Source of the DNA: Macrostomum hystrix
Lineage: Eukaryota; Animalia; Platyhelminthes
Direction: 5' to 3'
Assembly (NCBI GenBank): GCA_950097015.1
Contig: CATNEN010000039.1
Coordinates: 6,882,001 to 6,946,000 of the forward strand
DNA: 64,000 bases
Below, one piece after another: positions 1 to 64,000 of the stretch. The notes under the pieces were generated by a model. The model saw nothing but the letters and a program-made list of their open reading frames with translations. It did no database searches and was not told where the DNA came from. The position numbers were made by a program, and so were the translations under genes. Position 1 is the first letter of the stretch; every line of letters begins with the position of its first letter.

Positions 1-3000
1 CCGCAAGGCCCGTCGTAGCGTCCGCAAGGCCAGAAAGAGCAACAGAAGACGCGCTCGCAAGACCACACGGCAGCTGAAGAAGCGTGCCCGCAAGGCCCGT
101 CGTAGCGTCCGCAAGACAAGAAAGAGCAACAGAAGACGCGCTCGCAAGACGAGACGACAGCAGAAGAAACGTGCCCGCAAAGCTAAGCGAAGCGTCCGCA
201 AGGCCAGAAAGAGCAACAGACGCGCACGCAGGACCAGAAAGACCAACAAAAGAGGCGCTCGCAAGACCAGACGGCAGCAGAAGAAGCGTGCCCGCAAGGC
301 CCGTCGTAGCGTCCGCAAGGCTAGAAAGAGCAACAGAAGACGCGCTCGCAAGACCAGACGGCAGCAGAAGAAGCGTACCAGCAAGGCCCATCGTAGCGTC
401 CGCAAGGCCAGAAAGAGTAACAGAAGACGCGCTCGCAGGACCAGAAAAAGCAACAGAAGAGGCGCTCGCAAGACCAGACGGCAGCAGAAGAAGCGTGCCC
501 GCAAGGCCCGTCGTAGCGTCCGCAAGGCCAGAAAGAGCAACAGAAGACGCGCTCGCAAGACCACACGGCAGCAGAAGAAGCGTGCCCGCAAGGCCCGTCG
601 TAGCGTCCGCAAGACAAGAAAGAGCAACAGAAGACGCGCTCGCAAGACGAGACGACAGCAGAAGAAACGTGCCCGCAAAGCTAGGCGAAGCGTCCGCAAG
701 GCCAGAAAGAGTAACAGACGCGCACGCAGGACCAGAAAGACCAACAAAAGAGGCGCTCGCAAGACCAGACGGCAGCAGAAGAAGCGTGCCCGCAAGGCCC
801 GTCGTAGCGTCCGCAAGGCCAGAAACAGCAACAGAAGACGCGCTCGCAAGACCAGACGGCAGCAGAAGAAGCGTACCAGCAAGGCCCATCGTAGCGTCCG
901 CAAGGCCAGAAAGAGTAACAGAAGACGCGCTCGCAGGACCAGAAAAAGCAACAGAAGAGGCGCTCGCAAGACGAGACGACAGCAGAAGAAACGTGCCCGC
1001 AAAGCTAGGCGAAGCGTCCGCAAGGCCAGAAAGAGCAACAGACGCGCTCGCAAGACCAGAAAGAGCAACAGAAGACGCGCTCGCAAGACCAGACGGCAGC
1101 AGAAGATGCGTGCCCGCAAGGCCCGTCGTAGCGTCCGCAAGGCCAGAAAGAGCAACAGACGCGCTCGCAGGACCAGAAAAAGCAACAGAAGAGGCGCTCG
1201 CAAGACCAGACGGCAGCAGAAGAAGCGCGCCCGCAAGGCCCGTCGTAGCGTCCGCAAGGCTAGAAAGAGCAACAGAAGACGCGCTCGCAAGACCACACGG
1301 CAGCAGAAGAAGCGTGCCCGCAAGGCCCGTCGTAGCGTCCGCAAGACCAGAAAGAGCAACAGACGCGCTCGCAGGACCAGAAAAAGCAACAGAAGAGGCG
1401 CTCGCAAGACCAGACGGCAGCAGAAGAAGCGTGCCCGCAAGGCCCGTCGTAGCGTCCGCAAGGCCAGAAAGAGCAACAGAAGACGCGTCCGCAAGGCCAC
1501 ACGGCAGCAGAAGAAGCGTGCCCGCAAGGCCCGTCGTAGCGTCCGCAAGACCAGAAAGAGCAACAGACGCGCTCGCAGGACCAGAAAAAGCAACAGAAGA
1601 GGCGCTCGCAAGACCAGACGGCAGCTGAAGAAGCGTGCCCGCAAGGCCCGTCGTAGAGTCCGCAAGGCCAGAAAGAGCAACAGACGCGCTCGCAAGACCA
1701 GAAAGAGCAACAGAAGACGCGCTCGCAAGACCAGACGGCAGCTGAAGAAGCGTGCACGCAAGGCCCGTCGTAGTGTCCGCAAGGCCAGAAAGAGTAACAG
1801 AAGACGCGCTCGCAAGAGCAGAAAGAGCAACAAAAGAGGCGCTCGCAAGACCAGAAGGCAGCTGAAGAAGCGTGCCCGCAAGGCCCGTCTTAGCGTCCGC
1901 AAGACCAGAAAGAGCAACAGAAGACGCGCTCGCAAGACGAAACGACAGCAGAAGAAACGTGCCCGCAAATCTAGGCGAAGCGTCCGCAAGGCCAGAAAGA
2001 GCAACAGACGCGCACGCAGGACCAGAAAGACCAACAAAAGAGGCGCTCGCAAGACCAGACGGCAGCAGAAGAAGCGTGCCCGCAAGGCCCGTCGTAGCGT
2101 CCGCAAGGCCAGAAAGAGCAACAGAAGACGCGCTCGCAAGACCAGAAAAAGCAAGACAAGACGCGCTCGCAAGACCAGACGGCAGCTGAAGAAGCGTGCC
2201 CGCAAGGCCCGTCGTAGCGTTCGCAAGGCCAGAAGGAGCAACAGACGCGCTCGCAGGACCAGAAAAAGCAACAGAAGAGGCGCTCGCAAGACCAGACGGC
2301 AGCAGAAGAAGCGTGCCCGCAAGGCCCGTCGTAGCGTCCGCAAGGCCAGAAAGAGCAACAGAAGACGCGCTCGCAAGAGCAGAAAGAGCAACAGAAGACG
2401 CGCTCGCAAGAACAGACGGCAGCAGAAGAAGCGTGCCCGCAAGGCCCGTCGTAGCGTCCGCAAGGCCAGAAAGAGCAACAGAAGACGCGCTCGCAAGACC
2501 AGACGGCAGCTGAAGAAGCGTGCCCGCAAGGCCCGTCGTAGCGTCCGCAAGACAAGAAAGAGCAACAGAAGACGCGCTCGCAAGACGAGACGACAGCAGA
2601 AGAAACGTGCCCGCAAAGCTAGGCGAAGCGTCCGCAAGGCCAGAAAGAGTAACAGACGCGCACGCAGGACCAGAAAGACCAACAAAAGAGGCGCTCGCAA
2701 GACCAGACGGCAGCAGAAGAAGCGTGCCCGCAAGGCCCGTCGTAGCGTCCGCAAGGCCAGAAAGAGCAACAGAAGACGCGCTCGCAAGACCAGACGGCAG
2801 CAGAAGAAGCGTACCAGCAAGGCCCATCGTAGCGTCCGCAAGGCCAGAAAGAGTAACAGAAGACGCGCTCGCAGGACCAGAAAAAGCAACAGAAGAGGCG
2901 CTCGCAAGACCAGACGGCAGCAGAAGAAGCGTGCCCGCAAGGCCCGTCGTAGCGTCCGCAAGGCCAGAAAGAGCAACAGAAGACGCGCTCGCAAGAGCAG

Positions 3001-6000
3001 AAAGAGCAACAGAAGACGCGCTCGCAAGAACAGACGGCAGCAGAAGAAGCGTGCCCGCAAGGCCCGTCGTAGCGTCCGCAAGGCCAGAAAGAGCAACAGA
3101 AGACGCGCTCGCAAGACCAGACGGCAGCTGAAGAAGCGTGCCCGCAAGGCCCGTCGTAGCGTCCGCAAGGCCAGAAAGAGCAACAGAAGACGCGCTCGCA
3201 AGACCACACGGCAGCTGAAGAAGCGTGCCCGCAAGGCCCGTCGTAGCGTCCGCAAGACAAAAAAGAGGAACAGAAGACGCGCTCGCAAGACGAGACGACA
3301 GCAGAAGAAACGTGCCCGCAAAGCTAGGCGAAGCGTCCGCAAGGCCAGAAAGAGCAACAGACGCGCTCGCAGGACCAGAAAAAGCAACAGAAGACGCGCT
3401 CGCAAGACCAGAAAAAGCAACAGAAGACGCGCTCGCAAGACCAGACGGCAGCAGAAGAAGCGTGCCCGCAAGGCCCGTCGTAGCGTCCGCAAGGCCAGAA
3501 AGAGCAACAGAAGACGCGCTCGCAAGACCAGAAGGCAGCTGAAGAAGCGTGCCCGCAAGGCCCGTCGTAGCGTCCGCAAGGCCAGAAAGAGCAACAGAAG
3601 ACGCGCTCGCAAGACCACACGGCAGCTGAAGAAGCGTGCCCGCAAGGCCCGTCGTAGCGTCCGCAAGACAAGAAAGAGCAACAGAAGACGCGCTCGCAAG
3701 ACGAGACGACAGCAGAAGAAACGTGCCCGCAAAGCTAAGCGAAGCGTCCGCAAGGCCAGAAAGAGCAACAGACGCGCACGCAGGACCAGAAAGACCAACA
3801 AAAGAGGCGCTCGCAAGACCAGACGGCAGCAGAAGAAGCGTGCCCGCAAGGCCCGTCGTAGCGTCCGCAAGGCTAGAAAGAGCAACAGAAGACGCGCTCG
3901 CAAGACCAGACGGCAGCAGAAGAAGCGTACCAGCAAGGCCCATCGTAGCGTCCGCAAGGCCAGAAAGAGTAACAGAAGACGCGCTCGCAGGACCAGAAAA
4001 AGCAACAGAAGAGGCGCTCGCAAGACCAGACGGCAGCAGAAGAAGCGTGCCCGCAAGGCCCGTCGTAGCGTCCGCAAGGCCAGAAAGAGCAACAGAAGAC
4101 GCGCTCGCAAGACCACACGGCAGCAGAAGAAGCGTGCCCGCAAGGCCCGTCGTAGCATCCGCAAGGCCAGAAAGAGTAACAGAAGACGCGCTCGCAAGAC
4201 CAGAAAAAGCAACAGAAGACGCGCTCGCAAGACCAGACGGCAGCAGAAGAAGCGTGCCCGCAAGGCCCGTCGTAGCGTCCGCAAGGCCAGAAAGAGCAAC
4301 AGAAGACGCGCTCGCAAGACCAGACGGCAGCAGAAGAAGCGTGCCCGCAAGGCCCGTCGTAGCGTCCGCAAGGCCAGAAAGAGCAACAGACGCGCTCGCA
4401 GGACCAGAAAAAGCAACAGAAGAGGCGCTCGCAAGACCAGACGGCAGCAGAAGAAGCGTACCCGCAAGGCCCGTCGTAGCGTCCGCAAGGCCAGAAAGAG
4501 CAACAGAAGACGCGCTAGCAAGAGCAGAAAGAGCAACAGAAGACGCGCTCGCAAGACCAGACGACAGCAGAAGAAGCGTGCCCGCAAGGCCCGTCGTAGC
4601 GTCCGCAAGGTCAGAAAGAGCAACAGAAGACGCGCTCGCAAGACCAGAAAAAGCAACAGAAGAGGCGCTCGCAAGACCAGACGGCAGCAGAAGAAGCGTG
4701 CCCGCAAGGCCCGTCGTAGCGTCCGCAAGACCAGAAAGAGCAACAGAAGACGCGCTCGCAAGACCACACGGCAGCAGAAAAAGCGTGCCCGCAAGGCCCG
4801 TCGTGGCGTCCGCAAGGCCAGAAAGAGCAACAGAAGACGCGCTCGCAAGACCAGAAGGCAGCTAAAAAAGCGTGCCCGCAAGGCCCGTCGTAGCGTCCGC
4901 AAGGCCAGAAAGAGCAACAGACGCGCTCGCAGGACCAGAAAAAGCAACAGAAGAGGCGCTCGCAAGACCAGACGGCAGCAGAAGAAGCGCGCCCGCAAGG
5001 CCCGTCGTAGCATCCGCAAGGCCAGAAAGAGTAACAGAAGACGCGCTCGCAAGACCAGAAAAAGCAACAGAAGACGCGCTCGCAAGACCAGACGGCAGCA
5101 GAAGAAGCGTGCCCGCAAGGCCCGTCGTAGCGTCCGCAAGGCTAGAAAGAGCAACAGAAGACGCGCTCGCAAGACCAGACGGCAGCAGAAGAAGCGTACC
5201 AGCAAGGCCCATCGTAGCGTCCGCAAGGCCAGAAAGAGTAACAGAAGACGCGCTCGCAGGACCAGAAAAAGCAACAGAAGAGGCGCTCGCAAGACCAGAC
5301 GGCAGCAGAAGAAGCGTGCCCGCAAGGCCCGTCGTAGCGTCCGCAAGGCCAGAAAGAGCAACAGAAGACGCGCTCGCAAGACCACACGGCAGCAGAAGAA
5401 GCGTGCCCGCAAGGCCCGTCGTAGCATCCGCAAGGCCAGAAAGAGTAACAGAAGACGCGCTCGCAAGACCAGAAAAAGCAACAGAAGACGCGCTCGCAAG
5501 ACCAGACGGCAGCAGAAGAAGCGTGCCCGCAAGGCCCGTCGTAGCGTCCGCAAGGCCAGAAAGAGCAACAGAAGACGCGCTCGCAAGACCAGACGGCAGC
5601 AGAAGAAGCGTGCCCGCAAGGCCCGTCGTAGCGTCCGCAAGGCCAGAAAGAGCAACAGACGCGCTCGCAGGACCAGAAAAAGCAACAGAAGAGGCGCTCG
5701 CAAGACCAGACGGCAGCAGAAGAAGCGTACCCGCAAGGCCCGTCGTAGCGTCCGCAAGGCCAGAAAGAGCAACAGAAGACGCGCTAGCAAGAGCAGAAAG
5801 AGCAACAGAAGACGCGCTCGCAAGACCAGACGACAGCAGAAGAAGCGTGCCCGCAAGGCCCGTCGTAGCGTCCGCAAGGTCAGAAAGAGCAACAGAAGAC
5901 GCGCTCGCAGGACCAGAAAAAGCAACAGAAGAGGCGCTCGCAAGACCAGACGGCAGCAGAAGAAGCGTGCCCGCAAGGCCCGTCGTAGCGTCCGCAAGAC

Positions 6001-9000
6001 CAGAAAGAGCAACAGAAGACGCGCTCGCAAGACCACACGGCAGCAGAAAAAGCGTGCCCGCAAGGCCCGTCGTGGCGTCCGCAAGGCCAGAAAGAGCAAC
6101 AGAAGACGCGCTCGCAAGACCAGAAGGCAGCTAAAAAAGCGTGCCCGCAAGGCCCGTCGTAGCGTCCGCAAGGCCAGAAAGAGCAACAGACGCGCTCGCA
6201 GGACCAGAAAAAGCAACAGAAGAGGCGCTCGCAAGACCAGACGGCAGCAGAAGAAGCGCGCCCGCAAGGCCCGTCGTAGCATCCGCAAGGCCAGAAAGAG
6301 TAACAGAAGACGCGCTCGCAAGACCAGAAAAAGCAACAGAAGACGCGCTCGCAAGACCAGACGGCAGCAGAAGAAGCGTGCCCGCAAGGCCCGTCGTAGC
6401 GTCCGCAAGGCCAGAAAGAGCAACAGAAGACGCGCTCGCAAGACCAGACGGCAGCAGAAGAAGCGTGCCCGCAAGGCCCGTCGTAGCGTCCGCAAGGCCA
6501 GAAAGAGCAACAGAAGACGCGCTCGCAAGACCAGACGGCAGCTGAAGAAGCGTGCCCGCAAGGCCCGTCGTAGCGTCCGCAAGGCCAGAAAGAGCAACAG
6601 AAGACGCGCTCGCAAGACCAGAAGGCAGCTGAAGAAGCGTGCCCGCAAGGCCCGTCGTAGCGTCCGCAAGGCCAGAAAGAGCAACAGAAGACGCGCTCGC
6701 AAGACCACACGGCAGCTGAAGAAGCGTGCCCGCAAGGCCCGTCGTAGCGTCCGCAAGACAAGAAAGAGCAACAGAAGACGCGCTCGCAAGACGAGACGAC
6801 AGCAGAAGAAACGTGCCCGCAAAGCTAAGCGAAGCGTCCGCAAGGCCAGAAAGAGCAACAGACGCGCACGCAGGACCAGAAAGACCAACAAAAGAGGCGC
6901 TCGCAAGACCAGACGGCAGCAGAAGAAGCGTGCCCGCAAGGCCCGTCGTAGCGTCCGCAAGGCTAGAAAGAGCAACAGAAGACGCGCTCGCAAGACCAGA
7001 CGGCAGCAGAAGAAGCGTACCAGCAAGGCCCATCGTAGCGTCCGCAAGGCCAGAAAGAGTAACAGAAGACGCGCTCGCAGGACCAGAAAAAGCAACAGAA
7101 GAGGCGCTCGCAAGACCAGACGGCAGCAGAAGAAGCGTGCCCGCAAGGCCCGTCGTAGCGTCCGCAAGGCCAGAAAGAGCAACAGAAGACGCGCTCGCAA
7201 GACCACACGGCAGCAGAAGAAGCGTGCCCGCAAGGCCCGTCGTAGCATCCGCAAGGCCAGAAAGAGTAACAGAAGACGCGCTCGCAAGACCAGAAAAAGC
7301 AACAGAAGACGCGCTCGCAAGACCAGACGGCAGCAGAAGAAGCGTGCCCGCAAGGCCCGTCGTAGCGTCCGCAAGGCCAGAAAGAGCAACAGAAGACGCG
7401 CTCGCAAGACCAGACGGCAGCAGAAGAAGCGTGCCCGCAAGGCCCGTCGTAGCGTCCGCAAGGCCAGAAAGAGCAACAGACGCGCTCGCAGGACCAGAAA
7501 AAGCAACAGAAGAGGCGCTCGCAAGACCAGACGGCAGCAGAAGAAGCGTACCCGCAAGGCCCGTCGTAGCGTCCGCAAGGCCAGAAAGAGCAACAGAAGA
7601 CGCGCTAGCAAGAGCAGAAAGAGCAACAGAAGACGCGCTCGCAAGACCAGACGACAGCAGAAGAAGCGTGCCCGCAAGGCCCGTCGTAGCGTCCGCAAGG
7701 TCAGAAAGAGCAACAGAAGACGCGCTCGCAAGACCAGAAAAAGCAACAGAAGAGGCGCTCGCAAGACCAGACGGCAGCAGAAGAAGCGTGCCCGCAAGGC
7801 CCGTCGTAGCGTCCGCAAGACCAGAAAGAGCAACAGAAGACGCGCTCGCAAGACCACACGGCAGCAGAAAAAGCGTGCCCGCAAGGCCCGTCGTGGCGTC
7901 CGCAAGGCCAGAAAGAGCAACAGAAGACGCGCTCGCAAGACCAGAAGGCAGCTAAAAAAGCGTGCCCGCAAGGCCCGTCGTAGCGTCCGCAAGGCCAGAA
8001 AGAGCAACAGACGCGCTCGCAGGACCAGAAAAAGCAACAGAAGAGGCGCTCGCAAGACCAGACGGCAGCAGAAGAAGCGCGCCCGCAAGGCCCGTCGTAG
8101 CATCCGCAAGGCCAGAAAGAGTAACAGAAGACGCGCTCGCAAGACCAGAAAAAGCAACAGAAGACGCGCTCGCAAGACCAGACGGCAGCAGAAGAAGCGT
8201 GCCCGCAAGGCCCGTCGTAGCGTCCGCAAGGCTAGAAAGAGCAACAGAAGACGCGCTCGCAAGACCAGACGGCAGCAGAAGAAGCGTACCAGCAAGGCCC
8301 ATCGTAGCGTCCGCAAGGCCAGAAAGAGTAACAGAAGACGCGCTCGCAGGACCAGAAAAAGCAACAGAAGAGGCGCTCGCAAGACCAGACGGCAGCAGAA
8401 GAAGCGTGCCCGCAAGGCCCGTCGTAGCGTCCGCAAGGCCAGAAAGAGCAACAGAAGACGCGCTCGCAAGACCACACGGCAGCAGAAGAAGCGTGCCCGC
8501 AAGGCCCGTCGTAGCATCCGCAAGGCCAGAAAGAGTAACAGAAGACGCGCTCGCAAGACCAGAAAAAGCAACAGAAGACGCGCTCGCAAGACCAGACGGC
8601 AGCAGAAGAAGCGTGCCCGCAAGGCCCGTCGTAGCGTCCGCAAGGCCAGAAAGAGCAACAGAAGACGCGCTCGCAAGACCAGACGGCAGCAGAAGAAGCG
8701 TGCCCGCAAGGCCCGTCGTAGCGTCCGCAAGGCCAGAAAGAGCAACAGACGCGCTCGCAGGACCAGAAAAAGCAACAGAAGAGGCGCTCGCAAGACCAGA
8801 CGGCAGCAGAAGAAGCGTACCCGCAAGGCCCGTCGTAGCGTCCGCAAGGCCAGAAAGAGCAACAGAAGACGCGCTAGCAAGAGCAGAAAGAGCAACAGAA
8901 GACGCGCTCGCAAGACCAGACGACAGCAGAAGAAGCGTGCCCGCAAGGCCCGTCGTAGCGTCCGCAAGGTCAGAAAGAGCAACAGAAGACGCGCTCGCAG

Positions 9001-12000
9001 GACCAGAAAAAGCAACAGAAGAGGCGCTCGCAAGACCAGACGGCAGCAGAAGAAGCGTGCCCGCAAGGCCCGTCGTAGCGTCCGCAAGACCAGAAAGAGC
9101 AACAGAAGACGCGCTCGCAAGACCACACGGCAGCAGAAAAAGCGTGCCCGCAAGGCCCGTCGTGGCGTCCGCAAGGCCAGAAAGAGCAACAGAAGACGCG
9201 CTCGCAAGACCAGAAGGCAGCTAAAAAAGCGTGCCCGCAAGGCCCGTCGTAGCGTCCGCAAGGCCAGAAAGAGCAACAGACGCGCTCGCAGGACCAGAAA
9301 AAGCAACAGAAGAGGCGCTCGCAAGACCAGACGGCAGCAGAAGAAGCGCGCCCGCAAGGCCCGTCGTAGCATCCGCAAGGCCAGAAAGAGTAACAGAAGA
9401 CGCGCTCGCAAGACCAGAAAAAGCAACAGAAGACGCGCTCGCAAGACCAGACGGCAGCAGAAGAAGCGTGCCCGCAAGGCCCGTCGTAGCGTCCGCAAGG
9501 CCAGAAAGAGCAACAGAAGACGCGCTCGCAAGACCAGACGGCAGCAGAAGAAGCGTGCCCGCAAGGCCCGTCGTAGCGTCCGCAAGGCCAGAAAGAGCAA
9601 CAGAAGACGCGCTCGCAAGACCAGACGGCAGCTGAAGAAGCGTGCCCGCAAGGCCCGTCGTAGCGTCCGCAAGGCCAGAAAGAGCAACAGAAGACGCGCT
9701 CGCAAGACCACACGGCAGCTGAAGAAGCGTGCCCGCAAGGCCCGTCGTAGCGTCCGTAAGGCCAGAAAGAGCAACAGACGCGCTCGCAAGACCAGAAAGA
9801 GCAACAGAAGACGCGCTCGCAAGACCAGACGGCAGCTGAAGAAGCGTGCCCGCAAGGCCCGTCGTAGCGTCCGCAAGACAAGAAAGAGCAACAGAAGACG
9901 CGCTCGCAAGACGAGACGACAGCAGAAGAAACGTGCCCGCAAAGCTAAGCGAAGCGTCCGCAAGGCCAGAAAGAGCAACAGACGCGCACGCAGGACCAGA
10001 AAGACCAACAGAAGAGGCGCTCGCAAGACCACACGGCAGCAGAAGAAGCGTGCCCGCAAGGCCCGTCGTAGCGTCCGCAAGGCCAGAAAGAGGAACAGAC
10101 GCGCTCGCAAGACCAGAAAGAGCAACAGAAGACGCGCTCGCAAGACCAGACGGCAGCTGAAGAAGCGTGCCCGCAAGGCCCGTCGTAGCGTCCGCAAGGC
10201 CAGAAAGAGCAACAGAAGACGCGCTCGCAAGACGAGACGACAGCAGAAGAAGCGTGCCCGCAAAGCTAGGCGAAGCGTCCGCAAGGCCAGAAAGAGCAAC
10301 AGACGCGCACGCAGGACCAGAAAGACCAACAGAAGAGGCGCTCGCAAGACCACACGGCAGCAGAAGAAGCGTGCCCGCAAGGCCCGTCGTAGCGTCCGCA
10401 AGGACAGAAAGAGTAACACAAGACGCGCTCGCAAGACCAGAAAAAGCAACGGAAGAGGCGCTCGTAAGACCAGACGGCAGCAGAAGAAGCGTGCCCGCAA
10501 GGCCCGTCGTAGCGTCCGCAAGGCCAGAAAGAGCAACAGAAGAAGCGCTCGCAAGACCAGACGACAGCAGAAGAAGCGTGCTCGCAAAGCTAGGCGTAGC
10601 GTCCGCAAGGCCAGAAAGAGCTACAGACGCGCTCGCAAGACCAGAAAGAGCAACAGAAGACGCGCTCGCAAGACCAGACGGCAGCAGAAGAAGCGTGCTC
10701 GCAAAGCTAGGCGTAGCGTCCGCAAGGCCAGAAAGAGCAACAGACGCACTCTCAAGGCCAGAAAGAGCAACAGACGCGCTCGCAAGACCAGACGGCAGCT
10801 GAAGAAGCGTGCCCGCAAGTCCCGTCGTAGCGTCCGCAAGGCCAGAAAGAGCAACAGACGCACTCTCAAGGCCAGAAAGAGCAACAGACGCGCTCGCAAG
10901 ACCAGACGGCAGCTGAAGAAGCGTGCCCGCAAGGCCCGTCGTAGCGTCCGCAAGACCAGAAAGAGCAACAGAAGACGCGCTCGCAAGACCACACGGCAGC
11001 AGAAAAAGCGTGCCCGCAAGGCCCGTCGTGGCGTCCGCAAGGCCAGAAAGAGCAACAGAAGACGCGCTCGCAAGACCAGAAGGCAGCTAAAAAAGCGTGC
11101 CCGCAAGGCCCGTCGTAGCGTCCGCAAGACCAGAAAGAGCAACAGACGCGCTCGCAGGACCAGAAAAAGCAACAGAAGAGGCGCTCGCAAGACCAGACGG
11201 CAGCAGAAGAAGCGCGCCCGCAAGGCCCGTCGTACCGTCCGCAAGGCCAGAAAGAGCAACAGAAGACGCGTCCGCAAGGCCAGAAAGAGCAACAGAAGAC
11301 GCGCTCGCAAGACCACACGGCAGCAGAAGAAGCGTACCCGCAAGGCCCGTCGTAGCATCCGCAAGGCCAGAAAGAGTAACAGAAGACGCGCTCGCAAGAC
11401 CAGAAAAAGCAACAGAAGACGCGCTCGCAAGACCAGACGGCAGCAGAAGAAGCGTGCCCGCAAGGCCCGTCGTAGCGTCCGCAAGGCCAGAAAGAGCAAC
11501 AAAAGACGCGCTCGCAAGACCAGACGGCAGCTGAAGAAGCGTGCCCGCAAGGCCCGTCGTAGCGTCCGCAAGGCCAGAAAGAGCAACAGAAGACGCGCTC
11601 GCAAGACCACACGGCAGCTGAAGAAGCGTGCCCGCAAGGCCCGTCGTAGCGTCCGCAAGGCCAGAAAGAGCAACAGAAGACGCGCTCGCAAGACCACACG
11701 GCAGCTGAAGAAGCGTGCCCGCAAGGCCCGTCGTAGCGTCCGTAAGGCCAGAAAGAGCAACAGACGCGCTCGCAAGACCAGAAAGAGCAACAGAAGACGC
11801 GCTCGCAAGACCAGACGGCAGCTGAAGAAGCGTGCCCGCATGGCCCGTCGTAGCGTCCGCAAGGCCAGAAAGAGCAACAGAAGACGCGCTGGCAAGACGA
11901 GACGACAGCAGAAGAAGCGTGCCCGCAAAGCTAGGCGAAGCGTCCGCAAGGCCAGAAAGAGCAACAGACGCGCACGCAGGACCAGAAAGACCAACAGAAG

Positions 12001-13210
12001 AGGCGCTCGCAAGACCACACGGCAGCAGAAGAAGCGTGCCCGCAAGGCCCGTCGTAGCGTCCGCAAGGCCAGAAAGAGGAACAGACGCGCTCGCAAGACC
12101 AGAAAGAGCAACAGAAGACGCGCTCGCAAGACCAGACGGCAGCTGAAGAAGCGTGCCCGCAAGGCCCGTCGTAGCGTCCGCAAGGCCAGAAAGAGCAACA
12201 GAAGACGCGCTCGCAAGACGAGACGACAGCAGAAGAAGCGTGCCCGCAAAGCTAGGCGAAGCGTCCGCAACGCCAGAAAGAGCAACAGACGCGCACGCAG
12301 GACCAGAAAGACCAACAGAAGAGGCGCTCGCAAGACCACACGGCAGCAGAAGAAGCGTGCCCGCAAGGCCCGTCGTAGCGTCCGCAAGGACAGAAAGAGT
12401 AACACAAGACGCGCTCGCAAGACCAGAAAAAGCAACAGAAGAGGCGCTCGTAAGACCAGACGGCAGCAGAAGAAGCGTGCCCGCAAGGCCCGTCGTAGCG
12501 TCCGCAAGGCCAGAAAGAGCAACAGAAGAAGCGCTCGCAAGACCAGACGACAGCAGAAGAAGCGTGCTCGCAAAGCTAGGCGTAGCGTCCGCAAGGCCAG
12601 AAAGAGCAACAGACGCGCTCGCAAGACCAGAAAGAGCAACAGAAGACGCGCTCGCAAGACCAGACGGCAGCAGAAGAAGCGTGCTCGCAAAGCTAGGCGT
12701 AGCGTCCGCAAGGCCAGAAAGAGCAACAGACGCACTCTCAAGGCCAGAAAGAGCAACAGACGCGCTCGCAAGACCAGACGGCAGCTGAAGAAGCGTGCCC
12801 GCAAGTCCCGTCGTAGCGTCCGCAAGGCCAGAAAGAGCAACAGACGCACTCTCAAGGCCAGAAAGAGCAACAGACGCGCTCGCAAGACCAGACGGCAGCT
12901 GAAGAAGCGTGCCCGCAAAGCTAGGCGTAGCGTCCGCAAGACCAGACAGAGCAACAGAAGACGCGCTCGCAAGACCAGACGTCAGCAGAAGAAGCCTGCC
13001 CGCAAGGCTCGTCGTAGCGCCCGCAAGACCAGAAAGAGCAACAAAAGACGCGCTCGCAAGACCAGACGTCAGCAGAAGAAGCCTGCCCGCAAGGCTCGTC
13101 GTAGCGTTCGCAAGGCCAGAAAGAGCAACAGACGCGCTCGCAAGACCAGAAAGAGCAACAGACGCGCTCGCAAGACCAGAAAGAGCAACAGAAGACGCGC
13201 TCGAAAGACT
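1..13210 (+). repeat. Coding tandem repeat: 87-bp (29-aa) core unit plus 33/30-bp sub-units, with higher-order duplications of ~1269, ~3090 and ~1986 bp
   Basis: Consensus RARKARRSVRKARKSNRRRARKTRRQQKK. Identical or near-identical alternative-frame ORFs recur at 3636/6726, 4872/7962 and 6141/9231 (offset 3090), 3873/5142 (1269) and 10167/12153 (1986). Confidence 0.95.
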
Positions 13211-14047
13211 AGAAGACATGAGATGAAGCGGGCTCGGAGGACTAGAAGACAGGAGAAGAAGCGCGCTCGCACGACTAGAAGACAGGAGAATAAGAAGGCT
13301 CGGACGACTAGAAGGCTGGAGAAGAAGCGCGTCGGCACATCCACTGGACAGGAGAAGCGTGTTCGGAGGATAAGAAGACAGGATAAAAAACGCGATTACA
13401 ATACAGCACGCCGTATACGTGATGTGGTCAATGCCAGTAGGACAGGACCTGCTGTTGGAAGACCCATTCCGAGAACAAAGAAAGCAGTTGATAGAAAGAG
13501 CGAACAGAAAATTACGCGAAGTCGCGACGAGGAGCGCGTTGTTCGACCTGTTTCAAATGTTAGCAGAGGTAGTCCAAAGGCGTCCTCGGGATATCGCCGG
13601 CAGTCTGAGAGACGCGATGCTCCAAGGCGTTCTTCGGAACAGGTTTCTCCAAAACGTCGCCAGGAGACCCAGCGGCGGGGGAAACCAAAGAGTTCGATTC
13701 CGGTTCAGGCAGCTCTTGTCAGCCGGAGACTTGAGGAGCCAAAGCGTTCACCGCCGGTCGTGAAGCCAGTAGTGAACCAGGATTCGAAGGAAGCTCGGCG
13801 CCGACCAACCGTTCGCAAGGCCAGTTCGAGGCGAAAGTCAGCTCGCTCTGCTTCTAGACGGCACAGAAGACGCCCGGACTCGAGAAGGGCCGCTAGGCGG
13901 AGCGATTCCACTCAGGCCGAGTCGTCGTCATCGGAGTCGTCTGATTGGTTTAGCACTGAAGAAATCATCGACTTCGACAGCGGCAGTAGCTTCAGCCTTG
14001 ATGGTGCAGCCGAGATCGTTGTCGAGTCTGACAGCTTCTCGGAGTGA
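2..14047 (+). CDS. Giant Arg/Lys-rich tandem-repeat protein, 5'-truncated by the window (>=4681 aa). About 4400 aa of a 29-aa repeat, then a basic non-repetitive linker and an acidic C-terminal tail. Candidate KR-rich adhesive/structural protein
   Basis: Frame 2 reads through from base 2 to TGA at 14045-14047. The ATG at 1106 is only a K->M variant inside a repeat. Unit indels are multiples of 3, many unit variants are synonymous (GCC/GCT, AGC/AGT, AAG/AAA), and the repeat decays in frame into unique sequence followed by AT-rich 3' UTR-like DNA. Confidence 0.85.
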   Translation, partial: RKARRSVRKARKSNRRRARKTTRQLKKRARKARRSVRKTRKSNRRRARKTRRQQKKRARKAKRSVRKARKSNRRARRTRKTNKRGARKTRRQQKKRARKARRSVRKARKSNRRRARKTRRQQKKRTSKAHRSVRKARKSNRRRARRTRKSNRRGARKTRRQQKKRARKARRSVRKARKSNRRRARKTTRQQKKRARKARRSVRKTRKSNRRRARKTRRQQKKRARKARRSVRKARKSNRRARRTRKTNKRGARKTRRQQKKRARKARRSVRKARNSNRRRARKTRRQQKKRTSKAHRSVRKARKSNRRRARRTRKSNRRGARKTRRQQKKRARKARRSVRKARKSNRRARKTRKSNRRRARKTRRQQKMRARKARRSVRKARKSNRRARRTRKSNRRGARKTRRQQKKRARKARRSVRKARKSNRRRARKTTRQQKKRARKARRSVRKTRKSNRRARRTRKSNRRGARKTRRQQKKRARKARRSVRKARKSNRRRVRKATRQQKKRARKARRSVRKTRKSNRRARRTRKSNRRGARKTRRQLKKRARKARRRVRKARKSNRRARKTRKSNRRRARKTRRQLKKRARKARRSVRKARKSNRRRARKSRKSNKRGARKTRRQLKKRARKARLSVRKTRKSNRRRARKTKRQQKKRARKSRRSVRKARKSNRRARRTRKTNKRGARKTRRQQKKRARKARRSVRKARKSNRRRARKTRKSKTRRARKTRRQLKKRARKARRSVRKARRSNRRARRTRKSNRRGARKTRRQQKKRARKARRSVRKARKSNRRRARKSRKSNRRRARKNRRQQKKRARKARRSVRKARKSNRRRARKTRRQLKKRARKARRSVRKTRKSNRRRARKTRRQQKKRARKARRSVRKARKSNRRARRTRKTNKRGARKTRRQQKKRARKARRSVRKARKSNRRRARKTRRQQKKRTSKAHRSVRKARKSNRRRARRTRKSNRRGARKTRRQQKKRARKARRSVRKARKSNRRRARKSRKSNRRRARKNRRQQKKRARKARRSVRKARKSNRRRARKTRRQLKKRARKARRSVRKARKSNRRRARKTTRQLKKRARKARRSVRKTKKRNRRRARKTRRQQKKRARKARRSVRKARKSNRRARRTRKSNRRRARKTRKSNRRRARKTRRQQKKRARKARRSVRKARKSNRRRARKTRRQLKKRARKARRSVRKARKSNRRRARKTTRQLKKRARKARRSVRKTRKSNRRRARKTRRQQKKRARKAKRSVRKARKSNRRARRTRKTNKRGARKTRRQQKKRARKARRSVRKARKSNRRRARKTRRQQKKRTSKAHRSVRKARKSNRRRARRTRKSNRRGARKTRRQQKKRARKARRSVRKARKSNRRRARKTTRQQKKRARKARRSIRKARKSNRRRARKTRKSNRRRARKTRRQQKKRARKARRSVRKARKSNRRRARKTRRQQKKRARKARRSVRKARKSNRRARRTRKSNRRGARKTRRQQKKRTRKARRSVRKARKSNRRRASKSRKSNRRRARKTRRQQKKRARKARRSVRKVRKSNRRRARKTRKSNRRGARKTRRQQKKRARKARRSVRKTRKSNRRRARKTTRQQKKRARKARRGVRKARKSNRRRARKTRRQLKKRARKARRSVRKARKSNRRARRTRKSNRRGARKTRRQQKKRARKARRSIRKARKSNRRRARKTRKSNRRRARKTRRQQKKRARKARRSVRKARKSNRRRARKTRRQQKKRTSKAHRSVRKARKSNRRRARRTRKSNRRGARKTRRQQKKRARKARRSVRKARKSNRRRARKTTRQQKKRARKARRSIRKARKSNRRRARKTRKSNRRRARKTRRQQKKRARKARRSVRKARKSNRRRARKTRRQQKKRARKARRSVRKARKSNRRARRTRKSNRRGARKTRRQQKKRTRKARRSVRKARKSNRRRASKSRKSNRRRARKTRRQQKKRARKARRSVRKVRKSNRRRARRTRKSNRRGARKTRRQQKKRARKARRSVRKTRKSNRRRARKTTRQQKKRARKARRGVRKARKSNRRRARKTRRQLKKRARKARRSVRKARKSNRRARRTRKSNRRGARKTRRQQKKRARKARRSIRKARKSNRRRARKTRKSNRRRARKTRRQQKKRARKARRSVRKARKSNRRRARKTRRQQKKRARKARRSVRKARKSNRRRARKTRRQLKKRARKARRSVRKARKSNRRRARKTRRQLKKRARKARRSVRKARKSNRRRARKTTRQLKKRARKARRSVRKTRKSNRRRARKTRRQQKKRARKAKRSVRKARKSNRRARRTRKTNKRGARKTRRQQKKRARKARRSVRKARKSNRRRARKTRRQQKKRTSKAHRSVRKARKSNRRRARRTRKSNRRGARKTRRQQKKRARKARRSVRKARKSNRRRARKTTRQQKKRARKARRSIRKARKSNRRRARKTRKSNRRRARKTRRQQKKRARKARRSVRKARKSNRRRARKTRRQQKKRARKARRSVRKARKSNRRARRTRKSNRRGARKTRRQQKKRTRKARRSVRKARKSNRRRASKSRKSNRRRARKTRRQQKKRARKARRSVRKVRKSNRRRARKTRKSNRRGARKTRRQQKKRARKARRSVRKTRKSNRRRARKTTRQQKKRARKARRGVRKARKSNRRRARKTRRQLKKRARKARRSVRKARKSNRRARRTRKSNRRGARKTRRQQKKRARKARRSIRKARKSNRRRARKTRKSNRRRARKTRRQQKKRARKARRSVRKARKSNRRRARKTRRQQKKRTSKAHRSVRKARKSNRRRARRTRKSNRRGARKTRRQQKKRARKARRSVRKARKSNRRRARKTTRQQKKRARKARRSIRKARKSNRRRARKTRKSNRRRARKTRRQQKKRARKARRSVRKARKSNRRRARKTRRQQKKRARKARRSVRKARKSNRRARRTRKSNRRGARKTRRQQKKRTRKARRSVRKARKSNRRRASKSRKSNRRRARKTRRQQKKRARKARRSVRKVRKSNRRRARRTRKSNRRGARKTRRQQKKRARKARRSVRKTRKSNRRRARKTTRQQKKRARKARRGVRKARKSNRRRARKTRRQLKKRARKARRSVRKARKSNRRARRTRKSNRRGARKTRRQQKKRARKARRSIRKARKSNRRRARKTRKSNRRRARKTRRQQKKRARKARRSVRKARKSNRRRARKTRRQQKKRARKARRSVRKARKSNRRRARKTRRQLKKRARKARRSVRKARKSNRRRARKTTRQLKKRARKARRSVRKARKSNRRARKTRKSNRRRARKTRRQLKKRARKARRSVRKTRKSNRRRARKTRRQQKKRARKAKRSVRKARKSNRRARRTRKTNRRGARKTTRQQKKRARKARRSVRKARKRNRRARKTRKSNRRRARKTRRQLKKRARKARRSVRKARKSNRRRARKTRRQQKKRARKARRSVRKARKSNRRARRTRKTNRRGARKTTRQQKKRARKARRSVRKDRKSNTRRARKTRKSNGRGARKTRRQQKKRARKARRSVRKARKSNRRSARKTRRQQKKRARKARRSVRKARKSYRRARKTRKSNRRRARKTRRQQKKRARKARRSVRKARKSNRRTLKARKSNRRARKTRRQLKKRARKSRRSVRKARKSNRRTLKARKSNRRARKTRRQLKKRARKARRSVRKTRKSNRRRARKTTRQQKKRARKARRGVRKARKSNRRRARKTRRQLKKRARKARRSVRKTRKSNRRARRTRKSNRRGARKTRRQQKKRARKARRTVRKARKSNRRRVRKARKSNRRRARKTTRQQKKRTRKARRSIRKARKSNRRRARKTRKSNRRRARKTRRQQKKRARKARRSVRKARKSNKRRARKTRRQLKKRARKARRSVRKARKSNRRRARKTTRQLKKRARKARRSVRKARKSNRRRARKTTRQLKKRARKARRSVRKARKSNRRARKTRKSNRRRARKTRRQLKKRARMARRSVRKARKSNRRRAGKTRRQQKKRARKARRSVRKARKSNRRARRTRKTNRRGARKTTRQQKKRARKARRSVRKARKRNRRARKTRKSNRRRARKTRRQLKKRARKARRSVRKARKSNRRRARKTRRQQKKRARKARRSVRNARKSNRRARRTRKTNRRGARKTTRQQKKRARKARRSVRKDRKSNTRRARKTRKSNRRGARKTRRQQKKRARKARRSVRKARKSNRRSARKTRRQQKKRARKARRSVRKARKSNRRARKTRKSNRRRARKTRRQQKKRARKARRSVRKARKSNRRTLKARKSNRRARKTRRQLKKRARKSRRSVRKARKSNRRTLKARKSNRRARKTRRQLKKRARKARRSVRKTRQSNRRRARKTRRQQKKPARKARRSARKTRKSNKRRARKTRRQQKKPARKARRSVRKARKSNRRARKTRKSNRRARKTRKSNRRRARKTRRHEMKRARRTRRQEKKRARTTRRQENKKARTTRRLEKKRVGTSTGQEKRVRRIRRQDKKRDYNTARRIRDVVNASRTGPAVGRPIPRTKKAVDRKSEQKITRSRDEERVVRPVSNVSRGSPKASSGYRRQSERRDAPRRSSEQVSPKRRQETQRRGKPKSSIPVQAALVSRRLEEPKRSPPVVKPVVNQDSKEARRRPTVRKASSRRKSARSASRRHRRRPDSRRAARRSDSTQAESSSSESSDWFSTEEIIDFDSGSSFSLDGAAEIVVESDSFSE

Positions 14048-14356
14048 TCTCACAGTTAAGCAAATTCGCTTAATTGCAGATGTTTAAAACAAACTATTGG
14101 CTAAAACTTCTGGTTTTTAACGCTAAATATGCGACAATGACAATTTCGCAGCTGTTATTTCCTTCCCAATAACTTAATAGACTGTTGATTTGGTGGTTGG
14201 TGCCCAGACACAAAGTGCTTTTGAGCCTGATCCAATTAAACCAATTAAAAAATTGCTTATTAAAAAAAGAAGTCAGTTTTGTCTTACAAGTGTGCTAGAA
14301 TAACGGCATACTGACTGAATACTAGTTTATGGAGCATAATTTATACAATTAACTGC

Positions 14357-14362
14357 AATAAA
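14357..14362 (+). promoter_or_regulatory. Candidate polyadenylation signal (AATAAA) of the KR-repeat gene
   Basis: AATAAA ~310 nt after the stop codon in AT-rich sequence. An ATTAAA also occurs near 14235. Confidence 0.35.
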
Positions 14363-15001
14363 TATGGCCTAGAAAGATAGAAGGCCAAATATTATCTTTT
14401 TGTTTCTGCATACCAAAAACTCATTGAAATATTTCTGAATTCCTTCTTTCTAAATCCGAATGTAACCAAAAGTAGTAATTGCAACACTTTTTAAATTGAA
14501 AGCTATATGGCTACAGGAAATAGTGAGATATAAAAGAAGTGTTTTGATGTAGCTGAGACAACGAAATACTCTGTTGAAGCCTACTGGCCAGTAACTAGCA
14601 TTTACTGCGTTAAATGATTTAAATTTGAATTGGCGCCATAACTTTTCTTGTACAGTATAGACTATAGGTTTTTATACCTTTAAATTAAGTACAGGACAGA
14701 AATTTTCTATATTGCTATATATACTACTTAAAAATTTCTTAAAGTATAGAACGTGTGAATTAGGACAATTGCTGCAATCATGCAAATTTAGAGCCTGAAA
14801 GTGGAACTGAACAATTGCAGATTTGGGCCAATTCAGATAAATTAGTTTAAAGCAGTTAACCTAAGAGTTTGCCTCGAGTCACTTCGTTTATTTTTTGCTC
14901 GTCTGTACAGAACAGGAAAACGTAAAATCCGTGAAGAATCCGTTTTGAGTTTTCAATAAGGTACGAGTCCGCGATAAAAAGGCTAGATAGCGCCAACAGT
15001 T

Positions 15002-15077
15002 TGGTGAGTGCTTGGGGGGAGTCGAACCCCCTTGTCTTGGGCCCGTAACAAGAATCTTACCAATAGATCACAAGCGA
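15002..15077 (-). pseudogene. tRNA-like element (degenerate tRNA gene or isolated SINE head)
   Basis: Minus strand GCTTGTGATCTATTGGTAAGATTCTTGTTACGGGCCCAAGACAAGGGGGTTCGACTCCCCCCAAGCACTCACCA. D stem ATCT/AGAT, anticodon stem TCTTG/CAAGA with a 9-nt loop, T arm GGGGG-TTCGACT-CCCCC, acceptor only 5 bp (GCTTG/CAAGC), T5 tract ~20 nt downstream. Confidence 0.55.
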
Positions 15078-15410
15078 AGTAACCGTTTAGCATAGCTAGC
15101 CCAGGAACTCAAAGTTTTTTGTGCCTATTTATTATTTCGGAGGAGGCAGCTGAGAATGGCGAAATTTTTTCAGAAGCTTACAAAAAATCCAGATAAATTT
15201 GCGTCATCTACTGAAAGTAGAAATATTAACATTCTTATAATCTAAATTTATAACTTTGTGCTGAACAATACAATTTACTGCTGCATCTGATTAAATTCGA
15301 AAATGCCCCTGTGATACGGACATAAGTCACATCCTTGCTATCCGAAAGCAAGTGAAATGAAAGAATGTCGTTTTTTTCAAATGTACGCTCGTACTTTCTG
15401 CTCGATTATA

Positions 15411-15772
15411 AAAATGATAACAATTGTAGCAGGGCTGCAGGCAATGGCATATCTTTTGGTGCCAGTAGACCCGCAGCCAGCGAGGCGGCAATTCTGCCCA
15501 TTCCGCTGACTCCTAAGCACATACGCACACATATACTGTACGCAGGCATACGCTCACACAGTTGTGTGCATCAGCCCTGAATTTCTTATCGTCAGGCAGT
15601 GTACACTTTCACTGTGCCTTGGAGGTTGGCCCTCAAGGGCTTAAACTGCACGACAAGCCATCAAGCATTCTCTCCGCGGCCTTGCCCCAAATGAATGTGG
15701 ACTCGCCGCGGAATCGAGCTCAGGAATCCTGTTGCGAGATGCGAATGCGTTAAGCGCTCTGCCACTCCCCCC
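15411..15772 (-). mobile_element. tRNA-derived SINE, family B
   Basis: The reverse complement aligns by eye with 60273-60590: A-box-like head GGGGAGTGGCAGAGCG, shared body (GCACAGTGA..GTGTACACTGCCTGACGA) and tail GAATTGCC.CCTCGCTGGCTGCGGGTCTA. Confidence 0.7.
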
Positions 15773-16302
15773 TTCCTGCTTGATAATTCACCAATAATGC
15801 CTCAGTCTACTAATAGTAGTCAAATAGACTTTGTGTTTAATTTTTACGCCATTTGTAAAAAAACTAACAAATTAACAAACAAAATTTCGGAATTTTAAGC
15901 TCAAACTGTACACGTATCTCTCTTCAGTTCGAGTGAGATTTTTCCAAATAGACTGCTCAATGATTACTCAAATCTAATAGCATTTGAAAAAAGAACAATA
16001 AAAACACGAACAATAATCGGCAAATAGAAGCCAGCAAATCTGACAGCATATAAAAAAGCTTTGTTGCTTTATTACCTCAATTGCTAGGATTAGAATAAAA
16101 AGCTAAAAGTTACGGTAAACAATGGCCTGGCACTAGACACATGATAAAAGACGGAGACTGTACAAGAAAGCGAAGACAGATGTTAACAAATCACTGTAAG
16201 CAGATTAGCAGCAACTCGAGACCGTTCGATTCTAAGCTAAATTTGATTGTCAAAAAAGAAAATGACCGGCGATTGAAAGGTGGGGAATTGCAGAGGAGCT
16301 TG

Positions 16303-16340
16303 TTAAATATCAGGCTCTACTGAACCAGTAGACGAGGAGC

Positions 16341-16377
<37 letters not shown>

Positions 16378-19300
16378 CTGCTTCTCAAGCTCAAACAGCC
16401 TGCGCCTCAGTTGGGCGCGGGAGATGTCGAAGGTCAGCCGAATCTCCTTGGCTCTCTGCTCCTCCTCCAGGCTCAGGATGAGCAGGAAATTATTCAGCTC
16501 CGGTATGGTGAAGGCGTGCCACTGGATATAACAAAAAGAGAGAGCAAGTAGGTAGGGCCGATATGTATCGAAAAATCTAAAGTAACCATGTTAACTGCTT
16601 GTATATACATATATTGAAAACTTAGAACTTCATTAATACCAGAATTTATTTCCTAAACAGCTGTCTACATCGTAAGCAACCCATACGTAATCAACCAGGA
16701 AAATAAATCAGGAACGTGTTTCACCCAGTAAGAGTTAAACAACACATACTCGTATGTAAGGAAAATTGATAAACTACATATTTGTCATATTTTACTCTTT
16801 AGTCGTATATATAGAAGAATCTAACATAATCGACTATACTTTAGCTGATATAGGCTTCTTAAAAGTTACTTTTAATGGCGTTCTAACCATTTACAACAAC
16901 TGTGGTTTAATGATGTTGCGATTTTCTATACATATCGGTCAAAAAAACGAACTAAAACATATTTGCAGAAAACTCACATCCACGGTGGAGGACTCGTTCT
17001 CTTGCAAGATAAACTTTCTCCGCTCGAAAGCTCGCCTCATTTCGTCTGGTGGCAGCGTAGTCCACGACAACAGAATTTCCAAGGGTCGCTCGTGCTGCAT
17101 TACTTTTCTAACAATCACTGCGGAATTTCACGCGACCGATCACACAAATTTAGGATTAATTCATGACATGCTCTCAGCAAATTTATATAACCGCCACATA
17201 CTACTTACCAGTTTTGTCGCCGCGAATCTCGTGCTCAAACAGTGCAAACTTATGCGGCGGATCTCTGATGCGGTGCTTGGCCAACAGTAGCGACACGACC
17301 CGGTCAGCGGTGTCCCGACTCTCCAGGTCGTGCAGTAGGGTGGCGTTGCCGCGGGGCAGAAAGAACGCGGCGGCAGGCTGTTCAGCTCGCACCGGTCGCA
17401 GCAAGTTTACGTGCACCCGGAGTGAGCCGCGAAACTGCTGCGGTCGCGAGTTCGAATCCGCCGACTCGACTTCGGCAAGCGAGTCCTCGCAGACAATGGA
17501 GTTTGAGCGAACAATGCGAAATTCTTGACCTGGATTGATGATTTTTTGTTTTTATAAATGTATTTTGGTTTCTTTTTGGTATCATTTTTACCACAAAAAC
17601 GTAACTATGCTAAGCTACTCATAAGTAGCTTAAAAGTGCGTTGCTGCTTTTTGTTCGATTGGTGCACCTAAAAATAGATGTGTCATTTTAGATTTCAGCG
17701 CATTTTGCAGAAGTTTTTAAAAAGCTGCAAGGTTATATAGGCTATGACTTGGTCGCGATAGGTCCATCCATCATCTCTTATGTATATAAGTATCTCATAA
17801 ACACAGGGACGCAAATGCTTGCATGGGTCTTACAATATTGACTCGACTTAGTCTGGGACATTATTTTCAGCTATCCTAAAAATAAAAATAACCATTTTTG
17901 TGGCATCATCACAATTATGGGATCTTAAGCTAATTCTGAACTTAATAAGTGTGTCTTAGAGGTATGCAAAACAGGTGTGCAAAACAGGTGTGCCAAACAG
18001 GTGTGCCAAACAGGTGTGCCATACGGGTGTTCCAAAAGCCACTAACCTGGCAGTCGGGCAGTCAATTCAGCCAGGTGTCGGCGCAGTCTCTCGGGCGTCC
18101 AATCGCAGTAGAAAGTGCTGGCCTCGCTAACGCTGGCAACACTGAGACCGTCGCCCGCAGCCTCGCCGGTTGCTGCCGAGGTAGATTCCAGCACACGAAT
18201 GCCGGCTTGAGCTAGCGACGCGGTGTCGAGGCTGCTCAGACTGTAGGCAGCCTCGGTGGACAGCAGGCTGTGAAACTGACACTCGCTGGCTTCGTGCAGC
18301 TGCTGGCTGCGTCTGTATAGGGACGCTGGCGGCGATGGCGGCGGCGGCAGCGATGACATGATGGAGGACATGTCCGTGGAGGCTGTGCTATAGAAGTCTT
18401 CACTGCAGTCGCTACCATTCGGCGTGACGTCATCCGAGGAGGAATCCGAATCGGAATTCAATGGATGATCGTCAACTTTGTCGGCCGAGCCTTCGCAGTC
18501 GCCGCCAGCGGTGAGCAGGAGGCTGTTCTGACCGCTAAGCAGGGTGTCAGCGCTGCTGGTTCTAGTGCGGCGTTTTCTCCGATGCTTCTGACAGCTGTGC
18601 TGCTGCTGCTGCTGGCTGCGCAGTCTGGGGGTGTAAGCTACGGCCTCTTGGTCGTCGGCAATGTTTGTGGAGACGGATGAAGCTGCCGACACAGCGGCGG
18701 TGGATGCGTTTGACTGAGATTTGACGGCCTGAATAAGCGGCGAAAAAACTAATAATTAATGCAAGCTACTTGCAAATTCGTTTTCACTCAATGTGGTTAC
18801 AGAAATTAATACTGTCAGCTAGGTGTAAGCAACAAAAATCAACAACGGTTGGACTTCACCATCCAAAGGTCAGATTTCGCTGTTTCGAAAACGTCAAACG
18901 GCGACAGATCCTCGTTGTTTTGATTTCCATTGGGGTTGCTATCACGATTGAATGGCGAGGGTCGCCGGCACGACAGGCAAAGCCGCTCCGAGCACAAAGT
19001 GTGACAGCTGGTGCAGCAGTACTCGCACCTGTAGGAGACAGTTACAGATCAATCACTGCAACTGAGGCTCGAATAAGATTTCAACCGACTGACTTCACAG
19101 ATTACAGACATCCTTACATGTAACGCAGATTGACAGACAGGTTTCAAACAGAAGTAGAGACTGGCTTAAACACTATGACAGAAAGGTTTCAAATAAAAGT
19201 ACAGAGTGGCTCAAACACTATTACAGACAGATTTAACATGATGGATACTAAGCTAGCTAATAGGATATATAACAGATTTACAGACTGTTTTACAGGCAGA

Positions 19301-20662
19301 AAATAAATGAAAGCCGGATGTTGTGCACGTGCGCTGGCACTGCTCAAGTGCACTCGCCCCCCTCCCCACGCAGCATACCGCAGTTGTTTTTGGCGTTAGA
19401 GGCTCAGCGGTGTAAGCCGCTTAGCAGTCATTGTGTTGTCTGCGCGCTGGTTGGCTGGCCCGCCTTGTGTGGCCCTCGCCCCAGGCCGCCCCTGCCCCAG
19501 CTGCGCCGGGATTGGCCGGTGGGTAGCTGGGGTGGGGGTGGGGCGTGGGGGGCCTATAAAGGCGCGGCCGGGGGCGGGTGGCTGCCCCGTGCTGGTGTTC
19601 GCGCTCTACAACGCCTGACTGCCGTTTTGATAACCCGTCCCCCCACGCACAAACAATAAATATTGACCAACCGGTCTGCCAGCCGTAAACTGCTGCAGTT
19701 TGCAACTGCTGCAGTTTGCAACTGCTGCAGTTTGCAACTGCTGCAGTCTGCAACAACTGCAACAACTGCTGCAGCTGCAGTCTGCAATTGCTTGCACGTC
19801 AGCTGCAAGCAATTGACCGCACGCGCGAGTGCGAGCTATAAGTGAAGAAAGTCACTGCCTTGTCTCCTTCATTTCGGGGGGCTGTAGCTGGGACCGTCCG
19901 TGTGTCCTGACGCCGACTAAGGAGGGGGGACTAGACCAGGTAGTCAGCCAGGGGTCACCCTGTACTGTACACCCACCCGCTGTACTTAGACGCCAGCTCG
20001 TGCGCCCTGACGCCCTGCTGAAGGCGATCGACAGCATAGCGTCCCTACGCGTGTGCCGGCCACTTGTGTGCGTCCTGACGCCCCAGACTTAGGGTCCCGT
20101 GCGGACACTCGTGCCCTGACGCAGGCCAGCATGTGCCCGCGTACTCTGACCCTCCTAGGTGCACCCCTCCAGGGAGTCGCGAGTACAACAGTAATGCAGA
20201 AAAGCCGCAGCAGGCAGCAGCAACATACCGGTGTGCTAAGCCGAATAAAACCTGACCGCAGAAGTCGCAATAGGTGGGCAAATCAAGGCTGGTCAGGAGG
20301 AAGCGGTGTCCCCAGCGGGTGTTAAGCACCTGCTTCGGCCTGGCACCAGCAGCCGCAGCTGACAGACTTCTCAATTCAACAATATCACTGAGGCCGCGGT
20401 CCATGGTGCCGTGGCTGGATACAGTCCAGCAATGTGGCAGGGTATTTGGATCGCTGCGCTGCTGCCCGAGTGCCAGCTGGGCCAGGCCCTCGTGAAAGCT
20501 GTGGCTGGGACTGCAGGGACTCATTGCATCTTGTGAGTGTAACATGGCAGTGTTAGGCCTAACTGATTTGCTGGCCACAATTCCAGCTGATTGAGCACCC
20601 TGATCATGTTGCTGCCCGCTGGACCAGTAGTGCTCAATTTGATTGAAAAACCGCTTTAACAT
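16303..20662 (-). CDS. RASSF: Ras association domain family protein, C-RASSF class (C1 + RA + SARAH; RASSF1/RASSF5-like), 6 coding exons
   Basis: Exons 20662-20229, 19028-18860, 18728-18047, 17529-17209, 17117-16978 and 16521-16303 have GT/AG ends and consistent phases. C1: GHRF..PTYCDFCGQVLFGLAHR-CEYCCTSCHTLC. RA: FRGSLRVHVNLLRPV..FFLP..KFALFE..ERPL..FILQENE. SARAH: WHAFTIPELNNFLLILSLEEE. Confidence 0.92.
17965..18030. repeat. 13-bp minisatellite (AAACAGGTGTGCC) just inside a RASSF intron
   Basis: About 4-5 tandem copies are visible. Confidence 0.8.
19319..20190 (+). mobile_element. Solo-LTR-like insertion (872 bp) in RASSF intron 1
   Basis: GC-rich block bounded by TGTTGT...ACAACA, with TATAAA at 19555 followed by AATAAA at 19655 (U3-R-U5 order) and internal short tandem repeats. 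No matching target-site duplication is seen. Confidence 0.65.
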
Positions 20663-22585
20663 AATGGCCGATTTGGATCCTGCTTAGCTGGAAGAAGATA
20701 AATTAAACTGAGTAATCATTAGACCAAGTGAAAGCATAAGTTGGAGAATATTAAATTGCATTGTATTTACATTCCCTTTTACTAAAACTGGAACTAAATT
20801 TATACTTCAGAGTTCTTAAGTTGTGAAAGCCCTGAATACAAAGATAGAAATTTAAAGCTTGTGTAACAATCACATTGTGGCCAATATCACAAAAATAGTA
20901 ATCCTTTGCAAGAGAATTAAATGCTTATTTAGTGAAATCATCCCTTTACTAACTAAGCCTGATTGAGTGTTATTCACAAAGCTATCAAGCCTGCTTCTAT
21001 TTAAACAACAGCTGTGAGTAGGAGCCTAAAGTGAAATAGTCAACTAGAGTCTTAGACAAAGGTGAGTAAAGCATTAAGCATATCCTAATATGAACAAATG
21101 AACTATAATATTAATACCAATGGAAATGGATAGAAAACACTATAGTAACTTTATACTTGAATAAATTGAATAGTTAATATTAGCTACTCAATGATAGATT
21201 ATGCTTCCCTAGCAAATTGTGAAATATAATCCTCAACGCTCAACCCACAACAATCAAATGAACTATAATAATAATACCAACAGAAATGGATAGAAAACAT
21301 TTTAGCAACTCTAAACTGCTGTATGCTTCTTAGAAAGCATTGTGCCAGCTGTTTAACTACACTGGCAGCTAAATAAATAAATAGAGGCTTCTAGAACTTT
21401 GATCCAATAAAATAAAATATTTCGGGCATTAAATTACTCGTACTATAAACTTTACCCGTTGTCTGTTAAAGTGTAATTGTACTTAAAAATCATGTCATTG
21501 AAGTATCAGTAGTTGGTATAGGTTTGGTAATAGTTTTAGCATAACTATGTGATTTTACCAAATTTTATGAACAAGAAACGGCGGGCTGCCGTTAGTTTTA
21601 ACCTCGTTTCACCACGCGTAGGTTAACTACAAGATAGGCCTACAACGAACTGTTTCATGTAAAAACACTGATTCAAAGTTCCGTTATAAAGGTTTTACAA
21701 AAGTCTTTATACAAAGATTGTAATTTACACATTAAAAAACAAAAATAGTATGTTTTTATTTTTTTAGTTTTTCTTTAGTTTTTTTCACGCTTCAATTTAT
21801 GACAAACTTGTATTCTTTTTTAAGAGTGTTTATTTCCAGGAACTGGCCGTCGAACCAAGTGTTGATGTAATCATTTGTTTCTTATTTGGATCCTTCAGAC
21901 CATGTCGTTGATATTTTAAAGTTCCTTTAAGAGCGTTGCATTCGATCAATTTTTTAAAATCGAAGTATTGAAAATGCTTAACTTCTTTTGAGAAGTATAA
22001 ACTATGCTTTAAAAAATGGCGATATTTAAGAATAAACACACTGCTTGTATTAGAATAATATTTATTTAGCTTCGTTCCATAACTTTGTTCGTTTATATTT
22101 AGTTAGATTTTTATATTGAAATATTATAAAAAAGTAAAATTTTTCGACGCAACCTTAACATACTTATATAAAACCTTCACATGTTTATAAAGTAGTTGTT
22201 AGGAATAGACTAGTAAGCTACTAAAAATATTTAACTGTATTATTTCTTAATTTGCAAGTATTAAAGTTCTCAAGATAAATTGGAATAGTCAAGCTTTATC
22301 AATTAAAATAAAACTTAAAAAATTGGTTGAAAAATTGATTGCTCGTAGTCATAAAGAGGACAACTTGTCTGCTACCTGGCAAGGCCTAGGTAAATGAAAG
22401 CTAAGTTTGGTTGGTTTGTTACTTCTGTCATTTTTCTATGTCAAATTAGTAAAACTGTTTTAGAGATTAGCTAGGTGTTTCAAAATGCATGTATTTTATA
22501 AATAAATTAAAAATGAGTTTTTACTAGTTTTGATAGCATGGTCTATTTGAATTAGCTAGCTTAGTATTATAAAGTGTCACACAAA

Positions 22586-25500
22586 ATGAGCCAGGTTTGT
22601 ACTTTTTGTTTAGATATGAAGCTACCTAATACAGAACCACATAGCTAGAGAAATATATATGTTTACTGTATACTTTGAATAGTTAATATTAGCTAGGGCC
22701 TACTCAATGACTGATTATGCTTACATTGAAAGTGCTGAAAGAATCCTCAACTTTAGAACTAATCCAGAACTAATTGGCGATAATCCTCACTAAGCATCCC
22801 CTAGAAGATAATCTTCACCTAGCAAACACTGAGAGATCCTCACCTGGCAACAACAGAAAGATAATCCTTACATAGCTACTCCTAAAAGATAATATGTGCC
22901 TAGCAACTGAGAGATATTTCCCACTTAGCAACTGCTAGATAATCTTCTTCAGCAGCAAACTTATTTTAAACAGTTGTATAGTACTGCTGCGTTCTCTTAT
23001 TTTCGTCTTATCCTTAGCCAAGTTAACTGCTGTTTTGCAGATAAAAATAATTTTAACAAGGCCCTATTATTTTTCAGTCATCGCCAGACATCAATGGTAT
23101 TTCTCCGCGCAGCGGACCTCCGGGCACGTCTGTAGCGATACGCGGCACTTATCTCGGTAGCTCGCAGAGTAGCATTGTTGCTCTGTACATCTGCGGTTTC
23201 GACTGCACACTCTGGGCCGAATGGAAAAGCTCAAAGAAGATTGTGGCCATATCTGGCCAAACTAGGCTGGGTTCCGGCCAGATTGTATTGGTTCTGTTGA
23301 ATGAGCGTGGCGAGAAGGTTAAATGCAACTGCCTGGTCGAGTTCACTGTTGAAGCGCTCAGCGTCGGCCTCTGCGAGGAATGGGCGGTGTGGCCCGAATC
23401 GGATCGGAGTCTGTTTGAGGTGGGTCTGGCTTGCCAGTCGTTGCTCTTTGATTTTTCCGACATTATACCTGAACTCTTAACACAAAGATTTTAAGAACTT
23501 GGTCGCTATTAGCGGATTTTTTAGAAATGGCATAGAGTTTTTGGAATTCTTAGAAATATATGCTAACGGTAGTTTCTAAAAAATTTTAGAAATCATGATA
23601 CGAATTCTAAAAAACCGATTCTTCTTATTCTTACCTAAATTCTAAAAAGGATATTCTAGTCTGATTTCTTAAAAAGCTATGTTGACCTTAATTCTCTTTA
23701 TTCTAAGATATAGATGCTGACATAACGTCTAATGATAATTTAAGGTGCAATTTCTGAACCTATTCAATACAATGATCTAAACAGAGACAAAAAATAGTCG
23801 ATAATCAACAAGTATCATACTGGCTCGCCACTCGCTCTGCTAATTCGATCTGTTCTCCGAAATCAGCTCGCCCGCCCATCCGCGCCCGCCGCAGACACAG
23901 GAGCTGAAGCCGGCCGGCGGCGCTGGCAGCTCCGCAGCCGTTGATCCTCGCCGCGATCGTTCCGCGTCCGAGTCGGCGACGTCCGTCAACGCGGCCGTTG
24001 GGCCTGGCGGCGCAGGCGATCCGACCGCCGACCTGCTGAGCGCCAACTTTGATCCGGTGAAATTTCTACTGGCGCAATACCGCTCCAAATCTGCTGCCGA
24101 TTTGCAGAGAGAGGTTCGAAATTTACGGACTAGCGTTAACGCGGATCCGGCTCAGGCTGTCGGCTTCCTCAAGCCACATCTCAACGATGTGTTCAAGGTG
24201 CGTTTAAGGTCTGAGGGAGGTTGTTGCCTTGTGAGGAGGTTGCAGCCTTGTGAGGAGGTTGCAGCCTTGTGAGGAGGTTGTAGCCTTGTGAGGAGGTTGT
24301 AGCCTTGTGAGGAGGTTGCAGCCTTGTGAGGAGGTTGTAGCCTTGTGAGGAGGTTGCAGCCTTGTGAGGAGGTTGCAGCCTTGTGAGGAGGTTGTAGCCT
24401 TGTGAGGAGGTTGTAGCCTTGTGAGGAGGTTGTAGCCTTGTGAGGAGGTTGCAGCCTTGTGAGGAGGTTGTAGCCTTGTGAGGAGGTTGTAGCCTTGTGA
24501 GGAGGTTGCAGCCTTGTGAGGAGGTTGTAGCCTTGTGAGGAGGTTGTAGCCTTGTGAGGAGGTTGTATCCTTGTGAGGAGGTTGTAGCCTTGTGAGGAGG
24601 TTGCAGCCTTGTGAGGGGGTTGCAGCTTTGTGGTTAGAGAGTCGGACTCACGACTTGTAGGTCGGAGGTTTCGATCCTGACTCCACTGGAAAAATTTGTG
24701 TCCTATAGCCAGACAGTTAACTCTGCATCGCTACAGTTTACCCAGCTGTTAAATGGGTAAAAGCATCAGCTGGGGTAATTGAGGATGGGTGTGGCGTCCC
24801 CCCAGTCAATGGACTGAACAGCTGTACGCAGCCTTCAGATTTCCCGCGCAATAGCTTCGGCTGTGAAGGTTGCTTTTAACGAAACGTTCAGAATTGCCTC
24901 CTCGCTGGCTGCGGGTCTAGTGTCACCAAATAATGTGCCACAGCCCATAGCTCTCCTGCAAATATTATAATTAATATTATTATGAATCAGACTGAGGGTC
25001 AGTATTTAAATAATTTAAACATCGTCAATGTCGGACTTCAGGGCCTGGACGAGCTGGACAGCCTTCGCCGCCTGGCGGAGCAGGAGCGCAGCCAGCTGCT
25101 AGCCAATAGCACCGACACTCAGCGCCTTCTTCGCGACTGCAATCGCATCGCTGGCGAACTGTTCCAGGCGGCCCTGAATCGCAAGGATCACACTGACACC
25201 CTGCGCAACGCCATCCACGTAATGGAGAAGTCTAGGGGCCTGTTTAACCTGCCAGGCGTGTTGGACGCCCACATGCGGGCTGACAATCACAAGCTGGCCA
25301 TCGATGAGTACCTGCGAGGCAAGGCCCGGTACGGCTCCACCAGGGTGCCGACCTTCCAGCGAGTCTGGGAACAGGTGCGAGGATTCGTTTCTCAGTTCAT
25401 TCCTGTCAGTTTGAGTTCATTCCTGTCAGTTTGAGTCCATTCCTGTCAGTTTGAGTTCATTCCTGTCAGTTTGAGTCATTTCATGTCAGTTTGAGTTCAT

Positions 25501-28500
25501 TCCTGTCAGTTTGAGTCCATTCCTGTCAGTTTGAGTTCATTCCTGTCAGTTTGAGTTCATTCCTGTCAGTTTGAGTCTATTCCTGTCAGTTTGAGTTTGA
25601 GTTCATCGTCATTCCTGTCAACTTGAGTTAATTTCTGTCAATTTTAGCTTGAGCTTGTGTTCCATCCTGTCAGATTGAGCTTGAGTTCATTTCTGTCAGT
25701 TTGAGCATGATCTCAGTCTTGTCAAACAGTAACAGGCTCTGGCAGTTTTAATGAACAAACTATCTGGCAGGTGGAATCCCGTGCCACCGTACTGCGCAAA
25801 AAGCTGCTCAACCGGTTGATGCCTCCAGCGCCTCTTCACGAATCAACGGATACGGATTCCAGCTCCGCGAAATCCTGGGAGCAGCAGCAGCAGCAGCCAG
25901 GTCTAGACGGTCCCCTATCCGTGGAGCAGCACACCTATCTGGTTCGTCAACTGCAGCGCCTCGGCGTTGCGCGAGCAGCCGATGACAGCCTGGCCTACCT
26001 GCGCCAGCGCTACCTGGCGGCTTGGTGGCGGCGTCACCGCCTGGGTGAATTCCTGCGCCACTACTCCAGACTGCTTGCTGAGCTAGGTGAGTCAAAACCA
26101 GTTTATCCATTGAGTCTGGGGCTGCGATTCGAACTCCAGACCTCTCAGTCGGAACTTGAAAATTCGAAGGTTTTATCACTGGAGCACTGTCTCCCTCACT
26201 GATGACAAATCTTATCCCTTGATACAAGAGGCAGCGAGGTTCTCGAAGGTCGGGGGTTCGATTCCTGACTTCACTGGAACAATTTTAGTCCTTTAGCAAG
26301 ACAGTTGAGTCTGCATTGCTTCAGTTCACCCAGCTGTGAATTAATGGGTACCGGCATCAGCTGGGGTAATTGAGGGTGTGGGTGTTGTACACCCCAGTGT
26401 ACACCCCGCAATAGCTTCGGCTGTGCTGTCGGCCGCATGTCTGTCCCGATTTGGGCAGGTGTAATCACTTATTACTATTTTTACAATTAATGAGTTTTAT
26501 CTAATACTGCTCAAAGGCGTCTCAAACAGCTCGGCCAGCTCAGATGAGTCCGTTAGTCCGCTGGGCCAGCTGGCTATCGATTGGGTTCATCTTCAACAGA
26601 CTCGCTTGGGCATCGCCGACAAAAACAACATGTCCGACGAAGCCGACAACCGGGACAACGACGGCGAGAAGGATTACGGTGACGCCGGCGCCGAGTGCCG
26701 GCTGATGCGCGAAAACTTGGCTGGCGTGTCGGCGGCGTTCGTCGGCGCCTCGGCCGGGAGCCAGCTGACGAGTTTCACCTCGCGCCTCCGTCTGCGCTAC
26801 CTCAGCCAGCTGCGCAGCCAGTACATCAAGGAGGTGGCCGGCCTGAGGGCCAACGACGACTGGGCAGCTTCAGCGGATGGCGGCGGCGGTGGCGGCGGCA
26901 GCGGCGTGGGAGCCCACAGTCAGCTGCCGTTGGTTTATGAAAAATTAGTTAACGACTTTCTTACCTTGCTAGCCGAGTGCCTTCAGCCCGCTAATGAAAT
27001 TGAGCTCACCTTCGAGGTATTTGGGAGTTTGTCTAAAACAGACATTTATTTATTTGAATTCCTGATTGTTGAAATGCCTTCTCCGCCGCAGGTGATCCGC
27101 AGCCGCTGGGGTCAGCAGATCCGCGATGCCGTGGCAGCTTTGATGTCCAGCTTCTGCGACCGGCTCAGGCAGCAGCTTCCGGCTGTCGCCTCCGGCACGA
27201 CTGTCTCCGCGAGCTCGTCTGGTGTTGCTTTGAGCTCGGCTGCTCAGCAACAGCCGCAGCCGCAGCAGTGCAGCCGCCTGCTGGCTGTTCATTGCGATGC
27301 CAGCTTCGCTTGCCGACATCCGAATAGGCGGATCTTGGCCTCGCTGCGGGCCGAGGGTCACTCGGGTCTGCAGTGCAAATCCTCCTGTTTCAGCCTTCAA
27401 ATCCTAATATTTCAGCGTTCAAATCCTAATATTTCAGCCTTCAAATCCTAATATTTCAGCCTTCAAATCGTAATATTTCAGCCTTCAAATCCACAAATTT
27501 CAGCCTTGAAATCCTAATATTTCAGCCTTGAAATCCTAATATTTCTGCTTTGAAATCCTAATATTTCAGCCTTGAAATCCTAATATTTCAGCCTTGAAAT
27601 CCTCATATTTCTGCCTTCAAATCCTAATATTTCAGCCTTGAAATCCTAATATTTCAGCCTTCAAATCCGCAAATTTCAGCCTTCAAATCCTAATATTTCT
27701 GCCTTCAAATCTACCTATTTCAGCCTTCAAATCCACAAATTTCAGCCTTCGATCCTCATATTTCAACCTCCGATCCTCCAGTCAGACCTAAATCACTAAA
27801 ATCTTCCACTTCAGACCTGGAGTCGGTTGCCGCCAAAGTGGAGGCCTACTACGGTGCTTTCCTAGACGAACTGAAGGCCGCCTACGTTGAGGAGAAGGCC
27901 CGGGCAATCTACGGTCCCCTTGAAGCAAAAATGTTGCGCGCCGGTTTCACCTGGGCCAGGTGTGCGCCACCTGCGGCTCCGCGTCTCTACGTGCGCGACG
28001 CCCTGCACTCGGTTGGCGAGGTTCTCGCCGAAATTGGCGCCCTGGGCGCCGGCAGCTCGCCGTCGGCCCTGGACGACGCGCAGAAGCCGGAAGCTGAGCA
28101 GAATTTGTCGGCTCTTATTGGCAGCAAGGCCTACGCCGAGGATGTGCTCAAGCAGGTGGTCTGTCTACTCGTGCAGGAGCTGCACCGCTGCTTCATGTCC
28201 GTGCCTGCCTGGTGCCATAATGGACGGCTACAGGTGAGCCAAATAAGCCACTGGCACTACTGGCCGTTCCGCCATTTCTTAGCCACTGGCATTCCGCCAT
28301 TTCTCAGCCATCCGCATTCCGCCATTTTTCAGCCGTTGGCATTCCGCCATTTCTCAGCCACTGGCATTCCGCCATTTCTCAGCCATCCGCATTCCGCCAT
28401 TTTTCAGCCGTTGGCATTCCGCCATTTCTTAGCCCCTGGCATTCCGCTATCTCTCATCAGCTACTGGCACTGTTCCATCCGCTATTTTTCTGCCACTGAC

Positions 28501-29300
28501 AATAGTCCGTTCCGCCATTTCTCAGCCACTGGCATTCAGCCATTTCTCAGTCACTGGCATTCCGCTATTTCTCAGCCACTGGCATTCCGCCATTTCTCAG
28601 CCACTGGCATTCCGCTATTTCTTAGCCATTGGCATTCCGCTATTTCTTAGCCATTGGCATTCCGCCATTTCTCAGCCACTGGCATTCCGCCATTTCTCAG
28701 CCATTGGCATTCCGCTATTTCTTAGCCACTGGCATTCCACCATTTCTCAGCCATTGGCATTCCGCCATTTCTCAGCCATTGGCATTCCGCCATTTCTCAG
28801 CCATTGGCATTCCGCTATTTCTTAGCCACTGGCATTCCGCTATTTCTTAGCCACTGGCATTCCGCTATTTCTTAGCCACTGGCATTCCGCTATTTCTTAG
28901 CCACTGGCATTCCGCCATTTCTCAGCCACTGGCATTCCGCTATTTCTTAGCCACTGGCATTCCACCATTTCTCAGCCATTGGCATTCCGCCATTCAGCCG
29001 TTGGCATTCCGCCATTCAGCCGTTGGCATTCCGCCATTCAGCCGTTGGCATTCCGCCATTTCAAAGCGGCTGGCATTACGCCATTTTTTGTTGCAGGCCT
29101 ACCTTGATGTTCGCGTGCTGGACGACCTGCTTGGCCCGTACCTGAGCTACGAGTCCCGTACTCAGCTGAGATCAATCTACAGTGCCATCAACTCTGAGTC
29201 GGGCAGAACAGTGCTCAGCCTCACAGCGGATGAGACCCAGTTTGTTGATCGCATTGTTCGGCAGGAACGTCAGTTCCTGTCTGCCGCACTGGGCAAATAA
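22586..29300 (+). CDS. EXOC2: Exocyst complex component 2 (Sec5), about 9 coding exons
   Basis: Exons: 22586-22594 (MSQ, tentative), 23078-23419, ~23895-24197, 25042-25374, 25771-26086, 26517-27016, 27092-~27365, 27815-28233, 29097-29300. N-terminal IPT/Ral-binding domain PDINGISPRSGPPGTSVAIRGTYLG..ICGFDCTLWAEWKSSKKIV. Other Sec5 motifs: LFNLP..AIDEYLRGK..FQRVWEQVE, PRLYVRDALHSVGEVLAE, NGRLQAYLDV. Confidence 0.92.
24213..24632. repeat. 19-bp minisatellite (GCCTTGTGAGGAGGTTGYA) in an EXOC2 intron
   Basis: About 21 tandem copies begin just after the donor at 24198 and run into a SINE head. Confidence 0.95.
24615..24982 (+). mobile_element. tRNA-derived SINE, family A (this copy carries a family-B tail)
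   Basis: A-box-like GCAGCTTTGTGGTTAG, B-box-like GGTTTCGATCC, core CAGTTTACCCAGCTGTTAAATGGGTA..CATCAGCTGGGGTAA shared with other copies, and a (TAT)n-like end. Confidence 0.75.
25392..25710. repeat. 20-bp minisatellite (TTCCTGTCAGTTTGAGTTCA) in an EXOC2 intron
   Basis: Tandem copies decay toward the 3' end. Confidence 0.9.
26228..26485 (+). mobile_element. tRNA-derived SINE, family A
   Basis: GGTCGGGGGTTCGATTCC B-box, GCAAGACAGTTGA..GCTTCAGTTCACCCAGCTGT..ATGGGTACCGGCATCAGCTGGGGTAA core, GGGCAGGTGTAAT tail. Confidence 0.75.
27378..27780. repeat. 22-bp minisatellite (TTCAAATCCTAATATTTCAGCC) filling an EXOC2 intron
   Basis: Tandem copies lie between the donor at ~27366 and the acceptor at 27814. 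Confidence 0.92.
28245..29085. repeat. 25-bp minisatellite (GGCATTCCGCCATTTCTCAGCCACT) filling the last EXOC2 intron
   Basis: Tandem copies lie between the donor at 28234 and the acceptor at 29096. Confidence 0.92.
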
Positions 29301-29744
29301 AACTTTGAGCCATTGCGTTAATGTCTGTTGCCATGGTATCCGCCGAGTACGCTGTGATTCCTGTGACCTCTAATTTAGATTCAGTTGTCTCAGATTCCAA
29401 TTTTTAGCAGCCAAATTATTTAGTGATGCTGCTGCTTCGTTTTGTCATCGTTGATTCTCACGGTATTTCGCTACAGATTTCCAGTTGTGCTGCTAATTGA
29501 TGCAAAAATACCCAATCAAATGCAATAGGAATGATATATCTTAAAACTATTGTAGCGTTTCTTATAATTTTGAATTTGGTTTGAATACTATAAATGAAAC
29601 TATAACCAATTTTTTAACATGCACACAATTTACTCGAGTTTGTTGCATGCTTAGTTAAAAATATTTCAATACCATTTGAGCCTTTCTTAATTAATTATTT
29701 CTGCATTGTTTGTTGGCATCTGTCTTAGTGTCTTCTTTAAGGAA

Positions 29745-30295
29745 GAGAATTGAAAAATCCGGAGATTTGAAAAAGATTTGAAAACCTCAAAGAATTGAAA
29801 AACTCAAAGAATTGAAAAACTCAAAGAATTGAAAAACTCAGAGAATTGAAAAACTCAAAGAATTAAAAAAGTTCAGAATTGAAAAATTCAGAGAATTGGA
29901 AAAATCTAAGAATTGAAATTTGTAGAAATTTAAAACTCAGAATTAAAAAAATTGTGAAAAAAAAATCGGAGAATTGAAGAATTCAAAGAATTAAAAAGTT
30001 CAGAATTGAAAAATTCAGAGAATTGAGAAATTCTGAGAATTGAGAGATTCAGAGAATTGAAAAATTCAGAGAATTGAAAAACTCAGAGAATTGAGAAATT
30101 CTGACAATTAGAAAGTTGAGAATTGAAAAATTCAGAGAATTGAAAAGTTCAGAGAATTAAGAAATTCAGAGAATTAAGAAACTCAGAGAATTGAAAAATT
30201 CTGAGAATTGAAAAAAACTAAGAAAAATTACAGAGAATTAAAAATAGTGGCGAACTTGAAAATTCAGAAAACTGAAAAACTCTAGGAATAAAAAA
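29745..30295. repeat. About 17-bp A-rich minisatellite (AGAATTGAAAAATTCAG)
   Basis: Degenerate tandem copies between the convergent EXOC2 and Kv2 3' ends. Confidence 0.85.
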
Positions 30296-31059
30296 TTCAC
30301 AGGGAAATGTAAAAAATTAGAGAGTCAGAAAATGTAATAAAAATTGACGCAAGTAAAGAGGCGATATGTTGTGGTGTTTTTTGGACCTATTTTATAAATT
30401 ACTCTAAACAAGAGAGGAAAAATACAAGCGTTTTATTACTTCTTATTGGCTTGGCGTGCAAAAGAGCATGGTGCCGATTGTGGAACAGAAGGTTCTTGAC
30501 AGAAAAATCAGTGCCTCTTCTTCTACTGCTAGTGTACAAGGCTTTATGAGTGACAGCAATCAAATGGTTGATTTTGGCACTTGTAATAGTACTAATAGCC
30601 TTGTAATCTGTCATAATCATAGTGTTCATCGATTAGCAATAGCAAAAAATGTACAGCAAACGCAATAGAAAAAGGTTATAAATAAAATAACAGTGGTGAA
30701 ATTTGTTTAAATAAAGAACTAAATTGTGGCGCGAATTAGAATGATTTACTGCTCGAAATTGTGAGAGAAGCTTCGATTAAAAACACGTCGAAACAGAAAT
30801 CTTTGAGGTACAGTGCAAGTAGAACCATGTGCTTGTCTGTTTGCTGGCTTATTACTTATGCTTTCGAACAAATTAAGGGCTTTCAGAGCCATCTATATTT
30901 TTAATTGGTGCCTTCAAAATCTTTATATTTAGTACAATAAAATTATAATAAAACCGAAATTAACTACTGTAAGCTCAACTTTAAGAGTAAATTTAGACAG
31001 TCGCTTGGTAAAAGCTGACATAAAAATATGGGGATTTTTAAAGAAAGTCTTTAAGGAAA

Positions 31060-31325
31060 TGGGGATCTTGTAACCGAGTGGTTTAAGCTCTAGGCCGGCT
31101 TCTGAATGAGTGGTCGAGAGTTCGAACCTTCCAGGTTAAAAATTAATGATCGCTAAGCAAGACACTTGATTTCCTACGTGCTTCAGTTCGAGTTCACCCC
31201 TGTATGATCAGCAGGGGGTAGAAATTTGGTTGGGTGCTGCCGCCCTACAACCCCATAACCCCCAAGTCCACGGACTGAACAGCTGTTCGCAGCCTTGTAA
31301 GCGGCGGTGCCGCTGGCTGCACACC
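31060..31325 (+). mobile_element. Diverged tRNA-derived SINE, family A
   Basis: TAACCGAGTGGTTTAAG A-box, AGTTCGAACC B-box, GCAAGACACTTGA..GCTTCAGTTC, CCACGGACTGAACAGCTGTTCGCAGCCTT. Confidence 0.6.
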
Positions 31326-31381
31326 AAAGAGAAAAAGTGAATGAACTCGAATAAGTTCAAAGCAATGTTGCTTGACCAGTT

Positions 31382-33075
31382 TTAATCTTCGTGAGTCTTC
31401 GCCGCCACATCCGCCGTAGTCGCTGCAGTCGTCGCCGATTCTACCGAGGCAGTCGCCGCCGAAGCCAGAGCAGTCGATGAGTTCGCTGCCAATGATGCTG
31501 GCGGAACCAGAGCCGCAGCCGGCGCAGCAGCGTTGGCCAGAGTCTCGTCAATGCTTCGCCGTCGAATCAAGCTGGAGCCGCCGGCTGTGTCCCAGGTCTC
31601 GGCTATCACCGTCATTTTGGCTGCTGACGAGTGCCGTTTCAGGATGCCCGGCGGCTGCTGCTGCTGACGGCGCTGCTGGCTCGGCGAGGCCAGCGGGCTG
31701 ACCCCGGCGCTGGCGGTGTGTCGCCACGGCAGCGAGCGGCGCGGCTGGTGATAGTGCGGATGCGGCAGGAGTCGCCTTGTCTGGTCTGTCGGGTTAGGAG
31801 AGAATTAAGAATGCGTTATACGCTGCGTGCCTACGTGAAGGTCGGAGGTTCGAATCCGGCCTCTACTAGATCAGTCTGTGTTCTTTAGCAACACAACGAA
31901 CCCAATACTGCTTCAGTTCACCTAGAGGTTTTCTGAATGGGTACCAGCATTAGCCGGGGTATTTGAGGGTGGGTGTGGCGACACTACCCCAGTCCATGGA
32001 CTGAACAGCCGTACGCAGCCTTCAGATGATCTGACTGCAGTTGCGGGCAGGTGTAATTAATTAATAGTAACAATCGAATTTTCATATTCATGTATTTTTT
32101 AGCTTTAAGACTAGGTTGTAGCCTACAGTGGTTGAGCACTGGACTTCAAGCCAAGAAGTCGAGAACTCGACTCCTAGTCCAGAGGAAAACACCTTTGCCC
32201 TCGAGTAAGCTTGAGTGTTGAACAGCAATAAATGAGATAATTTCAAAGTTGGATAGCGTAAAAAGAGTAGCAAAAAGTTTCTGCAAAGTAAAGCCGAGAT
32301 TTTGCTTGGAGGGCGTTGGCGCTCAGTCTGACTACTTTAAGTTGTGTAGAAGTACTAAAAATAAAAAACTGACTCTTACAAAAAAGAATTGCGACGTAGT
32401 AAACATATTCAAGTCTAGACAAAAGTACAAACCAGACGGTCAGCGCGATTTGAAAATGAAATGTTACCATCAGACATAGGCGACCCTCTGTTCTTGGCTG
32501 CTCGATTGCAGCTCTAAGATTGTTTGGGAAAATATCAATGCATGCCCTTGTGCTCTTGACTATTTGAAATTATCATATTGGACTCATCATTCTTAAACAG
32601 AGATAATGAATTCGAATATTCACACACCTCCAACATAAAGGTCGGGACACTAGGATAATGAAGGTCGGGATTCCCCTCTAGGATAATGAAGGTCGGGATT
32701 CCCCACTAGGATCTTTATGATAATATAGGTCGGGATTCTCTTCTATGATACTGAAGTTCGGGATTCTCCTATTTGATAATGAAGGTCGGAATCACCCCTT
32801 CTTAAGATTGGCACAGCTGTCGTGTAACTCACCGGCCGACTCCATAATGTCGACCGACCGCCTCTTGCCTCTGTCATCAGCGGCGGCGCCGCTGCCGCTG
32901 AAGAATCGGCTGAGACCTCCGAGTAACGGCGATGCCGACGGCGACGGCGTGTGCGAACCTTCCGAGGGTGGCTCGGCAAACTGGATCTTGTCGCGACGCT
33001 GCCGAGTTCTGGGCGTGCCGGGCCCCCCTGCACCTGGTGTCGACGGCGGTGACACCGTAGTTGTCACAACTGGCA

Positions 33076-33107
<32 letters not shown>

Positions 33108-33795
33108 GAGCAAGTAGGTGTCAGCGGACTGTGCGGTTGGCTGTTGCAAGTGCCGAACGTGGCGTCGCTTTTGCCACCGGGGCTGTCTAAGTCAACCAGC
33201 CTAGCCAGTTGCGGATGCGATGTCGAGTTGGCCGTTGCCATGGTGATAAGCGTCGCCTCTGGCAGCGCAACAAGGCGACCCCTGGCCTCGGAGTCGAGCT
33301 CGTCCGAATCGTCAAGATAAAACCTTGCGTTCTGTGTGTTTAAAATCGAATTATAAATCCCTGTCTTTAACTGTTTGTTGCTATTGAGCAATTTGACCAA
33401 TGCACTATTAAGTGAATTGTTTCGCCCACCTCACTCCTAATAAATTCCCGTCCTCTGCGCTGTTCGCTGGTTGGTCCACAGTGCAGCCCACCTCACTCTT
33501 TATAAATGCCTGTCCTCTGCTGCTCGCTGATTGGTCCTCTTTTCAGTCCACCTCACTCTTTATAAATGCCGGTTCTTTGCCATTCTTTGACTCGTCAAAA
33601 AAATGTCTACGCATTTTCCTTTTATTCCAGTGCTCTCACTGAACTGCCATTTGCTCAGTAGCATTCCAGACCTTTTTATTCGCCGTCGAATTCGCCAGCC
33701 CCTCGTCCAGAAGGCGCCCCACAGCCGCAGCAGCCGCTTCGATGTCCACAGTGGACACGTGACGGTCCTTCGAAGTTCCAGACTCCTCGCGACAC
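31382..33795 (-). CDS. Probable C-terminal low-complexity exons of the Kv2/Shab gene (33795-33672, ~33331-32796, ~31785-31382)
   Basis: GC-rich open frames lie downstream of a strong GTAAGC donor at 33883. The first two junctions are phase-consistent, but I could not reconcile the phase of the last junction. Confidence 0.5.
31830..32070 (+). mobile_element. tRNA-derived SINE, family A
   Basis: GGTCGGAGGTTCGAATCC B-box, GCTTCAGTTCACC..AATGGGTACCAGCATTAGCCGGGGTA core, CCATGGACTGAACAGCCGTACGCAGCCTTCAGAT, GGGCAGGTGTAAT tail. Confidence 0.7.
32632..32795. repeat. Short degenerate minisatellite (GATAATGAAGGTCGGGATTCCCC)
   Basis: About 5 imperfect copies. Confidence 0.7.
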
Positions 33796-33883
33796 CTTAA
33801 TTTATTATTTTCCTTTTTATAAAGAAGTTAGTTCGCTTGTTCGGGTATCCTATCAGATCAGATATAATTTGCGTCTCGCTTAC

Positions 33884-33958
33884 TTCAAGTAGGCCATATC
33901 GATTTTAGTGTGACTGCGGTGTCTTCGACCTCCGACGCCCCCGCCGCTACTAGTGCCG

Positions 33959-34000
<42 letters not shown>

Positions 34001-34914
34001 ACACTGAAGTCGCTGTCGTCTTGATCTTCGATGCCGCCGCAGGTTTCCTGACTCGGCCGCTGACGAATGAACGACGCCACGGACACCAGGCTGCCCTTCC
34101 GCTTCGCCGACTCCATGGCCTCCATTCTTCGCTGTGCCTTCTCCCTCCGCGACTGTTCCTTGTAGAACTCGGCGAAGTTGTTCACAATGATGGGAATCGG
34201 CAGGGCGACCACCAGGACGCCGCAGATGCAGCAGCCGCTGCCGATAATCTTGCCCAGAGCAGTTCTAGGCACAATGTCACCGTAGCCAACAGTTGTCATG
34301 GTGATGGCCGCCCACCAGAAAGTGGCGGGAATCGATCGGAACTGGTTCGGACGGTCGCCGTCGCCCGGCTCGTCCTTCTCGGCGAAGTAGGCCAGACTTG
34401 AGAACAGCAGAACGCCGAGTAGGACGAACAGGATGAGTAGGCCGAGCTCCTTGTAGCTCTGGTGCAGGGTGTAGCCCAGGGACTTCAAGCCGGTTGAGTG
34501 TCTGGCCAATTTCAGCACTCGCAGGATTCGCAGAATGCGGAACACTTGCACAATCTTGCGCACCGAAGTCAGCGACGAATATTCGCCACTGTCCTCATCC
34601 TGCAGGCTGTGCATCAGGATCACGGAGATGTAGTATGGTACAATCGCGATCAGGTCTATGATGTTCATCGGGCCTTTCAAGAACTTGCCCTTGTCCGGCG
34701 AGGCCCACAGTCGCAGGACAAACTCAAGCGTGAACCAGACGATACAGACGGCCTCCACAATCTCCAGGCTGGGATTGTCCTCTAGAGACCACACCGGAAT
34801 CGTCCCGTTCGGGCCCTCGTTGCGCGTGTGATTCTTCTGGATCTCCGGGATGGTGTTCAGCGTCAGGCCGACGGTCGCCAGCACGATGAACAGGACGGAC
34901 ACAATGGCAACAAT
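33884..34914 (-). CDS. KCNB: Voltage-gated potassium channel Shab/Kv2, exon encoding S1-S6 and the proximal C-terminus
   Basis: S4 [23 protein letters not shown], pore [19 protein letters not shown]6 [15 protein letters not shown] (PIP is typical of Kv2/Shab). Acceptor CAG at 34917-34915. Confidence 0.95.
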
Positions 34915-34961
34915 CTGACGGTGTTCGGTGACACAATTAAGCGAAAATTTCACTAATACTG

Positions 34962-35480
34962 TTCTCTACCTCCTCTCCCAGTGTCTTCATTTTCTACCCT
35001 CCAGCTGACCCTCATTCCCTACCCCCAGTCTCTTCATGTTCTACCCTCCAGCTGACCCTCATTCCCTACCCCCAGTCTCTTCATTTTCTACCCTCCAGCT
35101 GACCCTCATTCCCTACCCCCAGTCTCTTCATGTTCTACCCTCCAGCTGACCCTCATTCCCTACCCCCAGTCTCTTCATATTCTACCCTCCAGCTGACCCT
35201 CATTCCCTACCCCAGTCTCTTCATATTCTACCCTCCAGCTGACCCTCATTCCCTACCCCAGTCTCTTCATATTCTACCCTCCAGCTGACCCTCATTCCCT
35301 ACCCCAGTGTCTTCATTTTCTACCCTCCAGCTGACCCTCATTCTCTACCCCAGTGTCTTCATTTTCTACCCTCCAGCTGACCCTCATTCCCTACCCCAGT
35401 CTCTTCATATTCTACCCTCCAGCTGACCCTCATTCCCTACCCCAGTGTCTTCATATTCTACCCTCCAGCCGACCCTCATT
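34962..35480. repeat. 46/47-bp minisatellite in the Kv2 intron
   Basis: CTACCCTCCAGCTGACCCTCATTCCCTACCCCAGTCTCTTCATATT, about 11 copies. Confidence 0.92.
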
Positions 35481-36171
35481 TCCTAACAATTGGAGATTCA
35501 CAATCTCTAAACCATCCACAGGGTAACACAGTCATAATTATTCATTTGGCTGAGTCATCTCAATTATCAGCAATGGAATGCTGTATGACGAAGTGTCGGA
35601 TTGCTAGAGTCATGGCTGTTAAATGGACCAATGGCTGATCAAAGATCTGATTAAGGACCATCAGCTGATCGACTAGACAGTGGGGAGAATCTAGAATATA
35701 CATTCATGTTAATTTGGAGCATCCTCCTATACTCGAATCGCAATGATCGATGAGGCATTGGGAATCTGCGACTTGTGCTCTAAGCTGGGATTCTCTTCGT
35801 TGCAAAATGTGCCCAAATTTTCATTGCGGCAGATGGTGCCTGATCTCTCGCTCCCTCTCCCATTTCTTCCTCTCAGTAATAATGATTCTCGGCCAGCAAG
35901 TCTCCCTGGCTGGATGAGTCAATCTTGAGCACGAACTAGAATTTTTAGCAGATGCAGCCTACTCATATTTTGCCTCTCTCAAAGCAGACAGGCTTGTAAA
36001 GAAAGCCTGTACTCGTACAAGGAAAAAAATCTGTATATATAATTTAATATTTTTTTGCTTTTTTGCCAATGCATTACGCTACTGATTGCTCTGATTTGCA
36101 CTCTAGCTCGTTGCATAAAAGTGCACAATTTTTTTTACCCTTAGTCAATAAAATAATTTGCTGACTTTCCT

Positions 36172-38410
36172 ACAGGTCACAGCCCTCTCTGTAACAGGTC
36201 ACAGCCCTCTCTGTAACAGGTCACAGCCCTCTGTGTAACAGGTCACAGCCCTCTGTGTAACAGGTCACAGCCCTCTGTGTAACAGGTCACAGCCCTCTCT
36301 GTAACAGGTCACAGCCCTCTGTGTAACAGGTCACAGCCCTCTGTGTAACAGGTCACAGCCCTCTGTGTAACAGGTCACAGCCCTCTCTGTAACAGGTCAC
36401 AGCCCTCTGTGTAACAGGTCACAGCCCTCTGTGTAACAGGTCACAGCCCTCTGTGTAACAGGTCACAGCCCTCTGTGTAACAGGTCACAGCCCTCTGTGT
36501 AACAGGTCACAGCCCTCTGTGTAACAGGTCACAGCCCTCTCTGTAACAGGTCACAGCCCTCTCTGTAACAGGTCACAGCCCTCTCTGTAACAGGTCACAG
36601 CCCTCTGTGTAACAGGTCACAGCCCTCTGTGTAACAGGTCACAGCCCTCTGTGTAACAGGTCACAGCCCTCTGTGTAACAGGTCACAGCCCTCTGTGTAA
36701 CAGGTCACAGCCCTCTCTGTAACAGGTCAGAGCCCTCTCTGTAACAGGTCACAGCCCTCTGTGTAACAGGTCACAGCCCTCTCTGTAACAGGTCACAGCC
36801 CTCTCTGTAACAGGTCACAGCCCTCTGTGTAACAGGTCACAGCCCTCTGTGTAACAGGTCACAGCCCTCTCTGTAACAGGTCACAGCCCTCTCTGTAACA
36901 GGTCACAGCCCTCTCTGTAACAGGTCACAGCCCTCTGTGTAACAGGTCACAGCCCTCTGTGTAACAGGTCACAGCCCTCTCTGTAACAGGTCACAGCCCT
37001 CTGTGTAACAGGTCACAGCCCTCTCTGTAACAGGTCACAGCCCTCTCTGTAACAGGTCACAGCCCTCTCTGTAACAGGTCACAGCCCTCTGTGTAACAGG
37101 TCACAGCCCTCTGTGTAACAGGTCACAGCCCTCTCTGTAACAGGTCACAGCCCTCTGTGTAACAGGTCACAGCCCTCTGTGTAACAGGTCACAGCCCTCT
37201 GTGTAACAGGTCACAGCCCTCTGTGTAACAGGTCACAGCCCTCTCTGTAACAGGTCACAGCCCTCTGTGTAACAGGTCACAGCCCTCTCTGTAACAGGTC
37301 ACAGCCCTCTGTGTAACAGGTCACAGCCCTCTGTGTAACAGGTCACAGCCCTCTCTGTAACAGGTCACAGCCCTCTGTGTAACAGGTCACAGCCCTCTGT
37401 GTAACAGGTCACAGCCCTCTGTGTAACAGGTCACAGCCCTCTGTGTAACAGGTCACAGCCCTCTCTGTAACAGGTCACAGCCCTCTGTGTAACAGGTCAC
37501 AGCCCTCTGTGTAACAGGTCACAGCCCTCTCTGTAACAGGTCACAGCCCTCTCTGTAACAGGTCACAGCCCTCTCTGTAACAGGTCACAGCCCTCTCTGT
37601 AACAGGTCACAGCCCTCTGTGTAACAGGTCACAGCCCTCTCTGTAACAGGTCACAGCCCTCTGTGTAACAGGTCACAGCCCTCTGTGTAACAGGTCACAG
37701 CCCTCTGTGTAACAGGTCACAGCCCTCTGTGTAACAGGTCACAGCCCTCTCTGTAACAGGTCACAGCCCTCTGTGTAACAGGTCACAGCCCTCTGTGTAA
37801 CAGGTCACAGCCCTCTGTGTAACAGGTCACAGCCCTCTGTGTAACAGGTCACAGCCCTCTGTGTAACAGGTCACAGCCCTCTGTGTAACAGGTCACAGCC
37901 CTCTCTGTAACAGGTCACAGCCCTCTCTGTAACAGGTCACAGCCCTCTCTGTAACAGGTCACAGCCCTCTCTGTAACAGGTCACAGCCCTCTCTGTAACA
38001 GGACATGAACCCTCTCTGTAACAGGATATGAACCCTCTCTGTAACAGGACATGAACCCTCTCTGTAACAGGATATGAACCCTCTCTGTAACAGGATATGA
38101 ACCCTCTCTGTAACAGGATATGAGCCCTCTCTGTAACAGGATATGAACCCTCTCTGTAACAGGATATGAACCCTCTCTGTAACAGGACATGAACCCTCTC
38201 TGTAACAGGATATGAACCCTCTCTGTAACAGGATATGAGCCCTCTCTGTAACAGGATATGAGCCCTCTCTGTAACAGGATATGAACCCTCTCTGTAACAG
38301 GATATGAACCCTCTCTGTAACAGGATATGAACCCTCTCTGTAACAGGATATGAACCCTCTCTGTAACAGGATATGAACCCTCTCTGTAACAGGATATGAA
38401 CCCTCTCTGA
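36172..38410. repeat. 22-bp minisatellite (GTAACAGGTCACAGCCCTCTST) switching to a 23-bp variant (GTAACAGGATATGAACCCTCTCT) at ~38000
   Basis: Highly homogeneous tandem array. Confidence 0.97.
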
Positions 38411-39234
38411 ACCAATGTGAGCATCAGCAGTCGTTAAACCTACGCACTTTAAGCTATTGCAAAACATTCAATTGTCCCGGACTGGTTCAGACCTCACCAA
38501 TCTGCTCTTAACTCAATTTGGCCACTTCTTGCTTAGCATGGGTAGTGGCTGCATGGGCAGTGCGGGGGATTTCTCCCTTGTTGAGTAGGAGGTGCTGCAG
38601 CCACTTGGCACTGTACCTGAGACAAGGAGAGGAACATTAATTGAGAATCCTGGGGCGGTAGCTGCATGTGGCTGCAGAATTAAGCTGCTGGACCAGTGAG
38701 TGAATTGGAAAGCTATGATTGGGGGGACAACTTTTAGTAGCGGCAAAAGGATTGCTGCTAGGATTTTAAATCCCGCTACTTCCCATGGGAGCAAAAAGTC
38801 TCTCAGCGTCCCCACCCGTTCTCTTCCGCAGCGTTTCAAAGCGTGGAATCGAACTCATGGCATTACTTGCTTTCAATTGGACGCTTTTATCGCTATCTAT
38901 CAATCAGCCACTTCACTTTTTTAGGATAAATGAAAATGCAAAAAGCTAATTGTCGGTACGTTTGTGATGTCCGATGTGTGAGACCTCCAGAGATGGAAAT
39001 ATTGATCCAGAAAAACTGTTTTAAAAAATTAGACAGAATTATTTTTTGCCAAACCTGATCGCGCTCAAGTGAAAAGCTTCATCAACTCAGAGCACATACA
39101 GAGAAAAAAAAAATTAATGTAGCTTTTCAAAAACTGCCTTTCTCGTTATCCAAAGGCTTTTGAATAGGGCCACATTGATTATCACAAAAGCATCAAAATT
39201 TCTCAAACCTATATTCTATGGTGGGTCCGTAGTT

Positions 39235-39990
39235 AGAATTTCACACGGTCTCTCACGATTATCACACAGAATCTCACACAAGTCTCATTTAGAATTTTAC
39301 AACTTCTCACGCAGAATCTCATATGATACTCACACAGAATCCCACACGACTCTAATTCAGAATCCCACACGATTCTCACACAGAATCCCCACACGATTCT
39401 CACGCAGAATATCTCTCACGCGATTCTCACACAGAATCCCCACACGATTCTCACACAGAATCCCCACACGATTCTCACGCAGAATATCTCTCACGCGATT
39501 CTCACACAGAATCCCACACGATTCTCACACAGAATCTCACACGATTCTCACACAGAATCTCACGCGATTCTCACACAGAATCTCACGCGATTCCCACGCA
39601 GAATCTCACACGATTCTCACACAGAATCCCACACGATTCTCACTCAGAATCTCATTCGATTATCACACAGAATCTCACACGATTCTCACACAGAATCTCA
39701 TTCGATTCTCACACAATCTCATTCGATTCTCACACAGAATCTCACACGATTCCCACACAGAATCCCACACGGTTATCACACAGAATCCCACACGGTTATC
39801 ACACAGAATCCCACACGGTTATCACACAGAATCCCACACGGTTATCACACAGAATCCCACACGGTTATCACACAGAATCCCACACGGTTATCACACAGAA
39901 TCCCACACGGTTATCACACAGAATCCCACACGGTTATCACACAGAATCCCACACGGTTATCACACAGAATATCTCACGCGATTCTCGAAT
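39235..39990. repeat. About 23-bp minisatellite (ACACAGAATCCCACACGGTTATC)
   Basis: Tandem copies are most homogeneous at 39760-39965. Confidence 0.9.
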
Positions 39991-40484
39991 TCTGAACAGG
40001 AAAGTTGAATAAACTTTCTCTAATAAGTTTTGCAACATGAGTACAGCCAGTGTTGCTATGCAGCTATTTATAGATCTGTTCCCCATTTTGTCCCTTGGCC
40101 CAGGCTGTGGCTTTCCGATCCGAGCAGTTCCGATTTCGAAGCCAAACAACAAATTTGCAACCGCGAGAAGCGAAGGCAGGCTAAGCGTGGAAGCGCTGAC
40201 CGCATTACAGCGATGCCACCAACCTTAAGTTCTAAATTGCGCAGTAAATTTGTCCGAAATTTCCTCTGGGATCAGCAACGCGCAGCATTTGCGTCTACTA
40301 GACAGGCCTGGACAAATTGATCCCGTCAAGTTATTTCAACGCCAGTAAGCCTCCGTCGGAAATGTTTTGGAAAGCCATAAAAACTGCCGCAGCAACTACC
40401 GTAGGCTCGGAGCTTCCTGTGTTCGGCTGCGATCTGGAATATCCCCTCCTTTCCCAATGCTAAACTTTCTTCCCCCAGCAGATG

Positions 40485-40610
40485 CTTGTAACCATTTTAC
40501 AGCTGGGTGGACTGAAGAAATGGGGAATTAAGTGCTTAGACCAAGCGAACCCATAGTTCAGCCTTCTATGTCAGAAGGCCACAGCTCGAAGTACGGGGCT
40601 TCAACATCCC
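40485..40610 (-). mobile_element. Degenerate SINE family A fragment
   Basis: The reverse complement contains AAGCACTTAATTCCCCATTTCTTCAGTCCACCCAGCTGTAAAATGG. Confidence 0.5.
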
Positions 40611-42720
40611 TACAATCTACCTCTCCCATCCCTGACTCTACCCAATCTGCCTCTCCCATCCCTGACTCTACCCAATCTACCTCTCCCATCCCTGACTCTA
40701 CCCAATCTGCCTCTCCCATCCCTGACTCTACCCAATCTACCTCTCCCATCCCTGACTCTACCCAATCTGCCTGTCCAATCCCTGACTCTACCTAATCTAT
40801 CTCTCCCATCCATGACTCTACCCAATCTATCTCTCCCATCCATGACTCTACCCAATCTACCTCTCCCATCCCTGACTCTACCCAATCTACCTCTCCCATC
40901 CCTGACTCTACCCAATCTGCCTGTCCAATCCCTGACTCTACCTAATCTATCTCTCCCATCCATGACTCTACCCAATCTATCTCTCCCATCCATGACTCTA
41001 CCCAATCTACCTCTCCCATCCCTGACTCTACCCAATCTGCCTCTCCCATCCCTGACACTACCCAATCTGCCTCTCCAATCCCTGACTCTACCCAGTCTGC
41101 CTGTCCAATCCCTGACTCTACCTAATCTATCTCTCCCATCCATGACTCTACCCAATCTATCTCTCCCATCCATGACTCTACCCAATCTACCTCTCCCATC
41201 CCTGACTCTACCCAATCTACCTCTCCCATCCCTGACTCTACCCAATCTGCCTGTCCAATCCCTGACTCTACCTAATCTATCTCTCCCATCCATGACTCTA
41301 CCCAATCTATCTCTCCCATCCATGACTCTACCCAATCTACCTCTCCCATCCCTGACTCTACCCAATCTGCCTCTCCCATCCCTGACACTACCCAATCTGC
41401 CTCTCCAATCCCTGACTCTACCCAGTCTGCCTGTCCAATCCCTGACTCTACCTAATCTATCTCTCCCATCCATGACTCTACCCAATCTATCTCTCCCATC
41501 CATGACTCTACCCAATCTACCTCTCCCATCCCTGACTCTACCCAATCTGCCTCTCCCATCCCTGACACTACCCAATCTGCCTCTCCAATCCCTGACACTA
41601 CCCAATCTGCCTCTCCAATCCCTGACTCTACCCAGTCTGCCTGTCCAATCCCTGACTCTACCCAATCTGCCTGTCCAATCCCTGACTCTACCCAATCTGC
41701 CTGTCCAATCCCTTACTCTACCCAATCTGCCTGTCCAATCCCTTACTCTACCCAATCTACCTCCCCATCCCTGACTCTACCCAATCTGCCTGTCCAATCC
41801 CGGACTCTACCTAATCTATCTCTCCCATCCATGACTCTACCCAATCTATCTCTCCCATCCATGACTCTACCCAATCTACCTCTCCCATCCCTGACTCTAC
41901 CTAATCTACCTCTCCCATCCATGACTCTACCCAATCTGCTTCTCCCAACCCTGACTCTACCCAATCTGCTTCTCCCATCCCTGACTCTACCCAATCTGCT
42001 TCTCCTATCCCTGACTCTACCCAATCTGCTTCTCCTATCCCTGAATCTACCCAATCTACAACTCCCATCCCTGACTCTACCCAATACTGTACCTCTCACT
42101 CAACCCAACCTACCTCTCCTATCCCTGAATCTACTCAATCTACTTCTCCAATCCCGGACTCTACCTAATCTATCTCTCCCATCCATGACTCTACCCAATC
42201 TATCTCTCCCATCCATGACTCTACCCAATCTACCTCTCCCATCCCTGACTCTACCTAATCTACCTCTCCCATCCATGACTCTACCCAATCTGCTTCTCCC
42301 ATCCCTGACTCTACCCAATCTGCTTCTCCCATCCCTGACTCTACCCAATCTGCTTCTCCTATCCCTGACTCTACCCAATCTGCTTCTCCTATCCCTGAAT
42401 CTACCCAATCTACAACTCCCATCCCTGACTCTACCCAATACTGTACCTCTCACTCAACCCAACCTACCTCTCCTATCCCTGAATCTACTCAATCTACTTC
42501 TCCTATCACGGACTCTACTCCATCTACTTTTCCTATCCCTGATTCTGCCCAATCTACTTCTCCCATCAAACACTCTACCCAATCTACCTCTCACTCTACC
42601 CAATCTACCTCTCCAATCCTTGACTCAACCCAATCTACCTCTCACTCTACCGAATCTACCTCTCCCATTTATGACGCTACACAATCTACAACTCTCATCC
42701 CTCACTGTACCCAGTCTTCC
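40606..42720. repeat. 30-bp minisatellite (CCTGACTCTACCCAATCTACCTCTCCCATC) with higher-order blocks
   Basis: Exact 30-bp register at 40621-41760. A 357/354-bp block is duplicated (ORFs at 41743 and 42100). Confidence 0.95.
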
Positions 42721-43199
42721 GTTCCTCTCCATTGCCTACTCTCTACTATTATGGAATCTCTATTTCTATATTGTCACAATGTGACGCATATGTTTTGTTC
42801 TATTATCCTTATTTTCTGTCCGGCTATCCCTCAAGCTAATTTATAACCAGCTGGTTTTTGATCAGATCCTTTCTAATTTTAGAGATTCTCAGCCCAGTGT
42901 CGAGGTAAATATTATTGTAAGCGTCATCGTTTTTGTTTGTCTGCCTCCGCATTTTTGGCGTAGGTTTAAATTATGCAAATATAAAATTCTGCAGCCATTT
43001 TCGATTGCTTTTAGCTAGATAATTTCTCGCTTCTGTCCAGAACAGCCTGGGCCAACAGCCTTCCTCTGACTCTCGGGGTGTCCCAGTTTTCCTCTCTGTC
43101 TCTAATAGCACTTTAATCCCACTCCACTAGCTGAGAATATTTCTGCCAAAGAAAAAACTACAAAAATAGCCACTTCTTCTCTCCCTCCAGTCACTCTTC

Positions 43200-44135
43200 C
43201 TATTTCTATCCTTTACCCTCTTCTCACCCTATCCCATTTCTATCCTTTACCCTCTTCTCACCCTATCCCATTTCTCATTTACCCTCTTCTCACCCTCTCC
43301 CATTTCTCATTTACCCTCTTCTAACCCTCTCCCATTTCTCATTTACCCTCTTCTCACCCTATCCCATTTCTCATTTACCCTCTTCTCACCCTATCCCATT
43401 TCTCATTTACCCTCTTCTCACCCTATCCAATTTCTCATTTACCCTCTTCTCACCCTATCCCATTTCTCATTTACCCTCTTCTCACCCTATCCCATTTCTC
43501 ATTTACCCTCTTCTCACCCTATCCCATTTCTCATTTACCCTCTTCTCACCCTATCCCATTTTTCATTTACTCTCTTCTCACCCTATCCCATTTTTCATTT
43601 ACCCTCTTCTCACCCTATCCCATTTCTCATTTACCCTCTTCTCACCCTATCCCATTTTTCATTTACCCTCTTCTCACCCTATCCCATTTCTCATTTACCC
43701 TCTTCTCACCCTATCCCATTTCTCATTTACCCTCTTCTCACCCTATCCCATTTCTCATTTACCCTCTTCTCACCCTATCCCATTTCTCATTTACCCTCTT
43801 CTCACCCTATCCCATTTCTCATTTACCCTCTTCTCACCCTATCCCATTTTTCATTTACTCTCTTCTCACCCTATCCCATTTTTCATTTACCCTCTTCTCA
43901 CCCTATCCCATTTCTCATTTACCCTCTTCTCACCCTATCCCATTTTTCATTTACCCTCTTCTCACCCTATCCCATTTCTCATTTACCCTCTTCTCACCCT
44001 ATCCCATTTCTCATTTACCCTCTTCTCACCCTATCCCATTTCTCATTTACCCTCTTCTCACCCTATCCCATTTCTCATTTACCCTCTTCTCACCCTATCC
44101 CATTTCTCATTTACCCTCTTCTCACCCTCTCCCTT
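43200..44135. repeat. 32-bp pyrimidine-rich minisatellite (ACCCTCTTCTCACCCTATCCCATTTCTCATTT)
   Basis: About 28 near-identical copies. Confidence 0.95.
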
Positions 44136-44439
44136 TCTCTTGGGAGAAATCCTATTTCTCTTTTCAGCAATTATAGACAGTCAGTAGAAAATAATTTTTA
44201 ATCCTGTCTACTTGTCGCTAATAATTACATTTTTTACTTTTGTTGCCTGACAGAAACTAAATAATCAAATTTAGTTGACAAGCTAAAGACATTTTTTCTA
44301 ATTTCATGAAATTTTTTGTATGTTTACTTTGTCCAATGCTAACCTTAATAAGGAATGTCATTCGACAGTACACATCTACTCCTAACTCAAGATAGAAAAG
44401 TCTAACTCTGCTTCTCTTTCAACTCTCTACTCTCCCCTT

Positions 44440-44750
44440 TCTCCTCTCAACTCTCCTATCTACTCTCTTATCTATTCTCCTATATACTCTCCTATCTACT
44501 CTCCTATCTACTCTCCTATCTACTCTCCTATCTACTCTCCTCACTACTCTCCTATCTACTCTACTCTCAACTTTCCTATATACTCTCCTCTTAACTCTCC
44601 TATCTACTCTCCTATCTACTCTCCAATCTGCTCTCCTATCTACTCTCCTATCTACTCTCCTATCTACTTTTCTATCTAACCTCCCATCTACTCTTCTATC
44701 TACTTTTTCTATCTACTCTCTTCTCTTCTCTTCTCTCCTGTACTCTTCTC
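44440..44750. repeat. 12-bp minisatellite (CTCTCCTATCTA) next to the Kv2 exon 1 donor
   Basis: Degenerate tandem copies. Confidence 0.85.
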
Positions 44751-44789
44751 TCTAATCTCCAATCTCCACTCGCCAGTCCGCCAGCTCAC

Positions 44790-45426
44790 CCTGGCCAGTG
44801 TGGACGTCTGCGGCTCCTCCAGCGTGTTCCAGACTGTCCTCTTCAGCTCCCCGTAGCGCCCGGGCCCAAAGTCAAGCCGGATGCTCCGCTGATTCCAGCG
44901 CACCGCCTCCATGTCCTTCCTGATCTCCTCCTCGGCTGTCTCCTTGCGCTGGTGATACTTCTGCTGGCAGCAGAGGTCGAAGTAATCCTCGGTGATGCCC
45001 CAGTACTTCAGCTCGGCGTCGAAGGCGATGACGCACGCGTCCTCGTTGAGGTGCAGCTTGCCAGTCCGGTAGAAGTTCAGAATCGGATAGAAAAACTTCG
45101 GATGCCGGTCGAAATAGTACTCATCGTGCTGACGTCTCCGACGACGATTCTGGTGGTGATGATGATGATGATGCTGCTGCTGGATTTGTTGATGCTGCTG
45201 CTGATGTTGCAGGTGGTGACGGCCCGGGTGGAAATCGTCGCACAGCTGCAGGATCTCCTCCTGGGTTTTGGCCCGCCGCAGACGGCCCAGCCGGGATCTG
45301 GGCAGCCGGTTCAGAGTGCGCCACAGCACCTCGTGCCTATCGCCGCCAACATTCAGCAGTACCCGACGCTGGCGACGCTGACGCGGCGACTGGTGCTGAC
45401 GATGATTCGACGACGCGACGATATGT

Positions 45427-45470
<44 letters not shown>

Positions 45471-45755
45471 CCCTACGACGCGAAAAACCCCGGGCTTGTC
45501 CACGAGCTGGCCGCCCGCAATCGCATCCGGTGCCTTCTGCTTCCCGGCCTGCCGGTCCTCCTTCATTGAGCAGCAGTCGTCTTCCTCTTCCTCGTCGTAT
45601 TCCGCCTCCTCCTCTTCGTTCTCCGCCTCGCTCTCCTCGTCAAAATAGTCCTCGGCCTCGGCTGCGGGGCGCTGTCTGACTGGCCTGACGTAGCGCCAGC
45701 GATTGGCGGCCGCGGCAGCCGCACTCACCGAGGCGCCGCCGTGCGCGCTAAACAT
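44790..45755 (-). CDS. KCNB: Shab/Kv2 first coding exon: acidic and poly-Gly N-terminus plus the T1 tetramerisation domain
   Basis: RVLLNVGGDRHEVLWRTLNRLPRSRLGRL..LCDDF..EYYFDRHP..ILNFYRTGKLH..CCQQKYHQRKE..VWNTLEEPQTSTLAR. The GTGAGC donor at 44789 is phase 0 and joins 34914 across a 9.9-kb intron. Confidence 0.93.
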
Positions 45756-46111
45756 TGGGCGAGACTCTCTTGCCCGGCCGGAGTGTTTTCTGGGCGAGTT
45801 GCGTTGCTAAAAATAGCAACAGGGGAAGCCGGAAGCGGAGGGGAAGCCCCGGAGGAGGAGAGGTTCGCTCGTACCGATGATTTCTGAAAGGGTGCCGATG
45901 AAATCGAAAACTAACAAAACAATCGGATTGAAATCAATTATTATTTGTCCTAAAGTAAATTTCATCACATTTCATCACATGTAAACAGCAATGACCGATA
46001 ACTTGTCAGTAATTTATCTTCGCGACTAAATCCCCTATCTCTTTTCAAAACTTATAAAGGATCCCTAACAGTTGTTAAAGATTCCTGCCTAACATGTAAT
46101 TATTTTTGCCA

Positions 46112-46385
46112 TACAGGTAAAGGTTACCGTCTAACAGATAAAGTTTCCCGCCAACAGGTAAAGTTTCCCGCCAACAGGTAAAGGTTCCCGCCAACTGGTA
46201 AAGGTTCCCGCCAACTGGTAAAGTTTCCCGCCAACAGATAAAGGTTCCCGCCAACAGGTAAAGGTTCCCGCCAACAGGTAAAGGTTCCCGCCAAACAGGT
46301 AAAGGTTCCCGCCAAACAGGTAAAGGTTCCCGCCAACAGGTAAAGGTTCCCGCCAACAGGTAAAGGTTCCCGCCAACAGGTAAAG
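46112..46385. repeat. 20-bp minisatellite (AAAGGTTCCCGCCAACAGGT)
   Basis: About 13 tandem copies. Confidence 0.92.
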
Positions 46386-47092
46386 ATCCCTATTAAAAAA
46401 GTAGGAATTCATGTTTATGAGGCAGAAATCCCTCTTGAACAGGTGGAATGGGACATTTAAACAGTAAAAAGCTGACCAAAACAGGTGAAAATCTATGATC
46501 GTAGCAGTTAAAAAAGAAGTGCATATAAAAATAATTTGCAGACTCACAGGCAGGCACAGGTGTGCAGTTCTGCAACTTCGCCTTGTCAGCTGACGTTATA
46601 AATTTTTCTGAAGAAAAACTAAATTAGCTAGAAAACAAAAATCTGATAGGAAGCGGGAAATATTTTGAGGCAATCAGTTTTTTTGTAGCAAACAAGAGAT
46701 AATCATCCGTTCCCGCTGTTGCGGAATGCTTCAATAGTTTTTTTAAACCCCCCTTTGGGATATCTCCAGCCTGGACAGTAACCTGCTGCGCTATGATGGG
46801 ACAACTGAGCTTAGCTTTTTTGTTGCTAAGCAATAAATGAGTTATTTTCTTCCCCGTGTGTGGCAAGTTTGTTAGAGTTGTGTGTTTGACAGGGATAAAT
46901 TCTGGGGGGGAAATGCTGCTGAATAGTACTGTGAAAATGCTGCACTTTAGGCCGCACAGCCTTGACCCAGATTGCTGGCCACTCCTGCTATCCAGAATGA
47001 CTAGTCAAATTTCTTTGATGCAACAATTATATAGCCAAATAGATGTGGGCATTTAGAATTTTGGGGTTCATTCTACGATTTTTAGGTGTTAC

Positions 47093-50000
47093 ATGAGGCA
47101 GAAGAGAAATGGCACAGTGGAGAGATGAGACAGTGGAGAAATGGCACAGTGGAGAAATGGGACAGTGGAGAAATGGCACAGTGGAGAGATGAGACAGTGG
47201 AGAAATGGCACCGTGGAGAAATGGGACAGTGGAGAAATGGCACAGTGGAGAAATGGGACAGTGGAGAAATGGCACAGTGGAGAAATGGGACAGTGGAGAA
47301 ATGGCACAGTGGAGAAATGGGACAGTGGAGAAATGGCACAGTGGAGAGATGAGACAGTGGAGAAATGGCACCGTGGAGAAATGGGACAGTGGAGAAATGG
47401 CACAGTGGAGAAATGGGACAGTGGAGAAATGGCACAGTGGAGAAATGGGACAGTGGAGAAATGGCACAGTGGAGAGATGAGACAGTGGAGAAATGGCACA
47501 GTGGAGAAATGGGACAGTGGAGAAATGGCACAGTGGAGAAATGGGACAGTGGAGAAATGGTACAGTGGAGAGATGAGACAGTGGAGAAATGGCACAGTGG
47601 AGAAATGGGACAGTGGAGAAATGGCACAGTGGAGAAATGGGACAGTGGAGAAATGGCACAGTGGAGAAATGGGACAGTGGAGAAATGGCACAGTGGAGAG
47701 ATGAGACAGTGGAGAAATGGCACAGTGGAGAAATGGGACAGTGGAGAAATGGCACAGTGGAGAAATGGGACAGTGGAGAAATGGCACAGTGGAGAAATGG
47801 GACAGTGGAGAAATGGGACAGTGGAGAAATGGGACAGTGGAGAAATGGCACAGTGGAGAAATGGGACAGTGGAGAAATGGCACAGTGGAGAAATGGGACA
47901 GTGGAGAAATGGCACAGTGGAGAAATGGGACAGTGGAGAAATGGGACAGTGGAGAAATGGGACAGTGGAGAGATGAGACAGGGGATAGATGAGACAGGGG
48001 ATAGATGAGACAGGGGGAGAGATGAGACAGGGGAAAAATGGGACAGTGGAGAGATGAGAAAGGGGATAGATGAGACAGGGGATAGATGAGACAGGGGAGA
48101 GATGAGACAGGGGAGAAATGGGACAGTAGAGAAATGGGACAGTGGAGAGATGAGACAGGGGATAGATGAGACAGGGGATAGATGAGACAGGGGGAGAGAT
48201 GAGACAGGGGAAAAATGGGACAGTGGAGAGATGAGACAGGGGATAGATGAGACAGGGGAGAGATGAGACAGGGGAGAGATGAGACAGGGGAGAAATGGGA
48301 CAGTGGAGAGATGAGACAGGGGAGAAATGGGACAGTGGAGAGATGAGACAGTGGAGAAATGGGACAGTGGAGAAATGGCACAGTGGAGAAATGGGACAGT
48401 GGAGAAATGGCACAGTGGAGAAATGGGACAGTGGAGAAATGGCACAGTGGAGAAATGGGACAGTGGAGAAATGGGACAGTGGAGAGATGAGACAGGGGAT
48501 AGATGAGACAGGGGGAGAGATGAGACAGGGGAAAAATGGGACAGTGGAGAGATGAGACAGGGGATAGATGAGACGGGATAGATGAGACAGGGGAAAGATG
48601 AGACAGGGGAGAAATGGGACAGGGGAGAAATGGGACAGTGGAGAAATGGCACAGTGGAGAAATGGGACAGTGGAGAAATGGCACAGTGGAGAAATGGGAC
48701 AGTGGAGAAATGGCACAGTGGAGAAATGGGACAGTGGAGAAATGGGACAGTGGAGAAATGGGACAGTGGAGAGATGAGACAGGGGATAGATGAGACAGGG
48801 GGAGAGATGAGACAGGGGAAAAATGGGACAGTGGAGAGATGAGACAGGGGATAGATGAGACAGGGGATAGATGAGACAGGGGAGAGATGAGACAGGGGAG
48901 AAATGGGACAGTGGAGAAATGGGACAGTGGAGAGATGAGACAGGGGATAGATGAGACAGGGGATAGATGAGACAGGGGGAGAGATGAGACAGGGGAAAAA
49001 TGGGACAGTGGAGAGATGAGACAGGGGATAGATGAGACAGGGGATAGATGAGACAGGGGAGAGATGAGACAGGGGAGAAATGGGACAGTAGAGAAATGGG
49101 ACAGTGGAGAGATGAGACAGGGGATAGATGAGACAGGGGATAGATGAGACAGGGGGAGAGATGAGACAGGGGAAAAATGGGACAGTGGAGAGATGAGACA
49201 GGGGATAGATGAGACAGGGGAGAGATGAGACAGGGGAGAGATGAGACAGGGGAGAAATGGGACAGTGGAGAGATGAGACAGGGGAGAAATGGGACAGTGG
49301 AGAGATGAGACAGTGGAGAAATGGGACAGTGGAGAAATGGCACAGTGGAGAAATGGGACAGTGGAGAAATGGCACAGTGGAGAAATGGGACAGTGGAGAA
49401 ATGGCACAGTGGAGAAATGGGACAGTGGAGAAATGGGACAGTGGAGAAATGGGACAGTGGAGAGATGAGACAGGGGATAGATGAGACAGGGGGAGAGATG
49501 AGACAGGGGAAAAATGGGACAGTGGAGAGATGAGACAGGGGATAGATGAGACAGGGGATAGATGAGACAGGGGAGAGATGAGACAGGGGAGAAATGGGAC
49601 AGTGGAGAAATGGGACAGTGGAGAGATGAGACAGGGGATAGATGAGACAGGGGATAGATGAGACAGGGGGAGAGATGAGACAGGGGAAAAATGGGACAGT
49701 GGAGAGATGAGACAGGGGATAGATGAGACAGGGGATAGATGAGACAGGGGAGAGATGAGACAGGGGAGAAATGGGACAGTAGAGAAATGGGACAGTGGAG
49801 AGATGAGACAGGGGATAGATGAGACAGGGGATAGATGAGACAGTGGAGAAATGGCACAGTGGAGAAATGGGACAGTGGAGAAATGGCACAGTGGAGAAAT
49901 GGGACAGTGGAGAAATGGCACAGTGGAGAAATGGGACAGTGGAGAAATGGGACAGTGGAGAAATGGGACAGTGGAGAGATGAGACAGGGGATAGATGAGA

Positions 50001-53000
50001 CAGGGGGAGAGATGAGACAGGGGAGAAATGGGACAGTGGAGAGATGAGACAGGGGATAGATGAGACAGGGGATAGATGAGACAGGGGAGAGATGAGACAG
50101 GGGAGAAATGGGACAGTAGAGAAATGGGACAGTGGAGAGATGAGACAGGGGATAGATGAGACAGGGGATAGATGAGACAGGGGGAGAGATGAGACAGGGG
50201 AAAAATGGGACAGTGGAGAGATGAGACAGGGGATAGATGAGACAGGGGAGAGATGAGACAGGGGAGAGATGAGACAGGGGAGAAATGGGACAGTGGAGAG
50301 ATGAGACAGGGGAGAAATGGGACAGTGGAGAGATGAGACAGTGGAGAAATGGGACAGTGGAGAAATGGCACAGTGGAGAAATGGGACAGTGGAGAAATGG
50401 CACAGTGGAGAAATGGGACAGTGGAGAAATGGCACAGTGGAGAAATGGGACAGTGGAGAAATGGGACAGTGGAGAAATGGGACAGTGGAGAGATGAGACA
50501 GGGGATAGATGAGACAGGGGGAGAGATGAGACAGGGGAAAAATGGGACAGTGGAGAGATGAGACAGGGGATAGATGAGACAGGGGATAGATGAGACAGGG
50601 GAGAGATGAGACAGGGGAGAAATGGGACAGTGGAGAAATGGGACAGTGGAGAGATGAGACAGGGGATAGATGAGACAGGGGATAGATGAGACAGGGGGAG
50701 AGATGAGACAGGGGAAAAATGGGACAGTGGAGAGATGAGACAGGGGATAGATGAGACAGGGGATAGATGAGACAGGGGAGAGATGAGACAGGGGAGAAAT
50801 GGGACAGTAGAGAAATGGGACAGTGGAGAGATGAGACAGGGGATAGATGAGACAGGGGATAGATGAGACAGTGGAGAAATGGCACAGTGGAGAAATGGGA
50901 CAGTGGAGAAATGGCACAGTGGAGAAATGGGACAGTGGAGAAATGGCACAGTGGAGAAATGGGACAGTGGAGAAATGGGACAGTGGAGAAATGGGACAGT
51001 GGAGAGATGAGACAGGGGATAGATGAGACAGGGGGAGAGATGAGACAGGGAAAAAATGGGACAGTGGAGAGATGAGACAGGGGATAGATGAGACAGGGGA
51101 TAGATGAGACAGGGGAGAGATGAGACAGGGGAGAAATGGGACAGTGGAGAAATGGGACAGTGGAGAGATGAGACAGGGGATAGATGAGACAGGGGATAGA
51201 TGAGACAGGGGGAGAGATGAGACAGGGGAAAAATGGGACAGTGGAGAGATGAGACAGGGGATAGATGAGACAGGGGAGAGATGAGACAGGGGAGAGATGA
51301 GACAGGGGAGAAATGGGACAGTGGAGAGATGAGACAGGGGAGAAATGGGACAGTGGAGAGATGAGACAGGGGAGAGATGAGACAGGGGAAAAATGGGACA
51401 GTGGAGAGATGAGACAGGGGAGAGATGAGACAGGATAGAGATGAGACAGGGGAGAGATGAGACAGGGGAGAGATGAGACAGGGGAGAGATGAGACAGGGG
51501 AGAGATGAGACAGGGGAGAAATGGGACAGTGGAGAGATGAGACAGTGGAGAAATGGGACAGTGGAGAAATGGCACAGTGGAGAAATGGGACAGGGGATAG
51601 ATGAGACAGGGGAGAGATGAGACAGGGGAGAGATGAGACAGGGGAGAGATGAGACAGGGGAGAGATGAGACAGGGGAGAGATGAGACAGTGGAGAGATGA
51701 GACAGGGAAGAGATGAGACAGTGGAGAGATGAGACAGGGGAGAGATGAGACAGGGGAGAGATGAGACAGGGGAGAGATGAGACAGGGGAGAGATGAGACA
51801 GGGGAGAGATGAGACAGTGGAGAGATGAGACAGGGGATAGATGAGACAGGGGAGAGATGAGACAGGGGAGAGATGAGACAGGGGATAGATGAGACAGGGG
51901 ATAGATGAGACAGGGGAGAGATGAGACAGGGGAGAAATGGGACAGTAGAGAAATGGGACAGTGGAGAGATGAGACAGGGGATAGATGAGACAGGGGATAG
52001 ATGAGACAGGGGGAGAGATGAGACAGGGGAAAAATGGGACAGTGGAGAGATGAGACAGGGGATAGATGAGACAGGGGAGAGATGAGACAGGGGAGAGATG
52101 AGACAGGGGAGAAATGGGACAGTGGAGAGATGAGACAGGGGAGAAATGGGACAGTGGAGAGATGAGACAGTGGAGAAATGGGACAGTGGAGAAATGGCAC
52201 AGTGGAGAAATGGGACAGTGGAGAAATGGCACAGTGGAGAAATGGCACAGTGGAGAAATGGCACAGTGGAGAAATGGGACAGTGGAGAAATGGGACAGTG
52301 GAGAAATGGGACAGTGGAGAGATGAGACAGGGGATAGATGAGACAGGGGGAGAGATGAGACAGGGGAAAAATGGGACAGTGGAGAGATGAGACAGGGGAT
52401 AGATGAGACGGGATAGATGAGACAGGGGAAAGATGAGACAGGGGAGAAATGGGACAGTGGAGAAATGGGACAGTGGAGAGATGAGACAGGGGATAGATGA
52501 GACAGGGGATAGATGAGACAGGGGGAGAGATGAGACAGGGGAAAAATGGGACAGTGGAGAGATGAGACAGGGGATAGATGAGACAGGGGATAGATGAGAC
52601 AGGGGAGAGATGAGACAGGGGAGAAATGGGACAGTAGAGAAATGGGACAGTGGAGAGATGAGACAGGGGATAGATGAGACAGGGGATAGATGAGACAGGG
52701 GGAGAGATGAGACAGGGGAAAAATGGGACAGTGGAGAGATGAGACAGGGGATAGATGAGACAGGGGAGAGATGAGACAGGGGAGAGATGAGACAGGGGAG
52801 AATTGGGACAGTGGAGAGATGAGACAGGGGAGAAATGGGACAGTGGAGAGATGAGACAGTGGAGAAATGGGACAGTGGAGAAATGGCACAGTGGAGAAAT
52901 GGGACAGTGGAGAAATGGCACAGTGGAGAAATGGGACAGTGGAGAAATGGCACAGTGGAGAAATGGGACAGTGGAGAAATGGGACAGTGGAGAAATGGGA

Positions 53001-54306
53001 CAGTGGAGAGATGAGACAGGGGATAGATGAGACAGGGGGAGAGATGAGACAGGGAAAAAATGGGACAGTGGAGAGATGAGACAGGGGATAGATGAGACAG
53101 GGGATAGATGAGACAGGGGAGAGATGAGACAGGGGAGAAATGGGACAGTGGAGAAATGGGACAGTGGAGAGATGAGACAGGGGATAGATGAGACAGGGGA
53201 TAGATGAGACAGGGGGAGAGATGAGACAGGGGAAAAATGGGACAGTGGAGAGATGAGACAGGGGATAGATGAGACAGGGGAGAGATGAGACAGGGGAGAG
53301 ATGAGACAGGGGAGAAATGGGACAGTGGAGAGATGAGACAGGGGAGAAATGGGACAGTGGAGAGATGAGACAGGGGAGAGATGAGACAGGGGAAAAATGG
53401 GACAGTGGAGAGATGAGACAGGGGAGAGATGAGACAGGATAGAGATGAGACAGGGGAGAGATGAGACAGGGGAGAGATGAGACAGGGGAGAGATGAGACA
53501 GGGGAGAGATGAGACAGGGGAGAGATGAGACAGGGGAGAGATGAGACTGGGGAGAGATGAGACAGGGGAGAGATGAGACAGGGGAGAGATGAGACAGGGG
53601 AGAGATGAGACAGGGGATAGATGAGACAGGGGAGAGATGAGACAGGGGAGAGATGAGACAGGGGAGAGATGAGACAGGGGAGAGATGAGACAGGGGAGAG
53701 ATGAGACAGTGGAGAGATGAGACAGGGAAGAGATGAGACAGTGGAGAGATCAGACAGGGGAGAGATGAGACAGGGGAGAGATGAGACAGGGGAGAGATGA
53801 GACAGGGGAGAGATGAGACAGGGGAGAGATGAGACAGGGGAGAGATGAGACAGGGGAGAGATGAGACAGGGGAGAGATGAGACAGGGGAGAGATGAGACA
53901 TGGGAGAGATGAGACAGGGGAGAGATGAGACAGGGGAGAGATGAGACAGGGGAGAGATGAGACAGGGGAGAGATGAGACAGGGGAGAGATGAGACAGGGG
54001 AGAGATGAGACAGGGGAGAGATGAGACAGGGGAGAGATGAGACAGGGGAGAGATGAGGCAGAAGAGAAATGGCACAGTGGAGAGATGAGACAGGGGATAG
54101 ATGAGACAGGGGAGAGATGAGACAGGGGAGAGATGAGACAGGGGAGAGATGAGACATGGGAGAGATGAGACAGGGGAGAGATGAGGCAGAAGAGAAATGG
54201 CACAGTGGAGAGATGAGACAGGGGATAGATGAGACAGGGGATAGATGAGACAGGGGAGAGATGAGACGGGAGAGATGAGACAGGGGAGAGATGAGACTGG
54301 GAGAGA
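47093..54306. repeat. 7.2-kb purine-rich 16-bp satellite (GACAGTGGAGAAATGG / GACAGGGGAGAGATGA variants) with ~514-bp higher-order repeats
   Basis: 16-bp period. Spurious ORFs recur at 49321, 49835, 50349 and 50863 (514-bp spacing). Confidence 0.97.
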
Positions 54307-54934
54307 TAGGAATTCGGGTCCTGGGTTGTAATAATTCGATAACAAACTGGAGATGAGGCCTATAGGTTGGGCCTATAGGTTGGGCCTATAGAACACATAA
54401 TAGAAGCGAACTCACCAAGACTTCCTACACAAGCACAGAAGCCAAAGTTCTCTTAAAGAACAGAAAAAAATCGAGCGCTGAGCAGAGATCAAAACGACAA
54501 CCTGACCGACCTTCCAGCCACACTTGGCCCAGGTGCGACTTTGAAATGTAGTTTATGTATTTAATAGCCAGTTAAGTTTGCTATCTTGGCTTCAAGCCAG
54601 CATCAACTCCAATAGTGTTGGAAATTGGCGGCAGTTTGTCAGATAACAGCTCAGATAAGATACAATGTAAGCGTGAGTAACATGGCAAAGCACCAGTGCC
54701 CACAGAAATAGTACCGCCGCTATCAACAACTAATTGACTGCCGTATCTTACCTGGGCCTCTTCCTTACAAGAGCTCAATGAGCTCAAACAGCTCAGGTTG
54801 AGGTCGCGGCTTTGTGGCCAAACGTTTGAGCACATTTAACCGAGGTTCCTCGGTAAAAAATGTGCGCTCATTATACTGAGAATTTCAGTGTGTACAGTTA
54901 CAACCGACTGTGGTAACTTGGCCATTGTTAATAA

Positions 54935-55125
54935 TTACATTGCAGGAGACCCACAGCCAGCGAGAAGGCAATAATGATCATCCGAAAACCCTGAACACAC
55001 ACACACAGGTGTAGTGTCCTGACTTGGTCATTTTCAGGCAGTGTACAGTCGCCCAGTGCTTTGAGGGCTGACCCTCATGATCATAAATTGCACGAGTCCG
55101 CAAGACTTCTCTCCGCGGCTGCGAC
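54935..55125 (-). mobile_element. Degenerate SINE family B fragment
   Basis: AGACCCACAGCCAGCGAGAAGGCAAT and TCAGGCAGTGTACA match 15460-15490 and 15592-15605. Confidence 0.55.
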
Positions 55126-55189
55126 TAAATTAATGCGGTCTCGCTGTGAATTCAAGCTCAGGGACTTCAGTGATTGTTGATCGCGGGCC

Positions 55190-56180
55190 TGGGAGATCGG
55201 ACATCAGAGCCTGAGGATCTGGGAGAGTGGACAGCAGAGCCTGAGGATCTGGGAGAGTGGACAGCAGAGCCTGAGGATCTGGGAGGTTGGACATCAGAGC
55301 CTGAGGATCTGGGAGAGTGGACAGCAGAGCCTGAGGATCTGGGAGAGTGGACGGCAGAGCCTGAGGATCTGGGAGAGTGGACAGCAGAGCCTGAGGATCT
55401 GGGAGAGTGGACAGCAGAGCCTGAGGATCTGGGAGGTTGGACAACAGAGCCTGAGGATCTGGGAGGTTGGACAACAGAGCCTGAGGATCTGGGAGAGTGG
55501 ACAGCAGAGCCTGAGGATCTGGGAGGTTGGACAGCAGAGCCTGAGGATCTGGGAGAGTGGACAGCAGAGCCTGAGGATCTGGGAGAGTGGACAGCAGAGC
55601 CTGAGGATCTGGGAGAGTGGACATCAGAGCCTGAGGATCTGTGAGGTTGGACAACAGAGCCTGAGGATCTGGGAGGTTGGACAACAGAGCCTGAGGATCT
55701 GGGAGAGTGGACAGCAGAGCCTGAGGATCTGGGAGATTGGACATCAGAGCCTGAGGATCTGGGAGGTTGGACTGCAGAGCCTGAGGATCTGGGAGGTTGG
55801 ACAGCAGAGTCTGAGGATCTGGAAGGTTGGACAGCAGAGACTGAGGATCTGGGAGAGTGGACAGCAGAGCCTGAGGATCTGGGAGAGTGGACAGCAGAGC
55901 CTGAGGATCTGGGAGAGTGGACAGCAGAGCCTGAGGATCTGGGAGAGTGGACAGTAGAGCCTGAGGATCTGGGAGAGTGGACATCAGAGCCTGAGGATCT
56001 GGGAGATTGGACATCAGAGCCTGAGGATCTGGGAGATTGGACATCAGAGCCTGAGGATCTGGGAGGTTAGACAACAGAGCCTGAGGATCTGGGAGGTTGG
56101 ACAACAGAGCCTGAGGATCTGGGAGGTTGGACAGCAGAGCCTGAGGATCTGGGAGGTTGGACAGCTGAGCCTGAGGATCT
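55190..56180. repeat. 30-bp minisatellite (ACAGCAGAGCCTGAGGATCTGGGAGAGTGG)
   Basis: About 33 copies in perfect register. Confidence 0.96.
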
Positions 56181-57044
56181 ACCAAACCCACACAACATAA
56201 TTAAGTGTGGCTATTTTGCATCTAGGTGAAGAAAAAAAGGATAAAAAAGTCCGTTCTAAAAGTTTTCACGGCCGAAACTGAAACAAAATAGGCCAATTTA
56301 AAACAGGACTAAAAACGGCTGCATTATAAGTGCATCGGCTTGATCAATACACGTAAAGGTAAACCTCACACATTTTATTTACCCCCTGCTGTATTTGCCA
56401 AACACGAAAAACTGGTGCAATGCAGATCTTCAACGCGAAAAAGCGATCTCGACTACTAAGTAGCTTGGTTGTGAGTAGGAGCCTGCGACAACAAAGGCTA
56501 AATTTTAAAGATAACTCGTTATAAATAATCTATGCTATATCTATACGAATATTCTACAATGATTGTGCAACTAACAGCAAATTGAATCAGCTGATCTTAA
56601 CAATAAATAACAGAAAGTGCAAAATGCGGTGAACGACTGTGACAGTGATATGCATGCCAAATCTATCATGGCCAATGAGGTAGGCTTCTCAACAACTAAT
56701 AACTCACACAGGCTAGGCCCGGCTGACAAAAAATAGACAACAAAACTAAATAATCGGAAAACTTGCGAAAAAAATACTCGACACAACAACATTTGTGAGC
56801 TTTCAAAAACTAACAATAATCAGAACGATGAGATTTCTATGTGAAAGTAAAAAGTTTTTTGACTAATATGACTATGAAATAGAAATTTAATTCGAATTGC
56901 AAAAATCCAGAGCAAAAACTGACGTAAAAAATGTCTAGACTCAAAATCGAAATGCTCCCCAGAGATTAGCAAAACTGTGACAATCAGGTGGCTTTGAAGG
57001 CTAATTGTTGTGAACTTTTTTACCATGACGAGCTAAGTAAAGTC

Positions 57045-58182
57045 TTGGGGTCTGGGGTCGGTGGGAAGGCCTGGGGATCTGAGGGGTGGGTGGGAACGGA
57101 AGGCCTGGGGATCTGAGGGATGGGTGGGAAGGCGTGAGGATCTGAGGGGTGGGTGGGAAGGCCTGGGGATCTGAGGGGTGGGTGGGAACGGAAGGCCTGG
57201 GGATCTGAGGAGTCGGTGGGAAGGCGTGAGGATCTGAGGGATGGGTGGGAAGGCGTGAGGATCTGAGGAGTCGGTGGGAAGGCCTGGGGATCTGAGGAGT
57301 CGGTGGGAAGGCCTGGGGATCTGAGGAGTCGGTGGGAAGGCCTGGGAATCTGAGGAGTCATTGGGAAGGCCTGGGGATCTGAAGAGTCGGTGGGAAGGCC
57401 TGTCGATCTGAGGGATGGGTGGGAAGGCGTGAGGATCTGAGGGGTGGGTGGGAAGGCCTGGGGATCTGAGGAGTCGGTGGGAAGGCCTGGGGATCTGAGG
57501 AGTCGGTGGGAAGGCGTGAGGATCTGAGGGATGGGTGGGAAGGCTTGGGGATCTGAGGGATGGGTGGGAAGGCCTGGGGATCTGAGGAGTCGGTGGGAAG
57601 GCCTGGGGATCTGAGGAGTCGGTGGGAAGGCGTGAGGATCTGAGGGATGGGTGGGAAGGCGTGAGGATCTGAGGAGTCGGTGGGAAGGCGTGAGGATCTG
57701 AGGGATGGGTGGGAAGGCGTGAGGATCTGAGGAGTCGGTGGGAAGGCCTGGGGATCTGAGGAGTCGGTGGGAAGGCCTGGGGATCTGAGGAGTCGGTGGG
57801 AAGGCGTGAGGATCTGAGGGGTGGGTGGGAAGGCGTGAGGATCTGAGGAGTCGGTGGGAAGGCCTGGGGATCTGAGGAGTCGGTGGGAAGGCCTGGGGAT
57901 CTGAGGAGTCGGTGGGAAGGCCTGGGGATCTGAGGAGTCGGTGGGAAGGCCTGGGGATCTGAGGAGTCGGTGGGAAGGCGTGAGGATCTGAGGAGTCGGT
58001 GGGAAGGCGTGAGGATCTGAGGGGTGGGTGGGAAGGCGTGAGGATCTGAGGGATGGGTGGGAAGGCGTGAGGATCTGAGGAGTCGGTGGGAAGGCGTGAG
58101 GATCTGAGGGATGGGTGGGAAGGCGTGAGGATCTGAGGGATGGGTGGGAAGGCCTGGGGATCTGAGGGGTGGGTGGGAAGGC
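57045..58182. repeat. 29-bp G-rich minisatellite (GATCTGAGGAGTCGGTGGGAAGGCCTGGG)
   Basis: About 38 copies with a few interchangeable variants. Confidence 0.96.
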
Positions 58183-58958
58183 AAGATGGCGGGAGTGGAT
58201 GTGTCACTTATGACGAGTATCTAGGAGCTTGCGAAGTATTAGAATTGATAATAGTATAAAAATGAACAGCAAAAGTACAAGATTGGAATACGTGGGTCAT
58301 CGGATTCTAAATAACATGTGGCTGTGACGAAATGCGAATCACAAGAACAAGCTAATTAACAAAAAAGGAAGTGCAGTTAGGTTAAAAAATTTTTTGTTAA
58401 TTTTCAATCTTCGCAATAAGTGCGGTTCCGCGAGTTGCTTGTACTTGTAAAAGAAATTAAATTTCAAAAAGAACTAAATATATTCATTGAAAACTTTACT
58501 ATAGCAGTAAGCTATCAGGAGTATAATCTGGGTATTAAAATGTTGTAAAGGACAACATGTACTGAAACAAAATGATAGAAGGATAGCATCTTTAAACTGT
58601 ATCAGCTGCTACAAACTGTATAAATCTCAGATAAATTAATAGAATGCACTTTATTAATATCAAGAAAACGGCTTGCAAAATAAAATTGAGAATAGAGATA
58701 AGGATGATAATAAGGTGGAAATAAATTTATAAGAGTATTAGCTAGAAAATTAAAAAGACAAAGAAGACCCCGGTGGAATTGTGTGTAAAAGAAGAATTAC
58801 ATGAATTATGTGCTACTAGAGAAAAATATGCACAGTTGTTGAACAGGCGAAGAATTAAACATTGCGGTGAAATATTCCAGGAATCGCTAGCACTTTACTC
58901 ACAGTAAGTAGTGCAGCAGGCACCATTAGATTTAAAATTCGACAAACGCTAATGAGCA

Positions 58959-59100
58959 TCAAAAGCCAGGAGGAGGCGGAGGCAGTCCGGTACAACTATC
59001 GTCGCTGTCGGCCGCGGAGGCGGCGCCGGTGCCAAAGATGAAAGCCGAGGCGCTGCCGACAAATCTGCGAAATGACAACGACTGATAATGTTGCTCTTGC

Positions 59101-59137
<37 letters not shown>

Positions 59138-59727
59138 TAATCGGGCGCTGCCGACTGTAATAATAGGCGCTATTATGATAGCCGATGTAGCTGCTACGCG
59201 CCTGCGACTGAGGCGGCAGAGGCTGCGGCGGCGGCGGCGGCTCGGAGATCTGGCGCTGATAGGCGGGCACGGAGGGCAGCGGCACTGCCACAGCGCCATT
59301 AGCCGCCGAGGCAGCCGCATTAGCTGAGGAGGAAGGCACCCCGGCTGAAGCAACAGCGGCAGCAGCCACCGCAGTCAGATAGGCCGACGACGAAAAGTCG
59401 ACAGAAGCTCGACGAAGCGTTGCGGTTCCGGAGGACATCAGCGAAGGAGACGAGGACACCAACGACATGGAGGGCGGCGGCTGCGGCGGTAACGGCGGAG
59501 GCAGCGGCCTGGGAGGCGGCATCGAGTAATGATTCTCAGCCGGTCCCTTGTCTGTAGAAGCAGCAGATGCTGCAGCGGCAGCGGCGGCGGTGGCGGCGGC
59601 GGCGCAGGACGCAGAGGAGGCTGAGGTGAAGGAGAGTTTTCGCCTCCTGGCTGCTGCATTGCGCTGCAATTCATTCAGGTTAGAATAGACTGGAGCTGGC
59701 AGGCTCTGGTCCGGGTAAAGCAGCGGC

Positions 59728-59758
<31 letters not shown>

Positions 59759-61763
59759 GCGGATGCCTGAGCTTTGGCTGCTCAGTCGGCTCGGCTTCGA
59801 CCACGGCGGACACGGCACTGCAAGCTGTCACCGCAGCCTCTGAAGAAGCTGACGATGTCGCCGAGGCGGCGTCTTCATCAGCGTCGCCAGTTTCGTCGTA
59901 GTCAACGGACGCATCTCGAAACCTACTCAGCGTCGACGATGTCGTCTTCGGCGTCAGATCGAACTCGGGCGGCGTTGGCGACTGCGGTCGCAGCTCCTGG
60001 CTCATGAAGCCGCTGTCGCTGGAGGCTCCGCCGTTACCGTTAGCGCCGGCGCCGCCACCGCCTGGCCGCAGCGAGCTGGCCGGCATGCCTGGCAGGAGGA
60101 TCGCCCCGACGGCGCGCATTGTCGACGAGGACGACGATGAAGACGCGCCGCCGCCGATGGCGCCGTACAAGTCGGACTCGGCGCTACCTGGAGAATGAAG
60201 CAATTGAAGAACACAATCCACCAGGCAGAAAACACTACGGGCGCTTTAGATAGGGCAGAAGTTGGCCCAGATGGGGGGTAAGTGGCTGAGCGGTCTAACG
60301 CGTTTGCCTCTCGCACCAAGGTCCCTAAGCTCGAGCAGCCGCGGAGAGAAGGCTTGGGGCTTGTCGTGCAATTTACGTCCTTCAGGGCCAAATTGCAAGG
60401 CACAGTGAGAGTGTACACTGCCTGACGACGCTCACCTGTGTGAGCGTGTGCCTTCGTACAGCATCTGTGAGTGTGTGCTCAGGAGTCAGCGAAACGGGCA
60501 GAATTGCCTCCTCGCTGGCTGCGGGTCTAGGGACACCAAATGATGTGCCACTGCCCTCAGCCCTCCTGCAATTATTATTTTTATTATTGGACCAGATTTA
60601 CATCCAGAGGCGGTGTACAGCTTATCAGTCCGTGGACTGGGGAGCGTCACAATCGGCCAAAAATGTCCGGACCACTGTTGAAACGAACTAACGAACAGTC
60701 GTAGATTATGACTGTACTTAAAGTGGCATATCCGTCGCCTATAACTATGCTCAAAATGGCAATTCATTCGCCTGTAACTGTGCTCAAAATGGCAATTCAT
60801 TCGCCTGTAACTGTGCTCAAAATGGCAATTCATTCGCCTGTAACTGTGCTCAAAATGGCAATTCATTCGCCTGTAACTGTAATCAAAATGGCAATTCATT
60901 CGCCTGTAACTGTAATCAAAATGGCAATTCATTCGCCTGTAACTGTAATCAAAATGGCAATTCATTCGCCTGTAACTGTAATCAAAATGGCAATTCATTC
61001 GCCTGTAACTGTGCTCAAAATGGCAATTCATTCGCCCATAAATGTGTTGAAAATGACATATTCGTCGTCCGTAACTGTGCTTAAAATGACACATCCGTCG
61101 CCTGTAACTATCCTTAAAATGACCAAATAGCTTAATAATCATATTGCTTATTGAGCGTTGACAAACTGGAAACAGGTAACTGAAAACTAGATTGAGACCT
61201 CACCATGAGAATTGACACTCGGAGCCGGGCTAAAACTGCGTTTGGGAGGTCCCCCGCTAGTCGCGGCGCCGACTGACGATACCGACGCGAGAGTGGCATC
61301 GGCGCCATCGTCGCAGCAGTTTGTGAGGCCGGACATTCTCTCTGTCAGATCGCGCAGGTGGCCAAATTCGTCAGCCAGTCCAGCTAGAAGGTCCAGGCCG
61401 GGCTTCAGGCAGGCCAGGAAGCAAGACAGTCGCGCCCGACCCTCCTGGCGAGCCAGCCGCAGCCAGTGCCGCTCCACCGTCAGCTGACGCTCCTGCCAGC
61501 GCAGCGACTCGGCCAGGGCCTGCTCAAGCTGACCGCTGTCCATCAGCTGACTGCCAGACGACTGCCGGCGTCGGCGGCCTAATCGAAGAGATTCAGAAGC
61601 GCCGCCGCCGTAGACAATGCTGCCGCCGCTGCCAGCAGAGCGCTTGGCATCAGACCGGAGTCGCTTCAGCTCCCGATGGCGCTCCTTCTCCAGCTGCTGA
61701 GTTTGACGACGCCAAGCTTCGAGACGATCTGCCAGCGGAGCGGCCAGACTATCTTGCAGATGT
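58959..61763 (-). CDS. MTSS1: MTSS1/MIM-like I-BAR (IMD) protein, last two exons (61763-61204 and 60187-58959). The 5' exons lie beyond the window
   Basis: LQDSLAAPLADRLEAWRRQTQQLEKERHRELKRLR..QLEQAL..EGRARLSCFLACLKP..EFGHLRDLTERMSGLT matches the second half of the IMD domain. SSDSGFMSQE matches the MIM SxDSGFxSQD motif. The junction is phase-1 consistent. Confidence 0.85.
60273..60590 (+). mobile_element. tRNA-derived SINE, family B, in an MTSS1 intron
   Basis: GGGGGGTAAGTGGCTGAGCGGTCTAACGCG tRNA-like head, body shared with 15411-15772, and an (ATT)n end. Confidence 0.75.
60705..61128. repeat. 33-bp minisatellite (TGTGCTCAAAATGGCAATTCATTCGCCTGTAAC)
   Basis: About 12 copies, homogeneous in the centre and diverged at both edges. 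Confidence 0.93.
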
Positions 61764-61866
61764 CTGGAGAGCATTGGGAAACGTATGTTCGCGTTTAACC
61801 AGAGTGTTGTCTTCTTCTTTCCTTTCCTTCCTTCCTTCTTCTTCTTCTTTCTCCTCTCCTCTTCTC

Positions 61867-62075
61867 CCTATACTAAAATTCAAAACTATCTATATATATA
61901 TGCGCGATCGATTTTCTCAAAAACGGCTCAACCGATTTTCACCATTTCTTCACCAAAATATGCCAAATATGGGGACAATTATACACGTATTTTTCCATTA
62001 AGCTTAATTCCATTGCCAAGGGGATTAAATATTAGAAAAACATGATTTTTTGCACATTTTTAAAAAGGTCAAACC
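61867..62075 (+). mobile_element. Possible non-autonomous Helitron-like element 5' end
   Basis: CTATACTA..TCTATATATATAT followed by CTCAAAAACGGCTCAACCGATTTTCACC resembles invertebrate Helitron-like repeats as I recall them. No 3' CTRR or hairpin was identified. Confidence 0.35.
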
Positions 62076-62861
62076 ATCTTGGCCTATTGAGAATTTTACT
62101 CACTGCCACTGAATTAGAATTGCATCGTCAAATTGCGCAACAACCCCTAGCTGATTGAATTTGAAGCCTGCACCCAGAGACAAATCGGAAATAAATGTAC
62201 ACAACCAACCCCCAGACTAAGTGTATTCTATTTTCTTACTTCACTGTACAAAGTCAGAACTTTGAGAATTCATTTTATAAGGCAGATTTTTGCACCCACA
62301 ATCCAACAGTCGGAATAGCCGATGTGTAGGCACTAGGAATAGGTTAGGCCACAGATACTATATTAACTAGATATGTCACTCAGCAATATTCCATTAAGCT
62401 ACTTTCAAGTCAGTAGAAATATGAACATTTCTTTTTCTTTTTTGTTTGACTATAAGAAAAGTCGTTCGAGTTTAATACAAGAATACCGTTGACAACACAA
62501 ATTAAAATCCAGATGATGCTAAATGAATTGTGGTTTTTACACCACTTTTAACACTGTACATGTATTTAATTTTGCAAAAGAAAATTTAAACATAACATTG
62601 GATTCTTTGCGAAGTCATATAGCTAATACAAATGTGCATAAAGTGCCGACAGAGTATGTACAGAAAATATTAAGCAAACGAACAGCGCCAAACAGTATTG
62701 AAGTATTTCAAGGATTAAACAATGCAAACGCCAAAATATAGCATGCGCAAATATAAAATATAAAATGAGCAAATTTATAGATTTTGTATAACGGATCAAA
62801 CTTCTGGTGTAAATGATAAACAGTTATGAATGGCTTGTGTTGGAGGAATGACAGTCAATAA

Positions 62862-63748
62862 CTAGTTAAACTTCTTCACTTTGCGCAATGCGGAATACCT
62901 TGATAGTGCACTCGACCGCATTTGGCATCGGCACCAGTGATGCAGCCGCAAATGTGAAAACGTGCGGAATACTCGCTGTTGCACTTGTTCAAGATGTTGT
63001 TCACAAGCAGGAAAAGCAATTCCGGATGAGAAAAAAAGTTCTGTCAACCGACAGGAAACTTTTGGCCGCAAAATAAAGCTAGGGGACTGAGCGGTAAATA
63101 CAGCCTCCATTTGGTTAAAGCTTTGTAATGCAGCTGGAGAAGGCAGTTTCAAACCACTGACTGCATGGGAGTGCATCTTGAGTACCCCTGTAGGATGATC
63201 GGCAGTCAGCACCAGCTTGCAGGCTTGGCATTCCAGGACGCCGCTCCTTTTCAAAACAAACCCGCCCACATACTCGGTGGCTTCTTTAAGTACTGAATCG
63301 AGTTTGGGCAGCTCTTGTGACTCCAAGACATGCGCCGGTGAATCGTCGGTAGAAATCGAATGATATACTGCAGAAACGATTGCGCTGCTGCTGCTGCTGC
63401 TGCTGCCTTCTATGCATGCACTGTCTGCCGTGACTGCAGCCGTGCAGCCGTCGTCTTCGCAGTTTCTGGCAGCAGAATCTGGATGCGCGACCGCAGTCGA
63501 GTTGCAGCATCATGTCTTAGGGAAGGACAATTGTAGGCATCATCGGTAAAATGCATGCTGCAAACTCGCGATCCCATCTTGCGGATCGTTTCGATGTCCA
63601 GATCGATTTCCAGCAGCCGCTGCCATCGACTTGCAACTTCGTTGTCGCTTGGGAATCTATGCATTCGAACAGCGACTCCATCATCCGTTAGAGATTCGGC
63701 AGTGTAAGTGCACGTTGCCGCACAGCAGCGCTTGGAACTGAAGTTCAT
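62862..63748 (-). mobile_element. Internally deleted P-element/THAP9-like transposase gene (THAP domain joined out of frame to the transposase C-terminal domain)
   Basis: THAP: CCAATC..MHRFP..RW..RVCSMHF (63748-63540). A second frame, open from ~63508, reads SAARNCEDD..EYVGGFVLKR..CQAC..GLKLPS, typical of P-like transposase C-termini. No room is left for the catalytic core. Confidence 0.75.
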
Positions 63749-64000
63749 GCTAAAGCTGTTGCTAACATGTCGCTGTTTTGTGTATGAATTTAACTTCGCT
63801 TTAAGATGATGTTCTGTCGATAACCCCCACCCCCTACGCTGGGTGTGTGCGATCTTATTTTCCATCCCTCTTAACTTCCTATTGGTCCATTTGGTCTGCT
63901 CCTCTCACTCCCATTGTCAACGTGCATTCCACTGCCAATTTTAATGATTGCATCAGGGCCAGTTTTGTTAAAATTGTGTACACTGATAAGAATTTCACTG

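What the first reader, a model, noticed from the sequence alone, without database searches (positions are those of the whole stretch)
2..13210. Hidden 7+11+11 coiled-coil register: uncharged residues form one helical stripe
In RARKARRSVRKARKSNRRRARKTRRQQKK the small/uncharged residues at 2,5,9,12,16,20,23,27 (A,A,V,A,N,A,T,Q) are spaced 3-4-3-4-4-3-4-4. That is 29 residues per 8 turns, or 3.625 residues/turn, the pitch of an essentially unsupercoiled alpha-helix. The recurrent hydrophobic substitutions (Q->L in RQLKK, V->I in SIRK, TLKARK) land on these core positions. Unit indels are mostly 11 or 10 aa, which preserve helical phase. Inference: an amphipathic, Ala-cored helical bundle coated in R/K, up to ~650 nm long if continuous (4400 x 0.15 nm). 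It would probably fold only when neutralised by a polyanion, making it a charge-triggered fibre rather than a random polycation.
Basis: partly seen in the sequence, partly recalled or inferred. Interest (0 to 1): 0.88.

Follow-up and report, generated by a model that had tools for sequence, protein, structure and literature searches.

The report
Flatworm glue protein's giant charged tail
This stretch encodes the huge arginine/lysine-rich tail of a known flatworm glue protein (Macrostomum hystrix adhesion protein 1). Its uncharged residues do recur every 3.6 positions, as in an alpha-helix, but nothing shows that the helices bundle into a coiled coil.

Summary
The frame from window 2 to 14047 is open and is transcribed and spliced. 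It encodes a 29/39/40-residue Arg/Lys repeat whose non-basic residues recur with a period of 3.60-3.62, far above residue shuffles.

The gene is already known: it is Macrostomum hystrix adhesion protein 1 (Mhtx-ap1, GenBank OK245467). The published probe primers match exactly and give the published 499-bp amplicon. The domain order is KR array, ShK, C-lectin, EGF, VWD, C8, TIL, about 16-17 EGF, KR array, as in Mlig-ap1. In the literature this is the cohesive polycation of the flatworm's temporary glue, blocked by heparin.

The helix reading is partly supported:
- AlphaFold2 folds five units as one helix (pLDDT 96), and the N-terminal 11-mer array likewise (pLDDT 93).
- The 3.6 period follows from a short-range rule of 1-2 neutral then 2-3 basic residues. 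Shuffling the order of those runs reproduces it (P about 0.2), so the specific 7+11+11 register adds nothing.
- The stripe is Ala/Ser/Thr/Asn/Gln, not hydrophobic, and its flanks are all cationic.
- Orthologous KR regions elsewhere use Gly or Pro spacers.
- The oligomer prediction gave no verdict.

The scan noted this same stretch once more (s1-844511) and other giant polycation genes elsewhere in this genome.

The parts
2..13210 (+). In-window part (4,403 aa) of the C-terminal Lys/Arg-rich (KR) array of Mhtx-ap1. The units are 29, 39, 40 and rarely 38 aa. The array begins upstream at window -2704 and totals 5,305 aa.
   Evidence: Open frame and composition. Unit census. 3.6 periodicity. RNA-derived contigs cover the start of the array.
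6377..6811 (+). Longest run of five consecutive 29-aa units. This is the segment folded with AlphaFold2.
   Evidence: One search gives the coordinates. predicts one helix over residues 2-144 with mean pLDDT 96.1.
3454..9710 (+). Perfect higher-order tandem duplication of period 3,090 bp (1,030 aa). Copy A is 3454-6620 and copy B is 6544-9710, with a 100% identical run of 3,167 bp.
   Evidence: It is either a very recent expansion or an assembly duplication, so the array length is uncertain by about 1,030 aa.
13211..14044 (+). Non-repeat C-terminal tail of about 280 aa. It starts with degenerate RRQEKK-type units. Its last 48 aa (13901-14044) are strongly acidic and Ser-rich; the last 60 aa hold 14 Asp+Glu against 7 Lys+Arg. 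It has no Pfam domain and no homologue in the searches run.
   Evidence: It is single-copy in the genome.
14045..14047 (+). Stop codon TGA of Mhtx-ap1.
14357..14362 (+). AATAAA, a candidate poly(A) signal about 310 nt after the stop.
   Evidence: Seven runs each hold the same 0.61 share of the sampled words of 13202-15200, which would fit transcripts that end near 14.4 kb.

Best explanation
Window 2-14047 is most of the last exon of Macrostomum hystrix adhesion protein 1 (Mhtx-ap1). This is the cohesive, polycationic component of the flatworm's duo-gland temporary glue.

The exon starts at about window -3181. It encodes three calcium-binding EGF domains, then a 5,305-aa Lys/Arg array, then a tail of about 280 aa with an acidic end.

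The whole gene reads: 11-mer KR array of 2,667 aa, two ShK domains, C-type lectin, EGF, VWD, C8, TIL/TILa, about 16-17 EGF domains interrupted by a short Pro-rich KR decamer array, then this array. The total is roughly 10,000 aa, about 80% of it polycation.

The array obeys a strict short-range rule of 1-2 neutral residues followed by 2-3 basic residues. The mean cycle is 3.60 residues and there is almost no Pro or Gly.

What is shown: in any helical state all neutral residues sit on one stripe of about 150 degrees, and Arg/Lys cover the other 210 degrees.

What is inferred: the chain is kept from folding by charge repulsion when it is not neutralised. It becomes a stiff, multivalent helical rod when polyanions neutralise it. 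Candidate polyanions are the glycocalyx, glycans on ap2, or a granule counter-ion. Such a rod could bridge several polyanion chains at once, which would give cohesion. A secreted small polyanion or heparin would compete this off.

It is not an autonomous coiled coil.
For: Identity:
- The published Mhtx-ap1 probe primers match L002 4208-4231 (+) and 4686-4706 (-) with no mismatch. The amplicon is 499 bp, the published expected length.
- The start of the published transcript (11-mer KR plus ShK) reads the same as the end of the upstream ORF, by my own reading of the supplement.
- Pfam finds ShK, Lectin_C, VWD, C8, TIL, TILa and EGF_CA in the published ap1 order.

Expression:
- Contigs of three runs skip seven GT..AG introns and join the EGF exons to the array exon.

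Coding:
- 0 stops against 31-161 in the other + frames, and every repeat period is a multiple of 3.
- The non-synonymous to synonymous ratio among distinct variants is 0.33-0.59, and 56% of amino-acid changes keep the charge class against 40% expected.
- The gene is single-copy.

Helix compatibility:
- Peak at 3.615, power 59 against a shuffle maximum of 2.6.
- Basic runs are 2 (1,126 times) or 3 (292 times), and 4 only once.
- AlphaFold2 gives one helix for each array, pLDDT 96 and 93.

Function, from papers:
- KR regions of Mlig-ap1 bind negatively charged sugars. Heparin, chondroitin sulfate and fondaparinux abolish attachment and remove ap1 from footprints. Added cations block release (PMC6410801).
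- ap1 RNAi in M. hystrix reduces attachment, and in situ signal lies in the tail plate (PMC8621496).

Precedent:
- In mycobacterial HBHA, Lys/Ala repeats without Pro gain a nascent helix on heparin binding, while Pro-containing repeats do not (PMC3293801).
Against: - No experiment shows a helix. AlphaFold2 without an alignment readily draws long helices for K/R/A/Q-rich low-complexity sequence and ignores charge repulsion.
- The 3.6 period is reproduced by shuffling run order (P = 0.08-0.20), so it may be a by-product of a charge-spacing rule.
- Orthologous or analogous KR regions are not helix-friendly. This is my reading of short published sequences: M. tuba QGRRPRRSRK, M. lignano SRKPRRKNRKSRKP (56 copies), Minona ileanae (GRK)n, and this gene's own middle array RRRQPKRPST.
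- The signal peptide and 5' end were not determined.
- The polyanion partner in M. hystrix is unknown.
Confidence: 0.6

Rival explanations
1. Permanently disordered polycation. The KR array never folds. The 3.6 period is an accidental average of a charge-spacing rule (XBBX or XBBBX) set by polyanion binding, translation or protease avoidance. Cohesion comes from coacervate-like charge pairing alone.
For: - The run-order shuffle null is not rejected.
- Other flatworms do the same job with (GRK)n or Pro-containing decamers.
- The same protein carries a Pro-rich KR array.
- The net charge is about +18 per 29 residues.
Against: - Pro and Gly are nearly excluded from 8,000 aa of the two large arrays: 2 Pro and 44 Gly in the first 4,400 residues of the C-terminal array, and 16 Pro and 14 Gly in 2,667 residues of the N-terminal array.
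- Both arrays average 3.60-3.65.
- Unit lengths are 11, 29 and 40, which are near-integer numbers of helical turns.
- M. spirale and M. poznaniense use 7-mers.
- AlphaFold2 confidence is above 93.
Confidence: 0.27
2. Ala-cored amphipathic helices with a 7+11+11 (29/8) register pack side by side into an unsupercoiled multi-helix bundle or fibre once polyanions screen the charge.
For: - The stripe is nearly straight, with an array-wide period of 3.615.
- Q->L and V->I substitutions fall on the stripe.
- The ap1 part of M. lignano footprints looks fibrous (PMC6410801).
- Ala-based helix packing and hendecad coiled coils are known; this rests on my own knowledge.
Against: - There is no hydrophobic core. 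In the window's first 4,400 residues Leu is 0.8%, Ile 0.2% and Val 2.8%.
- All flanking positions are cationic, so there is no attraction between helices.
- The particular order of 3s and 4s is not better than shuffled order.
- Pure 29-mer runs are at most 5 units long.
- Helicity is not conserved in orthologues.
Confidence: 0.1
3. Polyprotein. The array is cut in the secretory pathway at its many RXXR or dibasic sites into short cationic peptides that act as antimicrobials or surface primers.
For: Dibasic and RXXR-like sites occur in every unit. This follows directly from the sequence.
Against: - Antibodies against KR peptides label vesicle cores and footprints as a structured component in M. 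lignano (PMC6410801).
- Trimming the basic residues would leave nothing but 1-2 neutral residues.
- No spacer or propeptide logic is visible.
Confidence: 0.03

Closest known systems
Mlig-ap1 (Macrostomum lignano adhesion protein 1, GenBank MH586844), KR-regions A-C
   Same: - The architecture is the same: KR arrays at both ends and a C-lectin, VWD, C8, TIL core with about 17 calcium-binding EGF domains.
- It is the same gene family; this locus is the M. hystrix orthologue, Mhtx-ap1.
- One M. lignano repeat peptide (KNNKRRVRKARKNN, 25 copies) resembles RRSVRKARKSN here.
   Different: - This gene is about twice as long, roughly 10,000 aa against 5,407, with about 8,100 aa of KR against more than 3,600.
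- The papers describe the M. lignano arrays as Gly/Arg/Lys-rich, and one abundant unit contains Pro. Here the spacers are Ala/Ser/Thr/Asn/Gln with almost no Gly or Pro.
- I could not obtain the full Mlig-ap1 sequence to compare periodicity.
Mile-ap3 and Tmed-ap3 (separate GRK-repeat cohesive proteins of Minona ileanae and Theama mediterranea)
   Same: They are secreted polycations that form the electron-dense vesicle core and play the same proposed cohesive and release-sensitive role.
   Different: They are stand-alone proteins built of (GRK)n, with period 3 and Gly spacers. They are not helix-compatible and are not fused to the lectin/VWD/EGF core.
Heparin-binding Lys/Ala repeats of mycobacterial HBHA, and Cardin-Weintraub-type heparin-binding motifs
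   Same: These are basic doublets or triplets separated by small neutral residues. Pro-free Lys/Ala repeats gain nascent helix on heparin binding (PMC3293801).
   Different: - They are tens of residues long, not thousands.
- Strict XBBXBX and XBBBXXBX motifs are rare here, 5 and 12 hits against 1,126 XBBX.
- Here the basic residues cover two-thirds of the helix rather than one face.
Hendecad or 11-mer amphipathic helices (right-handed or straight coiled coils; apolipoprotein, alpha-synuclein and LEA-type 11-mers that fold on binding)
   Same: Repeat lengths of 11, 29 and 40 give 3.63-3.67 residues per turn, and folding is plausibly coupled to binding a partner surface.
   Different: In those families the narrow face is hydrophobic and drives lipid binding or core packing. 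Here it is Ala or polar, and the functional face is the cationic one. This comparison rests on my own knowledge, not on a test.
Gel-forming mucins, von Willebrand factor and sea-star Sfp1 (VWD-C8-TIL proteins)
   Same: They share the VWD-C8-TIL module with EGF domains in a giant secreted protein with huge single-exon repeat arrays.
   Different: The repeat arrays here are polycationic rather than O-glycosylated Pro/Thr/Ser.

Membership tests
Flatworm adhesion protein 1 (ap1) | Core order of C-type lectin, VWD, C8, TIL, followed by many calcium-binding EGF domains | tested here: met
   Pfam hits in genomic order: Lectin_C (L002 48-245 and 955-1233), EGF+VWD, VWD end, C8, TIL+TILa, EGF_CA/EGF_3. 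About 16 six-Cys EGF patterns were counted exon by exon, plus one before VWD.
Flatworm adhesion protein 1 (ap1) | Large Lys/Arg-rich repeat regions at the N- and C-terminal sides of the core | tested here: met
   N-terminal array of 2,667 aa, C-terminal array of 5,305 aa and a short middle array, all on one strand. RNA contigs and the published transcript link them to the core.
Flatworm adhesion protein 1 (ap1) | Identity with the published M. hystrix ap1 transcript and probe | tested here: met
   Both published primers match exactly, 499 bp apart as published.
Flatworm adhesion protein 1 (ap1) | Expression in adhesive gland cells of the tail plate, and loss of attachment on RNAi | not testable with these tools
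   PMC8621496 reports both for Mhtx-ap1, using the probe that maps here. Here I show only that the gene is transcribed and spliced.
Flatworm adhesion protein 1 (ap1) | N-terminal signal peptide | tested here: inconclusive
   The 5' end was not resolved. One hydrophobic Met-start candidate lies at window -20942, with no RNA evidence.
Coiled coil / helical bundle | Periodicity of 3.5-3.67 residues in the core positions | tested here: met
   3.615 over the whole array and 3.60 locally. Unit harmonics are 29/8, 40/11 and 39/11. The run-order null is not rejected (P 0.08-0.20).
Coiled coil / helical bundle | Hydrophobic residues (Leu, Ile, Val, Met) at the core positions | tested here: not met
   Stripe positions are A, A, S/V, A, S/N, A, T, Q/Q(L). 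In the window's first 4,400 residues Leu is 0.8%, Ile 0.2% and Val 2.8%.
Coiled coil / helical bundle | Compatible or complementary charges on the positions flanking the core | tested here: not met
   Every flanking position is Arg or Lys, and Asp occurs twice and Glu not at all in the window's first 4,400 array residues.
Coiled coil / helical bundle | Evidence of self-association | tested here: inconclusive
   Four copies of 87 aa scored ipSAE 0.00. The tool states that this is no evidence either way.
Cardin-Weintraub heparin-binding motifs | XBBXBX or XBBBXXBX patterns | tested here: not met
   5 and 12 matches in 5,305 aa, against 1,126 XBBX and 291 XBBBX. The array works like a glycosaminoglycan-binding polycation but does not use the canonical motifs.

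The most novel reading that the evidence does not exclude
In M. hystrix the two giant KR arrays of ap1 (about 8,000 aa) could be charge-gated structural elements. They would be disordered or condensed in the vesicle. On meeting polyanionic glycans they would snap into amphipathic helical rods some 0.4-0.8 micrometres long, whose Ala stripes zip together into fibres. The small anionic release factor would reverse this. A coil-helix-bundle transition would then be the physical switch of temporary adhesion.
Probability: 0.1. Interest if true: 0.75.

Novelty: already known. Interest (0 to 1): 0.35.

Why it matters
The authors who study flatworm temporary adhesion call the function of the ap1 Lys/Arg regions 'enigmatic', and they could not assemble these regions in M. 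hystrix from short reads (PMC8621496).

This locus gives the complete arrays. It shows that they are far larger than in M. lignano, and it exposes a strict charge grammar with an alpha-helical mean period.

That turns a vague 'low-complexity polycation' into a testable structural hypothesis: helix on neutralisation, acting as a multivalent bridging rod. Short synthetic peptides could check it, and the result bears on the design of reversible underwater adhesives.

This refines a known system. It is not a new kind of system.

Tried and rejected
Searches that found nothing:
- Tail within the whole ORF, tail alone against 1.84 billion representatives, and the array region. These searches see compositionally biased sequence poorly.
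- Searching with the EGF part returned only fibrillin-like proteins. The one M. lignano hit, P0026, has no KR region and is not ap1.
- The protein atlas gave only scores below 0.8, so no lead.

Sources that did not help:
- The supplement of the M. lignano paper holds the KR alignments only as images, so I could not run the periodicity test on Mlig-ap1.

Predictions without a verdict:
- Complex prediction with four copies of three units scored 0.00, 'no answer'. It is not counted for or against binding.

Rejected readings:
- A non-coding satellite whose open frame comes only from low T content. The other frames carry 31-161 stops, the frame continues through EGF domains and a unique tail, and spliced RNA contigs cover it.
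- My early guesses of a cnidarian origin or a sperm protamine-like protein. The domain content and the primer match rule them out.

Not done or not resolved:
- The signal peptide and first exon were not resolved.
- The spliced gene model was searched exon by exon by reference only.
Full report
**Observation.** The + frame that starts at window 2 is open to the TGA at 14045-14047. The two other + frames carry 161 and 31 stops in the first 13.2 kb. Tandem Repeats Finder reports periods of 87, 114, 117, 120, 204, 207, 231, 321, 324 and 411 bp for this array, all multiples of three. The translation is 40% Arg and 20% Lys, with Ala, Ser, Thr, Gln, Asn and Val as nearly the only other residues. Pro occurs twice in the 4,400 in-window residues. 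Only about 45% of units are 29-mers. The rest are 40-mers (37 units), 39-mers (38 units) and a few 38-mers. Runs of pure 29-mers never exceed five units.

**What the frame belongs to.** I fetched the 30 kb upstream of the window from the same contig.
- The frame stays open to window -3205. Directly before the array it encodes three calcium-binding EGF domains.
- Further upstream on the same strand lie exons with EGF domains around a short Pro-rich polycationic decamer array (RRRQPKRPST), then TIL and TILa, C8, VWD plus EGF, and a split C-type lectin domain.
- Beyond these lies a second giant open frame of 2,830 aa. It is made of the 11-mer ARKARKSTKRR and ends in two ShK domains.
- Earlier notes of this scan on other parts of the genome spoke of a Macrostomum flatworm and of flatworm glue proteins. 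That led me to the adhesion literature.
- Mlig-ap1 of M. lignano is described with exactly this layout: Lys/Arg regions at both ends, and a core of C-type lectin, VWD-C8-TIL and 17 calcium-binding EGF modules (PMC6410801).
- The supplement of PMC8621496 lists the M. hystrix ap1 transcript and its probe primers. Both primers match locus L002 without mismatch, 499 bp apart, which is the published amplicon length.
- By my reading, the published transcript start (11-mer KR units running into the ShK domain) is the end of the upstream ORF.
- The locus is therefore Mhtx-ap1 (OK245467), and the genome is M. hystrix or something indistinguishable from it at this gene.

**Expression and structure.**
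- Contigs of three public runs, laid on L002 2000-7999, skip seven GT..AG introns: 2141/2427, 2799/3143, 3285/3377, 4106/4197, 4734/4833, 6094/6262 and 6484/6819. They must therefore derive from RNA.
- One contig joins the two preceding EGF exons to the array exon, and another runs into the first KR units. The collapsed repeat shows very high summed depth.
- The last exon thus starts near window -3181 and carries about 5,740 codons.
- The array and the tail are single-copy in the genome. The N-terminal array is the only other weak match.
- Among repeat units, distinct non-synonymous variants are under-represented per site (ratio 0.33-0.59). Of the amino-acid changes, 56% keep the basic or non-basic class, against 40% expected from random single-base changes.
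- By adding up exons I estimate a protein of roughly 10,000 aa. The first exon and signal peptide were not found.

**The periodicity claim.** A Fourier transform of the non-basic indicator over the 5,305-aa array has its dominant peak at 3.615 residues, power 59. The largest peak in 200 residue shuffles is 2.6. Averaged over 58-aa windows the peak is at 3.60. At unit level:
- The 29-mer has 11 non-basic positions, not 8. Its strongest harmonic is 29/8 = 3.625, with resultant 0.68. All 11 positions fall within about 150 degrees of arc on such a helix.
- The 40-mer peaks at 40/11 = 3.636, the 39-mer at 3.545 and the 38-mer at 3.455.
- Random placement of the same number of neutral residues reaches these values with P of about 0.002 or less.
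- The array obeys a very strict local rule. Basic runs are 2 long (1,126 times) or 3 long (292 times), rarely 1 (57 times), and 4 only once. Neutral runs are 1 long (843 times) or 2 long (626 times). The mean cycle is 3.597.
- If I keep these runs and shuffle only their order within a unit, the observed signal is reached in 20%, 17%, 8% and 15% of trials for the 29-, 39-, 40- and 38-mers.

So the 3.6 period is real and alpha-helix-like. The particular '7+11+11' order carries no extra information, and parsing the unit as ARK-initiated modules of 10, 8 and 11 residues is equally valid. The 11-aa insertions keep the phase. The 10-aa insertions shift the local period towards a heptad-like 3.55 rather than preserving it.

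**Structure prediction.** AlphaFold2 without an alignment folds five consecutive 29-mers as one helix over residues 2-144, with mean pLDDT 96.1. It folds 145 aa of the N-terminal 11-mer array as one helix with pLDDT 93.1. This agrees with the composition: good helix formers, and almost no Pro or Gly in about 8,000 residues. However, such predictions are known to favour long helices for this kind of sequence and they do not weigh charge repulsion. Four copies of three units gave an interface score of 0.00. The tool itself calls this no evidence either way.

**Comparative evidence.** I could not obtain the Mlig-ap1 protein (the supplement shows images only). Short published sequences still allow a look, by my own reading of them.
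- M. lignano KR peptides are SRKPRRKNRKSRKP (56 copies, Pro every 10 residues) and KNNKRRVRKARKNN (25 copies, similar to RRSVRKARKSN here).
- The N-terminal KR region is a 7-mer KKSRKHN in M. spirale and ARKHDKK in M. poznaniense, period 3.5.
- It is a Pro/Gly decamer QGRRPRRSRK in M. tuba, and SRK-type with a period near 3 in M. pusillum.
- In Minona ileanae the KR part is a separate protein made of (GRK)n.
- Helix-compatible 7- and 11-residue units therefore recur, but helix-hostile versions do the same job. The conserved property is alternating short basic runs, not helicity.

**Mechanism.**
- Shown in the literature for the orthologue: ap1 and ap2 are secreted from adhesive gland vesicles. 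In M. ileanae, knock-down of the KR protein ap3 leaves vesicles without the electron-dense core. Heparin, desulfated heparin oligosaccharides, chondroitin sulfate and fondaparinux abolish attachment and remove the fibrous ap1 periphery of footprints. Free Lys or Arg, Mg2+ or a KR peptide block release.
- Shown for M. hystrix: in situ signal in the tail plate, and reduced attachment after ap1 RNAi.
- Inferred here: the M. hystrix arrays become amphipathic helices when neutralised. Arg/Lys then cover about 210 degrees of the surface, so one rod can hold several polyanion chains at once and bridge them. As a helix the array carries about 4 positive charges per nm. By my own estimate this is similar to heparin-like glycans.
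- Precedent: HBHA, whose Pro-free Lys/Ala repeats gain nascent helix on heparin binding while Pro-containing repeats cannot.
- The acidic, Ser-rich last 48 residues of the tail could pair with KR arrays of neighbouring molecules. This is speculation.

**Comparison and novelty.** The entity is a published gene of a published family, so it is already known. [quoted passage not shown]
- the complete arrays in this species;
- their size, about twice that of M. lignano;
- the strict run grammar;
- the alpha-helical mean period.

**Caveats.**
- A perfect 3,090-bp tandem duplication (3454-6620 = 6544-9710) may be an assembly artefact and affects the length estimate.
- Repeat units are not independent observations, so the unit-level tests matter more than the whole-array power.
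- My translations of short sequences from supplements were done by eye.
- The spliced model was examined exon by exon only.

Noticed in passing
window 3454-9710: There is a perfect tandem duplication of a 3,090-bp (1,030-aa) higher-order unit inside the array, with a 3,167-bp run at 100% identity. It is either a very recent expansion or an assembly duplication.
   Followed up: partly
L003 1525-10000 (window -18475 to -9986), + strand: This is a second giant polycationic array of the same gene: 2,667 aa of the 11-mer ARKARKSTKRR. It also peaks near 3.6, is also predicted as one helix, and ends in two ShK domains.
   Followed up: yes
L002 about 5000-5400 (window about -5000 to -4600), + strand: A short third polycationic array, (RRRQPKRPST)n of about 125 aa, is inserted between EGF domains. 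It is Pro-rich and cannot be helical. RNA assemblies break inside it.
   Followed up: partly
window 13901-14044: The protein ends in a strongly acidic, Ser-rich patch; the last 60 aa hold 14 Asp+Glu against 7 Lys+Arg. It is the only anionic part of an otherwise extreme polycation, and it might pair with KR arrays.
   Followed up: no
window 24216-61121: The rest of the window is a dense field of unrelated minisatellites with units of 12-60 bp. One is a 16-bp unit repeated about 449 times at 47114-54307, and another is a 22-bp unit repeated about 100 times at 36172-38393. Strand composition skew is strong, and no coding signal was examined.
   Followed up: no
L004 (window -27252 to -24119): Another minisatellite is open in all three minus-strand frames for about 1,000 codons. 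It is most likely an artefact of the repeat, not a gene.
   Followed up: no
L002 7706-7817 (window about -2294 to -2183): A run labelled as another organism (X9, organism C) holds a 117-nt contig of the array with an in-frame AGA insertion at L002 7796. This suggests a close relative with an in-frame variant of the same repeat.
   Followed up: no
L002 4401 to 6969: Contigs in three runs show a non-canonical joint (CG..AG, skipping 2,567 bases, with only 21 letters on the shorter side). It is probably a mis-join between similar EGF-coding stretches rather than a splice.
   Followed up: no
window -20942 (L004/L003), + strand: A Met-start hydrophobic peptide (MMCHCPTAIIIILLLLILILLC...) lies 2.5 kb upstream of the N-terminal array. 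It could be the signal-peptide exon or something unrelated.
   Followed up: no
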